A stretch of 64,000 bases of DNA, taken from NCBI GenBank assembly GCA_977020255.1, contig CDROCS010000480.1:744001-808000 (forward strand), in the 5' to 3' direction. The notes below the pieces were generated by a model. That model ran no database searches. It was not told the origin of the DNA and saw only the letters and a program-made list of their open reading frames with translations. The translations under genes were made by a program, and so were the position numbers. Positions 1-64,000 of the stretch are shown here, piece by piece (within the stretch, counting starts at the first letter, position 1; each line of letters starts with the position of its first letter). The stretch is from Obrimoposthia wandeli. Its lineage: Eukaryota.

Positions 1-641
1 TTGACGTAGAAGAGATCCCGGGCTTCATTGGTTGGTCACCAAATGGCCAACCACTCATAAAGACTGGCAGTGAGTCCTTCACACGGATGCACAAACAAGT
101 CCTCATTAGGGCTACATAAGAAAGGAATGGGATGGGTTCTAACTTCTTTTTAGAGTTTTGGAGATCTTAAAACTTTATATAGAATAATATTTTTTTTAAA
201 TCTTTAGCTACTTTCAACTAAAAGTAGCAAACTATCTACTAATTAGAAATTCATTTCTTTTTTCTTTTCTAATTTCATTTAAATACTCATCAAAATAAGA
301 AGTATACAATTTACTAAACTTTATCAAAATACATTTTATTTCACATTGTATTTTAACACATCAATAAAATCAATTGGATAGAAAAGACTATAAAAGATAA
401 ATTTTTTAGCTACATTTTATTATTTTAAAAAATTGATTTTACAGAAATGAAGAGGCTATTGGCACTAATATAGAAAAATTTAAAGAAAGGAGACCTGAGC
501 AAGTTTTATTTTAGTTAAGATAAACTGAAAATTGTGAAATTTGAGTTTATTTTAGATAAGTAACGATTTGTTGCAAAGAGAATATATAGATAATCACGCT
601 ATTTGCAGATTTTTTTGTGAATATTTGTTCGAGCCCTCAAG

Positions 642-1950
642 ATGTCGTACCCAAATCAAGCAGATACAGAATACGGGCTGAATTTGTTAGGAGACCAGAT
701 CAAGGAGCCATATAAGCCAGCCTACGTCGTTTGTTCCGAAATAGTCGACGACGACAAGAAGATTGCAGAATTTCCATACGACAGTGAAAGCTCTGTGCCC
801 GTGTTCTTTTCAAACACTGGAGGCTACCAACTTAGAACCAGATCGGTCGACTACGTCCACGCCCAACACAAGCAACCACGAATGCAGCCGGAGCCCGAGC
901 CCACGCTCAGTGAGGTCACGCAGCGGCTTGATCGGATGGAAACATCCAATAGAATAGCCCGAACAGAACGCGAACCACCAGTGCATCGGAACGAGCAACG
1001 CCAACAGTATTCCGGGCCACAAAAAACCGAATTTTTCGAGCTGGAAAATCACGAGGTACTCTCAAAACTTCTCCTCGAAAACGATAAGAGATCGTGGCAC
1101 GAGTAATATGCTCCAGCTCGGGAGAACAACGCCGTCGAAGAGCATATCGCCGATTGCGTTGCAATGCTATACATCGGCTGGGCTGCAACAGAGGCCCGAT
1201 TCTCAAATTTCATGAGAATTGCTTCCATTCCGCCCGAGGAGATTGCTCAATATTAGGCACACAAGACAGCCAACTCTAGAGGACGATCGAATACACGTGG
1301 TCGGGGTAGCTTCACGAGACGAGGCTGTGGATGCCCGCCAGTTCTTAGAGGCGCTTGTGGCCCACAGTAATCCCTTCGATATGCACTGGTGGAATGATTA
1401 CATGCTGATCAAGATCATGTCAGCCGACGTGTACAATCAGAGATCTCTGCCAGTGCTAACAAGTCAAGCGAATGAAGGTTAGTTTCAGTCGACATCAGCT
1501 AATGCGTTGCCGCAAGCCGGACAAGACGATATCCTTGCCATAACAGAATCTGCGCACCAGCCCACTGAGGATGATAACGTAGCCATTTTTTACAATGACT
1601 CCAGTGGCTGACAGGAACTTAGAAAACAACAACAGAAGATCAAACAACCAGATCAACCTAACCTAGTTGAAAATTATGCCAACGACAGCCTTTTAAATGC
1701 CTAAAGATTACAGTGATGTGGATCGGGACGGCCGCATACAAACTATGGCAAGCAAAGGATATGATCCGTATGCCATGACAAAAGCATTGAGACAACGTAA
1801 AAGGAAATGTATTGAGACAACGTAAAAGGAAATATATTGAACCCTAAGAGAGGTTTCATATCAGTGCCTGCGTCGAAGCTCTGTTACAAGCTGGTATCAT
1901 TGAAAAGTCAACGAAAGGTCCTTTCTGTTCTCAAGTGAGAATGGTTCCAA
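642..1950 (+). mobile_element. Decayed Ty3/gypsy-like LTR retrotransposon fragment (gag-like region plus start of RT)
   Basis: Broken ORFs give a gag-like RGRSNTRGRG stretch (~1280-1320) and LLQAGIIEKST-KGPFCSQVRMVP (~1885-1950), which resembles the gypsy RT start GIIExSxSPWxSPVVLVP. Many stops and frameshifts. Confidence 0.5.
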
Positions 1951-3461
1951 TCATGTAGTCTCATAGAGATGTGCATCCTATCTTGAGCCACATCTTCTTC
2001 GCGAGCTCATTTTGATTGTCTGTGATTTCTGCTTTCCATTTAGGTGATAGACTGGTAATGTTTCTGAGAGCAGTCTCTGATATCGACATATCGTAGAGAA
2101 ATATCCATTCTCCTCATATGAGAGGAGGCGGGAATACTGTCTTTGTTCTAGGTATATCTGCAACATTTTTCACTAGTTGATCGAGGCTAGCATTCAGGAA
2201 CTGCAGCAAATAGATAAATTTGATGATAATTCCCTCGAAGCGCACAATCATTGCCTGGAACTTCTCGCTAGTTTGGGAAATGACATCTATTGACTAATGC
2301 GGGAATTTTCTCAATGCATGCTTCAGAATATGCTGCATTTCATATCCTCTCAGGTTATGAAAAACGACTGGGATAACATGACTTATCTGACGATATAAAT
2401 TACACGTAGATTGAGCATCACCTAAGAATTCTCTGCTTATATGATCATGATCCCTAACCTTACTGATACAGCGTTTCTTGCAGAGATAACAAGTAGTTGC
2501 ATCATTTTAGCTGGCCTGCTGCACTGGTGTTAGCTGCCATATAACTGCTTGAGCGTGTTGGCTGTACCACGGAAGAACAGTTTCCTTTGCAATTCTTTCG
2601 ATATTCCTTAGATAATCTACTACACAATTTTCTCCAGTAAAAAAAAGTAAATTTGCGTTGGAGCAGCCTTGATAGAAGATATCAGTATACCTGTCGCTAT
2701 TGGGAGATGCTGCTGATGAATCCCATGATTTCCTAAAGGCAAATTCACTAATGGAAAGTTCAGAGTTTTTTCCTCTCAAAGCGTGGAATATTACTTAATT
2801 TCATAGGCATATCACTTTCATCATAATGCAATTCAGACAAGAAAGGGGCATACCCTTGCGGTCTATGCCTATTTCTAGGAAATAAATCACATTTCAAAAT
2901 AGCTAAACTACTAAAAACGAAACATAAATTATTTCCATTATTCCTAACATTAATTAACGCATTAGCAATCCCTTTCGGCGAAGGAATGTACGAGTGCCCT
3001 TGCAGGTAATTAATTTCAGTAGTCTTAGTAACTGTGAAATAAATCTCTAGTAACTTATCCACCGACCAGTTACTACTGCGCTCTGAATACTGCTCCAGTT
3101 TCGAAGTCAGTAACGCGGACCCATCTTTAAGAAACGCTGGAGAAAAAGAAATTGCCCTTTTGGATACAACTCATTGCTTTGTATCAGTTCCATACGAGAA
3201 CTGTACCTTAGCCCCAAACTGAATTTTACAGGTTTCAAACTGATCTACCACCTCTCTTAAGGCATCCAGAAGATCCTGAGGAACTATAACATTCACCAAA
3301 TCCTTATTTCCCACATCTAATGAAAGTGAGCAATAAATTCCATTCAATCCCCACTTCTTGACCACATCCCCAATCCTTTCCTGCTTCCCTAACACTCCAA
3401 CTAACGGCATATTCCGATTCCTAACACCGGCAGATGTAAACATCCTCGCTAAACTTGACAT
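1950..3461 (-). pseudogene. Protein-primed family B DNA polymerase (pPolB), N-terminal and exonuclease part, disrupted and 3'-truncated
   Basis: GHSYIPSPKG..INVRNNGNNLCF; VRDHDHISREFLG (endonuclease VII-like motif, ~2400-2460); MQHILKHALRKF..VISQTSEKF..IKFI. Colinear with 38155-40060. Confidence 0.85.
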
Positions 3462-3490
3462 AGGTGGGCGGGAACCACCGACGGTGTTAC

Positions 3491-3943
3491 TTAACGAAGT
3501 AGACCTGACACTAAACTAGGCATATGTGGGCCGGAACCACCGACGGTACTACTTAATGAAGTAGATACTGCTACAGAGCTAGGCATACCAACAGCAGATG
3601 TCGAAGCAGCAGCAGCAACTGATGTCGAAATGGTAGTAGAAGCCCAAGAAGATTGGGCATATATGAGATGCTGCTTTGCGGACATTTCCGGAAAATCAAC
3701 AATTTCCCAATTTTCTGGAAGGGGGCTAAATGATGGCGATGACTGTCGCAGAAACGTATTCAGTCTACTTCTTTACTTGTTTGGCAGATTGGGCATATGA
3801 AAAACTCATGGCCATTGAATTTCTTCTTGAAATATTCCTCCATTCTTCTTCGGCAATTTAAATTTCTGACTGCAAAGCATAATTTCCTGTTCATATTGCA
3901 GTTCTAAAAATAAAATTAATCAAAAATCAAAAAATCTTATCAT
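3491..3943 (-). pseudogene. Cys/His-rich (putative Zn-binding) ORF plus Ser/Ala-rich linker upstream of pPolB
   Basis: NCNMNRKLC..CRRRMEEYFKKKFNGHEFFICPIC..HRHHL is homologous to 37232-37573 (TCNLFPAYC..YYRKKSHGLPFFVCPFC..HRDHL). A ~62-bp imperfect duplication lies at 3463-3570. Confidence 0.6.
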
Positions 3944-4119
3944 TTTTGATATTGTTTATAAAAGGGGGTTATCAAATGGATTATGCTTCCTTATATACTA
4001 TTTTCAACGTAGTATCAAGCCAATGAGATTGATTCAAAACTCTCAATTCAATCAGTAAATTTGTATTGAAAACAGTGATTTTACTTGTAAGTAGTATATT
4101 TTTCTTTAATATTGCTTTT

Positions 4120-4611
4120 TCTATTTAAAGTAGTTTAAATAATCCAAACTAGCCGCAAAGCATTTCTTGTACGCACAATGCTCCCCGTGCTCAATATATG
4201 GACAACTAATATTTGGTGGAATGGAGTATAACTGTTTCAGCGTTTTAGAGTAATTTATGACTCTAAATTCAGTAAACATTTAGTTATTGTCTTTATTTTA
4301 GCCCCATCATATTCATCCAAAACAAAAATAATTGATTTGGATGCATTACATCGACTTTTAATTTCTTCACTTATTTCTCTATTCCTAAAATAACTATTCC
4401 CATCATCAAGATTTGATCAATGATGATGCTTAATGAGATATATATTTATTTTTCTAGATTTTCTACTCATCATACTCCATATGGGGTACATTTTAAAAAC
4501 ATATTGCTCAGGAAATAAAATATTATCCACATTCATTATGCACAACTCCTTCATAAGTAATTCATTATTTGATCCAACGAAAGCTTCAAAATCAATAAAA
4601 TAAATAGACAT
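4120..4611 (-). pseudogene. Polinton accessory gene, DEDD-exonuclease-like
   Basis: N-terminal IDFEAF (DxE motif) and C-terminal CPYIEHGEHCAYKKC. Homologous to 36457-36950 (IDFEAF..CPYRDHGDHCAYKKC). Confidence 0.6.
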
Positions 4612-4679
4612 TTTTAATCAATTTGTTTTATTTAAGATTGTTTATATACCTTGTTTATGCTTTAACCATAATAGACAGA

Positions 4680-4985
4680 GTTGTCCACATGTCCGTATTA
4701 AAGCATTCTGATAATATTTCTTACTAAAATTAATTTCTTTCCAGAGTCAAGTACTGTAGATACTAATTTAGATGGGTAATATACCCCAAAGGGATCAAAA
4801 ACAAATATTTCTTTTTCTTTAACATGTATTGCAATCCAATGTTCTCCACGCAAATTAGATGAATGTGTATTGATTACATATTCACCTTGACGAGTCAATG
4901 AGGGGATACGATCAAGACTATAGACTCCATTGAAACGTGATCCTAGTAGTTTTCTCCCGCTTTTTGTTATATCGAGCAAACTAGA
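4680..4985 (-). pseudogene. Adenain-like maturation cysteine protease (PRO)
   Basis: FNGVYSLDRIP..YVINTHSSNLRGEHWIAI..VFDPFG, the Polinton/adenovirus protease signature. Confidence 0.9.
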
Positions 4986-5049
4986 TTGTATGTTAATTGA
5001 TTATTTCAAACAAACTTACTTCATTTATGTCTTCTTGCTGTCATCATTA

Positions 5050-5735
5050 TGTTAATAGGATAACAAGCATTCTACTTATCCAACCCCATTCTATGTCCAA
5101 TGAGTACAGATGGTTCCACCTTTACTCTACGAACCAGTAACTTTGCTTCCGTAATCTAAAATGCTGTTTTAATAGCATCAGTGCTAACAACGCTATAACT
5201 TACTGAATCTCTCTTCATTCGTATATGTACACTTATATCAGGTAAAATATACTTTGGCTGCTTAAAGAAATTCAAATAGAGACTCCCACAAAGTGACAAT
5301 TTTTTATTTTGCAATCCAAGCTTTTCATCAAACCCAAATGCATCAAGATTAATCAATTTCGTTTCATTACCGTAATTCAGTAATGATTCAATCATCGCCT
5401 TATGGGTGTAACTAGTATTATTTTCCTCAACATTCACATTATTGAGACTGAGAATCACATCCTTGAAAAGAGTATAAAACATGAAACCAGATTTTGATAT
5501 CCATAGCATCATCCAGATCACCTCCCTCCTTTGTAACTTTCAATTTAACAAGCAATAAACTATCATTCAAATCAAGATATTGAGTATTGGATACATTTAT
5601 ATTGAATTCCAAATCAGGAGAAGATGTACCGCTAACCGCATTTGTCGGAAACGTTTTCTCAAAACCTGCACCATCAACCACCACCTGAGGTATAGCTTTA
5701 TCAAATATACACAATTCAGTTTTAGCACAACTCAT
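5050..5735 (-). pseudogene. Major capsid protein (double jelly-roll, PY), C-terminal half deleted
   Basis: MSCAKTELCIFDK..DLEFNINVSNTQYLDLNDSLL; homology to 41117-42348 stops after NACYPI (~5050). Confidence 0.88.
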
Positions 5736-5738
5736 TAC

Positions 5739-6097
5739 TTAAAAATTGTTTCACCTGGTTTCAGACGTTTGTTTATACCTAAGACTTTAGAAGTTTTCTT
5801 ATGTTTATAACCACTTATTTTTTTAGTTTTCTTTATCAAATATTTAACTAAATTGGGCGAAATTTCATTCACCTCGTCAAAGGCTGCACCTTTGAGCGTT
5901 GGAAGTAATTTCTAATCACCGGATAAGTATTTTGATCCGGCATTACCCATAAATTTCCCAAGTCGCTGGAGTAGAGGGAAAGCAAAACGTCTAAAAACTT
6001 TCATCCATCCAGATTCATACTATTTTTTGTCAAAATAAGGCAAATCACCTCCTTGCATAGATTTACTATACGCATTCATTATACTTAAATCAATCAT
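5739..6097 (-). pseudogene. Conserved Polinton core-like basic protein
   Basis: AYSKSMQGGDLPYF..YESGWMKVFRRFAFPLLQRLG; homologous to 42399-42722; one in-frame stop. Confidence 0.75.
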
Positions 6098-7115
6098 AAT
6101 TTCGATAATAAACTGTTAAACTTGTTTTAGCTCCGTAAACAAATGTAATTAATTTTCTAGAATCATTGCGTATGTTAACTTCAATATTGTTTATAGAAAA
6201 AGAATTCACTGGAATATACATTGGATTTCCAAATGAGATATGTATTATATCCCCATATTTGTGCTTTTCCTGCTGGATCCAAATTGCTTTTATTAATGGA
6301 AGTTTAGTTCTTCCTACGAATATTGGTTCAGTAATACTCGTGTAAATATAAATCTGGTTATATGCATTAGTTATTTTAGGAATAATCTTTGCTTTGAAAA
6401 CAATATTTTTATTTTCAAATTCATTTTCATAAAAACCGAAAATTGTGGCTAATAATTTATCCATGATAAATTTATCAATATTTCCTTTCAATTTGAATTG
6501 AATCAATTTATTGACTAGTTTAAAGTTTTCAAATACATTTGGTAACATGGTTTTAAAACGTTTACACATTCTTTCACTATCTGGAAAAAGAAAATAAATG
6601 GGAACGGAATATATTTTCCTCTCGCGTTTAGTGATTTTGTTTTTTATCTTGAAAGTAAGTATTGGATAATTAGTATGATTATCCATAATTCCTGAAACCA
6701 CAAATTTTCCTTCATTAGGTTTAATAGGAAATCCATATTGTTCCGCAATAATGCTATCATTATAAACTATTTCAAAATTATCTTCTTGTCCCGCAATTTG
6801 AATTAGATTCTCTTTATTTAAAAAGATTGTGAAATTATCCCCTGGCTTAATACGGCTCAAATTCATTTGTCCCAAATAAAATAGTAAAGTCAGATTAGTT
6901 ACTTTCTCAACTTCTTGTTGAGTAATATATTCAATCTCAATTCCACTTTGATTTGATAGATGTGAGTAATTGAAAGAAAATTCAGTAAGAGCAGCCTTCC
7001 ATCAACCAGGTAAATTGAGTGAGCTCTGATAATCAATACTAAAAGGATTTGCAGTATTATTAGGTTGAGTTAAAAGAGATCCGTTAGTCGGTAATACAAC
7101 ATACATCGAATTCAT
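6090..7115 (-). pseudogene. Minor capsid / penton (single jelly-roll, PX)
   Basis: N-terminus MYVVLPTN..LNLPG*WKAALTEFSF; C-terminus IYIYTSITEPIFVG..YIPV..IEVNIRNDS. Confidence 0.85.
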
Positions 7116-8140
7116 TATATTTGAGAAGCTAATATCCAAATAGGTTTGATATATCCATGCAACTTAACTCGATATTGTTTATGCTTTCCCTGCCCTTTTG
7201 TCTCTAAGATTTCCTGAATTCTATATACATTCGGTTTTTCGGGTAAGACTTGTAATTCTTCATGATAAAATTTACCGGTGATTTCATTATTGGTTTCATC
7301 CTCAATGAAATACATTACTGGAGCATGTTTTTTATTGATTTAATTTATACGAAATACTTCATCACTCCAATTCTCTTTGAAATTCTTTATAAAAGGAGTA
7401 GTACTAATTTGAGATATACGTAACTAATCCCCAATTTTATACTTGGGTTTCTTTACAACTTTACTCTAATTACGACGTTGCCAAATTTTCATAGCATTTT
7501 CATCCGTAACATCTACAGGTCTCTTCTCATCAAATAATGAGTACTCACTATGGTTGTATGCATTAATTATTTTCGTAAAACGTCGACCCCGATCTTATTT
7601 TCCTGCTTAGTGAAATACCTTTTTAGTTGATCTCTCAATGTCCGATTAAAATGTTCAACTAAGGCGGCTTTATATAGGGAAAACACTGAGTAATGATTAA
7701 TATTTTTGTTTTTTCAATAAAGCACCAACATGTTTATTACAAAACTCCTTTCCACTATCCGTTTGGAAATTTATTGGTTTTATTTCTTTAATCATTTGCT
7801 TTATTGCCTCTAAGACATCCGTACCGGATTTAGACTTTAAGGGAATAGCTCGCGCAAATCTACTAAAGACATCAAATCAAGTTAAAATGTATCTATATAC
7901 ATCGTTAATACTCGCATATGGAATCATTTCCATCAAATCTGCTTGCCATAAATCATTCGGCCCGCTTGTCCTTTATGATCTCTTTAGAAACCGGCGTATC
8001 ATCGGTTTGTTTAAGCTGTAAGCTAATTGATTTTTCAACCATGCCTGAGTTTCCTTTTTCCCTTTCCTCACCTATTTTGCCAATTTTAAAACTCCGGTGT
8101 AACCAACGAGATGACTTGGATCGAACCATACTTTCTCCAT
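7115..8140 (-). pseudogene. Retroviral-like (RVE) c-integrase with C-terminal chromodomain
   Basis: MEKVWFDPSHLVGYTG start; VEHFNRTLR..RYFT; C-terminus FYHEELQ..YRIQEILETK..QYRVKLHGY..WI. Several stops. Confidence 0.9.
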
Positions 8141-8514
8141 CAAAACAAGATGATTTGATTGTTATATTTAATTTAGAAATAGTTCGAAGTGATCCCATAA
8201 AATTACATTACATCCTTTTATTAATCTGCTAGCAATATTAATCTGTGTGTTCCCATGGCAACCAGATCTCCTGAGTAAGTCAAGGTAATTTTAAGGTAAT
8301 TTTAAGGTAATTTGAAAATAATTATTTTGTTTAAACGCGTCAAGGTCATTTTTGTTTAAACGCATCAATATTTGATCGTGCCAAATTCAAATTTTCAAGG
8401 GCAACAATTCAACAAAAAAATTGTAAAACTTATTTAAAGAAATTTTAACTACTTTTATTTGAGAGTATAAAAAGTTTTATAAATTGTTAAACTGCATTTT
8501 TTATTTTTTAAAAC

Positions 8515-8660
8515 TTACGAGATTTTCCTAACTACCACGAGATTATCCTAACTTCCACGTTATTTTCCTTCTTAAACCTCTTGACTTCCATGAGAATTCC
8601 CTGACTTCAATGAGATTACCCTAACTACCATGAGATTTTCCTAACATCCACGAAATTAAC
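8515..8660 (+). repeat. Degenerate ~21-bp tandem repeat (ttcctaactaccatgagatt-like)
   Basis: About 6-7 imperfect units next to the left inverted repeat. Confidence 0.7.
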
Positions 8661-8799
8661 ATCTTATCATCTTAAATGACTTATAATAATCAAAATCCTT
8701 AGTTCCCCTTTATACGGGGCTATCTTCTATGTATGAAATCTACCCTACATATGGAGGAATCCGAGGGTACTTCTTTGGATAATGAGTTAAATGTCCAAT

Positions 8800-11290
8800 G
8801 AGATCACCCTAGAACCTTCTAAATATATCAAATTGGATGAACATATTATTAATTTCCCCTCTAGAAGTACTTAAATATCGATGATTTCCGAGGATAACAT
8901 ATATTTCTATTATAGAATCACTTAAATATCATGAAATTTCTAGATATATCAAAAATGTTTCTTCTAGAAATACCTAAATATCCCTAATTTCTCTTCTATA
9001 GCTTCTTGCAAGCAAAATGATTAAAGCAGTCTTCTTTGTATAATAAAGTCTTCCAATATTATTTTCTAAGATTTTCAAGTATATCATGTAATTCATTTGG
9101 GATACTTTCATCTACTTCCATCCAATTGATCTGAATAAATCTCCGTCCGGTGAAAATTGGAGTTATCAAAATATATTCACCCTCAAAGTTAGTAATGTTG
9201 GTCGATAAATTTCCTTCAATCTGTGAATACCTGCTTCAAGAAGACTATGATAATATCTTACTTGGAATATGGATGATATTAATAGATTATATCATCAGTG
9301 GTTCTCTTGTTGTAAAGTCATCTGCTGGGTACATTCAATAAATCAATCTAAGATACTCATACTTTAACCACCATATTGATTACATTTTGCTGGAAGTTAT
9401 TGATTGGAGAACATACACAAATATCATCATATGGACTAAATTTCGTTAAGACTAATAAACTAAATCAAATACATACTCCATCAATGTATGCTGATCCCTA
9501 AATTTCTCTAATCAATTAAAGAATTCCAATCAATGCTCAGAAATATCACTAAATATCACATAATGTCTCCTTTAGAACGTCCTAAATATCATAGATTTCC
9601 TAGACATGTCATTAATTTAAATTTTAGAACGTCCTAAATATCGTAAATTCCCTGACCATATTGTCTCCTCTGGAACTTGCTAAATGTCGTTAATTTCCTG
9701 AATATATCAATTATTTATCTTCTAGAAGCATCCAAATATTACAACTTTCCATCAAATATCGATATAAACCTATCAATAAATTACTTTAGCACCGGTTTAG
9801 CCATTTTCCTATAATTCATAATAATTTCTAACTCATAAATTTCGGAGACTCGTTATTTAGCAGACATTAGATATAACTTATTGGCTTCAGTGGGAATGCA
9901 TTTATATAAAAAATATCAAATAAATACAGAATATTTAGATATAACTGATACTTCAACGGTCTTGGATCAATTTCAGAGTTATACTATAAATCAATTAACA
10001 AGTATGTGGATATGCTACTTCAAATTACCCTAACAGGTAGACTGCTAATACTCGAAAATTAGTCTGATTATCTTTACCTAAATTACTGCGACTTAATAGT
10101 GGAACTATGACAGAGGGTGTTACAGCTAAATTATTGATTCGAAACATGTATCCCATCTTTATGATAGAAATACCGATAAGGATATATATTTGGGTAATGT
10201 TGTCTTAGAATAATACAAATCTCGTAATATCTCCTCTAAGAAGAGAATAATAGTATGGAGGTTAAGAAGAGGATAATTTCATGGTGGTTGACGGATTAAG
10301 TAGAAGAAAATTAGCTAATCATCTACGCTTAAACCTAAATATCATAAATTTCCTGAACACCTTGTTAATTTATATTACCCGTATCTTCTGAATATCATAC
10401 ATTTCCTGAATTCACTTCTTAACCGTATACGTATCATCAATTTCTCTTCTAGAAACAACTAGGTAATATTCCCTCCAAATCGTGAATTTGTCTTCTATAT
10501 CATTTCCTCTTCTGAAACATCTTAAATCACTCTCTGAACCCCTTTACAGGTTATATTTTCTATTCTAAAACAAGCACCCTTGATAAATTCTCCTTTAAAC
10601 CCATTTTAAGCCCACATTTTTCTCTTCTGAAAGCAATACTCTCGTTAAATCTTCTAAATATCACAAATTTCCGTTTCCCATATCCTCTAAACATTATAAA
10701 TTTCCTGAAATTACTTCGTAACCAAGAAAATATCTTAAATTTATCTTCCAGAACCATCCGGCTAACATCACCTCTGAACAAATACTTTGTCTTCTATGAT
10801 ATTTTCCCTTCTAAAGTCCTTCTAAAGTCCTTCTAATTTATTAATATTTATGCTTGAATTTGCTTTTAAAACCCTATAATTTCTTTTCATAAACCACCAC
10901 CCTGTTTAATCTTTGAAATATCATAAATTTCCTGAATACCTCGTAAAATAACACAAATTTCCTGAACATTTCGTAAATTTCTTCTAAGATGGTCTTATGC
11001 TTATTCTTTTAGAATCCTCTAAATATCATAAATGGTATGGATATCTAGTTAAAATGTCTTCCAAACAATCTAATATTACAAATCCCATATACATGATATT
11101 TATTCCTTCTCTATACATTTCCTTATTCTAAATCAGCTTATATGATAAACATCATACATACTTATTAATTTCCTCTAAACTTTCGTAATAATCATTAATA
11201 TTACCTCTAAACCATCTTAATATCACTAAATAATCCCTCTCAGGGAATTCTCTTCTATAAACACCTTGTTAATTTCCCTATCTGAACATA
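8800..11290 (+). repeat. Degenerate ~50-55-bp repeats, probably a decayed repeat-protein gene
   Basis: Recurrent cttctagaa..ctaaatatcat..tttcct units translate as PLExPKYHxFP on +, interspersed with non-repeat coding-like stretches. Confidence 0.55.
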
Positions 11291-12647
11291 TATGAATCAA
11301 TACATAATATATGTATTTATCTGTATATTTTAAAATTATATTATTTATATCAGTAATTTAAGTAACTAATAAAATTTATTGACTATTATAATTTAATAAA
11401 TATTTCCAATTATATTATTAGTAATTTAAGTAACTAATAAAAATATAAAATTAATTTAAAAATTATTGATTTTGTTTTAAATAATTAATTTTGAAAATAA
11501 TCAAATATAAATTTGAAAATTCAATATGGCGATTATTTTTTATTAATAATGAATTGATTTCAGATTGCAAGTAAGTTTTTATTAATTGTCTTGTAAATAA
11601 TTATTTTTAGATGAGGATGATGAAGAAGATGAATATTATATACTGGATTGTGATGAAGACAAGATGAGGGATTATAATAAAGGATTGCAATGATGAGATG
11701 AATATTATGATGAAGATAAGATAACGGATTGGGATAATGAAGGATGAAGGTATGATGAGTGATTGCGATGATGGATTACATTAATGAGATAAAGATGGTG
11801 AAATGAAATAATGAATTGATGTCAGATTCCAGGTAAGTTTGTAATAATTATTTTGTAAATAATTATTTTTAGATGAGGATGATGAAGAAGATGGAGAATT
11901 GTAATAATGCAGATTAGATGCTGGATTATGACAAAGACAACATGGAGCTGAAGGATTGCATTGATGAGAAGAAGGATTGTGATAATGAAAATTATGATGG
12001 ATCGGATTAATGAAGATTATGATATTGTGAAGATATGATTGTGTATGATAACAATGTAAGATAATGAAGGTTTAATTAAATTAAAATTATTCTTTACTAT
12101 CTCTCTTTATCTCTATTTACTTGTGTTAATTAACTCATAAGTTTAAAAATGTACTTTTTCAAGTTATGTGTAATAAATACCTTAAGATTACAAAAACATT
12201 TTCTACTCACAGATAAAAGTAGATTCAATTACACAAAATAAGTTTTAAAAATAAAAAAATAAGTTTAACAATTTATAAAACTTTTTCTACTCTGAAATAA
12301 AAGTAGTTGAACTTTTTTTAAATAAGTTTTACAATTTAAAAAAAAATGGTTTTGAAAATTTGTATTTGGCGCGCGCAAATATGATGCGTTTAAACAAAAA
12401 AGACCTTGACGCGTTTTAACAAAATAATGATTTTCAAATGACCTTGACGTATTCGGGAATATTGGTTGTCATGTTTATACACACATACACCAACACGTTT
12501 CCATTGCAACGCCGACGTACTTGGGAGAATTTCCCCCTCCTCTCCTCTCTCTCCGTCCCCCGTGGGGTACCTTTTCCCTTGAGTCGAAGTCATCACATCT
12601 CCCTACTACTATACAAATAAAATCTGATTGGATGATGGAAGGATCAT

Positions 12648-13026
12648 AAGGAATACAATTTTTGTATTATAATGATTAAAAATACTACGTTTAGCTTTAA
12701 CAAGATGCCAGGCAGTGCTAACGCCCATTGAAAGAGATAAAATACAATAACAATACAAACAGCGTGTAAACTACCATAATGACCACATACTAGAACATTC
12801 CCTCCATTTTGATGGTTTCTTTAATTATATTATTAGTCTGTTTATAATATTACAATAATGTTTCTCCTAATTTCGTATTTACAAAGATTGATGTATACTT
12901 TAATTCTTTATAAGTTATCTTATCCACTGGAGATAAATTGATTACATGTGTGAATTCTGATTTTAGAGACTCAACCGCATCGTGATAATTTCCAATATAT
13001 AATTGATTTACTAAAATCTCGCTCAT
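12648..13026 (-). pseudogene. Dual-specificity phosphatase-fold (VH1/STYX-like) gene of element A
   Basis: MSEILVNQLYIGNYHDA..FTHVINLS..YYKQTNNIIKETIKMEG/NVLVCGHYGSLHAVCIVIVFYL/SMGVSTAWHLVKAKRSI. One stop, two frameshifts. Confidence 0.75.
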
Positions 13027-13335
13027 CTGGGTTTTGTTTAATCTTTACACACTATGATGGTTAAATCTAGCTCTAATCAAACTATCAAAAAAGTGGGTCA
13101 CATGACTCATTTCCATACTGGAAGCATGAGCTATTATGGGTTCTATTAAAGCCTAAGCATTTAAGAAATCTGATCGCTTGTTTTCTTCTTTATATTTTCA
13201 ATAATTTCTTCATTTTTCATTGTTGCTGGTTCATTATGTTTCTCCATTTTATTGACAAATTTAAAGCTATAAGAATATTGTTTATAACTCAGAAAACAAG
13301 TAGAAATCTATTTTTAGTAAGATTACAACCTTTTG

Positions 13336-13876
13336 CTACTTTTTGCAAGTAATGTCCTTGTTTAAGAAAGAAATAACATAAGTGTGAAGATTTATATTAA
13401 ATAAAATACATTCAATAATATATTCATATCCTAGTGACTTAACACCAAGTATCATCACCTTCCCACTCGCAAAGAAAATCACGCATAGAGGATTGTATTT
13501 GATATATCGTAGTCCCGGAACATTTTCTGATTCGTAAACTGCATTAAATTCCATACTCGTACTCATCTTGCTCAGGATTATCGGTTTTTCCAAATTAGTA
13601 CTGACACTGATTCATTGGATTTTCTCTATTTTGATTTTGAAAGGAAGAGTGCTTTCATCTAGCACAGCTTTACAGCCCATTATTTTACATGTTCCCAAAT
13701 TATATTAAAGCTTAAATGTAAAATAAATTATTAGATTTGAAAATTATAATAGTATAACCTTCACACTTGAGCCAGTACTGATGCGGTTTTGAAGTCCGAA
13801 ATGAAAAGTGTTGAATATCGCTTACAACCATTCCTTTATAATTAATATTCACCAATTTGATATTATGAAGACACAT
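13336..13876 (-). pseudogene. TBP-like gene of element A
   Basis: IKLVNINYKG..KPHQY..IIIFKS/GTCKIMG..VYESENVPGLRYIKYNPLCVIFFASGKVMILGVK. A 37-nt AT-rich gap sits at the same position as the intron of the 45930-46429 copy. Confidence 0.8.
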
Positions 13877-14132
13877 TTCTGAATATTACAAACTGATTCT
13901 TATATAAATATATATTATTTGAAAATCTATTTTTAGACTACATGTAATCTCTTTGGTCAATTGCCTATGCCATGAAATCTAATATTTCTTACTCGTCTGA
14001 TAAGTCCCTCATTTTGCGAAACGTTCTATAAATTTAGTAGGCATAACAAGATATAATAAAGAAATTTAAGACTTATATACTATTTGAAAATTGAACACTA
14101 TAAACAGTATCTCGATATTGAGTTTATTGAAA

Positions 14133-14800
14133 ATGGATAATCAAGATAGAGCAAGCACATATATAGGTTCTGGTAGTAATTTATATGCTAATATGGATTA
14201 TAATAGAAATAATCATAGAGAAAATATTAATTCAATAACTGAAACAATAACAAGGCCTACGCGCGTAACCGAAGAACGTAAACCCTTTGAGGATATGACT
14301 TATACCAATTGACTTTCATAAACAACGTTATTAACCAATTAGAATCGAGCATCAAAAGATAAACAAATGAATATTTGAACTGTAAATTGTAAATTTGAAT
14401 TTCGAGAATCCAAATTTAGAAAAGCTATATCAGCCTATGCACAAATATCACGGATATGGTATGTACTTTTTGAAAAAATCTCACAACTATAATTTTATCT
14501 TTTCTGTCAACATAGAGACGCTTAGATTTGATTTTCAGGTATCAAATTTGACTTCAATGGATAAGGAGAAAATCAATATTATCTTCAAGCAATTCGGGAT
14601 CAAATAAGAGCTTCAAGAAAACAAATTCATAATCAAGGGACAAAATGCCACTTTCAAGTAGGAAAATGAAACAATATTCGATGGACATCCTCCTAGATTA
14701 GAATGGATTCTCGAAATCAGAATTCAAGGATACAAGATCGGACCCTCTGGATTGATAACACATATATGGAAAATAATTGAGGCAGTTAGAGTTGATTAAT
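14133..14800 (+). pseudogene. Homolog of Polinton ORF 46679-47155 (unknown function)
   Basis: EWILEIRIQGYKIGPSGLITHIWKIIEA aligns with QWTLTIRLYGYKKDEMGTKLPMWKIERA. Confidence 0.7.
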
Positions 14801-15284
14801 AAATTTGTATATGTCTATCTTTGTTTTCTTCCTCTTTATAAACAATAATAATATTTTAATAATAATACTTTATAAATAAATTAGTGAAAAAGCTAGTACT
14901 AAATCAATAAAGACTAAAAAGGGTAAAAAGGGTAAAAAGAAAATGTAGAGTAAATGTGTTCCTTTTATAATAGGGAATCTTTTAAGTAGATGGCTTGCGG
15001 GTTTAATACTAGTGCTATAAAATTGACAAAGAATATGGATTATATTGGAGGTATACAAAAGGGGGTTGGTATACTTGATATTTATGTAGGATTACATAAA
15101 GAATTCTGTGCAATTCAAAAGAATCCTAGTGCATATTTTGGTACAAAATTTTCCCCTAAAAAATCTAAGGAAAAACATGAAATTAACACAATTTTGAGTT
15201 TTTTAAAAATTTGATTTTTTTTAATTTTGTAAATTTAAACAAAAATATTTTTTCGAAAATATTTTGAAAATCCGGTAAATTTTT

Positions 15285-15494
15285 TTTTGAAAATTTAAAT
15301 TTGGCGAGCACAAATATTGATGCGTTTAAACAAAATAATGACCTTCAAATGACCTTGACCTTGGCGTACTCGGGAGAATTGGTTGTCATGGGGACCAACA
15401 TGTTTCCCTGTCAACGGCCATCGTATTCGGGAGAATCTTCCCTCACGGAGGGAAGGACCTATTACCTTGAGTCGAAGTTATCACATCTCCCAAC
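15285..15494 (+). repeat. Polinton right TIR-like end (same family as 12262-12610)
   Basis: Shares tgatgcgtttaaacaaaa, gaccttga and ccttgagtcgaagt.atcacatctccc with 12380-12605. Confidence 0.75.
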
Positions 15495-15559
15495 TCATTT
15501 GGCTTGAATCTTCAGTTGTGGAAACAAATTGGAATATCATATTTTCGTATGATTTGTAG

Positions 15560-16420
15560 TAAGCCGAAACGAGAGATTTCTATGAGGATTAAATACCACT
15601 ATCATATGTAAAAAGGTAGATTCATCATGTAAAATATCATTTGAAAAGTTTCGATATAATGTAGATTTCAATTTTTAACATTTCTTGTGGAACTTTTAAA
15701 ATTGAGTTGTTGCTGTAACTGCTTGATCAACAGGAGGCATTGGTAAAACTAGTTGGTATGACAACACTCGGAATGGATACATTCATGCCAGATTCCTCAC
15801 TCAGCTTGTAAAATAGATTTCATCTTCTATTCGCATGTTTAAAGTCTGCACCAAATCTAATAAGGATTTTTTTTAATGTCCGCCATTTTTGCATCTTCAG
15901 TAACAACTACATGGATAAGATGTGCTGGACAGACGATATGTAACACTTGTGACTTGGTAGTTAACCGAATTTCTTTAAAATACTTGACACAATATGATGC
16001 TGAATAAGAGTTTAATGCAGCAACATTTTTGAATGAAGTTGTACACTCCGTCGAAGTACAATTCATACAGGCTGCCACACTTCTACTATTTGCTGAGGAT
16101 ACAAAGGAGATGTTGGTCAAAACCATTGCTAGTTTCTTGACAATGAAATCATAAAAAGAAAACATCGCTGCTGTTGTTGGTCGATCATCAGGTGACTCAT
16201 CAAGTATAATAGAACGAATGATGTTTCCATTTATTCGTTCAAAACTTTTATCAACCAAAACCGTGTCATTTTTCAATAAATATTTTCTGCTTAAATTGAT
16301 AGAATCAGGCATAGTTTTGGCAGCAAGGCAACATTGTCTCACAAAATCTCCAATCGGCTCGTTGGCCAAATGTAATGGTTGCCCAGAATTGCTAAGAGCG
16401 CGGACAAAATAATTCGCAAC
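15560..16420 (-). mobile_element. hAT (DUF659/CGGBP-like) transposase remnant
   Basis: IILDESPD..SASYCVKYFKEI..VLHIVCPAHLIHVV (acidic first motif and hAT CxxH motif). Confidence 0.65.
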
Positions 16421-17507
16421 GTTTTCGCTTTGTCTGGCAGTTTGCTCTTCTCTAAAAAAAGCAAGTCTGAAGAGGTTCTGACTTCATGATAACAAGGAGT
16501 TGCGTTAATTGTTGATGTCGTTGGCTGCTCAAATGCTCTTTTATCTGACCTGCTCTATTGTCCAACTCTAATTTACACCATTTACAGCATAAATTATATA
16601 TCCGTTTTGCTACTTTTGACTGCTTCTAAGTACTCATAAGGATACTCATTCACATAATGGGCGACCATTTTTCTTTTTCTTCGAATTTTGCAAAAAAACG
16701 GTGAATATCGGTGAAAAACCGAAAACGCATATGCCTACGGATGACTTATTTGATACTCAACAATGACTTATCTTCTTTTGCTTCACTGAAACAGATTTAC
16801 TGGTACAAAATGACTTAAAAATAAACTAAAATAATGTTGATACACGCAAAAAGAATTGCGTTTTGCCTGATTAATAAGCAATAATTTTTAAACAACAGAT
16901 GCAATGGAACTTTATGAAAAGCCAATTGTTACATATTCGACTGACTTTTTAAAATCCATTATTAGGTACGATTTGTTACGAAAACATGAAATACTTGTAT
17001 TAGATTTCATTGTTGCAAACGAGAGTATTTAAGCTTACCGTTTAGAAAGATCCAAATATATTATTAATAAAGGTCCTATCAAGGTTCATAATCTGTATAC
17101 ATAATATCATTTTTCATAATAATCTTTTCATTATCTTCCTCCGATTTAGAAATTTTACTAATTACATTGATAATTAAAGAAGAATGAAAATATTTAAGAA
17201 AATGATTTTAGACATAACATCACTATTTACAATTTTTTGAACGTGCATTTAAAATATTTTTGCCATAATCAGAATCCAAAAACTATTCCTAAACATGTAT
17301 AGAAAGAATAAATTATTATAATTTTTACATTAAAATACCTTTAATAAATAGTGTTACTTCAGCTACTTCTCAATCAAAACAGAGCAATTTAATAAATTTA
17401 CATAATACTAAAAAAAGTTAATTTAAAACAAATTCAAAATAAATTTGTAGAAGGAAAATGTTAAAAACTTAATGCATAATAACTATTCGTTTACAACACC
17501 TCTACAG

Positions 17508-18051
17508 AACTGACTTCTTCCCTGGACTGGGTTGGATGGTGATGCGCAATATCTGGATTGAAGTAGAAGAGACATGGCCCAAATTTGATTGGGATTGGTA
17601 CATGCGAAACAAGAATATCAGTAAAGGTCGTCAATGCATTCGACCGGAAATCCCAAGAGTGAAGACGATTGGCAAAAACGGGACTTCTCATATTAGTATC
17701 TACAAGCAATACATAAAACACCTTATTTACAACCGGCAATTTGTCAATTTTACAAAAATTGATCTTAGTTATCTTGTGCAAAACAAACACTTGGACATGT
17801 GGCACAATATGCTCAGAAAAAGTTTATATTTAAATCCTATCTATTTCAGAAAATTTTTGAAATATCCAGATAAATTTAGAAATCTAAGCTTATATTATAA
17901 ATTAAAATATATAAATAATTTTGATGCCAAATTTATACTTGACCGTTTTGGTTTAATGTCTGATGAACGAGAAGGAATTTTTAGGTGTTCATATGATGGG
18001 TATATAAAGATCATGTACCACGGTATGAGAGTTATTCTATATCATGTATAG
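17508..18051 (+). CDS. Terminal exon of a GT13 (MGAT1/POMGNT1-family) glycosyltransferase paralog; upstream exons not in window
   Basis: Acceptor ctacag| then (R)TDFFPGLGWM..WPKFDWDWYMR..RQCIRPEIPR; open to the stop at 18051. Confidence 0.85.
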
Positions 18052-19949
18052 AAGTCAGAATATTGTATAAAAGTATTATTGCTTTAAAATTGTGACCTGT
18101 GAATTTCTATTTCAACGAATTTAAACGTGTTTAATATAAATTTCTATTGCATTTTTCTTTTTTTCTCAAAGATAATTGTATTTTTATTGCTTCTCTAATT
18201 TTTTAAAAGATAATGATTCTTCGTAGTTATTTTATTAATTTCCATTGGTTGACATAATTATATATTTTTCATAGCTAGATATGTGTTAGTGAAGATTTCA
18301 TATTTTTAATTTTAGGTCATCGTCAGAATATTATTATTACAATAACGAACAAATGATTTAAGTAAGGGAATGTCCCGAGTATTTCTGATTTTGGACATCT
18401 GGTGGCCACAAGGTTTGACGTTCGACACAAGGAGTAGATGTTCGACATATAAGACATTTTGTTCCTCTTAACGTATGACTTATTTTGACTCACCATAATG
18501 GATGACACATCATCCGTTGGACGTATTATGCATTATCATGCGCCGAAATTTACTTTAAAAGACATTAACTATTAAGGTTGTAGGTGGTTCTTCGAAGGTG
18601 GTTCTTCGAAGGTTAATCTTCAAGCGTCAAAACTTTTGACCTTTTTATTTCTCTACCTTTCAAAGTTATATATGATACACTTGTGCATACCTTGATCAGA
18701 CCTTCGACTTAATGGAAATATGAAATATGAAATAGAAATATGAATACAATTCAAGATTCATCGTTTTCTTACCTCTCTGACATATCCGTATTACCTTTAC
18801 TTGCATATTTATAACATTTTACAACAAAAGTTCTTTGTTAATCTTAAATTTTCACTAAAATTAAAAAGTGAAAAACTGTCAAAATATTCTTGGGTCTACA
18901 CAACATTTTTCAAATTTCTCATTTTTCCAATTCTTGAAAAATCTATAAACTGACACACATTACACACATTGAGAATCTTGAGAAACACTATTTATTTCTA
19001 ACCATCAAAAGTTTATAAAAATATTACTAAACTATGCTTACCTTTTTTAATTTTATAAACGCTTTCTTCCTTTAAACATTTATTAACATTTTTATTTTCA
19101 ATATACTTTCATCATTATCGACAATATTTTTAAGAAATCATTAACCCCTTGTAGAGGGTGTGTATCTTTTGAAACAAAGACATTGGATCCCTCAAAGTAT
19201 GACTCGTCGATAACTCATGTCTTCTGTTCCTAGAGAACAACGACTAGGACTCCTGTTCTTTTATATTTAGAAACCTATTTTCAAACGTATATTTCTTTGA
19301 ATATAAAGATCGTATTGTATTGACATGCGGTCTTCGTTAACGGATAGTCCTAACTTTTAAGGGTCTAAAACGAACTTAGTTATTAATATTATATTTAATA
19401 TTTTTAACTAGATAATATTATATTAATTATTCTTGGATATAACTTATAATTAGGTGCTAGATGATGCAACTGTTTATCATAAAAAACATTTTGTTTAAAT
19501 ACATTAATTTCATAATTATATTATTTAAACAAGAACAATTTAATTACATCAATGTATCTAGGTTATTATATATAATGTGTATTTTTAAATTCAATTAAAT
19601 GTATTAAAAATTATCTATTGTTAAATGAAGAATATTTGTTATACTGCATCATTAAAAATAACTATCCCACTTCTAAAATAATTCATGAAAATTAAGTTGT
19701 TTTTTACTTTCCTTCATTGAAACAAAGACAATAGGTTGAAACAAAGGCCACGACTCATGTCAATAGTGTCATTTATTTTGCAGGTAAGTTGCAATATGAG
19801 AAGAAGGTGTATATTTGGTAACAATGACATTACTCCCTCTCCTGATACTCAGATCATGACTCATTGATGACTCATGTTCTTTGTTGGGATTTAACAAAGT
19901 TATAATATATTCCTTCACGAACGAATGTGACGGTCTTAATCCATTACCG

Positions 19950-20676
19950 GCTGCTACTCCAACTGCAGATGATATGATGCTGCTGCTGAGCCCATATTCC
20001 AAAGGCCACATAATCCTGTGAGACAAGACAAGAGAATACTGGCGATGAATGAGTATGAATTATTTAGTTAATTCATACGTTTTAAAAAAAAAATCAGAAA
20101 CTTCAACTGGCCCGATCGGTGACTTTGGTGGAGAGGCTGCTGGAACTTGAAATTACTGTCAGCCAATGTATCCCGGAGATACCAAAGACTCAGCTGCAAT
20201 ACCTTGTGTCCTACGATAATATTCAGGTAAATTATTTAATATTAGGAAATTATATTTTATTATTTTTTTGATGTAGGAATTCTACCAGGTAGATGAGGTG
20301 CTGGAAGAGGCTACTACAATCATACCGACAGACCGGAAATATGCAGTGGTGCAGAAATCAAAAATGCACAAAGTAACGACGAAAACCGTCCAAACCTATA
20401 AGGTGAAGTTTCTGAAACAGGCAAACCAGCCAATAATAGAAGTAAATTATCTATATAAATATTTTTAAATTTATTTATTTTTAAAAAATCATGCAGGAAC
20501 CAGATCAGGTGCAGCTATTGGAGGAGTTTCTAGGAGAGGCTGCTTCAATCAAATCTAGGTGCAAGCAGCGGGTGGTGGTGCACAAGAAAAAGAGGAGAAG
20601 GTGTCAATTATACAGCAAGAGATTCTTTCTTCAACATGCTGATCTTGTACAAGAGGATCTTAGTCGCTTCTATTGA
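19950..20676 (+). pseudogene. Spliced Polinton accessory gene, homolog of 34787-35573
   Basis: Exons 20098-20226, 20277-20441 and 20497-20676; introns 20227-20276 and 20442-20496 (gtaaattat...ag). Confidence 0.75.
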
Positions 20677-21769
20677 GATAACTCCTCCTCCAAGTCAGCA
20701 TTGAATGTAGGAGACATTGTTAGTCAACTCTACTATGTCGCCTCAGTACGAACACCGGTTATTCAACAGAAATCCCGCCTCAGCCAAAATTTTACGTGAG
20801 TTTAGGAGGATGCCGCAACATATCCTCTTCCTGAGCATCTACAAGCCAGAATTTAAAGTTGTCGGAACTGGAGACTCTGCCCCTGTAGCCACAACTAAAA
20901 GCCATGTATCCAATTTTGAACTGCTAACAGGATGCAGTTGCACGGCCGTTGGAGCGCTAAAAGGACCAGAAAAATGAAGCGATCTCAAAAAAAAAATTAC
21001 GTAGCTCCAATATCTCAGCCGTCAACTTTACCGGCCGTAGCATCTACTTCGGCTGCAAGGTCTCCTAAAATGTCGCAGCCAATCCTACCAAAGCCGTTTG
21101 GGATGGCAATTGTTACACAGCAACCGGTAGTTGTGCAGCTGAAGAAGCACCCGGTACCGTGAGAACCTCGTTCACTAAGTCGAAGGGAGATCGATGAGGA
21201 TGATGACTTTGTGAAATGCTTCCTTAAAAAAATAGTCTTTATTTGTTTTGATTTCTTTGTTTTGATTTTTTTCATTAATATTATCATATAATAAATATAT
21301 ATTTTAAAAGTTTAAAATAAAAATAAAACATTGTTTTTCTATAACTGGATATATTTAGATATAGTTTAATTACTTTTTTTATTACTTTAATAATTACTAG
21401 TTTTAATAAAAATTACTTTGATACATATTTCTCAAAAAAATTGGTGTTTTTATCACATTTCAATGAAAAAAATTGAATAATTTAAAAATAATAAAGATTA
21501 AAAACTTACTTTTTTTATTTATTCCTTTTATAGAATATAATTGGAGTAAAATTATTTCGAAATTAATATGAATATGATCAAATTTATATTTGATTTCATT
21601 GTTTATAAAATGGAATTATCTCAAATGACGAAGCTTCTGACTCCGATAGAGAAAAATATAAGGATAAAAATTTCAAGAAAAGAGACCTGCAGAAGTTTGT
21701 ATTCATTTATTATCCTTAGATGAAAGGTAGTTTTTTCCTAATTTTGATATACAATTTCCAGTCTCTTCA

Positions 21770-22150
21770 AAAGAGGAAAAGCCACACTATTTAATGTTGT
21801 ATGCCAGCCTGATCCATATTGCTTACCAACAAAATATGTTAATTCACCACATTGTTGGCTTTGACTATAAGCTTCAATTATCGCAGGATTCGCTATTTCA
21901 TTTTCTTAAATGTATTGTTAAACTTGTCTTGGCTCCATATGAAATCTATTAATTGTCCAGAATCATCTCTAATATTTACATCAATATTTTTTATAAATAT
22001 GCGAGCAACTGTAAGATACATTGATTGATCTATACGAATAGCGATAACTTTCCCAATTTTAATTTGACTTTGAGATATCCATATCGTTCTCAAAAGTGGT
22101 ACTCGTAGTCCTCATACAAGCGTTGGTTATATTAAACTAATCTAAATATA
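21770..22150 (-). pseudogene. Minor capsid C-terminus and core-like gene start
   Basis: A 48-nt stretch (atatgttaattcaccacattgttggctttgactataagcttcaattat) is identical to ~42660-42707. Confidence 0.85.
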
Positions 22151-23047
22151 TAACTGATTTAAAAGTGTTGTCTTACTTTTAGCTTTTATGGTTTTTATTG
22201 CATGGTTTCAAAAGTATTTTTAGTTAAACTGAGGTTTTTAGCGAGTTTATCATAAAAGAAAACCCGTTTTATATTGCGCTTTACTGTAAACGTCAATTTA
22301 CCATTTTTAATGTTACACATTTATCCAAATATTCACTAAATTCCTTCATTATAAATTTACATAAATTCGCTTCACTATCTATTTTAGGTAGTTGCTGTGA
22401 ATTAGAAGTATATTTACTACTGGAACTCAGTATTGTTTGGGCCTAGCTGATTTGTGACTTTAAACTGGACCATTTGATGTAGTACGAATATCCAACGAGT
22501 TCTGCTAAGTATTTACATAGTTGTTGTTTCTGTTTGATGTTTCTATTTGAAACTCTTAAATAGATCCTCGTATGGAGGTCACCAACGTGAGTTCTATAGC
22601 AATAGGGCTTGCCGTTGTTCGTGGCCTATTTAGATTTTAATCTTACCTATCTCAATTTCTAATCTGAAGGTTTTGTTTAAAATCTGTGTTGTGGAGATGT
22701 GTAAAGAGTTGTGTACACGGGGTACTAGAAAATTTCCCTTATTGTGGTGTAGTGTATGGTTGGTTGGTACTTGCCTGGTTGTAGGGGTTTGTTCAATTCA
22801 ACACTGCTTAATTGTAGGAAAGCTTTATTCTCTAAATTCACTCTAACTAGCTTCCTAAAAATTACAACAATTAGTTCTAACTACTGTACTAAACGTCACA
22901 CAAATGGAGATATCTTAACATATCGATTTTAAACGTATATAATAATTTGCACGCTTCTAATTTCTTTGAAATTTGCTCTAACTTTTAGGGTTTTTAGTCC
23001 AAACTTTGGACGTTCGAAAAATTACCGTACTTCCATATTCAAAATAA

Positions 23048-23276
23048 TATTTAATGGGAATCAAACTTCAAAATGATATTTAATAAAAATCAATATTTAA
23101 TTTGGTATTTAATTTAAATCAATCTTCCAAATGATGTTTAACGGAAATCAATATTCAATTTGGTTTTTAATGGAAATCAATATTCAAACTAGTATTTAAT
23201 GGAAATCAATCTTCTAAATGATATTTAACGGAAATCAATATTCAAATTGGTATTTAATGGAAATCAATATTCTAGC
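23048..23276 (+). repeat. 29-bp minisatellite x8 (tatttaatggaaatcaatattcaaattgg)
   Basis: Eight head-to-tail units with two interleaved variants (..cttc..atga / ..attc..ttgg). Confidence 0.9.
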
Positions 23277-23999
23277 AAGTTTATGAATTTGTTACCTTTA
23301 TGATAACCTTTTTGCTTCCTCTGGATACCGTCAACTTCTCTTGATGCTTTTGGAAACCGTGTGACTATTAGGCTTTTCTAGAAAAATATTTTCCTTGATT
23401 TATGCACGTGTTCTGGGTTTTTCTGGCTCGGCAAGTGCTTACTCTGCGAGTAATTAATTTTACTTAATTACAATTCTCCTTACCTCTTGTTAATGGTTTC
23501 CTACTGACTGGAGATGCTAATGGTTAGCTAAGTGCTCCCCAGACAATGCTAATGGATTTCTGGTCTTCTCTTTTCTTTAATTACACTCTCAATTTTCGTT
23601 AATTACACTCACTTTTCGTTAATTACACCCTGGGCTGATCTAATCTTTTTTGGGCCCTTAATAATTTTAACCTTCAACTACACACAACGCACCACATACT
23701 TGACCTCTTCAAGGTCCAAAAATACTTTTCGATTTTATTCCCTCCAATTTTATTCTAATTGAAAATTCTATTTAATTTTTTATTATTTTAGCCTTGCTTT
23801 CAGGGTTTTATTTTCTTATATAAATAATTAATTATTTCTATAAATATTAAAATCATTATCCTAACATTTCTTTAGTCTGTCGAAGTTTCCATAATGATTC
23901 TTTAATATCAGCACTAATTTTGACACTGAATTTATCCTAGAAACATGAGAATTTCACAAAAAATATTGTGTCGCTTTTCAATTCATTGATTATTCTTTT

Positions 24000-24300
24000 A
24001 ACCTTTGACCACCATGGATGAATGTGACCGGTTCGTGTTTCAATAGTATTACTTACCTACTGTACAGCAGTGTCGATTGTAGGTTCAAGGGCAGGACTTC
24101 TGTACGTCATATCGACAACAAGTTCGTTGATAGCCAGTTTTTCCAACACATTTGCAAGATAATCATTATATGCAGAACACAGTCCAAGTCCTCCAAGTTC
24201 TTTGTGCGTATGTTGATTTAACGTATTGAGAAAATTGTTTGGGATGTTGAGTAGATGTTTCGGATAAGTTTATTGATTTGGATGTCATATCCGCTGCCTG
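24000..24300 (-). mobile_element. Non-LTR retrotransposon fragment (post-RT region)
   Basis: HTHKELGGLGLCSAYNDY matches the GGLG motif that follows the RT of RLE-type elements; compare ~59000-59100. Confidence 0.5.
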
Positions 24301-26891
24301 TTGTACTACCACATACATTCTTTAAACATTAAACATTCAATTCATAGTTTCTGAGTTTCTTGTAGGCTTTGAATCATCAATTCTTTTCATATCATGAATA
24401 TATCAAAATGTGTAAAATAATTGCTACCAAATTATTTAAAAAATTACTTTTATAAAAATTTTAAATTTTTAGATCCAAAATTTTTCTCAAAAACTATTTT
24501 TCAAATTTCAACTATTTGCAAGAAGAATTTTTTAATATAATTTTTTTTTAAAATTATCATTACTACTTACAAGTAGTTTATTAAATTAAAATTCTAAGAA
24601 CAAATACGTATATGACGAAATTTATGAACATTTGTTTTACTTCATTATTATCTCAATAATTTAAATAAAATTCATTAACTACATTTGAACTAGCTTAATG
24701 TATCTAACATTTGTCTAAATGTATCAAATAAATTATTACTCTAAGAAAAGTATATAAGAATTGTATTACTATATTTGGAAAGTGGTTTAATAAAAAAACT
24801 ATATTTGAAATACTTATATTAATTAAATTTAAAAAATTATTTGTAAAATAACTTCCAACTAATTGTATTTACGCCTGTGTGTGTTTGAAACAAAGTTAGT
24901 CAGGAAGTGCACCTAAGTTGCAAAAAACTTGCAACTATATGTATTTGTGTGTATGTGTTTGTAACTGTTGGAAGATTAGTTACCAAAACTAAAATCCCAT
25001 CATAGCTAGCTAGACATTGGATGCGTGTGTATATGTTTGTAATCGTGAGAAGATTAGTTGCCACAACTAATTGATTGTGCATTTATGTTCGCTTGTCAAC
25101 TCGTCATACTTGTTGGTCATTATTTTATGTCAGTAAGCATTAAGTATGTATGTGGGTATATGTATTATTCAGATGTGGATTACATCTTGTCACTATATTT
25201 ATTGATAGTGCATGAAAATATATCGCAAATAATATAAGTAAATATTGATAATATGGTAGAATATGATTATTTTTGCAATTGAAGTAAGAATCAATTATTT
25301 ATCATTAGTTTTGAAATAAAATCATCAAGACCGAAATGATTCTCAAATAATGATTATATAAAATAAATCGTTTGCTTGCTGGATATTTATTGTAAGTGTT
25401 ATAAACGTTGGAAATATAATGATTTTATTTGACTTTTTCAAACTAAAATATTTACTAAATTATCAATACCTATATTTTTACTCGTATCTGTGTCAATTAT
25501 CGTCTTGCCTTTTTGGCTTCTTGGAGGGTATAAACGGCACTACTTATAGTATCAGCACCATCAACGGTATATATATGTAGAAACCGCCAATAAATATATA
25601 TAAGAAAAGGTTTCATACCATCAACGGGAGTAGCAGGATGAGTAGATGGAGATGAGTGTAATGACGTGTAGATAATTACATGAGGCATATGTCAAACTTA
25701 CAAAAATATATGTACATTATAATAATTACAAAATATGTTTATGTACAAGGTATTAGTTATAAAATATGTGTATGTACAGAAGCTAATTCTAACAAAAATA
25801 ATACCCCGTCTAAATAGAATTAATCCAAACATTCAAATGCAACAGGGATTAGGAAAAGTATTACAAAAACCTGAGTTAAATTGCATAAAGTATAAACGAT
25901 ATTATTAAAAATCAATAACATTTACATGAAAATTGAGATAATGGATCGTTAGCTAGTAGTAGTAAGTGAGGTGATATTTATATTGTATAAATCAACAAAT
26001 TGATTTTTTAAAATTTAATGTCAATTATTTTCATTTCTGCCCCTTAGCTGCTAATTACAAATCAATATCCCAACAACAAATATATAAACAAATAGAAACA
26101 CACGATAAAAGTTCAAGTAATATGTATAGGGGTCATTACATATTTTTCAGGAGTTTCAATAGCAGAGTAACAAACTTTAAATAAAAAAGAATAAAAATAA
26201 TAATTAAAAAAAGAAGATGTATATGTATAAATTATAAATTAGAAGGTCCAATTAAAAATGAATCCAATGGAGATGTATTCAATTGATAATGTTGATTTTC
26301 AATAAAAATATATCTTCGATGTTAATTTCAATAAAAGTATATATTCGGATCAGTTTTATTAATTGTGTAATAAAAAATATAAAACACTTGTGTTCAACTT
26401 TTATAAATGGTGTCAATTTTATAATATGGGTAGACAGTAAAAAATGTGTGTAGATTACAATTGAGAGAAAAATGTGCAGAGGATAGAAACAAACATTGAA
26501 GGAGACAATTTCATTGATTTAGAAATTTGTGTTTCCCTCATGCTGCACAGCAAAATATAAGTTTCCATGATGCACCAATATTGAACTGTATTGGAGAATC
26601 TGTTACCAAGGGAAGATCCCCACATCAACTGGGCAGCTAGAGATCTACACAAAATACATGTATGAGTGAGTATGGGTGAAAATTAGTGAGAATGAGTGAG
26701 TAAGAGATGAGTGAGTATGTAAGGCGAGTATGTAAGGCTAGCTATGGGTGTGTGTGTGTTACTTATGCATGTGTGTACATTAATTCCATGTGTCGATGAT
26801 TTTTATCGACATATGGCAGACGGAAAAACCTCTTTTCTTATCTCTGACTTCGCGGTGGGCAATTTCTTGCGAAGCCAGAGATAAGCTTGCC

Positions 26892-26939
26892 GTCCTCCTG
26901 ATAAGCCCGTCGGGTCAACCGGTTAAGCCGGTCGGGGAC
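26892..26939 (+). ncRNA. Degenerate type I hammerhead ribozyme-like fold
   Basis: Stem I GUCCUC/GGGGAC, core CUGAUAA, stem II GCCC-GUC-GGGU, CAA (instead of GAAA), stem III ACCGG-UUAAG-CCGGU, C17 at 26933. Confidence 0.6.
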
Positions 26940-27936
26940 TGAGATGAAAATAATAATAAAAATGCCAAATGCATAAAAATTTTACCAAACAATTTCCCTA
27001 ATTAAGGAAATTGTTCAATTAATTTTCCAATTAAAGAAATGTTATTTAACTTATTTAAATTATAATTTTTTAATACTTTTTTAAGTTCATTAAGTTCAAA
27101 CAGTTGTTAGAAATGAATTATATTATCAAAAATATTCTCTCATAAAAACACAAATATTTATATGATCTTCCGGAGCCTAATGCAGTGATACTAATAATAA
27201 GTATAGTGTTTTGAAATGAGAAAATTAGTATACATTCCTTCTGCGGATACTCACTGGTGTGTCCTTGTGATCATGATCTGTATAGATTAAATTTGCCGTC
27301 TCTTGGCTATATGCCCAAATCCAAATGTATGCTACCATATTATAGTCAAATTGAAACTGAGAAAATTCTGACAATTTCACAATTATTAAAAACACAAAAT
27401 TATTTTATGTCAATTGACAATTTAACAATGATTAGAAACAATTTCAAACTGATTTAGAATAATTATTGGAGTCAATTTGTAACTCTAATTGAAGCTCTGT
27501 TCATTTTATAAGGAAATAATATCAAGCTGTATCCATAAATCATAATTATTTTAATTTAAAGGTTTTTACTGTTAAATTGACGACGAATATAAGCTTAATA
27601 TTTGATATGCGATAAAACGTAAATCTTATAAATATATACTTTAATATGAAATTGATTATTTTTATATTCAGAGGTATCCAATAGAGATTATTTCATAATA
27701 TCTTATTTATTAAAATATTTTCACTTTCATATTTAATAAATAAATTGGTTAGTTGAAATTTGAGTTTTACAATTATAGAATCAAATTAGTTATTCATCAA
27801 TACTATTCTTTAAATGTATTATTATAAATATAATCTGTCGTTACATTGATTAGAATTTTAAAACTAATTTCAAGTTTGTTGAATTTCTAATCAATTTCTA
27901 TTGGACAAATGAAAATACAATGGAAGTTACATCAAA

Positions 27937-28068
27937 ATGATCCGTAAAATTAGGAAACGTTTGTTATTTTTAGTCATCTGTAATATGGTCACACTTTTCT
28001 ATATCATTTCATTGACAAGGAATACTACATATACACCTAATGAAGAGACGAAAATTTCTACAACACCG
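27937..28068 (+). CDS. MGAT1: MGAT1 exon 1 (type II membrane anchor)
   Basis: MIRKIRKR + hydrophobic LLFLVICNMVTLFYIISL; phase-0 donor gtgagt at 28069. The link to exon 2 is inferred from phase compatibility. Confidence 0.7.
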
Positions 28069-28825
28069 GTGAGTTCATGTAAATTTATAGTATGCATTTA
28101 TAGATTACACAATAATAAATCGGAATTACCAAAATTCTGACATAGTAAAAAAAAATATTCTAAAGAATTAGGATAATATTCAAAATGACTGTATTTAAAC
28201 TAAAGTTATACAATAAATCATGTAGGAATATATGTATAAGAGAATAGAAAGTCCTGTAGTAATAGAATACAATGAATTTATACTGACGTGATTCATACAT
28301 GTAGTCAATATGTATAGGTGTTTACACATAATCACATTTTTCGATGTTTTCGTAGAACGGTAGTTAAAATGGGTTTTAAAGGCTCATCGCCTCAACATAT
28401 CGACGGTAGTTATTCAAGGAATGTCTCAATGTCGTCATGTTTGAACATTTCATACTCATCTCTTATCTCTCAGTGATTATAGTTTTATTGTCGAAATATT
28501 AAGGAGGCTGCTTGATCAGAAAGCACGTTTATAACAAATGAAATATGTAATGGCTCTTGAGAAATCCCTTGAATGAGGCACTCATTCTCAAAAAAATCAT
28601 ATCCGATAAAGTTGTTAGCTTTTGTAAAATGTTCACTTATTTCACGGAAGAAAGCAAGTTAAACTTCTGAGATAATATATTATTTTACAAGCTCAAAGTA
28701 ATGATTACCACGAAGACAATAATCATAAATTTGTGCTCAGTTGCCAATCTTCTGGAAGTTAGTAAGTGCTTGTTTTCGAGGAATTCCTTGAGTCAATGTT
28801 CTTTTAACAACATAAGTCCTTGTCA

Positions 28826-29088
28826 TCTGGGATTCCTAAATTCCACGCACAAACCGGATTAAAACCTGTGAATCATGCCTTAACAACGGTTAATCTCTTT
28901 ATATTTAATTATTATTGAAACCGCTATGTTGAATATATGAATTAATCTTCATTTCTCTGGGATTCCTAAATTCCACGCACAAACCGGATTAAAAACTGTG
29001 AATCATGCCTTAACAACGGTTAATTCTTTATATTTAATTATTATTGAAACCACTATGTTGAATATATGAATCAATCTTCATTTCTCTG
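28826..29088 (+). repeat. 130-bp tandem duplication
   Basis: tgggattcctaaattccacgcacaaaccgg occurs at 28828 and 28958; near-identical units. Confidence 0.92.
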
Positions 29089-30844
29089 TCTACCAAATAT
29101 TAAAATAATTAAAAAATTTGAATACTTTACTATGATTAACTAAAATTGTTTTCTAATATGTTTTCTTAATAAACAAGAAATTATTTAAAATAACTAAATT
29201 ATAAAATTTTCATTTTATTTCTTACAAATTTGTCAAAACCGATTACTCTCTGACAATCATAAGCGGTGCCGTTGGTCGGCGCATGACTCTAACAATGATA
29301 GCATAAATTTGTCAAGATTGTTGTAATCTTCGTAATATATCAGCTGTAATTCAATTTTCGTTGTATTGGTTATTTAATTTGGTCTGAATATGCTAACATG
29401 AATATATTCAATTATTCAATAATTATAAATATTCGATAAAATTATTTCAAAATGAATTAATTGAATTAATCAATATAATTTATATTAAGATAAAGTATTA
29501 CAATATTACAACAATTACAAGAAGCTTGAAAAATACACAGCAAAATTCATAAAATATCTTTGTGGCACATCTTACCTAACATTTCTACTAAATAAAATCC
29601 CTTTTGATAAAATTTTCAGAAAATATATAAGTTAATGAATCTTTTAAAACAAAACTACAGAAAATGAAAAAAGGATTAATGAATCATAAATTAGTTCCAT
29701 AAATTTGATTGTTTTCTCCTTTAATTTTTCAAAATCTTTTGGATTTATTAAATTTCGGGTGCATAATTATTTTTACTGATTCTTAAAACGATTATTTTTA
29801 TTTTATACTTTGTATAGGTTCAGAAACGAATAAATAAAATAACACATGAGCCAGAGGCTTCCTTAAAAATGTAATAAATCCAACCCAATACCCCATTATA
29901 TATATTATATACATATATATATATATATTATACAAGCAATCAATTTGAGATTCAATGCATTAATTAAACTTTTTTTGGTTATTTAGTTATTGATTATGAA
30001 ATTTATTTGAAATATAAAAAGTATACGAAGATTAAAATTTAGCTTTTATACTTAACCGATTGTCAAATACGTGAAGCGTATTTGTTGGAAACCAGAAGCT
30101 ACAAAAAATTAAAATGTAACAACATATTAGAATAGATAGTAATGAATTTTTGTACTGTACATTGATACATTTATACTAAAAACAAGCTGGGGAGCGCTCA
30201 GTATAATCAGCAGATCTTCGCATGGTATCTGTAGATATGCTGTAGGGAGTTTCTCTAATTAATAGTCTCATTAACCTTCATTCAATTTATTCAAGTGCCA
30301 GTGATCACTGCAGTCATTACCATACTGAAATTAGTTCATTTGTTTCCAGAGTTCCACCACGGAATTTACTTTATCACTGTCAGATGATTGCGTTATCTTT
30401 TAAGTCTAACGATAGTTTAATCAGATAACATTTAAGAACTATAATATCAAATAAATACTTAAATTCAACTCATTTTATTAAGGAAACGTTGATAGTAAAA
30501 TTTCAAAAGGCTGAAATGATTCTCAATAATCAAATCATTATTTTTAACATATAGTATGTTACTTATTAATGTTAGTCACTTATCTTTCATTAATCTAATA
30601 AGAAATATTTATAAAATATATTTTACTTTTTTTTATTTGAATTTGAAAAGACAACTTTCAGTTTTAGGATTTTTGAAGCCTTTCAATTTTTATCGATGTT
30701 TATTTGTTTGTAATTTTAACTCTTGATTTTGGCCATAACAAATGATGTTCTAATTAAATTCTAGCTTTGTAGCCTGAGAGGAAAAGATTACGTCAATTTC
30801 CTGATAATATATGGCAATTGTTATTTATTATGAAACTCATTCAG

Positions 30845-31127
30845 ATTCATCCTACAAATCAGTTCGTCTCGCAAGGACTCATTGCTGTTTTGGTCATTAC
30901 TTGTGATCGGAAACCGTACTTGAACCGTACATTGAAATCGCTTTTCCGTCATCATCCCGATCCTGAAAATCCATCGCTTAGTCGATTTCCGATTTATTTG
31001 TCCAACGGATGTCCAGAAACCGATATTGACAGTGTCTTCAATTTATTCAAAAGTCGACTAAGTGGGTATTTTAAATACCTCCCTAATACAGATTCCATTT
31101 TCAGAAAACTAGAAAGTGAGGTACCAG
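30845..31127 (+). CDS. MGAT1: MGAT1 exon 2
   Basis: Acceptor ttcag|; IAVLVITCDRKPYLNRTLKSL..FPIYLS; phase-1 donor gtagag at 31128. Confidence 0.85.
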
Positions 31128-32229
31128 GTAGAGACATTATGGAATTTTAGTTCACTAATTCATTCAGATTCAATGATGTTAGAACAATCAATGCTGCTTG
31201 GCAAGTTCAATTTCTTGATATTTTTATTTTGAAGTTTATGACACACATTTCATTGAAGTTATAAATTAATAAAATTCAAGCTAATAAAAATATATTTCAG
31301 TTAAAACGTCATTATGTAGTCATCATCATCTGAATTAGTGAATTATGTAATAAACTATTCAGTTTAAATGTCTTTAATTCTCGTTGGGATTGGTAATTCT
31401 AAGCAATGGTTGGCTGGTTTAAATGCAGATTCTAATGGGAAAATATTATTTTGTTTTTAGTTTTCTTTGTTTCCATTTCTTAATACTAGGAACTACAAAT
31501 GGTATGTCAACATTTTACCATTATACCACTTCTAAAAGGTATTGTAGGATAAGATGCATAAAAAATTTGGAGCCCATGCAATATCTTGCTCGTTTATCTT
31601 GTATTAGAAATGATTATAATAAACAATATTTTCTACTTCTAATATTTTTACCTTTTACAAACCAATTTAAAACAAAGGTAATATTTATAAATTGAAATTA
31701 AATTCATATTATATTTTTATTTATTATAAATAAAAATATAAAAACATCAAATACGAAATTTAGTCTATTTAAAACTTTCAGGAAATCTGAGAAACTCATG
31801 AAAAAAGTTATAAAAATGTTATAAAAGTTGCTTGTTTGTGGCTTTCATTCAAATCAGACCACAGCAGTGAAATCAAAATTGGATTCGCCTTATCAAAATG
31901 GCAAGGCGGTCAACAATATTTAATAATGTGTTTGTTATTTCAACAAACTAATTTGTTACACAAACCATTTATACAATATATATAAAATATTGATTTTATA
32001 TTTAATCTATATTATTCAATCAAGTATCATTTATTTAATCAAAGTAATTTAATTTTTTGGCTAAATCTTGAATAAAATATCATTCAAATTGCAATAAAAA
32101 TATATAAAGAGTTATGTAATCAGAAACCGGAAGTATCCTATCGAGAAAATCTGTTGATAAAATCCTTGTATACATGTATAAATATAGATTGTGTTTGACG
32201 AATCTGACTCTTTTGAATTATGTATACGA

Positions 32230-32760
32230 TAGAAAACATATCTGGCGGCTACGCTGAAATAAATGTAGTGACGACAAATCAAGCAAAGAAGAATCTTCTC
32301 GAGTCTATGCCAAAGAGTCTAGAATGATATTTCAGTACAACATAAGAAGATATTATGGAACAAGTTTAAAGGAAAGTGAAAAATGGATAAAAGATATAGG
32401 AGTGTGGGTTGGCGCAAATGAAACTAATATCGGGAATACATTTGATTTGCTGTTGTCTGATGAAGCTGAATTATTATGGAAGAATGCAAGTGAAAGGGAA
32501 AATTCAGAAATTGAAGTCAAGAAATGGTCTGTGAAAATTTCCTAGAAAAGAAATCCTTAGTTGAAAAAAGTTTGTGAACTCGCAAATGTGAAGCAAGTAT
32601 AAGGCTAACGTTTCTCAGCGTTCAGCATTAGAGTTAGAAAGCTCGTTGAAACCATGGTGGAAAATAATGTTAGCAAAGATGAGCTAACTGGCGCTTTATT
32701 AAAGATGGAGTAAGAAGTGAAAAACTAAAGAAGCAGTTCTTATTAAAACTGCAGATGTCA
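32230..32760 (+). mobile_element. Possible retrotransposon gag remnant
   Basis: EKWIKDIGVWVGAN..FDLLLSDEAELLW pattern resembles gag capsid domains; weak. Confidence 0.3.
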
Positions 32761-34408
32761 AAAGAAAAAATAGAGGTGTTGGCAAAGATTTTTTAGTGAA
32801 ATTGAAAGATATCTTCTATTTGATTCAAGAAATAAAAGAATGTATATCGAAATGTGTTTATTGTTCCAAAAGAAAAATTGAAACAAGCAGAACAAAAGAA
32901 ATATATATGCCTATAGTCAAATATATATTTTTCTTTCCACAAAACATAACTTAAAGTAATCAAAACAATAAGGTACAACAAAATATAATTATACCTGAAA
33001 TGTTCTTTAAAGTTCAGAAGTAATTACTTTTTTGTTTTATTGGGCTTTGAAATAATTTTAGTGCCAATCACGATGCTTGCTGTGTTGGAAAAAAATCCTT
33101 TAAAGAAAGAAATAACTTGATTATTTTTACAGTTTATGTTTACAGATTACGATTTTTGAAAATTTTAGAATGATAATAATTTATGCTTTAACATAACTGT
33201 TTTTTTTTTTTTTTAATTTTTATTAAATCACGAAATACGGTTTTTTAGTATGTTTCTTTTCTTTTTTAAATTGCTTGGTCGAGAATACTAGAAAATGAAT
33301 AACTAGTGTGAACATTAGTAAGTAATATCAGACATTACTTTACATTTAAGTAATGATTGTGATTGAGTCAATAATTCATGAACGAGACAGGGTTTTTTAG
33401 ATACGCGTCTAACCAATGAGAAGCTAAAAGAAACAAATGAAGTAGTCATGGATGAAATACCAATTATGTCTTCTGAAAACAAGCAAAATGCTAAAATATC
33501 CTCTTCATGACAAATGATTGTGCTAAATAATTGTTTACAGATGGCACAGCGATGAAAGTTTCTATAAAATAACCGATCAAAATTTTCAGACCTAATTTGA
33601 CAGCATGTATCGATGAAATAAAAAACTAAAGAAATACTTTTCTTGGCTAATTGGATTGCTCAATTTAACAGTGTAGAAGAAAGATTTAATCAAGAGTAGG
33701 TGGATGTGTCCGGTCTAATTTACCCCTCTCCGCCTCCCTCCGGAGGTACCACTGTCCTTTAAAACCGTGCATGTGTGTGGAGTGAAATTTCCCCCCAACA
33801 CTCAGAAAAACTAATTAACCCCTTTAAAATTGAAAATATCATAGTACTGCCCCAGAGTGAGGAAGTGCCTGAGAGGCCATCTAAGGGCCAACACGTGCCC
33901 TTCGACCCCGCGGTGGTCTGACGAGCAATACATATACAGGGGCGCGAAAAACCTTTCCTTATAAGAATTTATATCTAGATACATACAAAAGGCTAGTTTT
34001 TCTTACATGTAAACATCTCCCTCCAAACATGTACAGTCAAGAAAATATTTCTATTTTAAATCCAAAGATATACATGTATTCAATCATCAACCAAAATTAA
34101 GAAAATACTATAAATTATTTGAATAATACACTCTTATTGGACATTGAACTCAGTCAACGAAAACTTAAGAAAATAGTTCTATTTTCAAATAAAATATTTT
34201 TTTATCCAATGACATTCACGCATTCAAACGTAGTTAAAAAATTGAGAAAAGCCTACGGATTTTTCAAATAAATTATTTGAATAACCCACTCTCATTGGAC
34301 GACAAAAGAGGGTTAGTCTGTTGTTTTTTGTATATAAGGAAACCTCTTTTCATTATTTTTCATAAATCAAGAATCCCATTCTACAACAACGTTGACCTAG
34401 ACGAAGAG

Positions 34409-34690
34409 ATGGATGTTCAACTGTATGGGGATCTCTCTCCAGTACAGCAGCGAACACCACCACCGGCGCAGTATATTGACTTACTTAGTCAAGACTCGTC
34501 AGTGATGAGCGAAGGAGACGAAGGAGAAGCAGCAGCAAGATCGGAGCTGTTACTAGAAGAATCGCCATTGGCCAGCTCAACTCCGAGAGAAGAACCAATG
34601 AATGCGAGATGTGGGGTACAGAGATCCCAATATAGCGACCTGACTAGTCAGGATTCGATTGAGAATTGGGAAGACTGTACTCCCAGGTAA
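34409..34690 (+). CDS. Acidic/Pro-rich Polinton ORF
   Basis: ATG 34409 lies ~70 nt after GTATATAAG (34330-34338); low-complexity protein; may be the 5' part of the next gene. Confidence 0.45.
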   Translation: MDVQLYGDLSPVQQRTPPPAQYIDLLSQDSSVMSEGDEGEAAARSELLLEESPLASSTPREEPMNARCGVQRSQYSDLTSQDSIENWEDCTPR

Positions 34691-34786
34691 AACACAAAAC
34701 CCAGTCGTCCGGCAACTTTAGTAGTAGCAGCAAGGAGATCCAATCTCTTCGACAATTTTGAGGCGGCAATCAAACGCCCCTGGAAA

Positions 34787-35573
34787 TTGTCTCAGCCGGA
34801 GATAGTACTCGCACCAGACTCAGACGAGGAGCTGTTCACCGATGACGTACCGTCGGATGGGGAGGAGGACTTGACTCCATTCAGCGACGAATGGATACAG
34901 CCAATTATCTGGGCCCCAGGAGCCAACGAGTCGATGGTGGCAGAATTGGACGAAGACGAGTGGCACCTGTTCACCGACGATTGGGATGGTCTCACTCCCT
35001 CTGCAACTCCAACTCCGATAGCCGACAATACGATACCTGAACCGTTCAGAAGGCCGCAATCTCCGATACGTCCTGTTAGGAGAATAAAGGTGACGAATGA
35101 GGTTAGTCTATTAATTTATTTAAAATGTTTTTTTATTTCAATTTTAGAAACTTCAACTGGATTTGGCACCGTCACTGACCACGGTGGAGAGGCTGATTGA
35201 ACCGCAGTACTTGGCGAGTCAATGTAGCCAGAAGGATCCAAGGAGTGAGCAGCGATACCTACCGACTCCGGATAAAATTGAGGTAAATTATTATAAATTA
35301 GATAATAATTTTAATTATTCACATAGGAAGCCAAATTGGTGGAGGAAATTTGGGAGGAGGCAACTCTCAAACTACCCAAGGATAAAAAGCAACCGGTAGT
35401 GAGGAAACTGCGACGCCATCGTGTAAAAACTTCAACTGTCCACAAGAAGAAGGCCAAGTTGGTAAAACAGCCTAACTTGTCTGTCATTGAAGTAAATTAT
35501 TTATATGTTTAAATTTTATTGATATTTTTTATTGCAGGAACCAATACAATTAACTGAGGAGACATGGGGCTAA
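34787..35573 (+). CDS. Spliced acidic Polinton accessory gene (4 exons)
   Basis: Phase-0 GT-AG introns 35102-35147, 35283-35326 and 35492-35537 join stop-free exons; same architecture at 20050-20676. Confidence 0.75.
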
Positions 35574-35735
35574 ATTTCTCCTTTTTTACATTAAATTTTT
35601 TTAGGTTATAGATTTATTAAACTTTCATTTGATAAATAAAAATATATATCATTTAATTGAATGTGATTGGATTAAAAATATCTTAAATTTATATATATAT
35701 AGGTTCAAATTTATTAACCTCTTCATAATTAAAAA

Positions 35736-36086
35736 ATGGAATTCATTAAAATGAAAAGTCTGGTGACGAAGATTGAAGAAAACATCGTGAGAAATGAAAA
35801 GATAGAAGATTTAAGAAATAGTGTCTTCAATCAGAATCTGTACGCTGCTGTCGCGCCCGAGTGGAATCGTCGGGTGGAGATTCAGGACAGGCGGCTAGCA
35901 GAACGAAAACGGATCGTGGAGTGGAACAAAAAGATGGAATTGGAAAAAAAGAAACTAGAAAAAAAAAGAAAGGAGATGGAGGACAATCAGCGAGCTGCAA
36001 GAAAGAGAATCCTCCAGATTAAACCGGAAGATTTTTTGAATATTTTTTTTGTATTTATTGATTATTTTTGTTACATAATTGTCTAA
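35736..36086 (+). CDS. Coiled-coil-like Polinton ORF, unknown function
   Basis: Open 116 aa, E/K/R-rich heptad-like sequence. Confidence 0.5.
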   Translation: MEFIKMKSLVTKIEENIVRNEKIEDLRNSVFNQNLYAAVAPEWNRRVEIQDRRLAERKRIVEWNKKMELEKKKLEKKRKEMEDNQRAARKRILQIKPEDFLNIFFVFIDYFCYIIV

Positions 36087-36456
36087 ATATTTTACATAAT
36101 CATACTCAATATAAACAATTTTATATATAATATTTTTTTTAACATGGATAATAAAAATTGGAATAAATTATATATTAAATTATCTCCTGATTTAATGGAA
36201 GATTATAAAAAAAAATTACTTCTCAGAAAATAATACTTCTAAAATTGTTGGAGATAAAATATATAATTTAATTTTGAAATATTTAGGTATGTTTACATTT
36301 AATATAATTTATTTTAATATTCATAGGAGAATTGACAATATATACCAATCTTAACATGAAAAAATGAATCCTGAGTACTTTGTTATTTTAATAAATTTTT
36401 GATTAATAGTTTTTTTCGTTATAAACAACAGGATTTGCTTCAAATTAGGGTAATTA

Positions 36457-36950
36457 TGCAAGAATATATCATAGATTTTGAGGCTTTCATTAACTAAATT
36501 GGAGATTATATTATAAAAGAATTATGTATTATGGATGTATGCGACGTTTTTCATCCTTTGCATTTCATATTTCATATATATATCCCGTTTAGAAGTTTAG
36601 ATTATAAGAAAAAAATTACTAATTTATATCTAACTAATTATTTTCATTTATTAAAATGGAAAGGACATAAGGGTTTTTGTGAAATATGTATTTTCGATAC
36701 AATAAAATCTAATTTTTATATAGAAAATGGAATTTTTTATGTTTTAGATGAAATGGACGGCAAAAAGTATAAGAATTAAAAAAAATATTTTCCAAATTTG
36801 AGATTGAATACTTTAATATTTCACGTGATCATCTATTAAAAATTCCACAAAAATATTTGCTGTCCATATCGTGATCATGGTGACCACTGCGCATATAAAA
36901 AATGTTTAAGTCTATCTTATGATTACTTGACAGGTATATAAACAATTCTT
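36457..36950 (+). pseudogene. DEDD-exonuclease-like accessory gene
   Basis: MQEYIIDFEAF..KELCIMDV..CPYRDHGDHCAYKKC; stops and frameshifts; homolog of 4120-4611. Confidence 0.65.
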
Positions 36951-37183
36951 CTAATTAGAGAAATTCATTATTTACAAATTTTTCATCCAATTACAAATAA
37001 TCCTTTTAATTGGAGGAATAATAAATATTAAAAATAATATTATCAACTAATAACATATAAACAATCCTTCTCAGTTTCAATTCAATATTTTCATTCAATA
37101 AGAAAAGAGTATGTGTGCATATATTTTAGTATATAAGCAAACACCTTCTTAATTTAAATCCCCGACTATTTGAAATAATGACT

Positions 37184-37573
37184 ATGATAAGAAACTATAT
37201 TTTTTATTTCTTTATTAATATTTAATTTTAGATTACATGTAATCTGTTTCCAGCATATTGTGGTGCTTCAGCTCCGCATGGAGGAGAGTCGTGCATGGAG
37301 ATAATGTTTGCTTACTATCGGAAAAAGTCTCATGGGCTTCCATTTTTTGTCTGCCCCTTCTGCAGAACAATGGAGGAGAAGGAGTTTCGAGACTTCTTCG
37401 GTGAACATCGAGATCACCTATCCTGTTTCACGGCCAACAACAAGAAGAGAACTATCATGCAGTTGATGCGACATTCGCAGGCCGCTCCAGCTCCAATTCC
37501 AGTTGCAGTCGTTCAACCCGTTTACTGTCCTGCGATTGGTCCTTCTCTCCCATCGCCTCATCCCCTCAAATGA
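37184..37573 (+). CDS. Cys/His-rich putative Zn-binding ORF
   Basis: Exon from 37232 ITCNLFPAYC..SC..FFVCPFC..HRDH; start codon inferred at 37184 via a non-canonical intron. Confidence 0.55.
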
Positions 37574-37794
37574 ATAACAATGAGTGGATGAACGACATCT
37601 CCCAAGAAGATTTTGAGATGGAGCAGGGGAGCGACAACAGCTGGTTGGAGACCATCGAGGAATCCGATTTCGTCGAGTTAACAGACGACAGCTGGATGGA
37701 TTCTGTCAATGAAGAGGACTTCCAATCAGCTACAGTTGGATTGCCTTCATTAGGTATTTTTTATTATTATTTTTCTGATTATTTTTTAAAATTG

Positions 37795-37825
<31 letters not shown>

Positions 37826-40060
37826 TTTTTTATTCAGGAAATACCTTGATACAGTCGTCATCCGCTACGACATCTATGCATCCCTTTTGCGAGTGCCTAC
37901 ATCGATGTTTGCATGCCTTAGAGGTAATAATTTTAAAAAATATATTTATTTTTAATATATTTATTTCAGCAGATGCAGAAGCAGGGGTCTACAACAGCCG
38001 CTTCTTCGTCGGCAATGTCAGCTACTCCTACTTCAAATGCAGCATCTACTGTCTCATCATATGCGGTAGCATCTACTTCAGCTGCGATTGCCTCAACATC
38101 GGAAGCATCACCAATAGCAGCACCTTCCACATCAGCTGCGATTAATATAACTAGTTGTTTTCCTGTTCAATTAGGGGGAGGTTTGTAGGAAGAAAGAGGC
38201 GAGGCCAATTTCTTAATAAGGTCCCACCAAAAAAACGTAGAGAAAACGGTGCTACTATAGAGTATCACCTAAATAATAAATATGTTATAGTTAAGGTGCC
38301 ATTAGGAAATGAAATTTTATTAAACGTACGTGTAGATTCAAATATTGAAAATCTGTTAAAATCAGAAGTGACTAAATTAGGACAGGCTAAGGTTCAATTT
38401 TGCGCAACAGTGCAGTTTAAAAATATCAATGAGGAGACTAAAACTTGGGTAATTTCACATAGAGCAACTGTTTTCTATGATACTTTTGTAACTAAAATTG
38501 GAAGAAACCTTGATGAAAATATTGCTAATTATAGCGAGTTAAGTAGTGGATGGACTCTAATTAAAATTCACGATGTTAGCGTTGTTCTAACAAAGTTCAC
38601 TGACATGATATATCTTTCGGGGAGTTCATACATTCCTTCACCTAGATCTCTTCTACTTTCACGTTCCATTGTTAACGTACAAAACTGTGATAACCTTTGC
38701 TTTCTGTATAGCGTGTGGCCATCCTCAAAATAAATGTAATTATTGAGCATAGAGAGCGTGTCAGTAAATATACTCCTTTTTTAAATGAATTGCAGTATCA
38801 TGGAATAGATTTTCCTGTTAAATTAACTGCGATATCAAGATTTGAACATCTTAATAACTTGAGTATTAATGTATTCAAATATAATACTGATATCCCAGTT
38901 ATTGTAACAGATGATGAAATTTTAAAATATCTTTTTGTAGATGTAATTTATAGGAGCAAAAATAAGTGGACTCAGGTCAACTTAATTTTGCTCGAACATA
39001 ATAAAAAATTATATTATGCTGCAATTCCCAATTTAGATCGTCTTCTAAATTTAGATAATGGAGCCTTACCGGTTAGGATAAGGTGTAAGTGGTGTCATAT
39101 ATGTTTACATGGATTCCAATCCGAGCTCTCTTACAGCAAACATCTGACACTATGTTCACTAAATCCTGATGATAATACGCTAAATAGCATGCCCAAGGAT
39201 AAGGATTTAAAATTCAGGGATTTGGCAAAATGCATACTCGTGGAATTCAGGGTGAATGCTGATTTTGAGTCAATTCTAGCATTGCACGACCAGTATGAGA
39301 GTATTCACCTACCGGCTTCGACAGGACTACTATTCTTAGGCCCCAATATTACATAGTATCATAAATTTTCCGGTCCAAATTGTATTTTAGATTTTATGTT
39401 AAAATTAGAAGAATTAGGAACAACAATTGTCAAACACTGGTATGATCTTAATGCTCATCAAGCAATGATCATGACAGGCATAGACTGGGTTAATTTTAAT
39501 TATTGTAGATTATATTATTTGTGTGGAACCCAGTCTAAGTTGGTCAGAGATCACGATCATGTTACGGGGCGATACTTGGGAGCGGCGTGCAACCTCTGTA
39601 ACCTTGGCCGTCGTCTCCCTAAAAAACCACGCATTCCCATCGTGTTTCATAATCTCAAAGGATATGATTTGCATCATATACTTAAATACGCGTTGGGTAC
39701 ATTATGCTCTTAGGAAATTTCATGTATACCTCAAACTTCAGATAAATATTTATCTTTAACTGCATATACTGAATTCTGCAGTTTAAGATTCATAGATTCT
39801 CTGCAGTTTTTGAGTGGTTCTTTAAAAAATTTAACGGCATCTTTAAATGCATGGCCAATCACACAGTCAGTGTTCCCAGCTTCGGTTAACGATAAGGGGA
39901 TTTTTTAAATTTTAGATCCCTATGGCACCTTGATATGGCACTTTTTGTTATTTCAATACTTTTTTTAGGTTGGGCCTTATCTTTGCTGACAGATCTCATT
40001 GTGATTTTGTGTTTAATAAATGTATTAAAAAAAATTCGTCTTATGTCTTTTATGTCTTTT
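37570..40060 (+). pseudogene. pPolB with spliced low-complexity N-terminal exons; frameshifted and 3'-truncated
   Basis: Introns 37754-37837 and 37924-37969; SGSSYIPSP..IVNVQNCDNLCF, VRDHDHVTGRYLGAACNLCNL, VFHNLKGYDLH, LRFIDSLQFLSGSL. Catalytic palm not seen. Confidence 0.9.
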
Positions 40061-40109
40061 ATTCTTATATTTTTTAAGGATTTAAAAAATAATTCAAAAT
40101 AAAACATTA

Positions 40110-41100
40110 AAAATATTTATTTTTATGACACACTAATCGTTTTGCAACGATAACCATAAAATACATAAATATCTACAGTTTCGGATCCTGATTGTATCTT
40201 GCTGTATAATACTCTTCTTCGTCCTTTTTAAATAGTCGAAACAAGTTTGTGTGGATAATACATTGCAAGTGGATCAAATACATGTATTGTCCACTCTAAC
40301 ACAGCGGTTCCCAATCTTTCTGGTGCGGTGACCCCTTGATAACATTTGCCAAGTTGCAGTAACCCCAAGGATAAAACAATTTGTTATATTTTAACTACAA
40401 AAAATGTATTGGCACAATGTTTTTTATTTACAAATTTGCAATAATTGAATCATAATAATTTTATCGACACAACAATTTGTTATATTTTAACTACAAAAAA
40501 GTTCGAATTGCGAAAACCAAAAAGCGTCAGTGAGAAAGCTGTGCTTGTTTCTTTCTTGCCAGATCTGAAATCCTTGGAGGAGTCTTTGAAAGAGCATAAC
40601 GCAGATCATCTTCTGCAACATGTCTGCTCCTGTATTTAGATTTGATAACCAATAAGCTTGAAAAGCTTGTTTCACAAAGATATGTTGTTGAAAAAGGAAG
40701 AATCAGGCGCAAAACTGTTTTTATTAATTTTATCTAACTTAGTAGAATATGGGTTAATTGACTATTATAATTAGAGAATAGTGATATTACCGCGAGAATA
40801 CAACATAAGGACATTCGGTATCATAAAACAACTTTTTAAAAGGCCTTGCTGCCTTAAGCGACTCCAGACAAATTATCAGGCGACCCCAGTTGGGATCGCG
40901 ACCCACAGGTTGGGAACTGTTGCTCTAACATAAATAGCTATCCAAAGTTCTCCTGGTAAATTCGAGGTATGAGTATTGATAATGTAACCTCCAGATTGAA
41001 AAAATGGGATCATATCAATAGGATAAACTCCATTGAAATTATCACTCAGGAACTTCTCTGCTGATTCTTGTACTTGTACTGAACTAAATAAAAATTAATA
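40110..41100 (-). pseudogene. Adenain-like protease split by a hAT insertion
   Basis: FNGVYPIDMIP..YIINTHTSNLPGELWIAIYV [insertion 40302-40922] TIHVFDPLAMYYP; catalytic His replaced (GEHW to GELW). Confidence 0.85.
40302..40922 (-). mobile_element. Non-autonomous hAT (Charlie/Buster-type) element
   Basis: TIRs cagcggttcccaa / ttgggaactgttg; 8-bp TSD CTCTAACA (40294-40301, 40923-40930); hAT dimerisation C-terminus LPFSTTYLCETSFS..EDDLR..KQAQLSH. Confidence 0.95.
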
Positions 41101-41116
41101 AATGTCTTACTTCATT

Positions 41117-42348
41117 CTATAATATGACAGTTCTGTTTTTATTGATTTTTATTTCCGAATCAAATACTCCGTAAATAAGCACCGTAGTAGGATGTGTTAA
41201 AGCTGCATTGAACTTTATTTCTAGTCGTAAATTTCCATTCTTTGGTAGTTGGCATTGGTTTATATCAAAGTCTGGTGCCAAAACAAATGTGAAGAATGGG
41301 CAGCTACTTTTAAACTCAGTGAAATAAATACCATTGTTTATATTTTTATCTAGTTGACCCAAATTCCGAATAATAGATTGCGTATAAGCCAAAGCATAAG
41401 CGTTACCTTCGAAATCTGTTTTATATGTTTCACGATAATCATTATTTCTTGAAAGTGTCACTGAACCTACATTAAGATTGTCAAATTGAGTTACATCTGT
41501 CGTATAATTTCCTACAAACTTTGCAGTTTTTTTTTGAAAAGAAATTAAAACGAATTTCGGTAATCTTACATCACCAAAATTTTGATCATTATTAAAAGCT
41601 TGTGTACCCGTACTTAAAGAATAGGATATAAGTTTAGTTTCTCTAATAGGATAACAAGCATTGTTTTTTTCCATTCCTATATTATGTGCCATTAAAACTA
41701 GTTGCTCGGTTTTAACTCTTCGAACATACAATTTTGCATCCAAAATATCAAGTCTAGGTTTTAGAACGTCTGTGCTTATCAAAGAAAAATTATATTTATT
41801 ACGCTTCAAACAGAGATGTACATTAACACTGGGAATTAAATATTTCAGTTGTTCAAAGAAATTCAATTTCAAAGACCCACACATTTCGTAAGCTTTAGAA
41901 CCTGCATTCCATTCTTTGCGAATTGCGACCGTTTTATCATAACTAATGGTTGCCAAATTAGTATTTTGAGTATCAGTACTATAATTCAATAGACTTTTAA
42001 TCAAAGCTTTATGAGCATAGAAAGATTTCCACCTTCAATTTTGACATTATTAAGAGTAACAATGGCATCACTAAATAAAGAATTAAAGATATAATTTACA
42101 GGTGTTACATCGGCATTTTCATCTAAATTAGTACCATCCCGATTTAATACTTTTATTTGAACATAAAGCAAAGTATCATTCAAATCTAAATACTTGCTAT
42201 TGGAACCATTAATATTAAATTCTAAATCGGTTAAAGTGGTTCCTGAAACTGAGTTAACTAGAAATATTTATTCAAAGGAAGCATTATCTACAACTACTTG
42301 TGGAAGTGGTTTATCAAAAATACACAATTCGGTTTTGGCGCAACTCAT
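41117..42348 (-). pseudogene. Major capsid protein (double jelly-roll, PY)
   Basis: MSCAKTELCIFDK..LEFNINGSNSKYLDLNDT..HKALIKSLLNY..RLPKFVLI..GNLRLEIKF..VLIYGVFD; one stop and one frameshift near 42001. Confidence 0.93.
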
Positions 42349-42398
42349 TTTGCAAATATTGTTCCTTCAACTTTCTTACGTTTGTTTATATTAATTTT

Positions 42399-42722
42399 TT
42401 ACTTATTTTTACGTTTAAATCCACTACCTCCTTGGCTTTTATTTGATTTACATTTTCTTATCAAATTAGCAACTTCAGGTAAAACATTATCAAGTTCATC
42501 AAGCGCATGCTTCTTAAAAGTTGGTATTAGTTTATTGTCATTAGATGAAAGGTAATCCTTTCCTAATTTTGATATAAATCGCCCGAGTCTCTTTAAAAGA
42601 GGAAAGGCAAATCTACTTAATGTTCTAAGCCAGCCAGATCCATATTGCTTACCAAAAAAATATGTTAATTCACCACATTGTTGGCTTTGACTATAAGCTT
42701 CAATTATTTCTGGATTCGCCAT
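42399..42722 (-). CDS. Conserved Polinton core-like basic protein
   Basis: Intact 107 aa; KQYGSGWLRTLSRFAFPLL; basic C-terminus after QGGSG. Confidence 0.75.
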   Translation of the reverse strand: MANPEIIEAYSQSQQCGELTYFFGKQYGSGWLRTLSRFAFPLLKRLGRFISKLGKDYLSSNDNKLIPTFKKHALDELDNVLPEVANLIRKCKSNKSQGGSGFKRKNK

Positions 42723-43329
42723 TTTGTTTTCTTAAATGTATTGTTAAACTTGTCTTGGCCCCGTACGTGAAATCTATTGGTTGTCCGGAATCATCTATAA
42801 TATTTACTTCAATATTGTTTATAGAAAAGAGAGCAACTGGAAGATACATTGGTTGATCTATACACATAACGACAGCGTCCCCATCTTTGTTTCATTTTTA
42901 AGTATCCCGTCTATTACGAGATAATGTTTGTTCACTATCAAAACTGAATTGAAGAGCTTCTTTTTCAGTTTCAAAGTTAATTTTAATAACTTTAAGATAT
43001 TTTAATAGATTTTTAAATCTGATTTTGTTATTTTCAAATATTACTTTCACTTGTTTATCTATACAATTGTAATATAATTGTCCTTTAATATCAAACCCGA
43101 TCACAACTTCAGTTGTTTTTTCATGATCAAATTCGTTTGTAAACAAAATATGTGAGTTTTTTCTGATAGTAATTGGAGAATAACAAAAGGAAAATTCTGT
43201 TAAAGCCGCTTCCCATTCTCCTTGTAGATTTATAAGGTTTTCCCAATCGATAATAAAGTTACTAGCGTCATTATCTGGTTGAGTCTTTGGGCATCCGTTA
43301 CTAGGTAAAACCATATACATAGACTTCAT
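42720..43329 (-). pseudogene. Minor capsid / penton (PX)
   Basis: MYMVLPSNG..LINLQGEWEAALTEFSF; C-terminal MYLPVA..IEVNIIDDSGQPI; shorter than the 6090-7115 copy. Confidence 0.85.
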
Positions 43330-44354
43330 ATTATATTAGATGCTGATATCCAAGTTGGGTCTGAATAACCATGCCATTTAACAAAGTATTGTTTATGTTT
43401 GCCGGCAACCTTAGATTTTAATATTTTTTGAATACGGAAAACGCTAGGTTTATTTGATATTACTTGTAGTTCTTGCTCGTAAAATTTACTGTGAATGATA
43501 TTATTGTCAGCATCTTTAATAGTATACATTATTGGATTACTCTTTTGATCAATTTTACTTATACAAAATATTTCATCGCTTCAATTCTGATCAAAGCTTT
43601 TAATAAACAGAGTAGAGCTAATTTTCAAATTTCGAACATATTTGTTTTTCTTATATTTAGCTTTTTTAATATTTTCTTTTTTATTCCTGTCCATCCAAAT
43701 ATACATAGAGTTTTTATTAGTAACATCAACAGGTTTCATTCCCTTGAGAACTCTATGTTCAGAGTGATTATTTGCATGTATTATTTTAGTTAAAACTTGG
43801 ATCCATTTTTTATTTCCTTCTTTTGTGAAATACTTTTTTATTCGATCTCTTAAAGTACGATTAAATCTGTCTACTACTGCTGCTTTGTATTGTGAAAACA
43901 CAGAGTAGTGATTTATATTATTTTGTTTAAATAATGATTGAACTTGCTTATTATAAAATTCTTTTCCTAAATCAGTTTGCACATTTTGTGGAATGTCCTC
44001 TTTTAATATTTCTTTAATGGCTTCAAGCATAGCTATTGAAGACTTTGCTTAAACTGGAATTGCACGAGCAAATCTGCTAAATACATCAATACATGTTAAA
44101 ATATATCGATATCCCTTATTAATGGAAGAATATGGGATCATCTCCATCAAATCCATTTGCCATAAATTATTATGACCGCTGGTTTTGTAAGCTCAAGTTG
44201 GAAACCTTCTTCTTGTCGGCTTGTTCAGACTGTATGCTAACTGATCGCTCAGCCATTTCTGCGTTTTCTTGTAATTCTGTTTTATTCTTTTTGCTAATTT
44301 TGAAACTCCTGTGTAGCCAATTGGATCTTATGGATTGAACCATATCTTCTCCAT
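43326..44354 (-). pseudogene. RVE c-integrase with chromodomain
   Basis: QLDLADM-like region (NGFDGDDPI), VQTDLGKEFYN, AAVVDRFNRTLR, QYFVKWHGYSDPTWI; stops. Confidence 0.93.
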
Positions 44355-44439
44355 TACAACAATTTGAATAGAAAGAAATTTTAATTTAGGTAAAGAAAGG
44401 TTAGCACCCATATCTTTAGGTTATTTTTGAAATAATTGT

Positions 44440-44766
44440 TTATGAACGTGTCGCAGCTATAATACTACTGATAATTGAAGCAACAACTGTAATAACAGCC
44501 CATATGAAACCACCATTATGTTTAAGAATAATATTTCGTTTCCTTTTTTTACTTTTTACATTAGCAATATCTAGAGATTTTCTATATTTCTTTAATACAT
44601 TTTTTCGTTTTCCAATTTTTACTTGACCCAAAACTATATTATACAAAACTTCCCATAAATCATCTACAACAAAAGATGGAAAGGCTTTAAGAATAATCAT
44701 TCTCTTATGAGAAGAAGCTTTGACCAAAGCTTTAAAATAGGGTATGCTTCTTTGTATTTTCTTCAT
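44440..44766 (-). CDS. Conserved small Polinton protein with C-terminal GGF plus amphipathic/hydrophobic tail
   Basis: ..EVLYNIVLG..LKKYRKSL..KRNIILKHNGGFIWAVITVVASIISSII; intact 108 aa; between ATPase and INT. Confidence 0.7.
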   Translation of the reverse strand: MKKIQRSIPYFKALVKASSHKRMIILKAFPSFVVDDLWEVLYNIVLGQVKIGKRKNVLKKYRKSLDIANVKSKKRKRNIILKHNGGFIWAVITVVASIISSIIAATRS

Positions 44767-44945
44767 TTTAATAAAAAAGGTTCAATTTGAATATTGTTTA
44801 TATTCGAAGCCATTTAAGTTTTCTTTTATTTCTAACTACAGATTTGAATAATTTATTCACTTCTTTTTTCTTAATGATTCTTTTTTTTGATTTCTTAGGC
44901 TTTACTTTACGTTTTACTATCAACTTCGTAAAAGGCATTGCAAAT

Positions 44946-45592
44946 TTATTTTTTATGATTGTTTTCTATTTGTTTATAAACAGTTACTCCCTTAGAATTA
45001 AATATGTCAGTTAAAACACGTAAATCATCTGGGCAAGCTTGTGTAAAGTCAATAAATATATACCCATGTGCTTGTTTAGCAGCATCGTGGAATGAATCAA
45101 CTAGAAAGTTCTTATTTTGGGGAAATACCTGTCTGACCACGAAATCTACAACTGTTTGAGCTCTAGGATTTTTAAATAAAACTAAGTAATGTACATTAAG
45201 ATTTCTAGTTCTATGGTGACCTCCTTGGTGAAAAAGATTTTGAGTGATAAATATAACTGTTACTTCACGATGTCTTGCAATCTTCGTAAATAAATTATTA
45301 AAGTCCGATTCCTTATGAGTCTCCTGATAAAAATCATCAATTATTATTACATCTTCTTTTTCAATCTTTCATACCAATTTGCATCAAATCCTTCAATAAA
45401 TTGTATTCCCTTCAACTTGCAAACTTCTGTTTTGGTTAATCCGCTTTCCCCTCCTCCACCATCATGCCAATAAATATTTTTGAAACTAGATTTGAAAAGA
45501 GATTCATTTTGCAACAATCTACATACGAAATGTGTCTTTCCACTTCCACTGGGACCAACTATTTGAAATACAGCATTATTATTTAGCTCCAT
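44946..45592 (-). pseudogene. A32/FtsK-HerA-family packaging ATPase
   Basis: Walker A GPSGSGKT, Walker B IIIDD, RHREVTVIFITQNLF, HGYIFIDF; one frameshift near 45355. Confidence 0.95.
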
Positions 45593-45929
45593 TGCATATA
45601 CTCTTTCATTTTTAATATTGTTTATATTATCATAGAAGTTTCCTATTTGAAATGTACAATGTTAGAGCTATTGTAGATGAAATACAAAAATTAATTAATG
45701 AATATTTGGCTATAATTTTATTTATTTGTGTACGATTTCTAAATTCTCGAATAACGTGTGATCTAACCAATATTTCAATGTTATCTCTTGTTATATCATT
45801 ATTTTTTAATTCTGATAAAAAATTTTACCCCTAATTTTTCCAGAAAATATTTCGTCGACAAGACGATCTACTTCATTGTCTGTATTTATAGTATTATTCA
45901 TTTGAAACAATAAGTTTAAATGGGTTTGT

Positions 45930-46429
45930 TTATAGAAAAGATAACAAGATGTAATAAGATATATTTTCTAAAATCAAATCAACAATGTCTGGATAATCAA
46001 AATTTTTCAATACCAATATCATAACTTTACCACTGGAAAATATATTTACACATAGCGGTTTAAACTTCAAATAACTGAGAGCAGGAAAAATTTCTGGTTC
46101 AAACATGCATTTTTCTTTCATTTTCTCTGCAGTTTTAAAAAGATTTATCTGTTTCCCGAGATTAGCCGAAATCGTGATTGATTGTATTGCAGTGATTTGA
46201 ATTCCACATGGTAAATTGAACCCAAGCATTGGTATTTTGTATCCCATAACACGACAATTTCCTAAAGAATTCAATATGAAAATAAAATAAAAAACTAACC
46301 TGTAGGAAAAATAACAACTGTTAAATTGTCAAACATTTCTACATATTGTCTCGGCTTCCATTCATTAAATGGTAAGTACGAAACATCATCTTCTGTTCTA
46401 CCTTTATAATTTATATTTACGAGTTTCAT
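45930..46429 (-). CDS. TATA-binding protein (TBP)-like gene, 2 exons, 153 aa
   Basis: Exons 46429-46300 and 46261-45930, 38-nt GT-AG intron. Repeat 1 LVNIN..WKPRQY..TVVIFPTGNCRVMG; repeat 2 IQSIT..FEPEIFPALSY..VNIFSSGKVMIL. Confidence 0.88.
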
Positions 46430-46544
46430 TAGACTGAAATTGTATTCTGTAAAATCTTCTTTATATATGTCTGAACCTGCTTTTTTATTGCACGTTTCTT
46501 GTAATTATCTTGCAAACCTATTATAATTGGATGATATATTTCTT

Positions 46545-46647
46545 CCAATCAATTTTGATTTTTAATATAGATTTAGTCCAATCAAATTCAATGCTTTAGT
46601 TATATTAACCAATGAGATTCATGTCTTTGTTAGAAATTAGTATAAAA
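46545..46647 (+). promoter_or_regulatory. Candidate bidirectional promoter: three CCAAT boxes plus TATAAAA
   Basis: CCAAT at 46545, 46578 and 46609; TATAAAA at 46641; between the divergent TBP-like gene and ORF 46679. Confidence 0.5.
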
Positions 46648-46678
46648 GAATGTGCCATTGGAGGACAAATCACAGTAA

Positions 46679-47155
46679 ATGCATTCATATCAAAGACAAT
46701 TATCAACGATGGACGATAGCCAACGAGTATTAAGCGATGACGAAGAAATGTTTGAAGAATCGGATAAGGATATGTATGAAGAAGTGAAACAATATTTCAA
46801 ATACAAAGTCAGATTCTTGAAGAAGGCTCAACTGATTGCTTTAGTAAATCCTGTGACAATTGAAAGAAGAAAGTTCAGCTATTATCTATCACGTATTCAA
46901 AAACCTGATTTTCAATATCTTAAACAGAAAATAGAAAAGGCAGTTCCAAATTTTACTTTTAATAAGAACGAATTTTATATCCGAAGAGCCGATGAAGCAT
47001 TTCTAGATGACTATGGAAGATATGTTGATATTGATGCGTTTCCGAAAAAGAAGCAATGGACTCTAACAATTCGACTTTATGGTTACAAGAAAGATGAAAT
47101 GGGGACAAAGTTGCCTATGTGGAAAATTGAACGTGCTCATATTTCTATGTTTTAA
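46679..47155 (+). CDS. Conserved Polinton ORF of unknown function (possible OB-fold ssDNA-binding protein)
   Basis: Intact 158 aa, acidic N-terminus; homolog at 14133-14800. The functional guess is inference only. Confidence 0.7.
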   Translation: MHSYQRQLSTMDDSQRVLSDDEEMFEESDKDMYEEVKQYFKYKVRFLKKAQLIALVNPVTIERRKFSYYLSRIQKPDFQYLKQKIEKAVPNFTFNKNEFYIRRADEAFLDDYGRYVDIDAFPKKKQWTLTIRLYGYKKDEMGTKLPMWKIERAHISMF

Positions 47156-48749
47156 CTTTTGTGTGTAATAAATTGTAATCGGTTTTACTATGTTTCTTTC
47201 ATTTAATAATCAGTTTTATTTGTATCCTATTTGTATCTTATGTGTATTTTTTTATAAACATTGTTTTTAATCAGTTTCCTTATTTTAGAATGGATATGAG
47301 ATGTGTAGGAAATTTTTATTATCCAGAAGAATTTCAAAAGGAAAACTATGTAATATATTAAAGAGGTATCAAATTATACGAGTTATGAATCCTGTGAAAA
47401 TATCAAAAGTGGAGAATAAATATCTCATCGAAATTTTAACAACATCTGATATTGATCAATTGAAACATATTTTAGGATTTTAATATTCCTGATTATGTAT
47501 ATGAATGAAATTGTTTCCAGCTTGAAACTGATCCCTATCTGGCTTTTAAAGATAATCTAGGATATTTGATTGCTCCAATTCTAGATGAAGAACTATGGAA
47601 TATCTCAATACGTCTCAATTGATATTTTGCTGATGACTGGAAAATGCAGCCACTTTGGACTTTGAGTGAAGCCAATATGTTGTTTTATGTTTAATAAATA
47701 TTTTGAAAAATAATTTTGACTCATATTTTGGTTTTTTCTCCTCTAAATTATATAGATCTGACCTAATTTTTCTTTTATAAATCTGACCTAAATATTTAAC
47801 ATAAACATGTAGTAATCTAAAATCTTTCTTAAAAATAGTAGTAATATATTCACATATTATTTTAAATCTCATCTGCGATAATCCACCGGGGCCAATATGG
47901 ATTCACGTGGTCTTCTCTAATCACTTTTAAGATATGCGGTAAATTTCAAAGTAAAATAAAAAAATATGTGGGGGGACCCCCCTCCTATTCGATTATTTTT
48001 CAATTTTTCCCTACACACATAGACGAAATTTCACTCCACACACATGCACGGTTTTAAATGACTGTGGTATCCTCCCGGGGGAGGAGAAGGGGGTGGATTA
48101 GACCGGACACATCCACCTACTATCAAGATATCGAAGTGTGAATGGAAAAGGAATAATTTCTTTAATAGCTGTTCAAGAAAATAATGATAAAATAAAGTCG
48201 ATTAGAAATTTTTCTGACAGTTAAGTCAATTTGCAATCAGTAATATCAAAGATTTCGTAAAGAAATACAGCACCGGTGAGAAAAACTATAACATACATTC
48301 CCAACACTGGATTTGAAAAATACCTATATGCAATTTCATGTTTAAATATCAGGACATCGAATTTAAAATTAATTTACTTTCTCACAAGGCTGAAATTTGA
48401 ATTTAACTGTAACAAAGATCACGAGTCAGGTATTAAATAAGGTACTAACATGACCATATAGGCCAAAATAAATTTTGATCAAATGTTGAAGTTATGCTTA
48501 CTCAGCTCATAACAAACGCACAAACAATATTAATTAATAATAATTAATTATCAACACGGATATTTTAATGGTGCCCGAGTTCGAGTAATATTGTAGAAAA
48601 CACTAGCAGTGATTAAAATTAATTTTATAACCTTTTTATGATTTAACTAAACAATTCGAACTCAGTGTAATGCAGTTGTATAAGAAATTGTTTTATTTGA
48701 CAAATATTCTCATTTATTAAATGATGAAAAACGTTTTTCAAATTTGCAG

Positions 48750-49041
48750 GATATAGTAAAGTCGCTGATCATTACAATGGAGCGTTAAACTGGCTTTTTC
48801 AGAAGAACATGGAGAAATACTCAGTTTTAGACAGTAAAATGACACATATCTTCAATCCATCTGCATTGAAAGCTGTGATCATTGTTGAAGACGATATAGA
48901 AGTGTCACCAGACTTCTTTCAGTATTTTAATAGTACATATCCAATTCTAGAAACTGACAAAACCCTCTACTGTGTCTCAGCTTGGAATGACAATGGTCGC
49001 GCAAATCTCACAGATTCCAAGGGTGCAGATCGAATGTTCAG
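48750..49041 (+). CDS. MGAT1: MGAT1 exon 3
   Basis: (G)YSKVADHY..VIIVEDDIEVSPDFFQYF..CVSAWNDNG..RMFR; phase-1 acceptor and phase-2 donor fit the neighbouring exons. Confidence 0.95.
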
Positions 49042-49699
49042 GTTACTGTTCTCTTTAGTTTTTTGAGCATCACACGGGTTTTAGTCATTGTAAAATAAGT
49101 AGACTGTATATTATGCACACAAAATGGCATTGGTATGATACAGTCGATACACTGTCAGCAACAACAGTAGAAGACGATTTAACAACGGTTGTTATGCACC
49201 ATTAAATTATATTTTGGAATGAAATACTTTGTCCTTATTACCTATATATTTTTTTAATATAAACTATAAAAAATCAATAGATGCATCCCGGTGTTATTTA
49301 GAATTACTTAAATTTTCGTTTGAATATAAATTTTAAAAATTATTAAATTTAAACCAGCTTAAATTAATTAGTAATTTTGTTAAGCATAAACAGTTGCTTA
49401 CATGTTGATTTGTGACAATTGACGAATCCTGCTGCTCAAGCGTCAATAAACAATTTTTTGTTGACTAACCCACTAACTCCAGTGGTGGAAATATAAATTT
49501 CTAATTAATTTTCAATTTCAAACTAAATCTAAATACAATTTAAAAATAAACGTTAATTATTAATTTACAACTAACGCATAATATTACTAAGCATGAAATT
49601 ATATTATTCATGAAAATAATTTAATTATCATTGCGAAATTTTATGATATTTTTTAGTATATGCCTTTTTATATGCTTTTAACATTTCCCCTTCCTTTCT

Positions 49700-49995
49700 C
49701 CAGTCAACCTTATTCTAGGGAAGGATATTGTATACAAAGAAAAGACAACTCTCCCCAAAACTACCGATGACGTCTCTGGGATCGTTTATGTTACCAACTT
49801 TTTTAAAAAAAATTTACCAGCTTTAAGATTACTCTTGTCTCTCACCCATATCTGATAACTGAGTTACCAGTTAGCTTAGGACCAACTAACCCATGGTCAA
49901 ATTTTGTTTACATGGAACCCTTCTCCACTTCAGTCTCACTTGAATAATTGCTACTACTACCAAGATCTGTACCCGTGACCGCTCCACTCTGATTA
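49700..49995 (-). rRNA. Degenerate 28S rRNA fragment (non-functional)
   Basis: Reverse complement reads GGTACAGATCTTGGTAGTAGTAGCAATTATTCAA..GACTGAAGTGGAGAAGGGTTCCATGT..CATGGGTTAGTTGGTCCTAAG, matching conserved LSU rRNA core; no other rDNA nearby. Confidence 0.85.
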
Positions 49996-50079
49996 AAGCC
50001 CTGTAAAAGAAATTTGACGCAGACTATATGTAAACAATGTTTTTCTTAAAGTGAAAATTCACATGAAACAGAAAAGTTG

Positions 50080-50710
50080 CCAAACCAAATGGATTGTCAT
50101 TACATTGAAGAGTTCAGAAATTGAGAGCATATGCAAGAACTTAGTAATCACCGGTTCCGACAGTTGGGGATGTGCGTCATCGAAAACAACGAAGTAGGTA
50201 AAATGTATCCCGAGTAGATAATTTTCAAGGTTAACGAAGACTAATACTTTTTTCTAAATATGTAGGTGTGCATGATGATGTCATTGTTATATCTGTTTAA
50301 ATTATCACAAAAAATGGCAAACATTTTAAAAAAATATATTTAAATTTGCAAAATATTGCAAAATCAAAAAGTAATTAAAACGTTTTCATGGTGTAGGTGT
50401 GTATGATAATGAATCGTCATTTATTCTATAAATCTGTAAGTGTATATGACTTCATCGATGAATCGCGTTGTTTACTCCATTATCATTGTAAATGCTCTTT
50501 CAATACGTTTTGATGGGCATAAGTTCGGATATGTCCTCAATATCATTGCGAGTGGCTGCAGAGGCAGCTAGTAACGGTTGCGGCCAAGTATTCTTCCGCT
50601 GCAACTATATTGGCAGTTGTATGACCTCCAGGTGTATTTATAAAAGGAACAACCTCATTTGCAATAGCCACTGTCTTGATAAGGGGAAAATGTATAATAA
50701 CAAATAAACT
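50080..50710 (+). mobile_element. Ginger/KRBA2-SCAND3-type integrase C-terminal remnant
   Basis: ISLRVAAEAASNGCGQVFFRCNYIGSCMTSRCIYKRNNLICNSHC Cys-rich tail. Confidence 0.6.
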
Positions 50711-52259
50711 TATTTAAACATTTTAACAAGTTCTTGATTTTTAAAATATTGATATATGTTTCTTTCATTGATTCTTCATAATTCTCGAGAATTTTTTTGT
50801 TGTTGTTTAATTATTTTAAATCATTTTTCAGAATTACTGTCAAATATTATAAAGCTGTCAAAAATAATGAATTTAAAATGATAACTTACAAAGATACTTT
50901 TCAAGTCTTGAACTTCAAGAAGATCCATCAAAAATAATGTGATTTGATAATGTACGTTTAATTATAATTCATTTATTAATTGTGAATTAAACATGATATT
51001 AGTTATTACATGACAAAGATTACTGTTATTTTTATTAAGCAGATATCTTACACATTAAGCTTATTAAGCAAAATATTATGTGCAATAAACCTTATTACGC
51101 AAGACATTTTAAAAATGAAATAAAGACAAAATATATTTTTTAAAAATGCTTCTAAATCTATTGAGTCTTTTCTATATAGGATGCCATGTATATACTTGTC
51201 AGACCTTAGTTATATCTTCAAGAGTATAATTTTTTTCTTTTAAATATATATTTTTTTACAGAATTCACACGGCTCGATCTTGTATCATTAAATTGTAGTA
51301 TGAATTTTTAAAAATAAGTTATTAAACCTGAAGTTAAAAGGTTAATAAATCAGTGTTGTACGAAAGAAATAATTAGTTAAATATGGATAAATCCAATAGA
51401 AGTACAGCTTATTTCAATATTCTTATGAAGGCACAATATATTCAAAGTAAGAAGATATACAGTAATTTTCTTGCTGCATTAGAAAATGGAGCAAGTGGTA
51501 GAGTGCAACAAGCTAATTTAATCATCACTTCTATACAGTGAAAATTACTAAAATTTGTTTAGGTAATAGTTACAATAAGAGAAAGTAGATAGAAAAAAAT
51601 CGATCAGTCACTTATGGAAATTGACTAATATTTTGTGAAAATTGTATATTTCTTCCTTATGCCCTCCTGTGATATAAAACAAATCTGATATATTTTATAA
51701 TTTCCTTATTTCATTTAGTAAGATCTAACAAATTTGAAGTCTGATGTATTTACAAAAGCCGTTTTACTCACAAATAAAAGTAGATCAATTTTGTTTTTAT
51801 TTTCCAAAAGTTATAAAAGTTTATTTTTTGTATAAATAAATTTTGTCTGAAAAAATATGTTCATGTACAAATACTTTTCGATCAAAATGATGTAAGAAAG
51901 CTTAATTTTGATGCCACTTTTTTTGAAAATTAAAATATATATATTTAAAAGAAAAAAAGGACCCTTGGAGATGGTACCAAGGTCTGACCAAGTATATACA
52001 GGGATATCCAATATCAAAGACTCCATGTAAATACGACTTGTAGAAGACAAAGTAAATTTTGAACTATATGGAAACTCTTGAAAGCCATACGTTTTGTCAG
52101 GCGATCAAAACGTATTACCTTCAAGAAAACTTCACCATGACTACAGAGTAAATAAGGCAAGTCATGGAAGACGTCAGCATACACACATCGAGATTTATAG
52201 AACAAAAGATATGGCTCATCATCATAACCTAAGACTTTTTAATTATTTTTTGATTTTGC

Positions 52260-52460
52260 AGCCATTTTTTTAAATTTTAACAAAATATTTTGAAAATTTA
52301 AACAAAAAACTATGACTTGATCCTACACACCTATAGATTTATCGAACAAAGACATGCCATCTGTGAACTTGAAAATGACTTACTCGAGAGAAAGTTGACC
52401 TACTTTTATTGACATTGACTTACAACTCCCTGACCTTGATCGACTCGGGGGAAATTTGGC
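52260..52460 (+). repeat. Possible decayed copy of the element-A-family TIR
   Basis: ttttgaaaatttaaacaaaa and gaccttgatcgactcggg resemble 15285-15372; short and weak. Confidence 0.35.
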
Positions 52461-52893
52461 CTACATTTGTCGAATATTGGCTGCATATTACAAATACTTA
52501 CCGAATTTCGTCGAAAAAACTTCGATAACTCTGGAGAATCTTTCTTCTCGAATATATACATCTTCTACAAACGACATATGCTTCGCTTGTTTCTTGCTTT
52601 CTTATATTAGAAGGGTCTGGTATTTCACTCTATTTAATTTAACATTTCCCTTGAACACGCCGCGGAAATTTTCAATTATAAACGAAAATCAGTGAAAGAA
52701 TTTTCAAACGATGAATCTAAAACTGCGCGAAAGTTATTATTATTGAAGGTGAATATACTTAATACGTTAATATACGTTAATGGTTAAAATGAATTTAAAT
52801 ATAAATGTATTTGTACTTATTTGTTTGACTTTGAATAAATTTATCCGACTATCCAGTATTTAAATATGAAAATAAATAGCTATTTATTTGTAG

Positions 52894-53446
52894 GACGGAC
52901 TTCTTTCCGGGTCTTGGATGGATGATGCTCAGATCACTGTGGGACGAGCTGGAGCCTCAATGGCCTATCATTTTTTGGGATGACTTCTTACGCTCCCCTT
53001 TTATCCGCAAGGAGCGCCAATGCATTCGACCCGAGATCAGTAGAACCTCTAACTTTGGTCAAATTGGCGTGTCCGCATCCCAGTTCTACACCGACTACAT
53101 TCAGGCCGTAAAGACAAATCGACAAATCGTTGACTTCAGTAAGCTCGATCTCAGCTACCTCTTACACGATGAGTATCAGATCAACTTCATCTATCAACTC
53201 AATCATAGCAAAGAATTCCCTTTTGCCAACGTTCCAGTTATTTCAAAGTACAAGAATCTACCGTCTAGTATAAAAATACCATACAAATCTGAGAGTGAAT
53301 TTAAAACCATCGCTTTCCAGTTCGGTTTGTTTCCAGAATTGAGATTTGGCATGCCCAGAACTTCGTATCTTGGAATAATTTATTTTATGTACAATAACAA
53401 AAATATTTACATTTATCCAGCCAAATTTAATAATACAATTAAATAA
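52894..53446 (+). CDS. MGAT1: MGAT1 exon 4 (last); four exons total 1260 nt = 419 aa plus stop
   Basis: (R)TDFFPGLGWM..WPIIFWDDFLR..RQCIRPEISRTSNFGQIGVS..QFY..LDLSYL. Confidence 0.95.
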
Positions 53447-55289
53447 GTACTTCTGCTTTTTGTTATCTTTCTTTTATAATTTGTTAAATTGAAAAGTTAA
53501 TTTATCACTTTTAAAGTTTATCATCTGATTTTTTTCAAATGCACACTAGCCCATTTAAAATGTAATTAAAATAATGTTTTCATAAAAGTTATTAAATAGC
53601 AAATAAACACTTCCATAAACTTATACAAATTATAGGAAGCATATACAATACTTTATCTAAAAAGTTTCCCGAAAAATCGGCTATGACAAATCAAAGATTT
53701 AAACATTTTTTGAATGGGCTGCAACTTAGAACTGAATCATTTTTATAAATAGTAAATAAATAACGTTAATAAATCATTTCTACAAAATATTTTAAAGTTA
53801 AACTTAAGCTATACCTCAATTTATTACTTATTACGCAAGTAAATAAACTGCTTGATCAAAAATTTCCGACTTGTTTTAACTCTGAATGAGATAAAACGTT
53901 ATTCAGATCAAATATATGTTTATTAGTTTCTTATTTTTTTTACAAAATATCATTATATTTCTTATTATGTTACTAATGAGTTATTACTAATAACAGAACT
54001 GTCTCAAACATCCATACATTGTGTATTATTATGCTGATCTTAATGTAGATTATAACGTACATGTTCTATTAATTATATATATTAAGAAATATGATATAAT
54101 TGTGAGACTAATTTAACAAGAAACATCTATAATTCCTTATTGTATAACAATAATTAAAAGCTGATATAGCTATCTGTGTTATACATTTCAGTAAATACTA
54201 TGATTTAGAGGAGTGTTTTTCAGCATTTTTCCATGTTATAGTTCTTGATTGTTTCAGTTTTTCTGCAGAATTGACCGCCATATTCCAGGGTTATCCGGCC
54301 AACTATTTTTGTTTCAATTTAATACCTTGATTTTCTTTTTCATTACACCTTATAGTTGAGTTAAAATAAGATGGACTTCGGTTCATCTAAAAATTAAAAC
54401 TTAAGCTTCAACCAAAACTTTGAATTACATATATTCATAATCATCATCACTTTTATACTAAAATTGGCGTCTGGATGACTCAAAAGTGATGATAATTTTG
54501 TTTGGTCATAGCAGTTAATCGCTGTCATCAAATTCACTTTGCATTTTCAGTGTATAATACCTTCATGTCAACTTAATTTTTATTTAAAAAGCATAATAAT
54601 GAAGTGATTTTTATAATTTTTAACTTTCTTAAAATAGTATTAATTTTCTTGTTTAGCATTTTTAATTACAATTTTGTGAAGATCTATGAATATGAGAAGC
54701 TCACATATAGAAAACATTCTTTTCGTGGTTGATGACATCTCATATTTATATATTATTCTTATAAAACTCTTAGTATATTCAGTTATTAGCGAACCATTTT
54801 TGTCCTGATAAAAGTATATCTAACTAGTTTACAGCGCTAAAACAAACATTCTTTAATAACGAACTATTCGATTGATATGTTGGTGGTACATCAAAGCAGT
54901 ATATAATTGTAATAGGAATTACTGTCAATTTAGTAGTAGGTCATTGACTAATATTTGAGAAAAACTCAAATCAAGATATATCAAGTAGAGTTCATGTTAA
55001 AAATTCCCTTTCTTTGAAGGTATTTAGAGAAATAATAAAAAATAGCCTTTTTAAATGCATCATTACGCTAACAATTTATAAATATGTAAAAATAAAATTC
55101 AGAATAATAAGCATTGAATGGAAATATAATATGTTTATCAAGTGGGATAAAATTGATGTTAAAATTAGGTAAAAATGGCTCATGTAATAATACTATTATA
55201 ATTCATGTAACTAATAGCAATAGTAAGCAGTTTAATATTTCAAAAGTTTTATTTTTTTACATTTAGAAGCCTCTCAAAGCTGTGTAATG

Positions 55290-55400
55290 GATGATTAAAC
55301 GACTTTTTACTATAGAGTCAACATAAGGATGTTGGCAATAAGTTTCAGCGTCCAACGTTTTCTGACTCCGCTTAAGAAGTTCTTTAAACTTTCTTGATAG
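55290..55400 (-). mobile_element. Mariner-like transposase scrap
   Basis: ELLKRSQKTLDAETYCQ resembles mariner ELL..TI.AE.YC.Q. Confidence 0.4.
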
Positions 55401-58400
55401 GAACCGTCAAATTTAAATTATATGAATTTTTGACATAAAATGAGAAACAATTCAATAAAGTTGATATACTAGATGATTCTAATTACTTAATTTTTTAAAT
55501 AAATTTTTGTGGGGTATTATATTTATAAAGTTGAGAAAAAAAAATTTTGTTGTCAAATTCGATTTGAAATTTTTAAAATTTGGAAAAAAATTAAAATACA
55601 GTTTATCAAATTTAAATTCATATTAGATTTAATTTATGTTCTCTACATTTTTTTAAAAATTCAGCTTTATTACAATTCTGAAAATCTGCAAATCAAAGGA
55701 AACGTTATAGGCCTTTTTTGACAAAAACTCAATTGGGAGTCAAATTGAAGAAAATTTTTCACGAATAATTATAAAAAGGTCTTGTTAACATTAAAATACT
55801 TTTTATGTAAATTGAAAAATCCATAAAAGGCTTTTCTCGGTAGATTGGCTTCGTCAACTTTAATTTTACCAATTACTACTAGAAAATATAAAAAGACAAA
55901 TAATAAATTGTGTATATATTATTCTCAATAATAGATGATCATCTATCCAGATTGAATCAAAGACTGCAAAGAGCGATCCATGAACTAAATGAAATTATTA
56001 AATTAATAGTAATTAACAAAAAAATAATTTAACAGAAAAATTTCTAATTCGTTTTTTATTATTTCAGTCCCAAAAAAGTAAAAAAACTAAAGAACTTTTG
56101 AATAATTAAAAATATATTATTTTTTGACAATTTAATATATATATTAAATAAATATATATATATAATTCTATAAAGAGAAGCATGTCTCAAATATGATTCA
56201 AATTAACAAATTTGGAAATAAATAAAAGTTAATATTTTTTATAAACATTACTAACAATATTTATTAACATAACATTAAACATGATATTCGGGTAGAATAA
56301 TATGATCTTAAAAATAGTTTACAAGTTACATAGCAACGTATTTTTCAATAGATTTCGTCAGGAAAGTTAGATTTGAAACATATCTGTAGTTTGACATCGT
56401 AGCAAAATTCTTCTTCATAAATTGGATCTGGATCAAATTCACGAACTGATGAATTGTTTTGAATCAATTATGTCTTAGAACTTCAGCTCAATTTGTTACT
56501 TGTAAAATGTTGAGTTTTGCTGTATTTTCTTCTGTTCCTTTTTCAGGTTTGATTGATTCTATTTTAATTTCATTAAGTCATTAGTTTTCACAATTTTTAC
56601 TTTACATCATAGATATCCCATAATAATTATGTATGGGCAATAAATATGGTCATTTTTAGTCCTAAACCCAGATATAAACTTTAGAAAAGTGAATGTATAA
56701 ACATTTATTTCGGAGAAGTACTAGGATCCAATTTACACTACTTCTTTTTCTCAAGCTATACAATATTTGTTTGCAAATTGGTGGTAACTAATCGCATGTA
56801 GATTAGCATCAGTAAATTGATTTATTTGCTTTGACTTGTCTAAATTCATTATGGAAAATGTTTGCTTACAAATATATGTTGATCTAAATAATGAAGAATA
56901 AATAGCAGCTTTATCATAAAAATTTAGACATGAACATTTTGGTAAGCATTTATAAAAATTGCTCAGAATACCATCACAATATTTGATTCAACAATGATCG
57001 ATGATATTAAGTCGATAAGTTCTAACTTTATATCGCGGTGAACCTCCAAGTTAGCAATGAAAGTATTCGAAAATAATTCAATTTCTGTTGCTTTTTGAAA
57101 TCGCTAAAAAATTAAATTGACGATAAATCTATGCTAAAGATTTTCTAAATATATCTATTAAAGAGAAAATAAGAAATAAAAATGAATAAAATTCTTGTTT
57201 TAAGTTTTGAATTTTTCAACTTTTTATGCTTTATTAAGTTATTAAAAAAAATGACATAATTTTGAATTTGAACATTAAATAAACCGCTCTAAGACAAACA
57301 TCCCCTGGACAGCAACTCTCTTAGATAATCCCACGGAAAATTTGCCTGAATATACCTACCTCAAATATTAAAGTATCATTTTAAAATTGTTATTAATGGT
57401 GTGGAATCTCCACAATAATTATTTTCTTTTCAAACAGACGATTTATTTTTTTCATAACTTGTAATAAAATCTAAACTTGATAAGTTTTGTTAAAGTTTCA
57501 TCTCAGTAATTAAAAACTAATTTCTTTATAACCTTTAAATATGTCCTGAATTAATACTGAAATTGTTACAGGATTCAAAGATTCAAAGGTCATTTAGTAA
57601 CAAATTGGGATTATTTATATTAAAATCAGTGACGTCATTAACAAAATGAAAATTTATTAATTACTGTAGTATTGTCGAAAGATTCAAAAACAAGTTGATT
57701 TTCAAGTTACAGCAGTTGCTTTGATAAAATTATTTAATATAATAATTCTTTTTATTAATTAGTATGTTGCTTAATTTCCTGTGTTGTCATGTTGTAAATT
57801 GTTTGGTAACTAATGTCATGGTGAAGAATGACACATGGAGGGATTAACTTAGGTGGATGTTGTCCTGATACAAAAATAAATATTTTAAAAGTTATAATAA
57901 TTGTAAATAAATAAATATTAAGAAATTTAATTTCAAAATAATTCAAAATCATTAATATTAGTGTATTTTACTTTTTCTCTATGAACAAAAAATAAATGTT
58001 ATTTATTATTATAACTTACAAAAATAATTGTAAAAAATAGTTCTGTAAACCATTTAGTTAAAAATTTGAATATTTAAGAGCATTTCCGCCAAATTATTTT
58101 GATTGTTTAGTTCAAAATTTTTAGTTTTTTTAACAGTTAAGAATGATAAAAATGTTATCTTATAAATATTTAATTTTATTTAAAAAATAATATTATTTTA
58201 ATATTTAGATGCACTCCGTTGTGATTATTTCTTTGTAAGACAAATGATTTTATTTCGAATGTTTAAATATTGAATTCTGCTTTTTCTGTCTTTAAGGTTA
58301 GAACCCACCTCACTTTTAGCTAGTTTCACTTGCATTAGCGTATATTTATATTACAACAGAAAATATATTAGCTTTGGTACTATCAAATACAACAGCATGT

Positions 58401-58559
58401 AACAAACGATGGCAGATAGTAAAAATATGTATCACACGGATTAAAAGCACACAAAGCAACAATAAAAATATAATGCTTTTTCAGTCAATAGTTTCTAAAT
58501 GTTAGTACTTCTGGTGTGAGAGTATGGTAACATAAGAAAACTATATTCATAGTAAACAC

Positions 58560-60170
58560 ATGCAGGTACAAATATTCTCTACAGCAATCGTAAGATTAAA
58601 CTCCCATATCGTGCCTCTGTACTTTCCAGTGATGCATTTTATAGCATCTTACTATGGCACTTGTGAGTACGGTATTAACATTACCCTTAATGCAAATTAC
58701 TACTTAAACATATTCACCATATGTAGCTCCTCTAGAGATTATAATTTCGAGATTCAGCTCCTTCTTGATTTTCTTGTGAGCCTCAGTATACCTTGCCACC
58801 TAATTTCTGTCCCTTGTATGAACGACTTTTTCATTTACAGATTGAGCCAGGCAACTCCAAAAGTCTCTGCATTCTTGTATTCGTTTGTTTCCTAAGGATA
58901 TTAGTTCAAGTCTAAAGACTTGTAATCCTCCACGATCCGCATAAGCCATTTTGAAGACCTGGATTATGGCCTGTATATTATACTCATCTGTGATACTTTG
59001 GATACCGAATCGTCCATGATTTTTGTGACCAAGCAAGGTTCCAAGATGGGTATTTTTAGGCAGTCCTGCAATTCTTTGGAGTTGTTTTCTCACTTGCCAG
59101 CCATAAGCGTATTTTGTTACCGCATTAGTACATCTATCACTGGTGAATCTGTAGTAAGAGATGTAGTTTGGTCTAAAACTGAATATAAACTTGGAGTGCA
59201 CAAAGTTTTTATACACTGAGATATTCTGGTGAGGGTACAGTCTGCTATTCATGATCTTCATAGTCATGTCAAGATTCCCCTCAAATCGATTCTCGTATAT
59301 GTGTTTTGTATCTGCATTCATGTTCATACCAAGATACCTGTAGGCACTATCTGTAATTACCGCAGGTTCTCCGTCGATTTCTTTCTTTATATATCTGTTA
59401 ATGCTGCTCCAGAAGGGAATTCTGAGTCTTCCATATTTACTGGGTCTTAATCTTAATTGGGTCATACTGCAGTATCTGTTGCAGTATCCACCATCGTCTT
59501 CAATACAGATTTGTCCTCAGCGAGTAAGGCAAGATCATCCGCATATGCTAGGGTAGCAAATTGTGTAGAACCCAGTTTGAACCCAGCATTGGGTACTTTG
59601 TTCACTGACTCAATGACGGAATTAATACAGAGATTAAAAATAATCATGGACAATTGGCAACCTTGGCGTACACCCTTCTTAATGGGTATACCTTTAATCT
59701 TAGTTTCTCCACATTGGATGGCGGTTTTGTTCTCGTAAATACTGTGTACAAGTTTACACATCTCCTCAGAAATGTTAACGTTCAACATCATTCCCACGAT
59801 GAAGTCTTTGGGCACTGACCCAAAGGTATCAGATATATCCGGGAATGCAAGATGACAGGATCGTTTGTTTCTGTGACACTCTTGGTTACGAGATTGAGTA
59901 TCACATTGTGCTTAAAACAGCCCTTAAACTTGCTGATACTCTTTTGGGATGGATGTAGAAGTTTTTCTTTCCATGACCAGTTTCGTAGATCAGAAGCAAT
60001 TATGCTTGTCAGTACTTTGTAAAGGAAACTCATAACCGCAATTGATCTCCACACAGTAATGTCGCTATAAAAATATTTTCTAGCTTTTGGAATAAACGAT
60101 GATTCAAGCAAACAAAGCGGTGGCAACATTAACATTTCATTTCGGGCTTTCAATCAAAATCCCTGAAACA
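58560..60170 (-). mobile_element. Decayed non-LTR retrotransposon, R2/NeSL/R4-like
   Basis: WRSIAVMSFLYKVL, SQK..GC..H, GVRQGCQLS..FNL, LAYADDL, YRYLG, HGRFG; frameshifts. Confidence 0.9.
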
Positions 60171-60526
60171 TAACTAGCTCTATTGAAAAAATCATTTATT
60201 TTTATTGCAGAAAATTTCATATATTGAAGCAATTCGTGTGTGCGTTCTTTTAATATTTTCACATACAAATTGAAATCAATTCCAATGTGAACGGAGATCA
60301 ATAATGGAAACATTAATCAAAAATATTAATTTTAAAAGAAACATTCAACACATTATTCAAAACAAGTGTATTCTTTACGAATTTTATTAAAACTGCTTCT
60401 TATATACTCTATTGCTTTATTAAATAAGAGAATGTTGTGGAATATTGGAAATTGTAACGCATTAAATATGATTAACACAAATTGTAATCCAACAAACTTT
60501 TAAAATGACAGAATAAAAAATTTAAT

Positions 60527-60937
60527 TTAAAAATCCACCATATGCGTGAATACAGCAAAAAATACGGAAACATTTTCCATCGAGTTCTGAAATTTTATGT
60601 ACTCATTAATGTAAGTAGATGCTCTTTTATTTATTGTTCTTTTGTTTAAATATTTAAAACTCCCAATACGTTCATGTAAGTTTTCTTTAGTAAAAAGTGA
60701 TTTTGCTAAAACTAAATTGACAAAAATCATCTAAAATAAATATATTCATTTTATACAGACCTCTTCCAATGGCATTTTATTAGATGCATATTGAGGAGTC
60801 TTGCAGAATGTTTGATATTGGTCGAAAATGGTTTTCAGTTGTACGCAACAGCGCACATAGCCATCAAACTTTACGTAACACTCTTTTTTATTTTCCGAAT
60901 AGAGAGCAACAATTTTTTCGAATAGAAAATGATTCAC
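60527..60937 (-). CDS. Unidentified two-exon coding segment (host gene?)
   Basis: ORFs 60746-60937 and 60527-60730 can be joined in phase 0 by a 30-nt GT-AG intron (60731-60760); no family recognised. Confidence 0.3.
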
Positions 60938-63581
60938 GTGAATGCCTAGAATTAAAAATATACAATATGTAAATTTTGAGTCTTTTATTAAAGCCCGTCC
61001 CAGAACTATATATAATTTAGATATTCCGATTTTATCAAATTATTTCAACAAATTACATTAAAATTGTACAATATTCTAATAGCAAATTATATTTAATTTG
61101 AAAATAAAACCGTAAAAAATGTGTTGTGAAAGTTATATTAAACATAGATTCTAAATAAAACATATTTGTCCCTAAGTGTCAGATATACAAAAAGGTTTAA
61201 CAAATTAAAAATAATAAACATCAAACCGAAATATATTTGTTACTTTTTAAGGAAATATTTTTTAAACTCTAAAACAGTAGAATGTCTACTCGTAAAGCTT
61301 TCATTTAATTGTTTAACATAATGTTGTCAACAATGTTTTATATATTTTTTTATTGTTCAGATTTGGGGACTTATCTACCAGTCAAAAAACAGCGGTCAAA
61401 AAGTATTTTAGACCATTAGATCCGTTGTGACACAATAGTTTATCAACGTCAAACTATCGTTTTGGGATATTTTTTATTCACTTTCTTTTGTGATCTTGGG
61501 TAAGAACAGGAGCCTTCTTTAGTTTATCATATTTTAACATGAACTTCTTTAATATACAGTGTACACTACAGTGATTAGCTATACCACGTGCTATGAATTT
61601 CACTGATTTTGTCCTTTCTTTGAGTTTGAGACAGTTGAAGGTCATCTTTTTAAAATTGTGTTAATATTCAAAAGTGTCTTGTAAAAGTTGTGCAGATAAT
61701 CTATTTTCTATCTTTCTTCCAATGTTAATAAATTCCCCCTTTGGTATTATATTCCTAAATATAAGTTTAATTTAATTTATCATATCTTACAGTTACACTT
61801 GGATTTTAGGGATCTAAATCGATTTAACAAATTTATTCTTTATAGTTTTGAGACAAATATTTTTTAAGAATTCTTTTGTTGATTTTTAATAAAATATAAT
61901 ATAATTTATTTTTGTATTTTAAAAACTAATAACATATTATTTCGTGGCTTTAGAATAATAGATTTAAGAGTTCAGCTAAAATCTATATATTTTTGGGACA
62001 GGTGATATTAAATCTATAGGACTTATCTAGACCTTGTTTATAATAACCACGACGACAAGCGTATCTTACTTGATAGTCAAACTCCATAAATATTTATGAC
62101 TCAAATCAGTTATCATAGGATATAGAATATATTGTTCAATAAAGACATTACAGATTTTCATGGATGTTAACGATTTATTTTAATTTAAAAATATAAATTA
62201 AAACTTTACCAAATATACAATAATTTTAAAATATTTATTATTAACCAATGACACATATATTTAAAATGAGTGACATCAAAGTATATTTCAAGTATCTAGG
62301 CTAAAATATTTATAAGGTCAAACGCGGTAAAATTGGTGAGATTTTTTATTATTTAATATTTGCTTACTCTTTATCTTAATCTTAAATCTTTATGACAAAA
62401 CGTTAAATTTTTTTTTACTCTAATCACAACACATTGGACATATTTAAAGATATTTTGACTTACGGTACTTTTTATTGTTTTAACTTCTCGTTATTCTAAA
62501 TAATTATGAAAAAATAGAACTTTACAGTTAATGCATGTTAGAAAGATTATGAGAAAAAAATTATAATTGCATTTTAAAATAATTTATTCGATGAATTACA
62601 TTTTAAAGGTGTTTGGAAAACAACAATTTACATATCTAAACTAACAAACCTGATTCACTGAGTGACGATCTTAGTTCCAAAGTATCCAGTGTCCCATCGC
62701 TGTTAACGTCGTACTTCTTAAATAAATCCTGAAATGAATTAGAATAGTGGTTTTGAATGTTAATTAATAATAATTAATAATAATGAGAATACATGAGCAA
62801 GAATGATTATTGGGAAAACATTACTGCATAAACATACCCTCCATTGTATCACATACCACCAAACGTGATTGAAGTTTCCACCATCCAGTCGACCGTTGTA
62901 GTCGTTCTGAAATTATTTCCTTTGCATAAAATGACAAAATTGTAATAAAGCTTAATTTGAAGATTCCAATTCATTGAAAGATTTTCATAATGGAATTTAT
63001 AAAACAAAAACATAAATTCTTCGTGACATTTGAGAAATTTATTTACAAAACAATTCTTACTAACATACACTTTATTATTTAAATATAAAATAATCGACAA
63101 AGCACAAAATTCAGAAGGCATGTTGATCACGAGCTTGTCAAATCTGCTCAAACTTGTTAATCATTATGAAGCTCTAAATTTTGAATAGATGTCCTACGAT
63201 GATTTCGTAATTGCGCAATGGATTTCGTTATCATTTTAAATTTTTACTTTTTTAAACTGTGATAAATTATCGCACATATCTTATGATGTCTGCTAAATAT
63301 AGGTGGAAGTGATATTTATGCAAAAACAGCAATTGTTCAAGATGCGATATTATATGGCCAATGTCGACTAATTTCTCCACAGTGACAGTAAATCACGGAG
63401 TGAATTTGTTGACCCAATCACACTTGCAAATGCTAACCAAATGGAGGCTCTGTGTAGCAGTTCCAATCAGAGAAATGAAAAAGAAACTGAGGCGGTACGC
63501 CATCTTTTTGAAATATTTTAATTGAATTTATGTCGCGTTATCTTTAATGTGAAAATTTATATAAGCACTGTTTGTGCGGTG

Positions 63582-63850
63582 TCAAACATGTTTACCCAGT
63601 TTACAATTAATTACATCATCCCGTTTTAACCGTTTTAAACAATTTTGATCGAAACCATTGATCAAATTTATGTTTTTAAGATAACATAATTCAATTTCTG
63701 TTAACCCGGATTCGCAAACATCACCATAATGCCAATAAATCTTATTAAATCGACTATTAAACATTTTTATTATTTTGTAATAATTTTGTTGCAAAATTTA
63801 ATTTTCCACTTCCACTGGGTCCTACTATTTGATATACCGCATCATTTTAA
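63582..63850 (-). pseudogene. Polinton packaging ATPase 5' fragment
   Basis: DAVYQIVGPSGSGK..FNKIYWHYGD..ESGLTEIE..GFD, homologous to 45347-45592. Confidence 0.85.
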
Positions 63851-64000
63851 GTTTCGTCATTAATAAGAATTAATAAGAATTAATAAGAACTTTTTTTTTT
63901 TTTTATTTACAATTTAAAAAACTCGACGTATTTTATGTTTCAATCCTATGCAAGTAGCTATATAATATAGGTAAATAGCCACAATTTTAATGTTAAAATC

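What the first reader, a model, noticed from the sequence alone, without database searches (positions are those of the whole stretch)
34787..35573. Polinton accessory gene with three conserved spliceosomal mini-introns
Three phase-0 introns of 44-46 nt join stop-free exons. The diverged homolog at 20050-20676 has introns at the same positions, the same gtaaattat donor and an identical 165-nt middle exon, while its intron sequences differ. The structural and enzymatic genes of the same elements show no clear introns. Inference: an early, host-like spliced gene class, as in adenovirus early regions. The acidic, Trp/Phe-containing N-terminus looks like a transactivation domain.
Basis: partly seen in the sequence, partly recalled or inferred. 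Interest (0 to 1): 0.72.

Follow-up and report, generated by a model that had tools for sequence, protein, structure and literature searches.

The report
Spliced genes of an animal-type Polinton
A virus-like jumping element present in hundreds of decayed copies carries host-style mini-introns in its leftmost orphan gene and also in its TBP-like gene and likely its polymerase leader, so such elements likely rely on host splicing and are mis-annotated when read as intronless.

Summary
The three GT..AG phase-0 mini-introns (46, 44, 46 nt) are there and are very likely real introns. Sister copies (653 exact matches to one exon-intron junction) show a five-exon gene of about 650 codons next to the left terminal repeat. 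It has an acidic exon 1 with two YIDL motifs, exon-sized basic repeats that were duplicated with their introns, and a basic tail. All five exons show purifying selection. No homolog was found outside this genome.

The 'spliced accessory versus intronless core' contrast is only half right. ATPase, integrase and the putative capsid genes lack introns. The polymerase frame is fed by a four-exon leader, and the TBP-like gene has a 38-nt intron. That intron is shown by collinear intronless homologs and sits at the same codon in an independent metagenomic Polinton.

Best guess for function: a nuclear regulator that binds SUMO and activates or de-silences the element (about 45%, untested). No RNA data were available. 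Intron-bearing cargo beside the left repeat is already published for nematode Mavericks, and this scan noted a spliced polymerase leader before, in another genome.

The parts
33689..33694 (+). 6-bp target-site duplication, left (repeated at 48122-48127)
33695..33791 (+). Left terminal inverted repeat of the 14.4-kb, internally deleted Polinton (33695-48121)
34331..34338 (+). TATA box about 40 nt before the coding start
   Evidence: TATA in 15 of 17 and a start codon in 14 of 17 copies whose anchor was found
34373..35101 (+). Exon 1, acidic, about 243 codons; in this copy the start codon is absent and a stop lies at 34688-34690
   Evidence: pN/pS 0.44 against 0.99 and 1.15 in the other forward frames
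34472..34486 (+). First YIDL(L/T) SIM-like motif; the second lies at 34631-34645 and is altered in this copy
   Evidence: 32 of 41 and 34 of 43 copies; 98th percentile of conservation
34802..34990 (+). Acidic stretch with FxxxW and WxLF motifs (candidate activation domain)
   Evidence: FxxxW in 41 of 45 copies, 93rd percentile; WxLF only 33rd percentile
35102..35147 (+). Intron 1, 46 nt, phase 0
   Evidence: donor GT 58 of 60, acceptor AG 55 of 62 rows
35148..35282 (+). Exon 2, 135 nt
   Evidence: pN/pS 0.62; 12 stops in frame against 114 and 147
35283..35326 (+). Intron 2, 44 nt, phase 0
   Evidence: GT 50 of 56, AG 40 of 50 rows
35327..35491 (+). Exon 3, 165 nt, first basic repeat unit
35492..35537 (+). 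Intron 3, 46 nt, phase 0
   Evidence: GT 59 of 67, AG 34 of 38 rows; lost precisely in one copy, L164
35538..35584 (+). Remnant of exon 4 (177 nt in fuller copies; second basic repeat)
35584..35605 (.). Junction of a deletion of about 1.15 kb that removes the rest of exon 4, intron 4 and exon 5
   Evidence: loose ends at 35584
19900..20620 (+). Diverged, decayed second copy: introns 20054-20097, 20227-20276, 20442-20496; exons of 129 and 165 nt
36287..36326 (+). Candidate 40-nt intron in a small AT-rich gene starting near 36146
   Evidence: GT..AG at 40 nt in 17 of 23 rows; frame not tested
37129..38199 (+). Spliced leader of the polymerase: TATA 37130; three-codon exon 37178-37186; intron 37187-37231 (donor damaged in this copy); Cys-rich and acidic exon 37232-37753; intron 37754-37837; short exon 37838-37923; intron 37924-37969; Ser/Thr/Ala linker from 37970 running into the polymerase frame in sister copies
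45933..46429 (-). TBP-like gene: exon 1 46429-46300, phase-1 intron 46299-46262 (38 nt), exon 2 46261-45933
48025..48121 (-). Right terminal inverted repeat

Best explanation
The stretch is a broken copy of the leftmost gene of a high-copy Polinton, a five-exon gene whose host-sized GT..AG introns are very likely removed by the host spliceosome and whose product is likely a nuclear regulator that would bind SUMO-marked chromatin and switch the element on. Shown by sequence: element ends and target-site duplication, TATA box, exon layout, purifying selection on all five exons, exon 4 and the start of exon 5 as repeats of one basic unit of 55-59 residues (exon 3 more weakly), and introns in the TBP-like gene of the same element. 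Inferred: splicing of this gene itself (about 0.93, no RNA seen); growth of the gene by duplication of exon-plus-intron units, which phase-0 introns allow (about 0.8); a spliced leader on the polymerase (about 0.85); nuclear location from basic NLS-like runs (about 0.8); SUMO binding through the YIDL motifs, activation through the acidic FxxxW stretch and DNA contact through the basic repeats and the KKPGRPKK tail (about 0.45 together); expression early in the element's cycle (about 0.5).
For: Frame-blind segmentation of 80 loci gave 104 of 135 internal exons as multiples of three (modes 135, 153, 165, 168, 177 nt), while intron lengths are not (51, 68, 89 of 208 for remainders 0, 1, 2), so the frame is lost without splicing. 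pN/pS is 0.44 (exon 1), 0.62 (exon 2), 0.50 (exon 4) and 0.53 (exon 5) in the spliced frame against 0.79-1.15 in the other forward frames. Exon 4 matches the start of exon 5 (hhalign probability 98) and exon 3 weakly (probability 22, E 2e-4); L010 has a tandem exon 3. Three intronless TBP-like homologs are collinear across the window's 38-nt intron, and an independent Polinton contig, L161, has a 40-nt intron of different sequence in the same glycine codon. The polymerase linker varies from 137 to 430 nt yet keeps the frame in 17 of 20 copies. Host SUMO introns are 39 and 40 nt. 74 of 80 gene loci adjoin other parts of the element. The two YIDL motifs rank at the 98th percentile of conservation.
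Against: No RNA run was available, so splicing and expression are unseen. GT/AG retention of 80-97% only equals overall copy identity and is no sign of selection by itself; copies are related, so counts are not independent. Exon 3's pN/pS of 0.30 is biased because it was the search query, and the antisense frame that shares third positions gives similarly low ratios (0.41-0.59). YIDLT misses the SIM-b class given in PMC3631770 at position 1 (Tyr), and the IVLAP motif is poorly conserved (25th percentile). The tail has PGRP, never RGRP (0 of 46), so it is not a canonical AT-hook. No homolog or family gives a function. The leader's short exon is off-frame in 9 of 27 copies. No copy with all exons intact was seen among those examined.
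Confidence: 0.5

Rival explanations
1. The gene is spliced, but its product is a DNA-binding structural or replication protein (like adenovirus core protein V or a DNA-coating protein) whose basic repeats compact or coat the genome and whose acidic half chaperones them.
For: Repeat units are 18-24% Lys/Arg and vary in number; the acidic N-terminus could neutralise them.
Against: It has its own TATA promoter at the far left, outside the virion module, which already holds two small basic genes also present in L161 (their pVII/pX-like labels are recalled). The best-conserved features are short linear motifs.
Confidence: 0.25
2. [quoted passage not shown]
For: Same place and look as published cargo: GC-rich, intron-bearing, next to the left repeat (10.1101/2022.07.12.499685, passages); host-like intron sizes; no homolog in other elements searched.
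Against: 74 of 80 loci adjoin element sequence and no intact stand-alone host paralog was seen (only the best 150 hits per search were scored); it is kept under selection across several subfamilies; the polymerase leader and TBP-like gene are spliced too.
Confidence: 0.17
3. The AT-rich stretches are not introns but spacers or decayed inserts, and the 'exons' are unrelated short frames or one dead gene.
For: No RNA junctions seen; every copy examined is damaged; intron interiors are about as conserved as exons within the family.
Against: Exon lengths in multiples of three, frame-specific selection, protein repeats resuming right after each AG, no start codon at the head of the internal exons, and the homology-shown TBP intron in the same element.
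Confidence: 0.04

Closest known systems
Polintons/Mavericks (adintoviruses, Eupolintoviridae); Starrett et al. 2021, PMC8502044
   Same: Terminal inverted repeats, 6-bp target-site duplication, protein-primed polymerase, rve integrase, packaging-type ATPase, accessory genes upstream of the polymerase; a TBP-like gene is named in one figure legend for related viruses of non-animal datasets.
   Different: The passages and section read describe no spliced genes. This orphan lacks the LxCxE and CxxC motifs of their 'Oncoid' genes.
Intron-bearing cargo of nematode Mavericks (wasp, krma); Widen et al., 10.1101/2022.07.12.499685
   Same: GC-rich, intron-containing gene beside the left terminal repeat; integrase, ATPase and capsid genes intronless.
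   Different: There the cargo is a recognisable host-type enzyme and the polymerase is called intronless. Here the gene is an orphan built of exon repeats, and the polymerase leader and TBP-like gene are spliced too.
Introners in dinoflagellate polinton-like elements; PMC12166617
   Same: Spliceosomal introns inside polinton-like proviruses.
   Different: Those are recent insertions of intron-making transposons. These introns are 38-50 nt AT-rich minimal introns at fixed positions, one shared with an element whose proteins are about 55-75% identical.
Adenovirus E1A and E2B transcription units
   Same: Leftmost TATA-driven spliced gene with an acidic N-terminus (E1A; recalled); terminal protein and polymerase mRNAs that use upstream exons (PMC11304566, passages; the three-residue leader of human adenovirus is recalled).
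   Different: No sequence similarity found, no LxCxE, no zinc finger in this gene; the polymerase leader here adds about 300 residues, not a few.
Viral SIM-bearing regulators (HSV ICP0, KSHV K-bZIP and LANA); PMC12751080
   Same: Short hydrophobic SIM-like cores flanked by Ser and acidic residues in a disordered region.
   Different: No RING or bZIP domain; motif match is imperfect and binding is untested.

Membership tests
Polinton/Maverick | Terminal inverted repeats starting AG, with a 6-bp target-site duplication | tested here: met
   97-nt arms, element 33695-48121, 6-bp duplication on both sides (the defining values are recalled)
Polinton/Maverick | Protein-primed family B polymerase | tested here: met
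   PF03175 E 9e-26 in sister copy L061, with an endonuclease VII/HNH insert
Polinton/Maverick | Retroviral-type integrase | tested here: met
   PF00665 E 1.5e-12 in L064; under the cut-off in the window's fragment
Polinton/Maverick | Packaging ATPase | tested here: inconclusive
   P-loop ORF of about 230 codons, 70-75% identical to L161; only weak AAA matches in Pfam
Polinton/Maverick | Double jelly-roll major and single jelly-roll minor capsid proteins; adenovirus-type protease | tested here: inconclusive
   ORFs of fitting size and order are conserved with L161, but Pfam gave only Capsid_N E 0.038 in a sister family, PDB nothing, and Peptidase_C5 E 0.002 under the cut-off in a neighbouring element; the labels rest on gene order and recall
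Major (U2) spliceosomal intron | GT..AG ends, pyrimidine before AG, removal restores one reading frame | tested here: met
Major (U2) spliceosomal intron | Removed from RNA | not testable with these tools
   no RNA holder listed; the four runs laid cover introns like exons
Oncoid / E1A-type oncoprotein | LxCxE motif with neighbouring paired CxxC | tested here: not met
   exon 1: LxCxE 0 of 61, CxxC 1 of 61 copies; exons 2-5 were read by eye only
SIM-b SUMO-interacting motif | [PILVM]-[ILVM]-D-L-T (PMC3631770) | tested here: inconclusive
   YIDLT in 30 of 43 copies fits four of five positions; Tyr at position 1 is outside that class; wider definitions that allow aromatics are recalled only
AT-hook | RGRP core | tested here: not met
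   RGRP 0 of 46, PGRP 21 of 46 copies
Captured host cargo | A host paralog outside elements | tested here: inconclusive
   74 of 80 loci adjoin element parts; 6 show no link within 1.5 kb; only top hits were scored

The most novel reading that the evidence does not exclude
A lineage of Polintons has an adenovirus-like, splicing-dependent regulatory layer: a leftmost multi-SIM, acidic regulator that counters SUMO-based silencing and grows by exon duplication, a polymerase whose N-terminus comes from a four-exon leader, and its own TBP-like factor with an old conserved intron. Such elements must be transcribed by host RNA polymerase II in the nucleus, and intron-blind annotation has hidden this gene class.
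Probability: 0.35. Interest if true: 0.75.

Novelty: new variant of a known kind. Interest (0 to 1): 0.55.

Why it matters
Polintons are usually annotated as plain open frames; one paper read here justifies that with the statement that viral genes lack introns (PMC9356565, passage). Fixed introns in a polymerase leader and a TBP-like gene mean that their N-termini and whole regulatory genes are being missed, and that these elements use the host's nuclear transcription and splicing. How Polintons control their own expression and escape silencing is an open question, and this gene offers a concrete candidate with testable motifs.

Tried and rejected
RNA evidence: no RNA holder listed. Four runs of one sample cover introns like exons and show no joint at a splice site among those listed (203 and 2 joints were not shown). 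This is no evidence on expression.

Homolog searches for the orphan, all blank: exon 1 against longer proteins; repeat profile against longer proteins (8000 candidates scored); exon-1 profile against 1.84 billion representatives; viral contigs; phage records; Pfam and NCBIfam; PDB (best E 0.16). Proteins of these lengths only, and spliced genes are poorly called in such databases, so blanks are weak. The Atlas gave no answer.

Structure: the repeat model was low-confidence (pLDDT 64, pTM 0.18), so no fold search was run. The exon-5 job had not finished at submission.

Processed copies: 1 of 4 junction probes hit, once (L164, intron 3 alone lost), against 653 intron-keeping matches. The AG|G repeat at both intron ends lets a microhomology deletion give the same product, so I count it as weak. 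The intron-free look of the second copy in C2765 comes from deletions that do not follow splice sites; rejected as a retrocopy.

Exon 2 as a member of the repeat family: not supported. Host intron lengths: automatic calling was noisy; I kept hand-checked cases only.

Full report
Observation. The three introns are present at 35102-35147, 35283-35326 and 35492-35537, all GT..AG, phase 0 and 11-13% G+C, between exons of 135 and 165 nt. The homolog near 20050 has the same layout, with introns of 44-45, 50 and 55 nt; its first donor has lost a base and its exon 1 is frameshifted. Its 165-nt exon matches in length only (56% nucleotide, 45% amino acid). Introns 2 and 3 (68%, 67%) are no more diverged than exons 2 and 3 (65%, 57%), though their chance level is higher.

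Setting. The gene begins about 680 nt inside the left end of a 14.4-kb element (33695-48121) with 97-nt inverted repeats and a 6-bp target-site duplication. Sister copies carry a protein-primed polymerase with an HNH-type insert and an rve integrase. The ATPase, capsid and protease labels rest on motif, size, gene order and recall; tools gave only weak matches. The family is large: 150 of 150 scored hits for exon 3 and 653 exact matches to one 22-letter exon-intron pattern. The host is a eukaryote with a 1.35-Gb AT-rich assembly, probably an animal; I did not identify it.

The whole gene. In 80 loci (the top 30 hits of each of two searches plus 20 picked from the second list; both window copies included), fuller copies show five exons: an acidic exon 1 of about 243 codons behind a TATA box, exon 2 (135 nt), exon 3 (153, 165 or 168 nt), exon 4 (177 nt) and a last exon of about 250 codons. 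Exon 4 and the start of exon 5 are repeats (hhalign probability 98); exon 3 is a weaker relative (probability 22, E 2e-4); exon 2 is not. L010 has a tandem exon 3; of 80 loci, 20, 24, 33 and 3 show one to four units, partly through deletions and, in L036 and L037, duplication of a larger block. Phase-0 introns let such units be copied in frame, which explains the shared GTAAAT donors (inference).

Are they introns? Using exon-only anchors, donors read GT in 58 of 60, 50 of 56 and 59 of 67 rows, and acceptors AG in 55 of 62, 40 of 50 and 34 of 38. That only equals overall copy identity and copies are related, so it shows the source elements had these sites, not selection. Stronger: frame-blind segmentation gave 104 of 135 internal exons as multiples of three while intron lengths were not, and pN/pS in the spliced frame is 0.44 (0.37-0.52) for exon 1, 0.62 (0.45-0.87) for exon 2, 0.50 (0.39-0.65) for exon 4 and 0.53 (0.45-0.63) for exon 5, against 0.79-1.15 in the other forward frames (codon bootstrap, pairs not independent, only the more diverged pairs used). 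Exon 3's 0.30 is biased by the search. The antisense frame sharing third positions is similarly low but has more stops (88 against 12 in exon 2). Intron length near the gene (median 46; 75% of 208 within 38-50 nt) sits at the host's short end: SUMO introns of 39 and 40 nt and chaperonin introns of 42, 43, 90 and 142-586 nt (a small hand-picked set, not a distribution). One copy has lost intron 3 exactly, which is weak evidence because microhomology could do the same. No RNA was available.

Other genes are spliced too. The TBP-like gene has a 38-nt phase-1 intron at 46299-46262 inside the motif IFPTG-NCRVMG, GT..AG in 7 of 7 copies where the anchor was found. Three homologs from public metagenome gene calls run straight through this point, as do three of four metagenome loci. 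The fourth, L161, is a related Polinton with the same gene order and 55-75% identical ATPase, integrase and putative capsid, and has a 40-nt intron of different sequence in the same glycine codon. This is the best independent proof. L161 does not reach the left end, so it says nothing on the orphan. The polymerase frame has no Met in its first 140 or so codons and is preceded by a TATA box, a three-codon exon, a Cys-rich and acidic exon, an 87-nt exon and a Ser/Thr/Ala linker. Donors are GT in 26 of 30, 27 of 32 and 26 of 29; acceptors AG in 34 of 36, 30 of 30 and 22 of 25. The linker keeps the polymerase frame in 17 of 20 copies despite lengths of 137-430 nt and exon 2 of the leader fits in 23 of 30, but the short exon is off-frame in 9 of 27. 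I saw this leader before consulting earlier notes, which report a like leader in another genome. ATPase, integrase, both putative capsid genes and two small basic genes show no intron-sized insertion against L161.

Function. No homolog, family or fold was found. The protein looks disordered, acidic in front (30% Asp/Glu in the Trp/Phe stretch) and basic behind (18-24% Lys/Arg in the repeats). The best-conserved five-residue words of exon 1 are two YIDL(L/T) motifs followed by Ser and acidic residues (98th percentile; one such motif arises in 0.7% of shuffles). They fit four of five positions of the SIM-b class (PMC3631770, passages), and viral regulators often carry SIMs (PMC12751080, passages). 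FxxxW is also conserved (41 of 45), in line with an acidic activation domain (recalled from p53). LxCxE and CxxC, which define Oncoid genes (PMC8502044, section 3.2 read), are absent from exon 1. The tail has NLS-like runs and PGRP (21 of 46) but no RGRP. I commit to a nuclear regulator that binds SUMO-marked chromatin and activates or de-silences the element, at about 0.45; a DNA-coating protein (0.25) and captured cargo (0.17) are the main rivals.

What is known. Nematode Mavericks carry intron-bearing cargo beside the left repeat while the core genes, polymerase included, are called intronless (10.1101/2022.07.12.499685, passages). Introners invade polinton-like elements of dinoflagellates (PMC12166617, passages), and group I introns occur in protist elements (PMC12220804, passages). 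A TBP-like gene is named in a figure legend of PMC8502044. Adenoviral terminal protein and polymerase use upstream exons (PMC11304566, passages). PMC10748475 with its preprint and 10.64898/2026.07.28.741278 (passages) mention no spliced Polinton genes in the passages found. Searches listed no report of fixed spliceosomal introns in a Polinton polymerase or TBP-like gene. Subscription journals, Repbase reports, the 2024 review PMC11426020 (not held) and all supplements were not seen and may contain this.

Caveats. Two near-identical chaperonin loci differ by frameshifts, so some breaks in copies may be assembly errors. Verdict: a real feature, a new variant of a known kind; interest 0.55.

Noticed in passing
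window 37129-38199: Four-exon spliced leader feeding the polymerase frame, with a three-codon first exon, a Cys/His-rich domain and repeated acidic Trp motifs.
   Followed up: yes
window 45933-46429 (-) and 13339-13611 (-): TBP-like genes in two elements; the first has an intron shared in position with metagenome contig L161. Only the second TBP repeat matches Pfam.
   Followed up: yes
window 36146-36370: Small AT-rich gene with a candidate 40-nt intron (GT..AG in 17 of 23 rows), followed by an exonuclease-like frame near 36457 (label recalled, no Pfam match).
   Followed up: partly
L164:1495-1530 (G000:C1820): One copy lacks intron 3 exactly while keeping introns 1, 2 and 4.
   Followed up: yes
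window 17473-18051, 30773-31150, 48728-49066, 52880-53446: Four fragments of GNT-I family glycosyltransferase genes interleaved with Polinton relics; possibly an expanded host family.
   Followed up: no
window 11545-11893: Tandem units, each with a GT..AG stretch of about 40 nt and an Asp/Glu-rich frame; may be another spliced acidic repeat gene.
   Followed up: no
window 58800-60153 (-): Decayed reverse-transcriptase element (RVT_1, E 1.5e-18).
   Followed up: no
L136-L149: The assembly holds many intronless GroEL genes that look bacterial, so it probably includes microbial contigs.
   Followed up: partly
G000 contigs C2592, C2050, C1456, C4682: Tandem arrays of ubiquitin-like units at about 270-nt spacing with open frames of about 89 codons, unlike ordinary polyubiquitin.
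   Followed up: no
L062, L064, L066: Polintons often lie next to or inside each other, including a second family about 70% identical in DNA.
   Followed up: partly

Follow-up and report, generated by a model that had tools for sequence, protein, structure and literature searches.

A Polinton-borne family of shortened TBP-like proteins and its association with a variant TATA box upstream of packaging and capsid genes

Late genes of beta- and gammaherpesviruses depend on a viral mimic of the TATA-binding protein (TBP), a TATT box and host RNA polymerase II (Pol II), according to the accessible parts of PMC12529657 and PMC4893493. These mimics (KSHV ORF24, EBV BcRF1, and HCMV UL87) resemble the Polinton TBP-like protein considered here in their viral TBP fold and their polar DNA interface. 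As far as the same partial texts go, however, they are large multidomain proteins in a six-protein complex whereas the Polinton protein is stand-alone and 150 aa long, ORF24 lacks the TFIIB-binding glutamates that the Polinton protein keeps, and the variant base of the box is at position 4 (T) in herpesviruses vs. position 7 (C) in Polintons. Structural similarity to the herpesvirus proteins was weak (E = 0.012 for BcRF1 and 0.003 for U58), so that the comparison is one of analogy and not of membership; none of the partner families of the herpesvirus pre-initiation complex (vPIC) was found among the 37 element ORFs scanned. Since the element carries a shortened TBP together with packaging and capsid genes behind a matching non-standard TATA box, the analogy suggests that it may redirect the host transcription machinery to its own virion genes in a herpesvirus-like manner.

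Homologues of TBP also occur in NCLDVs and mirusviruses (ASFV B263R-like, phycodnavirus, and mimivirus proteins), with which the viral TBP fold is shared (26 BFVD matches at E ≤ 0.001); these proteins are 9–21% identical to the Polinton TBP and mostly longer, and many viruses of this type encode their own RNA polymerase. With cellular TBP (eukaryotic TBP/TRF and archaeal TBP; PF00352) the Polinton family has in common the saddle fold, three of the four intercalating phenylalanines, the asparagine of repeat 1 and the EPE(L/I)F stirrup, whereas it differs in length (~150 vs. ~180 aa), in a repeat 1 devoid of helix H2 and most of H1, in the loss of the first intercalating Phe, in a polar concave face and in an overall identity of 16–28%, and forms a separate group in the tree (SH-aLRT 91).

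The element that carries the gene resembles the Polintons/Mavericks/adintoviruses, as described in the accessible portions of PMC8502044 and PMC10748475, in its protein-primed DNA polymerase B (pPolB), integrase, A32-like ATPase, putative capsid and protease genes, inverted repeats and 6-bp duplication. A viral TBP in relatives of Polintons is partly known already, because the legend of Fig. 5 in Starrett et al. (2021; PMC8502044) labels TBP in a group of elements drawn from non-animal data sets, without naming the element; in the portion available this is a legend label, without family, structure or promoter analysis. No TBP occurred among the labels taken from their Fig. S2, which maps animal adintoviruses, neither TBP nor TATA appeared in the searched portion of the supplement text, and the main text of Jeong et al. 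(2023; PMC10748475), as far as accessible, mentioned no TBP, TATA or promoter. Within the openly accessible literature, at the level of titles and abstracts, no description of the present TBP family or of its box was found. Full novelty, which the original prediction had left unconfirmed, is not supported, in view of the TBP label in that legend. Introns have already been reported in dinoflagellate Polinton-like elements, according to the accessible part of PMC12166617, and an intron alone is therefore not new.

The window analyzed here is a stretch of 64,000 nucleotides of Obrimoposthia wandeli (contig CDROCS010000480.1, positions 744,001 to 808,000). It contains a whole Polinton copy of 14.4 kb (33695..48121), delimited by inverted repeats and a target-site duplication and flanked on both sides by host exons of the GNT-I (MGAT1-like) type (PF03071). 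The left terminal inverted repeat (33695..33791, plus strand) starts with AGTAG, and the right one occupies 48025..48121 (minus strand); the arms are 97 nt long and 84% complementary, and the 6-bp duplication ATCAAG is present at 33689-33694 and 48122-48127, as is typical of Polintons/Mavericks. GNT-I (MGAT1-like) host genes lie in tandem in the window (17473-18051, 30830-31150, 48809-49066, and 52922-53446), and the Polinton is inserted between two exons of one of them.

The hallmark genes pPolB, retroviral-type integrase and A32-like ATPase were all found in this element, and each of them was broken. On the minus strand, the A32-like packaging ATPase is split into two pieces (44958..45592; Pox_A32 E = 4.8e-6 in a relative) and the retroviral-type integrase with its chromodomain contains in-frame stops (43329..44357; rve E = 1e-12 in a relative). 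They are followed on the same strand by a putative minor capsid protein that is broken and falls short of the length seen in relatives (42727..43332), a putative major capsid protein in two pieces (41117..42348; 56–60% identity to a 403-aa ORF of the metagenome locus L048) and a fragment of a putative maturation protease (40879..41094). The capsid and protease ORFs matched no Pfam family; their sizes and order are as expected for Polintons, and we assigned their names presumptively from size and order. Of pPolB, the N-terminal half remains (38356..39905, plus strand); it includes an HNH/Endonuclease VII-like domain (PF02945, E = 8e-5) at 39396-39713 (plus strand), also present in a relative (L030:9125-12391), a domain that the accessible text of Jeong et al. 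(PMC10748475) describes for nematode and oomycete pPolB2. The TBP-like gene heads this minus-strand block of ATPase, integrase and capsid genes, as originally predicted, and its Polinton context was borne out by the repeats, the duplication and the gene remains. Its divergent neighbor (46679..47155, plus strand), with homologues in 15 of the 84 fetched loci, possibly encodes a single-stranded DNA-binding protein (SSB); the lead came from the ESM Atlas (score 0.80–0.84), with a Pox_I3 match on 12% of one cluster.

The TBP-like gene lies on the minus strand and consists of an exon 1 of 43 codons plus 1 nt (46300..46429), encoding a reduced N-terminal repeat, a 38-nt GT-AG intron in phase 1 (46262..46299) and an exon 2 that ends with the stop codon (45930..46261). 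Exon 2 encodes the end of repeat 1 and the entire C-terminal repeat, including the EPE(L/I)F stirrup. The spliced product has 43+1+109 = 153 aa, whereas the unspliced frame meets a stop after 44 codons. Exon 2 matched the Pfam TBP family (PF00352) with E = 5e-11 and 42.6 bits, vs. a curated cut-off of 22.9, and its 35 matches among PDB sequences were without exception TBPs or TBP fusions; exon 1 searched alone matched no Pfam family. Three intronless homologues (~50% identical) share the Met start and align without gaps over the exon junction. An intron of 40 nt, unrelated in sequence, occupies the identical position in the metagenome locus L063, and in a second family of the host genome (~70% DNA identity) all 14 copies fetched have an intron of 35–56 nt at this site, preceded in each by an exon 1 of 43 codons; the site is unoccupied in the three intronless homologues and in a third family of the host genome, in which the gene encodes 154–156 aa without interruption. 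Because intronless relatives span the junction and divergent elements carry unrelated introns at one site, the comparison of relatives gives good support to the predicted intron and the 153-codon frame as genuine. Among the indel rows listed for the TBP gene, which refer to contigs and to one sample, three of the five well-supported ones fall in the 38-nt intron; none of the 15 joints listed, with 197 more unlisted, falls at 46261/46300, a result that speaks neither for nor against splicing. Further candidates for short AT-rich GT-AG introns were observed in the left-arm genes of the element (35100-35545, 36285-36335, and 37750-37975), and the SSB-like gene of relatives also appears to be split by an intron.

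The claim of an intact gene holds for the window copy as far as its open frame is concerned and no further, since the copy deviates at three of the 27 columns with ≥95% conservation (protein positions 51, 106, and 127) and the element around it is broken. Probably, the window copy is a decayed relic of the TBP and box system described below.

Searches starting from this gene pointed to a large family. A profile made from three sequences recovered, at E ≤ 1e-3, 493 of 1353 candidate proteins, 36 clusters (50% identity) scored E ≤ 1e-30, and a metagenome scan gave 79 loci out of 229 pattern matches. In 17 of the 21 metagenome TBP loci of at least 4 kb, homologues of the ATPase, integrase, capsid or pPolB genes were found alongside, and on these comparisons the TBP-like gene is a member of a large Polinton-borne family. 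In the host genome, exon 2 gave 31,386 first-look candidates, a figure that is not a copy number, and each of the 150 places that were scored showed 94–100% identity. One family member (P0199; 219 aa) carries a duplicated C-terminal repeat, in two stretches.

Values of dN/dS between relatives ranged from 0.08 to 0.49 in 13 of 15 pairs, reached 1.11 in one near-identical pair and were affected by saturated dS in the remaining one; the window copy compared with L063 gave 0.25. From this pattern of substitutions the family is judged to be under purifying selection between families. Between the window copy and 14 copies of its own family, which are the best matches and hence biased toward open frames, there were few changes and the ratio was near-neutral (0.33–0.94), as expected for decay after insertion.

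The protein of the window is 16–21% identical to host-type TBPs. In the tree it fell in the group of short TBPs (SH-aLRT 94), nested within 63 family rows that were separated from cellular TBPs (91), whereas the host TBP (L105) clustered with eukaryotic TBP. This was a quick, unrooted IQ-TREE search of 79 rows, with 21 of the 105 rows of the short clade, and 32 of the 63 family rows were without genomic context. A recent copy of a host TBP or TRF, the alternative that had been raised against the gene, is contradicted by the low identity and by the position within a mobile family, and the 493 family proteins, the many genomic copies and the metagenome relatives speak against a recent private insertion. 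Searches of IMG/VR for the TBP family, its ATPase and its capsid found no member; five weak TBP matches were obtained there, and the four placed in the tree fell among cellular TBPs, outside the Polinton family, so that IMG/VR supplied no TBP-less control from outside the host genome. The 'Archaea' labels found in the ESM Atlas were rejected as evidence of origin.

An AlphaFold2 model was obtained for a relative (P0005; 50% identical to the window protein) from an alignment of 105 rows, with a pLDDT of 95.5. Compared with TBP it gave a full-length Foldseek match (E = 8e-9) and a VIA Z of 13.3 (rmsd 2.6 over 146 residues); the top structural matches were all TBPs, and the best match of another kind had a Z of 6.7. 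The TBP fold originally predicted for the window protein is thus supported through this model, which has the two-repeat saddle. The prediction of both repeats was correct for the C-terminal one, which is whole, but the first is reduced: by alignment, its H2 and most of its H1 are deleted in the short clade (median 150 aa, range 144–164, vs. ~180 in cellular TBP), and in the P0005 model the final strand of repeat 1 is joined to the opening strand of repeat 2 without a helix. A longer clade (165–173 aa) retains both helices of repeat 1 by alignment.

The four intercalating aromatic residues had been reported as all occupied, which proved right for three. These three phenylalanines are kept in 105, 104, and 105 of 105 rows, whereas the first is not conserved: the loop is shortened, a conserved Gln is found there in 94 of the 105 rows, and the column that holds the Tyr of the window protein (WKPRQY, compared originally with YNPKRF) contains C, Y, and F in 31, 25, and 16 rows, respectively. 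Placing this Tyr at the first aromatic position depends on one alignment register, and a profile-profile alignment with the long clade yields another. The acidic C-terminal stirrup E-P-E is conserved (100, 105, and 105 of 105 rows). Several columns of the concave face show near-invariant polar residues in place of the hydrophobic ones of cellular TBP; among the near-invariant differences, two Val of repeat 1 are replaced by Asn and Arg, respectively, and a Thr by Met, and in repeat 2 an Asn is replaced by Ser and a Leu by Asn, at positions that we take to be DNA-facing. TBP uses repeat 1 for the 3' half of the TATA box, the Phe pair of this repeat being positioned at base pairs 7/8, and helix H2 is a docking site of host regulators. 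For yeast TBP, residues E184 and E188 are needed for TFIIB, according to the accessible part of PMC12529657.

Upstream of the genes of these elements we examined the pattern [CT]ATAAAC[AG]; its degenerate ends were picked with these sequences in view, and the TATAAAC core alone had been set in advance. In the window, TATAAACA occurred 29 times, vs. 9.4 ± 2.8 in shuffled sequence, and within the block from the ATPase to the capsid gene nine matches to the pattern lay on the coding strand vs. one on the opposite strand. Minus-strand TATAAACA boxes were located at 45927..45934, overlapping the TBP stop codon and 33 nt upstream of the next ATG (45901, whose frame is short here), at 45619..45626, 34 nt upstream of the ATG of the packaging ATPase, at 44971..44978, 40 nt upstream of a small basic ORF (44938), at 44795..44802, 36 nt upstream of a putative core protein ORF (44766), at 42816..42823, 101 nt upstream of ORF 42722, and at 42383..42390, ~43 nt upstream of the putative major capsid start. 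Boxes of the form CATAAACA, also on the minus strand, were placed upstream of the small ORF/integrase region (44437..44444) and 68 nt upstream of the putative minor capsid ATG (43390..43397). The distance to the start was thus 33–43 nt for five starts, and 68 and 101 nt for two others. On the plus strand, a TATAAACA box (36420..36427) lies ~36 nt upstream of an ORF starting near 36456, called DEDD-like by eye and without a match in the Pfam search. The TBP-like gene is preceded by a putative TATA box of canonical type, TATATAAAG (46459..46467, minus strand), 38 nt upstream of its ATG.

For the distribution in relatives we counted, in deduplicated loci, the sense-strand boxes lying no more than 100 nt from the ATG, and left out the cellular TBP loci L093 and L094. 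The box was present before the ATPase in 18/19 loci, the small basic ORF in 1/1, the core protein in 13/15, the small ORF preceding the integrase in 4/4, the minor capsid protein in 7/10 and the major capsid protein in 9/9. Other genes had it as well (integrase, 11/11; ORF before the capsid gene, 5/6; protease, 3/5; DEDD-like, 9/12; PLA2-like, 7/9; SSB-like, 4/21), whereas it was never found before the TBP gene (0/46). Six structural classes taken together had the box in 52/58 cases vs. 0/46 for TBP (Fisher P = 5e-23, a value that overstates independence as many of the metagenome loci stem from few related data sets). Antisense counts were zero in every class except TBP (4), and shuffled means were below 0.5 in every class except TBP (0.95). 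Distances to the ATG peaked at 35–39 nt, and the box persisted where it falls within upstream coding sequence; a narrower window and pattern gave fewer boxes (e.g., integrase 5/14 and protease 0/6). The C at position 7 was fixed before the ATPase, core, and capsid genes (15, 13, 7, and 7 matches) vs. 1/37 TATA-like matches before the TBP gene, and 18 of 85 boxes ended in G. The box is not strictly structural, because the DEDD-like, PLA2-like and some SSB-like ORFs also have it upstream. Box and TBP co-occur in both clades, short and long, as well as in three Polinton families of the host genome. As observed by eye, many TBP promoters (upstream regions of L023-L074) contain CCAAT, a TATA box and an initiator-like word, TCA(T/C)T, and TBP genes devoid of a TATA box often carry TTGTTTTA ~45 nt upstream.

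As a control, eight copies of a different type of Polinton from the same genome (ATPase, Pox_A32 E = 4e-7; core protein, Adeno_PX E = 2e-5) displayed the box at 1/38 gene starts, two protease-like rows whose start was not Met being left out of this count. Scanning these copies with the TBP profile gave no detectable TBP (best E ≥ 0.026 within the span); they all belong to a single lineage, are fragmentary and lack an identified capsid gene, and a TBP may have escaped detection in them. The genome search with PF03175 and PF04665 from which this type came first gave the third TBP-bearing family, and the control was nested in one such region. Taken as a whole, these counts represent a strong sequence correlation between TBP-bearing Polintons and the variant TATA box.

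Other features of the window and of the host genome were recorded alongside. A second TBP-like gene, decayed and of another Polinton family, is present at 13402-13849 (minus strand; Pfam TBP, E = 8e-8) and adjoins an SSB-like relic (14446-14796, plus strand); decayed Polinton fragments with pPolB, capsid, integrase or ATPase remains occur at 1952-8143, 21750-22162, and 63609-63846 (all minus strand), with several TATAAACA boxes on the minus strand between 3953 and 6195, and a broken non-LTR retroelement is located at 58800-60135 (minus strand; RVT_1, E = 8e-13). The host assembly, of 1.35 Gb, harbors three or more Polinton families with a TBP, besides one type in which none was detectable, the elements often being nested, and gave ~20,000–31,000 first-look candidates each for TBP, ATPase and pPolB, numbers which suggest that Polintons fill a large share of it. 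The host has ordinary TBP genes of its own, two canonical ones placed head-to-head (L105/L106, G000:C238) and several divergent paralogues (L107-L110), of which two occupy long open frames (231–241 codons). Accessory genes in or beside the relatives encode a ubiquitin-conjugating enzyme, a dual-specificity phosphatase, and leucine-rich repeat, RING finger, KilA-N, and PLA2-like proteins (L048:222-719, L023:4008-4316, L052:1918-3327, L063:1710-2168, L076:7136-7996, and L076:9080-9481).

We regard as probable, on the sequence evidence above, that a TBP of altered specificity starts late transcription of these elements through host TFIIB and Pol II, 'late' being a label assigned by gene class. 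Early on, host Pol II would transcribe the TBP gene from a promoter that is either ordinary or devoid of a TATA box, and the intron would be excised by the spliceosome. The TBP-like protein would then bind [CT]ATAAAC[AG] before the packaging, core, integrase, and capsid genes, with its conserved C-terminal repeat holding the 5' half of the box and its remodelled N-terminal repeat reading the C at TATA position 7; a preference for YATAAACR over TATAAAAG is expected of the family. Finally, the acidic EPE(L/I)F stirrup would recruit host TFIIB, and thereby Pol II, and the loss of helix H2 from repeat 1 would release the protein from partners and regulators of host TBP. Lack of the first intercalating Phe could weaken DNA bending, a point that counts against this role. 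TFIIB was represented in the genome by 29 first-look candidates vs. 19,768 for TBP, with none detectable in the elements, and its profile matched 0/37 further element ORFs; the host TFIIB gene is divided over exons. The originally proposed promoter-specificity factor for late capsid genes therefore receives indirect support, as the box precedes structural genes and is lacking before the TBP gene and in the Polinton type without detectable TBP. In a stronger version, a wide clade of Polintons would encode a one-protein late switch, in which a minimal YATAAACR-specific TBP alone recruits host TFIIB and Pol II; this appears plausible from the sequences, and we stop slightly short of calling it probable.

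The same correlation could arise if host TBP/TFIID recognized the box as a weak variant of TATA, with the TBP of the element acting as a decoy that ties up TFIIB or TATA boxes and damps host or early transcription. A host-type TBP has been crystallized on a C(-25) TATA variant (PDB 1qn3, by entry title), and the TFIIB-binding stirrup is the best-kept surface of the protein whereas one intercalating Phe and helix H2 are gone, as could suit a decoy. A decoy, however, would have no need of near-invariant polar residues facing DNA, nor does it account for a C at position 7 that is fixed before the ATPase, core, and capsid genes and nearly absent before the TBP gene; moreover, the box is lacking from the Polinton type of this host that has no detectable TBP, which speaks against reading by host TBP. 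We consider this explanation unlikely. Nor do we find it likely that the box is bound by a host factor of the forkhead type or by another protein of the element, while the TBP-like protein has another task, such as bending the DNA termini in the course of replication or packaging, or serving Pol I/III promoters. ATAAACA does agree with the forkhead consensus, TTGTTTTA-like motifs stand upstream of several TATA-less TBP genes, the TBP gene often adjoins the SSB-like gene (15/84 loci), and several small conserved ORFs without assigned function could supply another binding protein. Yet the box is strictly on the sense strand with its peak 35–39 nt before the ATG, as a core-promoter element would be, the boxes ending in G (18/85) suit forkhead factors less well, and box and TBP are found together across the short and long clades and in three families of the host genome.

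Compared with those explanations, we attach far less weight to a viral TBP that acts on the box only within a larger element-encoded complex, similar to the herpesvirus vPIC and bypassing host TFIIB. KSHV ORF24, which has no TFIIB-binding glutamates, requires partner proteins according to the accessible part of PMC12529657, but the Polinton family retains the stirrup glutamates, no accessory ORF recurs widely apart from the SSB-like and DEDD-like genes (the largest other cluster comprising 10/130 ORFs), and the elements of the third family are compact (11 kb), with little room for extra genes. We give hardly any credence to a functionless passenger, captured from a host and copied along with the element. 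The near-neutral drift of the copies of the window family and the broken element around the window copy would fit it, whereas the purifying selection between families, the 16–21% identity to host TBPs, the presence of the gene in hundreds of divergent elements and an intron site conserved across 50% protein divergence all contradict it; the passenger reading is largely refuted for the family, and may hold for the window copy taken alone.

It has long been asked whether Polintons go through a true virus-like cycle. A dedicated transcription factor and the matching box before packaging and capsid genes make this cycle directly testable; the one-protein switch, if true, would be smaller than any viral pre-initiation system known so far and separate from the solution found by herpesviruses, and would provide genetic evidence for a timed early-to-late viral program in these 'transposons'. 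The box could also mark late promoters and expressed copies in RNA data, and the TBP family would constitute a natural experiment in specificity, graded from full-length to H2-less forms that share one common box. As the element is very abundant in the host genome, a rogue TBP of this kind could affect transcription of the host itself.
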